Positions 1-17,080 of a DNA stretch of 17,080 bases are shown one piece after another. This DNA is from Gemmatimonadota bacterium (lineage in GTDB: Bacteria; Gemmatimonadota; Gemmatimonadetes; Gemmatimonadales; GWC2-71-9), in the NCBI GenBank assembly GCA_039588295.1, contig JBDHAB010000051.1, positions 1 through 17,080 of the forward strand, written 5' to 3'. The translations under genes and the position numbers were made by a program. The notes beneath the pieces were generated by a model. That model was not told the DNA's origin and ran no database searches. It was given only the letters and a program-made list of their open reading frames with translations. The first letter of the stretch is position 1; each line of letters opens with the position of its first letter.

Positions 1-985
1 GTGCCGAGCCCGTCTGCCCCTCACTCGTTGCCGTGACCGTGGCCGTCCCGGCCCCCTGCGCCGTCACCAGCCCGGACCCGTTCACCGTGGCCACACCACC
101 ATTACTGGTCGACCACGTCACCACCCGCCCACTCAACGCGTTGCCGGCCGCATCCCGCGGCGTCGCCGTCAACTGTTGGCCTGCCCCCACTACCAACGCC
201 ACCGTCGCCGGCGTCACGTCCACACTCGCCACCGAGACCTGGGTGGGAGTCACTGTGACCGTCGACGTCCCACTTTCGCCTTCGGACGCCGCCGTGATCG
301 TAACGGATCCCTCGGCCGCGCCCGAGACCAGCCCGGTCCCGTTGACTGACGCCACACTGGGGGCAGAGCTCGACCATTCCACGGTCCGCCCGGTCAGCTC
401 GTTACCGGACGAGTCCCTCATCGTGGCGGTCAGTCGCACGGTGCTACCGACATCGATCCCCGCACTGCCCGGCACGATCTCGACGGATGCGACTGGCGCT
501 TCCGTCACCGTCACCGTCGTACTGTCACTCAACGAGTCCGCGGTCGCCTTGACTTTGTGACGCCCGGAACGACGGGGTTTGTATAGCCCATGCCCCTTGC
601 CCTTCCCCCTCACCTCCCCACCCTCGGCGCTCCAGACGGCCTCGACCAAGGTCGTGTCACCTTGGGCGGTAAGCCCAACCACGTAGAAGTCAATGGAGTC
701 ACCCATCTGAACGGTGGGATCCTGGGGCCACAGACGCAGCTGCACGATATCACTGTTGTCCGGGGGATTCGTCAGACTACTGTCGTCCGCGCATCCCAGG
801 ACGCCAAGCAGCACCGCCACCACCGGTAGGCTGCGATACCAGGTGCCCCAGGTGTGGGCACGTCGGATTGTCGCAGGAGTATCGTGCTGTCGTGAGGTCT
901 CACCGCCCGCGGCTCGCACGCTTCGGGCCGTGCCGCTGCAGTGGTTGAGGGCCAACCGCTTGGAGAGTTTGTGCTTGTAGGACAT
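1..985 (-). CDS. Ig-like (Big_2) repeat surface lipoprotein, 3'-truncated by the window edge (not in supplied ORF track)
   Basis: Manual translation: ATG at 985-983 with GGAGG 4 nt upstream, open to the edge. MSYKHKLSKRLAL...LPVVAVLLGVLGC (lipobox Cys65, 793-791), then one divergent Ig domain and Big_2 repeats: VASVEIVPGSAGIDVGSTVRLTATMRDSSGNELTGRTVEWSSSAPSVASVNGTGLVSG...TITAASEGESG and VASVDVTP...LTATPRDAAGNALSGRVVTWSTSNGGVATVNGSGLVTAQGAGTATVTATSEGQTGSA. Confidence 0.92.
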   Translation of the reverse strand, partial: MSYKHKLSKRLALNHCSGTARSVRAAGGETSRQHDTPATIRRAHTWGTWYRSLPVVAVLLGVLGCADDSSLTNPPDNSDIVQLRLWPQDPTVQMGDSIDFYVVGLTAQGDTTLVEAVWSAEGGEVRGKGKGHGLYKPRRSGRHKVKATADSLSDSTTVTVTEAPVASVEIVPGSAGIDVGSTVRLTATMRDSSGNELTGRTVEWSSSAPSVASVNGTGLVSGAAEGSVTITAASEGESGTSTVTVTPTQVSVASVDVTPATVALVVGAGQQLTATPRDAAGNALSGRVVTWSTSNGGVATVNGSGLVTAQGAGTATVTATSEGQTGSA

Positions 986-1027
986 GGAACCTCCACGGAA
1001 GCGCCGGACCACCGGCGAATTGCATTT

Positions 1028-1119
1028 CGCTGGCGGCCCGGCGAGCGTGGCAGGTCCCTCCCTGCAGTAGCCCCGTGGCTCTGCGTCACCGCCTTTCGGC
1101 GGCTTTGCTCTGAGCAGCG
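1028..1119 (-). ncRNA. Cyclic dinucleotide riboswitch, c-di-GMP-I/GEMM-I fold, A20 variant
   Basis: Minus strand reads CGCUG CUCAG A GC AAA GCCGCC GAAA GGCGGU GAC GC AGA GCCACGGGGC UACU GCAGG GAGGGA CCUGC CAC GCU CG CCGGGC CG C CAGCG. P1 (CGCUG/CAGCG), P2 with GAAA tetraloop and AAA/GAC internal loop, and P3 all pair. A47, C92 and the C44-G83 equivalents are present. It ends 42 nt upstream of the Ig-like gene ATG. Confidence 0.9.
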
Positions 1120-1529
1120 CCCGACCCGGATAGCCGGATCGGAGTCATGTTCCCTTGCGAGCGCGGTCCTGATTGCTGGTGTGCAGGATCACCGCCCGTT
1201 GTCGTGACTGTACGCCGCGGGACTACCCCCCGCAGTGCCGTTTGTCACAATGACCACGCGCGGTGACTACTCCGCGTTCGAAGTCGTTACATCGGCTTCA
1301 GATGCGAGAGGAGAGCCAGCTCATGAGTCACTCTCGCCGAGTGCATTACCGCTCGATACACCTCCCGATTGGACGCAAAGCTTGGTGACGCAGGTTACAT
1401 CGGTGCCGCCTCAACGACAACCGTGACATTCAACGTACCCGGCTCGCTGGCCACTCACAAAGGGTGGCAGGTATCGGCCTGCGGTATCCCCGTGGCTCTC
1501 CACGTCACCGCAAACCTCGCTCGCGACAC

Positions 1530-2894
1530 TCATGGCAAGTAGCTCATGTAGAACGAATCAACGTACATGTAGCAGGTCCGGTCGAGGCCCGTACCCGCGC
1601 CCGTCCCACCATACACCCATGACCAGGCGAACGTGTCCATTCCCGTTACGCCGGGATCGACGGCGTCCACTTCGAGCGTGCCGTCGATCCACAGCTGCAA
1701 TCGCCCAGTCGAGAAGTTCACAAGAGCCTCAAGATGATACCAAACACCGCCGTTGATGATCTGGCCCGCCGATGCGTTATATGCGTCGGTCGGTTGTGTG
1801 TAGAACCCAATTTGATACGGTGGAAACGAGCTGAGGGCATCACCGCTCCCAAACCGAGTGGAGATGATGGTCGTTCCAACAGGATTGTTGAACAGATTGA
1901 GGTGCTTGAGCTCGTTATCGCCCGTCACGTTCCGGAAATTCGCAGAGTACTTGAAATAGTAGGACAGATACACTGCCTCCGCAGAGCCAGGTGGCACGAG
2001 CTTGTTCGAGGACAACAGCTGATCCACCGACGATCCCATAAGGGGCGGGTCGATATTGGAAGGGTTGAACTCCGTCCGACCAACCGTCGAAGGATTGATG
2101 GGTGCGGTGGCATCCGCAACCGTGGTGCCCCACGTCATGCCGGCGCTTGCGTCCCACCCTATCTCGCTGAACGGCTGCGCGTCCGTCTCGGGCAACGTCT
2201 CGACGAAACTGCCGAAGTCCATGACATACGGCGACGCACCCAGTGGGACGGCCCCAGCGGGCTCGTTGGGATTCTGCACTTGCGGCGGCGTCACCGTCAC
2301 GCTCGCCGAGCCACTCTGCCCCTCGCTCGTCGCCGTGATCGTCGCCGTCCCAAGGGCCAGGCCGCCAACCAGTCCAGTCGCATCCACAGGCGCCACGTCG
2401 GTGTCGGAACTCGACCAACTCACAGCGCGCCCAGTCAGTATGTTCCCCGCCGCATCTTTCAGCGTCGCGGTCAACTGCACCGCGCGACCCACCGACACCG
2501 ACGCCGGGTTCGGCGTTACCTCCACCGTGGCCACTGGCTCCTGCGTCAGGGTCACCGCCACGTCCGACGTCCCACTCTGACCCTCACTCGTTGCCGTGAT
2601 CGTCGCCGCGCCAACCGCCACACCGGTGACCAGGCCATCGTCATCAACCGTCGCCACGTCGGTATTGGAGCTCGACCACTCCACCGTCCTGTCGGTCAAC
2701 GGGATACCATTCGCGTCTCTCGTGACAGCAGTGAGCTGTACGGTACCGCCCACGGTCACCGTAGCCGGCGCCGGCGTCACTTCAACGGACGTCACCGGAT
2801 GCGTATCGGTGACGTCGCCGCAGGCGAGCATCGCCAGGAATCCCAGAACGAGGGTTGCGTCCGAGGCCCAAAATGCTTGGTGTCGTACACGCAT
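1530..2894 (-). CDS. Lipoprotein with two Big_2 Ig-like domains and a C-terminal ConA/jelly-roll (polysaccharide lyase-like or lectin) domain
   Basis: Start placed at ATG 2894 (MRVRHQ...LVLGFLAMLAC lipobox). Two repeats SVEVTP..VGxxVQLTA..D..G..LT.R.V.WSSS.TDVA.VD..GLV..TATITATSEGQSG. C-terminal YLSYYFKYSANF...KHL...WYHLEALVN...GRLQLWIDG is typical of beta-jelly-roll carbohydrate-active domains. Confidence 0.88.
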   Translation of the reverse strand: MRVRHQAFWASDATLVLGFLAMLACGDVTDTHPVTSVEVTPAPATVTVGGTVQLTAVTRDANGIPLTDRTVEWSSSNTDVATVDDDGLVTGVAVGAATITATSEGQSGTSDVAVTLTQEPVATVEVTPNPASVSVGRAVQLTATLKDAAGNILTGRAVSWSSSDTDVAPVDATGLVGGLALGTATITATSEGQSGSASVTVTPPQVQNPNEPAGAVPLGASPYVMDFGSFVETLPETDAQPFSEIGWDASAGMTWGTTVADATAPINPSTVGRTEFNPSNIDPPLMGSSVDQLLSSNKLVPPGSAEAVYLSYYFKYSANFRNVTGDNELKHLNLFNNPVGTTIISTRFGSGDALSSFPPYQIGFYTQPTDAYNASAGQIINGGVWYHLEALVNFSTGRLQLWIDGTLEVDAVDPGVTGMDTFAWSWVYGGTGAGTGLDRTCYMYVDSFYMSYLP

Positions 2895-2986
2895 AGACCC
2901 AACCTTGTGAAGTCTACCGTCAGTTACTGCTGCACACCGCAACCCACCACCCCAACGTTAAGAAATTGCCCCACCTACCCCGATTG

Positions 2987-3001
2987 TCAATTCGCGTGCC
3001 A
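2987..3001 (-). promoter_or_regulatory. Candidate sigma54 -24/-12 promoter (non-canonical -12)
   Basis: TGGCACG-CGAA-TTGA versus consensus TGGCACG-N4-TTGC, about 90 nt upstream of the lipoprotein start. Confidence 0.45.
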
Positions 3002-3091
3002 GCCCGTAATCATCTGCCGCCGCCTGCAACGAACAGGGCGTTGGCCCGTTTCTTGTTGCAGGATTATTAGATTGCACCGGCAGCCCTACTC

Positions 3092-4018
3092 GTGCTAACC
3101 CGAGCCGCCTACACGACCGCACGTCTGTTCCGTCTCCCTGCACTGCTCCGTCGGGTTGCCCGGGGAGCCGTCGTGTTGTGTTACCACAACATCGTCCCCG
3201 ATGAATCCGTTCCCGCTTTCTCACCCGGATCGACAGTCAGCTGGGATCCGGCAATCCACATGAGTCTGGCGCAGTTCGAACGCCAGCTTGGCTGGCTGCG
3301 GAAGACCTTCGATCTCGTGAGCCTCGAGGAGTTGATCACCCGCCTCCGTGCCGGCCGCTCAGTCCGACGCCTCGCGTGCCTAACCTTCGACGACGGGTAC
3401 GTGGGGTTCTTCCGCTGGGCTCTCCCCGTGCTCCGATCGCTGCGGGCCCCAGCTACGGTCTTCCTGGTGGCCGAGGCCCACGAAACACGAGAACCTTTTT
3501 GGTGGGACCATCCCGACATCGTGCGACGCGCGACGCCCGAGCGACGCGATCACTGGCTGACGGACGGGCAAGGAGACCCAGACGTGATCTTCGCGATGGA
3601 GGAGGTAGCGGCGGTCCCCGCCGAGTTGCCCGAGGATCTTCTCCCGGCTTCGCTGGACATGATTCGCCGCCACCTCGGCCCTGACTTGACCGTCGGGGCG
3701 CATACCTGCCGCCACCGCTGCCTGACGACGCTGTCAGATTCCGAGCTGCACTCGGAACTGCAACGCGGCGCTACTCAACTGGCGCATCGCCTCGGCAGTC
3801 GACCACGGTATCTCGCGTACCCGTACGGTGTCTGGGATTCGCGGGTCCGCGATGCCGCACGCGACGCAGCGTACGAGGCCGGCCTGACTCTGGACGCTGG
3901 TCACGTGTCCCAGCGCAGGTCGGACTTCTGGGCATTACCGCGCGTGAACATTCCGGGGGGAATACCAGATGCAGCATTCGAAGGGTGGGTCTCCGGACTC
4001 CTCCCGCCACGCCGCTAG
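3092..4018 (+). CDS. Polysaccharide deacetylase (CE4/NodB homology)
   Basis: LCYHNI, LTFDDGY, GAHTCRH, LAYPYG and LPRV motifs; GTG start. Confidence 0.93.
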   Translation: MLTRAAYTTARLFRLPALLRRVARGAVVLCYHNIVPDESVPAFSPGSTVSWDPAIHMSLAQFERQLGWLRKTFDLVSLEELITRLRAGRSVRRLACLTFDDGYVGFFRWALPVLRSLRAPATVFLVAEAHETREPFWWDHPDIVRRATPERRDHWLTDGQGDPDVIFAMEEVAAVPAELPEDLLPASLDMIRRHLGPDLTVGAHTCRHRCLTTLSDSELHSELQRGATQLAHRLGSRPRYLAYPYGVWDSRVRDAARDAAYEAGLTLDAGHVSQRRSDFWALPRVNIPGGIPDAAFEGWVSGLLPPRR

Positions 4019-4027
4019 CTCACAGTC

Positions 4028-5179
4028 GTGCAGCCTACACTCCCGCCAGGGGCAACGGTAGCCCACCTCATCGAGACCGACGGGCCGGGGGGAGCCGAGC
4101 GCGTGGTCGCGTACCTTGTCTCGCGGCTTGCGGAGCGAGGGTTCCACAACGTCGCGTTATTGCCAGCCAAGGGCGAAGGTTGGCTGGCGGGGCAACTTCC
4201 AAAGGAGCGCGTCGACGTCGTCCCGATCCCGCTGCTGGGCGTGCCGATCCGTCGATCCCTTGCAACTGTCACCGATGCAATCCGGAAGTGCCGGCCTGCC
4301 GTCGTCCACAGCCATGAATTCACCATGTCCGTGCTCGGAGCGGCCGCGTGCTGGCGTCTCAATGTACCTCACATCTTCACGATGCACGGCGGCCGGTATT
4401 ATGCCTCCCGTGTTCACAGGCGAGTCGCAACCGGACTCGCAGCGCGCGCGGCCAGCCAAGTCGTAGCGGTTTCGCACGCGCTGGCGGGACACTTGACGGC
4501 TGACCTATGGCTTACCCGCTCAGCGGTTCGCATCATCCCTAACGGCATCCCGCCCATTCCCAATGTTGTGCCTACACTCCGATCCGAACTAGGCCTGCCG
4601 CGGACGGCGAGGCTCGTCGTCACAGTCGGCAACCTCTACCCGGTGAAGGGCCATGTTCACCTGCTCCGCGCCCTCGCGACTCTCACGGACGCCGCCCTCC
4701 GGGATGTTCATGTCGTAATCGCTGGCCGTGGGGCTGAGGAACAATCGCTCCGCGACCTTGCTCACATGCTCGGGATCGGAGATCGGCTTCATCTGCTAGG
4801 GCTACGAAAGGACATACCGAACATCCTGCGTTCGGCGGATGTCTTCGTGCTTCCGTCGCTCTCGGAGGCGCTTCCGCTTGCCCTGCTCGAAGCCATGCGC
4901 GCGGGGCGCCCGATCGTGGCAAGTTCTGTCGGTGAAATCCCGCGCGTGCTAGAGGGCGGCCGGGCCGGTCTCTTGGTGCCGCCTGGGGACCACGAGCCCC
5001 TCGCTCAAGCGCTGGCGCAGCTACTCACTGACCCAGGTGGGGCAGCAGCACTCGCTGCGCGCGCCAGCATCGTGGCCCAGGAGCAATATGACCTCGAAGG
5101 GATGCTGGATCGCTACATCGAGCTGTACGCCGCGGCATTGGGCGACGCTCGTACACCCCCACGCCTACCTCCGTTGTGA
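4028..5179 (+). CDS. Glycosyltransferase family 4 (GT-B)
   Basis: GGAER, VVHSH, HGG, IPNGI, VGNLYPVKG, ADVFVLPSLSEALPLALLEAM (EX7E), VGEIP. Confidence 0.95.
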   Translation: MQPTLPPGATVAHLIETDGPGGAERVVAYLVSRLAERGFHNVALLPAKGEGWLAGQLPKERVDVVPIPLLGVPIRRSLATVTDAIRKCRPAVVHSHEFTMSVLGAAACWRLNVPHIFTMHGGRYYASRVHRRVATGLAARAASQVVAVSHALAGHLTADLWLTRSAVRIIPNGIPPIPNVVPTLRSELGLPRTARLVVTVGNLYPVKGHVHLLRALATLTDAALRDVHVVIAGRGAEEQSLRDLAHMLGIGDRLHLLGLRKDIPNILRSADVFVLPSLSEALPLALLEAMRAGRPIVASSVGEIPRVLEGGRAGLLVPPGDHEPLAQALAQLLTDPGGAAALAARASIVAQEQYDLEGMLDRYIELYAAALGDARTPPRLPPL

Positions 5180-6573
5180 CGAGCGCTCAAGCGCTGAGTG
5201 CCATTTCCGGTTAGAACGAGGATGCCCACCGCCAACGCCGCGAGGAAGTAGACCGGATCCAGGTAGGCGAAGGAGACGAACGATCCCGAGACGGCGAACC
5301 CAAACGCCGCAAGTGGCACGTACCGCGCAGCGTGGTAGACCACGCGCTCGTCAAAACTGCCCCGTGACCAGAGACGCGACAGCCGCCGCCCGCGCCGGCC
5401 GATGGACCAAATCACTCCGACTACCAGCGTACTCCAGAGCGCCAGACCGACCACGCCCATCTCAACGCCTGCCTGCAAAAACGAATTGTGGGGCGAGGTC
5501 CAGGCTACCCCGGCGTCACCCGGCCGCCACTCCCGGGCGATGCTCGACATCGTTCCTTCAACCCTCCCGAAGTTGCTGGCACCGACGCCGAATATCGGAT
5601 ACGAAGCCATGTATCCGAGCCCCCGCTCAAACACCGCCTTTCGGCCATACTCGGAAGTCCAGTTGTAGTCCGTCTGGGGCGAGAGTATCGATTGCATCTG
5701 CTTCCAATACCCCTGCGGACTCGCCAGACCCAGCATCACTGCAGTCACAGCGATGAATCCCATCCGCTTCGCGAGCGGCACCGAATCCACGAGGACGACG
5801 ATCGCCAGACCAAGGGCAACGAGTCCGACAAAAGCTCCTCGCGAGCCCGTTTTTGCCAGCGTCATGCCAATCCCAAGAATGATGGCGAGGCTCACGATCT
5901 TTCCCAGGGCGCGGGACATCTGAAACGTGTAAAGGGCAAGTGCCAGTCCTATGAGCAGAACGACCCCGATATCATTCGCGTCGTAGGTGGTATTGAATCC
6001 ACCCAGGCGCTGAAAGGTACTGTCCCAGGCCGTCTCGAATTGGCCAGTTAGCAGGGTGTCTCCGACCAGTATTCCCACCGCGATGACATACGCCCAGATG
6101 TACATGTGGACATCATGGCTGGACCGAATCGTGGCCATGATGAGAAAGGCGACGAGGAGCACCTTGCTATACTCTTGCAGAATGAACAAGCCGGTACTGC
6201 CGAGAGATACTCCGAACACAGCCGAAAGACACGCGGCCACTCCAAGGGCCATGACGAGGCGTGCAGGCCAGGTCTGGACCCACGGAAGTCGACTGAGAAG
6301 GCGCGGATTCACGAGCGCATAAGCAAGGGAGGCACCCGAAAGCAAGAGCAGGGGCCGAAGTGGGATCAGAAACGGAAACTTGCCGTTGATCCGGCTGATC
6401 GTCATCACGACCAGGAGGAACAAGGACCACCGCAGCGGGTCAGCGGGTAGGAATCCTCGAGTGCCCGCGGGTGCGCCGGCGGGGGCACGCCGGATGCCGG
6501 GATCCTCAGCTCCCACGATCGGTGCGGCCCCGGCCACGCGGCTCATGACCCGCGGCCCTGGGCGGGCCCTCAT
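5113..6573 (-). CDS. O-antigen ligase / Wzy-like polymerase family membrane protein
   Basis: Many hydrophobic segments; DANDIG, TGSRGAFVG, YGRKAVF, PIFGVGASNF, SPHNSFLQAGVEMGVVGL. Start placed at ATG 6573, which overlaps the DegT stop (ATGA); alternative ATG at 6546. Confidence 0.9.
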   Translation of the reverse strand: MRARPGPRVMSRVAGAAPIVGAEDPGIRRAPAGAPAGTRGFLPADPLRWSLFLLVVMTISRINGKFPFLIPLRPLLLLSGASLAYALVNPRLLSRLPWVQTWPARLVMALGVAACLSAVFGVSLGSTGLFILQEYSKVLLVAFLIMATIRSSHDVHMYIWAYVIAVGILVGDTLLTGQFETAWDSTFQRLGGFNTTYDANDIGVVLLIGLALALYTFQMSRALGKIVSLAIILGIGMTLAKTGSRGAFVGLVALGLAIVVLVDSVPLAKRMGFIAVTAVMLGLASPQGYWKQMQSILSPQTDYNWTSEYGRKAVFERGLGYMASYPIFGVGASNFGRVEGTMSSIAREWRPGDAGVAWTSPHNSFLQAGVEMGVVGLALWSTLVVGVIWSIGRRGRRLSRLWSRGSFDERVVYHAARYVPLAAFGFAVSGSFVSFAYLDPVYFLAALAVGILVLTGNGTQRLSARHNGGRRGGVRASPNAAAYSSM

Positions 6574-7844
6574 GTCTGCCTGCCCGTCGCGTGGATCCAT
6601 TCTACGAGTCGCCGTGCATCCATTTCGGCAACCATCTTGTGCGTAGGCATCGTGAAGAGTGTCTGAGCGAGCTCGCAGGCACCAGGGAAGCCGTCCCCGA
6701 GGTTGCGACAGTGCGGTCGCATTTGTGGGAGATCACTTAGCGCCAGCGGATATGCCCTCGCGATCCCTAGTCTCACCGCACCCGAGCCTTGTGCTGCCAG
6801 CGAGGTTCTCCGAGAGCATCGGAACGGGAGCCGCAGAAATGAGGGCGACGCCTGACCCGGCACCCCTATCGGCTGCAGGTCTGACGCTTCGTTCAAGTGG
6901 CTGACAAGTGTCTGCGCCGTGGAACGTCGCCACTCCGTCTCCTCCTCGTTCAGCGACATGGTCACGGCGAGAATACGCGGCACGAAAGAAGATGCCCGCG
7001 CCGGCGGGTTCGGTGCTCTGAAGACTGTCTCGCCCAAGTGCAGGAATGGCATACTATACGGTAGCCAATACAGCCGCGGACGGCCAAGGAGCCACTGGGC
7101 ACACAACGCCGCGAGGTCCGCCCACTGTGAGACACCAGAGCGCCGCGGCAGGGATTCCCACCCAACGGGTCTCGCAGGACTGCGTTGCAGCAGTGCCCCG
7201 CCCCGCCCTGCCGTCACCCCTTTTCCTCGGCCAAAGCTCAAGACCGTTACGTCGCCGAGGCTTCCCGCCGGCTCACCTGACCAGGAGGCACCGATCGCCT
7301 GGGCCGCATCCTCGATGACGGTCACGTCAGCTGGATCCACGAGCTCACGCACCGAGGCAACATCCACCGGATAGCCGAACAGGTGGACCAGAACGACGGC
7401 CTGGGGACGCCGGCGCAGGGTCGCCCTGAGCGAGCCTTCATCAGGAGCGAGCGTCGACGGATCGAGGTCGTAGAGCACCACATCTACACCAGCTCCGAGG
7501 GCCGCAGTAGCAAGATCGTAGCACGTGTAGGCGGGCATCGCGACCAAAGGCCGTGTTCCTTTGACCTGAGCCTTCACTGCGGACAGGGCCAAGGTCAGTG
7601 CGGACGTTCCGGAATCGGTAAGCACCGCAGTGTGGCAGCTGAAACGCCGCTTGATCTCATCCGCACCGACCTCCGCAGTCGCTCGATCGTGTTGCGCACC
7701 CGCCTCAAACGCTGCCCTTATGGCCCGCCACGTAATGGGAGAGTAGGCCGGTAGTTGCTGTCTCAAGACCAGGATGAGGCTCCACGTGTGCGAAGTTGGA
7801 ACGCGAGACCGGCTCCGTCCCCACAGCGTCGCGTCACGGACCAA
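6570..7844 (-). CDS. DegT/DnrJ/EryC1/StrS family PLP-dependent sugar aminotransferase
   Basis: TDSGTSAL, PAYTC, VHLFG, IEDAAQAIG, SFGRGKG (PLP lysine). The true start may be the TTG at 7766 (LRQQLPAYSP). Confidence 0.9.
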   Translation of the reverse strand: MVRDATLWGRSRSRVPTSHTWSLILVLRQQLPAYSPITWRAIRAAFEAGAQHDRATAEVGADEIKRRFSCHTAVLTDSGTSALTLALSAVKAQVKGTRPLVAMPAYTCYDLATAALGAGVDVVLYDLDPSTLAPDEGSLRATLRRRPQAVVLVHLFGYPVDVASVRELVDPADVTVIEDAAQAIGASWSGEPAGSLGDVTVLSFGRGKGVTAGRGGALLQRSPARPVGWESLPRRSGVSQWADLAALCAQWLLGRPRLYWLPYSMPFLHLGETVFRAPNPPARASSFVPRILAVTMSLNEEETEWRRSTAQTLVSHLNEASDLQPIGVPGQASPSFLRLPFRCSRRTSLAAQGSGAVRLGIARAYPLALSDLPQMRPHCRNLGDGFPGACELAQTLFTMPTHKMVAEMDARRLVEWIHATGRQT

Positions 7845-7852
7845 TAGTGGGT

Positions 7853-8974
7853 CTATGGCTCTGCCCTCTCTGGGACAGTGCTGTGGGTGGTATCGGGCAC
7901 CAGCCGAACGAATTGCCCCGCCACAAAACGTGCGAATCGATCAGCACCTGCGGCGTTGAAGTGCACGGCATCTCCCTCCGCATACAGCTCGGGCCCTACG
8001 ATCGAGGACGCGGCGCCGTCTATGAGCGGAATCGCGTGCCTCTGAGCAACCGCTCGAATCCGCGCGTTGAAACGGCGGTACCCCTCCAGGGCCACGGACG
8101 GTGGCACGCCCGGCATAGTGTTCGCCCAACTCCGGGTTGCCAACTCCGATCGAGGAACGCTGTCGCCACTCGAGACATGCGTAACGGTCATCAGTACGAC
8201 CAGAATCCCCCGGGCGCGCGCCACCGCTACAAAGCTCTCCAGGTCCCGCTCAAAGCGCGCGCCACCTTTGTTCAGCACGTCGTCCCAATCCGGAGCCGGA
8301 CCACTGGCTTCTCGCTCCCGCCGTCCCCTGAACCGCAGAGCTTTTATCCGGCCAGCGACCTTCGCGTACAACAGCGAGTGCTCTTCGAGCCAGGCCCTCC
8401 ACGGGGTAACAGTCCCCCATTGGTCCGGCCGGTGCCTATCTCGGGACACATCGGCGGATGATCGGGCGAAAGCACTGAACAGGTCGTTGTGTGCTTGATA
8501 GAGCAGTATGGCATCGGGTTGGAAATCGGCGAGGTCCGTTTCGAGGCGGATCAAGTTGTCCACCACGTCGTAACCCGAGACTCCAGCGTTCAGCACACTA
8601 CCCGAGAACCCCGCCTCTTCTTTCCGCAGCCAGGCCTCGAGACGGGCTGGCCACGTCTCCAGGTCGGGAGAGACCGCGGTGTCGAACGTGGTGGAGCCAC
8701 CAAGAACGAGAATGATCGGTCGCCCTCCGGCACGCCGTTGGCCGTCATCCGTCCATCGGAAGCCGGCGGTGTCCGTTCGAAACCACCCAAAGTACGAAAA
8801 GTCCCGGACGAGCGCGTGGCCCAATCGAGCGTGGCGATAGTACAGGGTGGGCATGATGCCAGGTACCGTGCTCCGGTTGCGCTCCCGGTACCGCACAACG
8901 GCCTCTCCGAGCACACAGGAAAGCACCAGCGAAAGACCAAGCACGCCGACGAACGCACCCGTGCGCCGTTTCAT
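7853..8974 (-). CDS. Membrane-anchored SGNH/GDSL hydrolase-fold protein (candidate acyl/carbamoyl transferase)
   Basis: N-terminal MKRR plus hydrophobic anchor; LGGSTTF (Ser), NAGVSGY, AHND, DAVHF; purine-rich SD immediately upstream. Confidence 0.9.
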   Translation of the reverse strand: MKRRTGAFVGVLGLSLVLSCVLGEAVVRYRERNRSTVPGIMPTLYYRHARLGHALVRDFSYFGWFRTDTAGFRWTDDGQRRAGGRPIILVLGGSTTFDTAVSPDLETWPARLEAWLRKEEAGFSGSVLNAGVSGYDVVDNLIRLETDLADFQPDAILLYQAHNDLFSAFARSSADVSRDRHRPDQWGTVTPWRAWLEEHSLLYAKVAGRIKALRFRGRREREASGPAPDWDDVLNKGGARFERDLESFVAVARARGILVVLMTVTHVSSGDSVPRSELATRSWANTMPGVPPSVALEGYRRFNARIRAVAQRHAIPLIDGAASSIVGPELYAEGDAVHFNAAGADRFARFVAGQFVRLVPDTTHSTVPERAEP

Positions 8975-9334
8975 TCACCCCCCTTGAGTGGTGGATCTCC
9001 GTGGCCTTGCGGCAGAATGAACCCGCCTCGCCGCCTTTCACGGCTGCTTCGCCCTTGGGTCTGGTTTCCGGTACCAGCCCACTCAGGCACCGTCGGACCG
9101 GCCGCCCGACCGCAGTCACTTCCCAGGCGGTCACCGGGCTGCGCGGCTCGTGCTCCAGTTCCCGGCACCATCCGACGGCTCAGCATATTCGTGGAGTCAA
9201 TCGTCACGACCGGTGACGTACGGCAACGCGTGAGACCCCCACCCGGTCGAGTAGTCCGCGATTGGCCACGGCGACCACTCGGCACCGGAATCCGGGCCCG
9301 ACGCTTCCAACAGCCATCAGGCTCCGTCTAGCCC

Positions 9335-9487
9335 TCAGAAGATCGTATAGATGAACGGCGCCAGCGCCGACCCCTGCGCGAAGACAAGCAGCGCCCCGAC
9401 CATCACCATCACCACAACGATCGGCAGCAACCACCATTTCTTCCTGACCTTCATGAACTGCCAAAACTCACTGACCAAGCTCGCCAT
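9335..9487 (-). CDS. DUF5989 / SxtK-like 50-aa single-TM microprotein (not in supplied ORF track)
   Basis: MASLVSEFWQFMKVRKKWWLLPIVVVMVMVGALLVFAQGSALAPFIYTIF*; GGGGAG SD; RKKWWLLP and APFIYT.F signatures; 12 nt after the SxtJ-like stop. Confidence 0.92.
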   Translation of the reverse strand: MASLVSEFWQFMKVRKKWWLLPIVVVMVMVGALLVFAQGSALAPFIYTIF

Positions 9488-9499
9488 AGGGCTCCCCGT

Positions 9500-9901
9500 T
9501 TAGAACTGGTTCGTCAGGCTGCCGCGGCGAGACTCGGCATGCGGCGCCCAGTAGCTATCGCCCCTCGGGTGGTGCCTGATGGGATTTCGTCCCACGGCCC
9601 GCATCAGGAGGCCGATAGGCATGATGACGATGAAGTAGACGATGCTGAGAAAGATCGGCGTGGTCACCTTCGAAATCGCGTGGGCCAGCCCCATCCACCC
9701 GCGGTAGACCGGCCCCAAGCGACCCGGTACGACGAGCCCCCCAATCCACAGCCCACCACCAATCACCGCCAGCACGCGGGCGACGGTGATGTGATCCCGC
9801 CACCACGTGAGGGCCGTAAGCGCCAGAAAGGCCGTTCCTACCGTAAGCGCGAACTTCCTGCCTTCGGCAGGCGTCAATCGAGTTGGAATTCGCTGCGCCA
9901 A
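9500..9901 (-). CDS. SxtJ-family membrane protein
   Basis: TTG start at 9901 with AAGGAG SD (alternative ATG 9919). GRKFALTVG, LGPVYRGWMGLAHAISKVTTPIFLSIVYFIVIMPIGLLMR..GRNP, SYW, C-terminal NQF. Overlaps the carbamoyltransferase 3' end. Confidence 0.9.
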   Translation of the reverse strand: MAQRIPTRLTPAEGRKFALTVGTAFLALTALTWWRDHITVARVLAVIGGGLWIGGLVVPGRLGPVYRGWMGLAHAISKVTTPIFLSIVYFIVIMPIGLLMRAVGRNPIRHHPRGDSYWAPHAESRRGSLTNQF

Positions 9902-11700
9902 TCTCCCGTCTCCTTCCATTCCGGCTGCTTGGCTTTGTCTACCAGGAACGGTCCCAACACCAGAAAGTCGATGTGGGTCCGCATGAAGCAACGATAGGCG
10001 TCTTCCGGCGAGCACACGATGGGCTCGCCGCGCACGTTGAACGAGGTATTGACCACGACACTGCACCCCGTAAGGCGCTCGAACTCGCTGATGAGATCGT
10101 AGTAGTCCGGGTTGGTGTCGTGCGACACCGTCTGGACCCGCGCCGAATAGTCCACGTGCGTGATCGCCGGTATGTCCGACTTCGGGACATTGAGCAGGTC
10201 TATCCCCCAGAGCTGCTCCTGCTGCTCCGTAAGGGCGATCCGCCGCTGCTGGTGCACGGGTGCGACCAGGAGCATGTACGGCGAGTCACAGTCCATCTCG
10301 AAGTAGTCGCTCACGCGCTCGCGCAGCACGCTCGGCGCGAACGGGCGAAAGCCCTCACGGAATTTGATCTTGAGGTTCATCTGGGCCTGCATACGCGGGC
10401 TGCGGGGATCGCCAAGAATGCTCCTGTTTCCGAGGGCTCGCGGGCCGAATTCCATCCGACCGTTGAACCACCCAACGATTCTCTCGTCTGCGAGGATTCC
10501 GGCCACGCGCTGCAACAACTCGTCCCGGCCCAGGCGTTCGTAGACCGTTCCCTGGGCCTTCAGGTAGGACTCGATCTCGGCGTCCGTGAACTCGGGGCCG
10601 AGATAGGAACCGCGCATCTGGTCGCATCCGTTCGGGGCACGCGGCTGTTGGCAGTGGCGGTGCCAGATCAGCTGCGCTACACCCAGCGCCCCACCGGCGT
10701 CACCTGCAGCCGGCTGGATCCAGATCTCCTCAAACGGTCCCTCCCGCAGGATCCGCCCGTTGCCGACGCAGTTCAGGGCGACTCCGCCCGCCAGACAGAG
10801 CCTGTCGAGCCCGGTCTCGCGATGCGCCGTCCGGACCATGCGGAGCATGATCTCTTCGCACACCTCCTGCACGGAGCGCGCGAGGTCCATCTCGCGCTGG
10901 GTCAGCTTGGTCTCCGGCTCACGCGGCGGCCCGTCGAATAGGTCGTCGAAGGCCCCGTTTGTCATGGTGAGACCGGTCAGGTAGTTGAAGTAATCCTGGT
11001 TGACGCGGAACGAGCCGTCTTCACGCAGATCGATCAAGTGCTCGTAAATGCGGTCCACGTACTTGGGACGCCCGTACGGGGCGAGTCCCATGACCTTGTA
11101 CTCACCCGAGTTCACCTTGAAACCGGTGAAGTAGGTAAACGCCGAGTACAGCAGCCCCAGCGAATCCGGCCACTGCAACTCCCGCAGGATCTCGATGTCG
11201 TTGTTACGCCCCACTCCGATCGTCGCCGTGGCCCACTCACCCACCCCGTCCATCGTCACAATCACTGCCTCTTGGAACGGCGAGGGAAGGAAAGCGCTGG
11301 CGGCGTGGGACGCGTGATGCTCCGCATAGAGCAGCTCCCCCTCGTAACCGCCCAGCGACCTGCGTAGCTCTCGGTCGAGGAACAGCTTCTCCTTCATCCA
11401 CACTGGCCCGGCCTTCAGAAACTGGGAGAAGCCCCGGGGGGTGACGCCAAGATAGGACTCGAGGATGCGCTCGAACTTGAGGAGCGGCTTGTCATAGAAC
11501 CCGACGTAGTCGAGATCACCGACCCCAATACCCCCGGCACGAAGGCAGTAGTCCACCGCGTGCTGGGGAAATGAGGAGTCACCCTTCTTTCGCGTGAAGC
11601 GCTCTTCCTGTGCCGCCGCGACGATCTCACCGTCGCGCAGCAGGCAGGCAGCGCTGTCGTGGTAAAACGCGGAAATACCGAGAATCAACCGATGCGTCAT
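9874..11700 (-). CDS. O-carbamoyltransferase (NodU/CmcH/TobZ/SxtI family)
   Basis: ILGISAFYHDSAA, EERFTRKK, HHASH, DGVGE, GEYKVMGLAPYG, LAGGVALNC, PAAGDAG, EFGPRALGNRS, KFREGFRPFAP, THVDYSARVQTV, NTSFNVRGEPIV. Confidence 0.97.
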   Translation of the reverse strand: MTHRLILGISAFYHDSAACLLRDGEIVAAAQEERFTRKKGDSSFPQHAVDYCLRAGGIGVGDLDYVGFYDKPLLKFERILESYLGVTPRGFSQFLKAGPVWMKEKLFLDRELRRSLGGYEGELLYAEHHASHAASAFLPSPFQEAVIVTMDGVGEWATATIGVGRNNDIEILRELQWPDSLGLLYSAFTYFTGFKVNSGEYKVMGLAPYGRPKYVDRIYEHLIDLREDGSFRVNQDYFNYLTGLTMTNGAFDDLFDGPPREPETKLTQREMDLARSVQEVCEEIMLRMVRTAHRETGLDRLCLAGGVALNCVGNGRILREGPFEEIWIQPAAGDAGGALGVAQLIWHRHCQQPRAPNGCDQMRGSYLGPEFTDAEIESYLKAQGTVYERLGRDELLQRVAGILADERIVGWFNGRMEFGPRALGNRSILGDPRSPRMQAQMNLKIKFREGFRPFAPSVLRERVSDYFEMDCDSPYMLLVAPVHQQRRIALTEQQEQLWGIDLLNVPKSDIPAITHVDYSARVQTVSHDTNPDYYDLISEFERLTGCSVVVNTSFNVRGEPIVCSPEDAYRCFMRTHIDFLVLGPFLVDKAKQPEWKETGDWRSEFQLD

Positions 11701-12036
11701 AGCCCCCAGCCAGAAGCAAAACGTACGCCTCGTGAGCCCTTCGGCCTAACCCGTTGCAAACAGTAGCCCTACCAGTCGCCAGCCTAGTCTCAGCCTGTTT
11801 CTGCCCGACCTTGTGTTGCATGCTGGCCACAGGTCACGTTGCTCATGCGATCTCTCACTCTGCCGTCATCCAGCCCTCGGGTCAACTTCGCCCTGGGGGC
11901 GGCCCTAGCACGGCCCGCCTTCGCCTGCGGCACCGCAGGCCCCATGCCACATGGGCACGGCTCGACCGGGGAGCCCCTTGTCCCAACGGCGAAGCGCCCC
12001 ACTGGCGCTGAGGCCTCACCGCCTGGGATGAGGTTG

Positions 12037-12051
12037 GGGCACACATTCTGC
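12037..12051 (+). promoter_or_regulatory. Candidate sigma54 -24/-12 promoter
   Basis: GGGCAC-ACATT-CTGC with exact GG-N10-GC spacing, 58 nt before the GTG at 12109. Confidence 0.45.
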
Positions 12052-12108
12052 GAGTGCGCGCCACATACCGGCCGTTCATTACCCGCCCTCACGCAGGCAG
12101 GCACGCTC

Positions 12109-13365
12109 GTGGAAATCGCATCCAGGGTGAAGCGCCTTCTCCTCAGAACTGCACTGTACGCGGGCATCACCGCAGCCACCCTCGGGCTCGTGGACCTCGT
12201 CTGCATGCTGTTCGGTTTCTTCCCTCCCATCCATGACTACGGGGATCCCGACGTGGGCTGGGTTGGCTTCTCCCCGACCGGTGAGATGCATACGGACTGG
12301 TGTGTTCAGTACGCGACAGGAGACACAATTTCGTTCATCCGCAACGAGGACGGGATTCGCACCCACGTCGGCGTCGATGCGCTGCTGACCGACCAACAAG
12401 CCCTCAAGATCGCAGTGACGGGCGATTCCCAAACAGAGCTTTGCGCACCGAACGCAGAGACACATGCTGGATTCCTCGAGAGCTCACTGAACGCGAATGG
12501 CACCAGGACAGTGGTCCTGCCGTACGGCGCTGGACGATACTCCCCGTTGCAGGACTATCTGGTGTTCAAGGCCAGGCTCAAGAAGTTCGAGCCCGACGCG
12601 TTGGTATTGAATCTCTATACGGGCAACGACTTCTATGACCTGCTGCGCGTCGACGACCGCCCGTACTTCGACGCTTCAGACGCCGGGTACCAAATCGCCG
12701 AGCCCACCTGGTACCTGTACGACGATCCCCGCATCGTCCGGCGGAGCCGCGTTCTCTTCGCACTGCGATCACTCGCGAAGCAGACGGGGGTACGCGGGCT
12801 CTACCTCCGGCTCCGGGTCCTGCACAGATCCGCCACTGAGCAGGGGGCCGGACTTCGGTCCGTGGTCGCCTACATGAACGATCTGCGGAAGTCGGTCGAG
12901 CCCACCGTAGGCTACCCTGAGGCGTTTTCCGCCCAAGTGCTAAACCAGCAGCTCTTCTTCCACCACTTCCCCGCGGCGCGAGAGGAAAGCTTCCGGCGGG
13001 TGGTGGCATTACTTGAGCTCGTTCGCGCGGAGAATCCCGGCATGCTGCTCGTCATGAGCCTGATTCCCTCGTATCAACTAGCCCAACAACGCCCGGTCGA
13101 CGACGCATTGCATCGGGTGCTCGAGCGGCTGCCCATCACTTACGAAGGTGGGGTGCGAGAGGAGCAGGAGCTGTACGACGCGGTACGGTACCTCGCAGAA
13201 GAACACGGATGGCTGGTCGTCGACAACCTGCGCGGGTTGCGGGAGTACGACGGGTCGGATCGGCTGTACAACGACTTCGACTACCACCTTCTGCCCGTGG
13301 CCAGCGAAATCATCGGACGGCAGCAAGCCGCAGTAATCCTTCAGGCGCCGAGGCACCCCGAATGA
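12109..13365 (+). CDS. Membrane-anchored SGNH-fold protein (AlgJ/AlgX/DltD-like candidate acyltransferase)
   Basis: Start re-placed at GTG 12109 (or 12127). KRLLLR plus TM helix; VTGDSQTE, GAGRYSP, YTGNDFYD, DYH (DxH). Confidence 0.85.
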   Translation: MEIASRVKRLLLRTALYAGITAATLGLVDLVCMLFGFFPPIHDYGDPDVGWVGFSPTGEMHTDWCVQYATGDTISFIRNEDGIRTHVGVDALLTDQQALKIAVTGDSQTELCAPNAETHAGFLESSLNANGTRTVVLPYGAGRYSPLQDYLVFKARLKKFEPDALVLNLYTGNDFYDLLRVDDRPYFDASDAGYQIAEPTWYLYDDPRIVRRSRVLFALRSLAKQTGVRGLYLRLRVLHRSATEQGAGLRSVVAYMNDLRKSVEPTVGYPEAFSAQVLNQQLFFHHFPAAREESFRRVVALLELVRAENPGMLLVMSLIPSYQLAQQRPVDDALHRVLERLPITYEGGVREEQELYDAVRYLAEEHGWLVVDNLRGLREYDGSDRLYNDFDYHLLPVASEIIGRQQAAVILQAPRHPE

Positions 13366-13584
13366 CCGCGGCGCCCGCGTCGCTCCGCTCCAGCCGTGTT
13401 CCCAACTCCGCAGCCACTCGGTATCAGGCAATTCGGGTCACGCTACGAGGGGCGAACCGTGGGCCAGTTACTAAGCGCTCTTGACGATCTCATTTCGAGG
13501 GGCCTCAACACGTCACCTACCGACCGGCCGTTGCGTTGTTGCATGGTTGCAACAGCATAGGATTGAGAGGATGGGGCCGGTGGC

Positions 13585-13600
13585 TGGCACCGGTTGTGCT
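13585..13600 (+). promoter_or_regulatory. Candidate sigma54 -24/-12 promoter
   Basis: TGGCAC-CGGTT-GTGCT with GG-N10-GC spacing, about 50 nt before the GNAT ATG. Confidence 0.6.
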
Positions 13601-13650
13601 GACGGCATTCCATTGATGCCCTTACCTCGTGCGGAGGGGCCTTAACCGGC

Positions 13651-14745
13651 ATGAGTTCACCCGCAAACGTCCGATCGCCGTCCCGCGTGACCATCCGGGA
13701 GCGCCCCGATCCGTGGTGCAGCCAGTTTGAGGCTGAGCTCGATGCGGCGGGCATTCCCGTCGCCCTGCCTCATCGAGGCTCCTGGGCGTCGGCCCTCGGC
13801 CGCGGTCAAAAGCTCTTTGTTGGCGTCGCGGAGGACGCCGGGTGGCCGCGCTACGGATGTGGAGTGGACCTCGTTCCCCTTCGCAGCCTGCCCGGACACA
13901 CGGTCTACCGGATCGAGCGGTTCGGGAACAGCCCAGACAGCGCTGCTTGCGATGCAGCGCTTCGAGCGGTGACGGAGTACGCCCGCACGCATCCTCACGT
14001 GCTGCGCATCGAACTCGAGACCTTCGCGAGCGAGCCGGCAGTGCTAGAGCGCCTCGAACAAGCGGCCCGTGCCGCGGGGTTCACACCGTGCCTGCCCCCC
14101 CGACGCTACACCCACACCTTGCGGCTCGACCTGCACCGTAGCCGCGACGAAATCTTCAAGGCCCTGGGCCGGACCGCGCGCCGCAATCTCCGCTCAGCAA
14201 CGAAGGCCGGGGCCCAAGTCCACAAGATCAATGATCCGGCACTGGCGCCAGCGCTCGCTGCGCTCGAGCGGAAGGCGTTCGCCCGAACCGGTGGCCACGC
14301 GCACCCCACCAACTGGCCGGACCTCATGCAGTTTTGCCGCGATCATCCCCACCTGGCTCGGATCGTCGGGCTCTTCACGAGCGACGGCTGTTCTTCAGCG
14401 GACCTCCTTGGTTTCGCGGTTGCGCGCGCGCACGGCGACCATGTGGAGTACGCAAGCGCCGGTACCGTACGCCGGCCGGGTCTGAACATCCCGATGGGTT
14501 ACCCCCTTCTCTGGCATCTCATCGAATGGGCGAACGAGCTTGGCGTGGCATGGTTCGACTTCGGCGGCATCACTGGCGGCACGACCCGCGACGGCAAGGA
14601 CGCGTTGGGAGGCATCTCGGACTTCAAGCGCTACTTCGGGGGAAGCGAGATCGAAGTGGGCGGCGAATGGGTGCTCCACGTGCGCCCGGTGCGCTCCAGA
14701 GTCGCCAACACGGTCGCGCGCGTCGCTCAGGTCTTCCGCACCTAG
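13651..14745 (+). CDS. FemAB-like GNAT-fold acyl/aminoacyl transferase
   Basis: TLRLDL..SRDEIFKALGRTARRNLRSA.KAG, YPLLWHLIEWA..GVAWFDFGG, GISDFKRYFGG. Confidence 0.88.
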   Translation: MSSPANVRSPSRVTIRERPDPWCSQFEAELDAAGIPVALPHRGSWASALGRGQKLFVGVAEDAGWPRYGCGVDLVPLRSLPGHTVYRIERFGNSPDSAACDAALRAVTEYARTHPHVLRIELETFASEPAVLERLEQAARAAGFTPCLPPRRYTHTLRLDLHRSRDEIFKALGRTARRNLRSATKAGAQVHKINDPALAPALAALERKAFARTGGHAHPTNWPDLMQFCRDHPHLARIVGLFTSDGCSSADLLGFAVARAHGDHVEYASAGTVRRPGLNIPMGYPLLWHLIEWANELGVAWFDFGGITGGTTRDGKDALGGISDFKRYFGGSEIEVGGEWVLHVRPVRSRVANTVARVAQVFRT

Positions 14746-14774
14746 GAAGCCGCCCCAGCCCAAAGCACAGCATG

Positions 14775-14806
14775 AAAACAGGCCCGGCAGGGTTGCCGGG
14801 CCTGTT
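14775..14806 (-). terminator. Intrinsic terminator for the PEP-CTERM gene (possibly bidirectional)
   Basis: Perfect 13-bp inverted repeat AACAGGCCCGGCA-gggt-TGCCGGGCCTGTT ending in UUUU on the minus strand, between convergent genes. Confidence 0.85.
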
Positions 14807-14837
14807 GAGTCACATCACAGGCGCAAGCCGACGAAGT

Positions 14838-15557
14838 CTAGGCGTCGATCCCCTTCTTCCGCCGACGCCGCAGCAGCCCCACACCACCCATGCTGGCTAG
14901 CCCGCTGCCTAGGAGCGCGATGGTGAATGGCTCTGGAACGGCGGTGCACGGCCCGTAGTCGCCGTAGCCACCGGTGTCGCACTTCAGAGACTCTTCGTAA
15001 TCGGGGCCGACCTGCTGCGAGTGCCAGCGAAGCTCGAAGTCCTCCGCCGACATCGTGCTCCGGTCCCAGCCACTGAGCTGGAACTTGAACTCGACGTACG
15101 GCGTACCGGGGAACGAATTGCAGGTGAGCCACTTAGTTCCGCCCGGCAACTGCGTGCACCCGTTGATGCCGTCGTTGCCGCTAGTCCCAGTGCTCAGCTG
15201 CAGGTTTACACTGCCCAGGGTCTTGATGTCGTCCGCGGGGTCAGACCAGGACCCAGTGATGTCGGCGTCGGTAACGCCGTCCACATACGTGGCCGACCGA
15301 TAGGCGCCTGTTCCGCTCCAAGCACCCGTGTGGTAGAGGCCGATCGAGGTGATCGTGTGCGTACTTCCGTAGGTCCCTTCGAGGTTCCACACCTGCATCG
15401 TCAAATTGCCCGTGGCGGAGACATTGATCCGAACACTCGCGCAGACCACGAACGCATCATTGATACAGTAGTTGTCCCAGGCAAAACCGTCCGCTTGTGC
15501 GGGCGCGGACCATACCAAGAGAAGGCCTGTGAGACCGAACGCCAGTCGCTTCCGCAT
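14838..15557 (-). CDS. PEP-CTERM sorting-domain protein (239 aa)
   Basis: Start re-placed at ATG 15557 (MRKRLAFGLTGLLLVWSAPAQA, Sec signal peptide). C-terminus VPEP-FTIALLGSGLASMGGVGLL-RRRRKK. Six Cys; Ser/Thr/Gly-rich. Confidence 0.95.
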   Translation of the reverse strand: MRKRLAFGLTGLLLVWSAPAQADGFAWDNYCINDAFVVCASVRINVSATGNLTMQVWNLEGTYGSTHTITSIGLYHTGAWSGTGAYRSATYVDGVTDADITGSWSDPADDIKTLGSVNLQLSTGTSGNDGINGCTQLPGGTKWLTCNSFPGTPYVEFKFQLSGWDRSTMSAEDFELRWHSQQVGPDYEESLKCDTGGYGDYGPCTAVPEPFTIALLGSGLASMGGVGLLRRRRKKGIDA

Positions 15558-15619
15558 CGTTTTCACCCCGGAGACAGAGTCGAGAGTCGGAGTTGGAATT
15601 CGCCGTACTGTCGCATTCC

Positions 15620-15634
15620 GCAGGAGCCGTGCCA
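15620..15634 (-). promoter_or_regulatory. sigma54 -24/-12 promoter of the PEP-CTERM gene
   Basis: TGGCACG-GCTC-CTGC, 63 nt upstream of the ATG. PEP-CTERM genes are known to be preceded by sigma54 sites. Confidence 0.75.
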
Positions 15635-15659
15635 GCAAACTCGTTCCCGAACTAGACCC

Positions 15660-15684
15660 TAAGCCATTGCAGGACAATGTGTTG
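15660..15684. promoter_or_regulatory. Inverted pair of IHF-like sites upstream of the sigma54 promoter
   Basis: TAAGCCATTG-CAGGA-CAATGTGTTG; each arm matches the CAA-N4-TTR core of the IHF consensus. Confidence 0.4.
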
Positions 15685-15793
15685 CAGAATCCTGGGGCGG
15701 ACGTCGCCGGTCCGAAGACGTGTCGCGACGGCCACAACCCGGTCCCTGCGCCACAGCCCCCCGCCACACCACCACCTCTTGGGCCAGCCTCTG

Positions 15794-16300
15794 TCACCGA
15801 CCAGCGCGGCGAACATGCCGTAGCGCCAGCCACCCCGCCACGACATACGATCCCGGGAAAGCCAGCGCTAGGACGGTCGTCTTGACGATCGCCTTCTTGA
15901 TACCGAGTTGAGGGACGCCCTCCACCGCACCCAACGCCATGGGCACGGTGGTCAGGAATACTGCGAAACCCACGTACAACAGGAGCGCGAACCCGAGGAG
16001 ACCGACGGCGAGGACCACGATCTGCCACCGCATGCCACGCGCGACTGCCGAGGCGATGAGCGCAAGCAGCCCCATCGTGGGCAGGGGGAGGCCGGAATAC
16101 GAGGCGGTGACGGTGCCAAACTCCCACTCCGGGCTCCCCCAATTCATGGGATACCAGGCCAGCGCGAAGTCCGCGAGTCCGACCACGGCTAGCACGAGGC
16201 CGAACCATCCGATCCAGCGCCAAGCCGTACCGATGTCCGGCGCAAGCACTCGGTCCCGTTTCTTAGCACCCTCTTGCACGAGCACCTGGCGCTCAGGCAT
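15794..16300 (-). CDS. Four-TM membrane protein, HpsJ-like
   Basis: ATG 16300 with GGAGG SD (alternative 16315). Hydrophobic helices flank WYPMNWGSPEWEFGTVTASYSGLPLPTMGLLAL. Confidence 0.8.
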   Translation of the reverse strand: MPERQVLVQEGAKKRDRVLAPDIGTAWRWIGWFGLVLAVVGLADFALAWYPMNWGSPEWEFGTVTASYSGLPLPTMGLLALIASAVARGMRWQIVVLAVGLLGFALLLYVGFAVFLTTVPMALGAVEGVPQLGIKKAIVKTTVLALAFPGSYVVAGWLALRHVRRAGR

Positions 16301-16379
16301 ACGCTCGACCTCCATTGCCGGCCAATCGTGGGCTGGCCGCGCAGCTAATTGTAGATCTCACAGCTGTCGATCTTCACCA

Positions 16380-17080
16380 CTACCGCTTCACCACATCGGC
16401 ATTGCCTCGGGGCTTCAGCTGCCACGATCCCCCCGCCGGCACCAGGACCCCCGTGGCGTCGATTGCCACTCCCGGATCCAACCCTGTGAGGTCGAACACA
16501 ATGTCAGTGTCCAGCAGGATCTCGAGCACGCCCACCGTGAGGACGAACCCCACCGAGTTCGTGGCGGTATCCGCGATCGTGACGTTCCGCACCTCGGCAA
16601 GACCCGCGTCGAGGCGTCCCCCATCGGCGGAGGCCGCAACTCCCGTGGTCACCACTTCTGCGGGGGGGATCAACCGGTTGATGTCGAGCACGATGACGGA
16701 GACGTCGTCCAAGACGGGTTGGCCCTCGCGGCTCGCCGGTGTTCCCAGGAGCCGCACGCTGTCGCCCGCGAGAACCGTGCCTCTGCGGACCCGAGTGGCG
16801 CGTATCGCAGCTCCAGTGTCGGCCACGTGGAGCGTCGTATCCCCAAACACGCCCAGGCTCGCGATCACGATCCCGTCGACGAACAGCTTGCCTCCCCCAG
16901 TAGCCGCGCGCGCCTCAATCACCGAGACCTTCGGAAAGCTGACGGCCACCGTAACCACGACGGTCTCATCAGGCCGCAGGGTCACTTCGGAGGTGTCGAT
17001 GCGCACGACGTCCACCGAATCCCCCACCGTTCCGGGGGCCACCACGAGCTCGTACCGACCGACGGGAACAGAGGACATCG
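16380..17080 (-). CDS. Extracytoplasmic protein, 5'-truncated: end of a beta-sandwich domain plus two OB-fold-like domains
   Basis: Open to the right edge. VPVGRYELVV..., VSVIEARA...LFVDGIV...LHVADTGAAI...GDSVRLLG, and terminal WQLKPRGNADV resembling extracellular OB-fold (DUF5689/YhcR-like) repeats. Confidence 0.75.
   Translation of the reverse strand, partial: MSSVPVGRYELVVAPGTVGDSVDVVRIDTSEVTLRPDETVVVTVAVSFPKVSVIEARAATGGGKLFVDGIVIASLGVFGDTTLHVADTGAAIRATRVRRGTVLAGDSVRLLGTPASREGQPVLDDVSVIVLDINRLIPPAEVVTTGVAASADGGRLDAGLAEVRNVTIADTATNSVGFVLTVGVLEILLDTDIVFDLTGLDPGVAIDATGVLVPAGGSWQLKPRGNADVVKR

Follow-up and report, generated by a model that had tools for sequence, protein, structure and literature searches.

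A candidate 3′,3′-cGAMP-responsive, probably bispecific GEMM-I ON switch upstream of an Ig-like lipoprotein gene in Gemmatimonadales

A minus-strand GEMM-I aptamer in the 5′ leader of an Ig-like lipoprotein gene of a Gemmatimonadales bacterium carries adenine at position 20. Names of the organisms that carry close homologues put the source within this order. This locus raises the question of which ligand the RNA reads, 3′,3′-cGAMP, c-di-GMP or both, and which enzymes of the source genome (G000) could make and remove it. Taken in aggregate, the data favor a cGAMP-capable, probably bispecific ON switch within a Gemmatimonadales 3′,3′-cGAMP circuit, to which we assign a probability of roughly 0.5.

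Identity and architecture of the aptamer

A cmscan of the window (the whole 17,080-nt stretch of DNA analyzed) against Rfam returns a single family above its cut-off, RF01051 (c-di-GMP-I), at 1029-1119 on the minus strand. The match covers the full model length and, at 57.5 bits, exceeds the gathering score of 35; two weaker clan matches in the window were suppressed. The sequence-only reading of this DNA had proposed a complete GEMM-I fold and a covariance-model search as its check; the match bears the fold out, and a real riboswitch at 1028..1119 (-) is practically certain. All 25 modelled pairs of the 1119-1028 aptamer are standard pairs, and the features of GEMM-I membership are present: P1, P2, P3, a GNRA tetraloop, A47, C92, and a 5′ leader position with a predicted expression platform. 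The folding energy of the aptamer alone is unremarkable (z = -0.57).

The sequence and the Rfam alignment place the elements as follows. P1 consists of five base pairs, CGCUG (1119-1115) with CAGCG (1032-1028); the P2 arm spans 1083..1108 (-), with its GAAA tetraloop at 1097-1094 and G21-C46 (G1108-C1083) as its first pair; and the P3 arm spans 1035..1081 (-). P1 and the tetraloop are as first described from sequence, and the proposed pairs G55-C85 and G58-C80 are consistent with the alignment, in a Vc2 numbering that beyond G20 and C92 is in part presumed. A stable 9-bp hairpin without a U tract is predicted to abut the 5′ end of the aptamer at 1121..1142 (-).

The pocket bases were also correctly assigned from sequence. 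Reading the minus strand against the alignment gives A20 at 1109, A47 at 1082 and C92 at 1033. A20 faces the α nucleobase of the ligand and C92 is the Watson-Crick partner of the ligand Gβ (PMC6140456), and A47 stacks between the two ligand bases, as A41 does in Gs1761 (PMC6274999). Position 20 is thus A1109 and not the G20 of canonical c-di-GMP-selective GEMM-I aptamers; A20 is the sequence mark of GEMM-Ib. The C15-G40 first P2 pair of Gs1761, a feature of the type example rather than an established mark of GEMM-Ib, is absent. The tetraloop receptor CUAC...CAYG, which had been described as altered, is shared by G20 aptamers of Gemmatimonadales.

An A20/G48 subtype with compensatory changes

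GEMM-I matches occur in 42 of 61 related genomes and comprise 90 aptamers, 51 with A20 and 39 with G20 as read at a fixed offset in the model. Within this set, 22 copies form a subtype to which the window copy belongs, defined by A20, G48 and a GCUG-type P1, and mostly carrying a GAAA loop. The J2/3 sequence AGA had been described as altered. However, G48 is accompanied by C90 in all 22 copies, and A48 by U90 in 55 of 68. Because of this linkage, and because a matching pair, A42-U73, opens P3 in Gs1761 (PMC6274999), the AGA most likely reflects a compensatory G48-C90 pair (1081 with 1035) at the base of P3 and not a defect of the pocket.

Across the 22 copies, 97.8% of cells pair and nine of the 25 pairs are changed on both sides. 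None of 500 shuffles reaches this level, which is not a p-value as the 22 sequences are related, and slid controls give 24-53%. Full pairing of G14-C17 with G48-C51 is possible in 17 of the 22 subtype copies and in none of the 29 other A20 or 39 G20 copies; within this one clade, the pairing may represent a helix of the ligand-free state.

The sequence-only reading had also suggested a search of the genome for further A20 copies. One more was found, at C16:39046-39136 (54.5 bits), which belongs to the same subtype, differs from the window copy at 5 of 92 positions and retains every modelled pair. A third match to a loose pattern, at C19:2755, lacks the P2 hairpin and an Rfam match and was discarded. 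By loose pattern, the subtype is present in 21 of 151 genomes of the phylum, 18 of them within the family, with zero control matches; within the source genus it is patchy (four of nine genomes). Several of the counts for relatives include genomes flagged as unpublished (G021, G129, G067 and G091), and no conclusion rests on any one of these alone.

The genes 3′ of subtype copies mostly encode exported proteins with Ig-like repeats, as judged from translations read by eye. Many of these proteins, including that of the window (985-950), have a common N-terminal motif before the signal peptide, resembling M-P-F-T-F-K-L-S-x-R-L-A or F-K-H-K-L-S-x-R-L-A, which is possibly an export or translation-coupling signal. 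A second A20 subtype, with a GYGA loop and A48-U90 (L031, L034, L063, L070 and others), is found across family f1 and mostly lies 5′ of small STAS-like proteins, again identified by eye. One A20 aptamer, G045:C3:2425071-2425146 (L060 / L202), immediately precedes a GGDEF gene with Asp348, which may point to feedback or cross-talk.

A predicted expression platform

Downstream of the aptamer, at 1002..1017 (-), an anti-aptamer strand can pair with 1042-1028, which includes C92 and the 3′ strand of P1. The window copy scores 26 for this pairing, above the 99th percentile of shuffled sequences (23), a mark exceeded by only 13 of 23 copies. The fold of 960-1160 has z = -4.8 relative to shuffles. 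No U tract follows the strand, and after the window copy neither an intrinsic terminator on the minus strand nor a sigma-70 promoter match was found. In many relatives, probably most, the same competing helix precedes U-rich tails and would act as a terminator; the pilM cGAMP ON switch has the same layout of mutually exclusive terminator and aptamer (PMC9262584). The four copies folded from the source genus lack a U tract, their helix extends in the direction of the Shine-Dalgarno sequence, and translation seems to be the level at which they act.

In the predicted ligand-free fold of the window copy, the Shine-Dalgarno GGAGG at 990..994 (-) is paired to the P3 strand. Opening of the ribosome site is modelled to cost 15.6-17.9 kcal/mol in the free RNA and 7.1-11.4 kcal/mol when the aptamer is locked. 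The corresponding gain is 5-9 kcal/mol in G004, 1.4-3.4 kcal/mol in the C16 copy and 0-2.4 kcal/mol in G003, for which it is near zero at longer folding windows. Translational control in the ON direction is likely from these models, and the competing downstream strand likewise points to an ON switch. Without ligand, 1017-1002 would pair with the 3′ half of the aptamer and bury C92; the resulting helix would extend over the Shine-Dalgarno sequence, and the freed 5′ strand could pair G14-C17 with G48-C51. Ligand binding would lock P1 and the base of P3 and loosen the ribosome site, such that the Ig-like lipoprotein would be made.

The regulated gene and its polysaccharide locus

The initiation codon (ATG, 985-983) lies 43 nt downstream of the aptamer and opens a gene at 1..985 (-) that is cut by the contig end. 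The product has Big_2 Ig-like repeats (Pfam, E 2e-28) and, by eye, a lipobox-like VLGC whose Cys65 is encoded at 793-791. The window begins with 29 bases that overlap exactly with the end of contig C16, and an open frame on that contig could supply the missing part of the truncated gene, which probably continues on C16:49200-50267. On the basis of this overlap and the fitting frame, the two switches probably belong to a single polysaccharide locus, separated by about 12 kb, and each lies 5′ of a Big_2 lipoprotein gene.

Upstream, the gene at 1530..2942 (-) encodes a Big_2 paralogue whose C-terminal part weakly matches a ConA/LamG-like domain, and the cmscan of the window finds no riboswitch before it. 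Its ConA-like C-terminal domain closely resembles that encoded at C16:49200-50267, suggesting that this gene and the regulated gene arose by tandem duplication. Another paralogue, C16:37216-39003, terminates with a weak match to polysaccharide lyase 14 (E 0.002). Domain matches identify a polysaccharide cluster at 3092..15640, with a deacetylase, GT4, Wzy_C, a DegT aminotransferase, GDSL, a carbamoyltransferase, a FemAB-like protein and PEP-CTERM. The proposal of a surface lipoprotein within an EPS/PEP-CTERM locus is upheld by these assignments: the Big_2 gene is directly 3′ of the aptamer and the cluster is beside it. At 14838-16315, a PEP-CTERM protein above the TIGR02595 cut-off adjoins a weakly matched HpsJ-like protein. 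A search for loci based on the lipoprotein gave four, and in each of them the flank searched lacks the aptamer pattern.

Candidate cGAMP enzymes in the source genome

Hypr GGDEF enzymes are recognized by Ser or Thr at position 348, a GGDE[F/Y] motif and usually a residue other than Arg at 304 (PMC6456294). The sequence-only reading had directed attention to such enzymes and to CD-NTases, and neither turned up in G000, which is 96% complete. None of its nine GGDEF matches has Ser/Thr348, and five have Asp348 with GGDEF/GGEEF-type motifs. Searches for SMODS, DncV-like and AGS_C families gave no match, one of these searches having lacked a positive control, and a CD-NTase was dropped as the source of cGAMP.

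One protein of G000 stands out. Encoded at C42:6742-8466 (-) (L008:1441-3165), it joins Fer4, Fe_hyd_lg_C and FeS domains to a GGDEF domain with Tyr304, Asn348 and an intact GGDEF motif; the motif and the non-Arg 304 fit the Hypr signature, and Asn occupies the Ser/Thr348 position. The best PDB match of this domain is GacA (6D9M), which two canonical controls rank 6th and 8th; the rank is weak evidence, because a canonical Ser348 relative does not place GacA first either. A single-sequence structural model (pLDDT 58.8) was not used. Proteins of this type occur in 33 of 36 family relatives and in none of 24 genomes of two sister families. Among the best 120 of 1972 homologues, position 348 is Asn in 110, Ser in ten and Asp in none; position 304 is Tyr or Phe in 118 and Arg in none; and the GGDEF motif is kept in 119. 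The ten Ser348 cases need two changes on the tree, and Ser348 is also present in the orthologues of G027, G131 and G139. As the amide of Asn both gives and takes a hydrogen bond, Asn348 could accept adenine. This Fe-S-sensor GGDEF is a candidate new type of cGAMP synthase. The available portion of PMC6456294 does not discuss Asn348, and a literature search found no paper on Asn348 in Hypr enzymes. An HD-GYP with RxxR is encoded two genes downstream.

Removal of cGAMP would require a phosphodiesterase. RxxQ is a signature of cGAMP phosphodiesterases and, together with RxxN, is present in 4.69% of domains (10.1101/600031). Read by eye, two of the ten HD-GYPs of G000 have RxxQ and so fit the PmxA type by sequence: C6:111307-112497 (RPHQ) and C52:817-2625 (RAYQ), the latter with a degenerate HHE motif. 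By our own arithmetic, two in ten has a chance of ~0.08 at the 4.69% rate. In the proposed circuit, cGAMP would be made by the C42 Fe-S-sensor GGDEF and removed by the C6 HD-GYP. The receiver-like GGDDF protein G000:C18:4296-5243, with counterparts in 55 of the 61 genomes from the order, has Asp348; it was considered as a second Hypr enzyme like GSU1937 (PMC8835794) and rejected, Asp348 being present in all 30 orthologues read from those 55 genomes.

Hypr-signature cyclases across the family

The suggestion that this lineage could carry Hypr machinery is borne out at the level of the family. A Ser/Thr348 GGDEF pattern occurs in 23 of 151 genomes of the phylum, with canonical Ser348 Hypr GGDEFs in 21 of 74 genomes of the family and none in the 31 of f2. 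The GGDEF motif is present in each of the 26 matches, and residue 304 is Tyr or His in 25 of them. MASE1-GGDEF proteins, likewise carrying Tyr or His at 304, make up most of the Ser348 matches; G000 has no full-length orthologue of these proteins, and they (L220-L252, e.g. L222:445-1851) are found in Gemmatimonadales families f1 and f3.

Within the family, Ser348 is present in 14 of 18 genomes with the A20/G48 subtype and in seven of 57 without it (Fisher p 4e-7 by genome, 0.005 by genus). This was rejected as proof of a link, because it is not significant when tested on a tree. The tree comprises 58 Fe-S GGDEF orthologues, a set picked to include positives and leaving out genomes without the marker gene; on it, the co-occurrence comes mostly from a single 19-member clade together with G159, and independent pairs number 1.7 in the same direction, 0.0 in the opposite direction and 3.2 with no difference. 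Ser/Thr348 is found in none of the nine genomes of the source genus, though four have the subtype. In three genomes of 99-100% completeness with A20 aptamers (G037, G039 and G045), none of the intact GGDEFs read was Hypr-like (30 of 37 matches were read over four genomes). One of these, G039 (99% complete), carries the subtype twice, and its seven GGDEF matches include no intact Hypr-like domain; in both G039 and G043 the subtype is present and no Ser/Thr348 or Asn348 pattern was found. In f3, Ser348 occurs in six of 12 genomes and a GEMM-I match in only one of 12.

In several Ser348 genomes the subtype is expanded to 3-7 copies. In three Ser348-bearing genomes, an A20/G48 switch lies 5′ of a G20 aptamer at no fewer than six tandem loci among the matches listed (150 of 231). 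Because of a common linker, these mixed tandems count as one origin. One possibility would be a two-ligand AND gate.

Ligand preference and competing explanations

The G20A change in Vc2 lowers the KD for cGAMP from 10 µM to 120 nM, with c-di-GMP at 53 nM, and the aptamer becomes bispecific; the natural A20 aptamer Cbe 1-2 prefers c-di-GMP (30 nM, against 463 nM for cGAMP) (PMC6140456). Gs1761 has C15-G40 at the first P2 pair (PMC6274999), and changes in lower P2 affect selectivity (PMC9262584). G21 is kept in 89 of the 90 aptamers of relatives, and the window copy retains the Vc2-type G21-C46. Judged by the behavior of A20 in Vc2 and Cbe 1-2 together with G21-C46, useful binding of cGAMP in vitro is to be expected with good confidence, and the aptamer is probably bispecific rather than strictly selective. 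A20 alone does not settle the ligand, since 51 of the 90 aptamers have it, including those of near-complete genomes with no Hypr cyclase among the GGDEFs read. The original proposal of cGAMP or dual signaling is partly supported, the dual option being more likely than strict selectivity for cGAMP; the chance that cGAMP is the signal in the source organism is about even.

The cGAMP circuit is favored by cGAMP binding of A20 Vc2, the Ser348 GGDEFs of the family and their co-occurrence with the subtype, the GacA rank and the lack of Asp348 and Arg304 among the best 120 homologues of the C42 protein, the RxxQ HD-GYPs, the A20/G20 tandems and the opening costs of the ribosome site. It is weakened by the lack of Ser/Thr348 in the genus, the one-clade origin of the co-occurrence, G039 and the mismatch in f3, and also by the ~0.08 chance for RxxQ, the degenerate HHE motif of C52 and the small gains in C16 and G003. 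The main rival is a c-di-GMP ON switch in vivo, an explanation only somewhat short of even odds. Here, A20 would merely lower or tune affinity, with protonated A20 binding Gα; the genus would make no cGAMP, the Asn348 enzyme would be a diguanylate cyclase or inactive, and the subtype, patchy in its genus, may have arrived with the polysaccharide locus. In favor of this explanation, c-di-GMP typically controls surface lipoproteins encoded next to polysaccharide genes. Consistent with it are the five Asp348 GGDEFs of G000, the spread of A20 through the order, including G037, G039 and G045, the near-universal G21, unlike the C15-G40 of Gs1761, and the tighter binding of c-di-GMP than of cGAMP by Cbe 1-2 and Vc2 G20A (PMC6140456). 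It does not account readily for Fe-S GGDEF homologues that keep the GGDEF motif without Asp348 or Arg304, for an RxxQ HD-GYP in G000, for the 3-7 subtype copies in several Ser348 genomes, or for the retention of A20/G20 tandems.

A switch strictly selective for cGAMP, as Gs1761 or Gm0970 are (>1000-fold), would be a narrow form of the favored explanation and is improbable. The fixation of A20 in the subtype, the association with Ser348 genomes and the exclusion of terminator and aptamer, as in the pilM cGAMP ON switch (PMC9262584), are in line with it; the missing C15-G40 orientation and the presence of the subtype in G039 and G043 are not. Least probable is that the RNA senses some other nucleotide, for instance c-di-AMP, or is a dead relic. 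G000 does have one DAC protein and no c-di-AMP riboswitch match, but C92 is kept and needs G at the β site, and a relic is at odds with two copies that keep every modelled pair despite five differences and with the conserved competing helix.

The favored explanation, a cGAMP-capable and probably bispecific ON switch, can be extended to the whole family, an extension that is tentative and rather doubtful. The family would have its own Hypr-type cGAMP pathway, with MASE1-GGDEF Ser348 proteins and near-universal Fe-S Asn348 GGDEFs as writers, the latter a new cGAMP-synthase signature and probably gated by redox or oxygen; RxxQ HD-GYPs as erasers; and an A20/G48 regulon that turns on Ig-like lipoproteins in polysaccharide loci, in places through a cGAMP AND c-di-GMP gate with a G20 aptamer.

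Relation to known systems

This RNA represents a new subtype within a well-known family, in which A20 copies are themselves common. It shares its fold, GAAA tetraloop, A47, C92 and G21-C46 with Vc2 and RF01051, and differs in its natural A20, G48-C90 in place of A48-U90 and a GC-rich 5-bp P1. With the GEMM-Ib aptamers of Geobacter (Gs1761, Gm0970, pilM) it shares A20 and, with pilM, the predicted ON mechanism, with C92 and P1 sequestered by a strand further downstream (PMC9262584). In contrast to them, its first P2 pair is G-C (C-G in Gs1761), it lacks a U tract, its genome lacks a Ser348 cyclase, and it comes from a different phylum. Cbe 1-2 of Clostridium beijerinckii, a natural bispecific aptamer, is similar as a natural A20 aptamer outside Geobacter, whereas the Gemmatimonadales family holds Hypr-signature cyclases. 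The C42 protein resembles GacA (GSU1658 / Gmet_1914, PDB 6D9M) in Tyr304 and the GGDEF motif, and some orthologues in Ser348; it differs in the Asn348 of most orthologues and in its Fer4, Fe_hyd_lg_C and FeS sensor, GacA having receiver and GAF-type domains according to the PDB title.

Hypr enzymes are already known beyond Geobacter, as Bd0367 (PMC9302825) and Cabther_A1065, named in PMC6456294. A literature search found no paper that places cGAMP signaling or Hypr enzymes in Gemmatimonadota, although the supplementary lists of the founding papers may contain such sequences. The candidate circuit around the RNA, rather than the RNA itself, is the part that matters: a single family, within a phylum abundant in soils and sediments, combines cyclases of Hypr signature with candidate cGAMP phosphodiesterases and an expanded regulon of A20 switches. 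Should Asn348 allow cGAMP to be made, searches for Hypr enzymes by the Ser/Thr rule would undercount them, and the Fe-S sensor would tie cGAMP to redox state.

Tandem arrangements of A20 aptamers have a precedent in Desulfobacca, where one in tandem with AdoCbl was probed (PMC9481103). Here, the tandem loci are L277-L282 and L288 (G178, G141, G120 and G124), with the A20/G48 member a terminator switch; G124 has an A20-A20-G20 array, and G094 has two triple A20/G48 tandems (L283 and L284).
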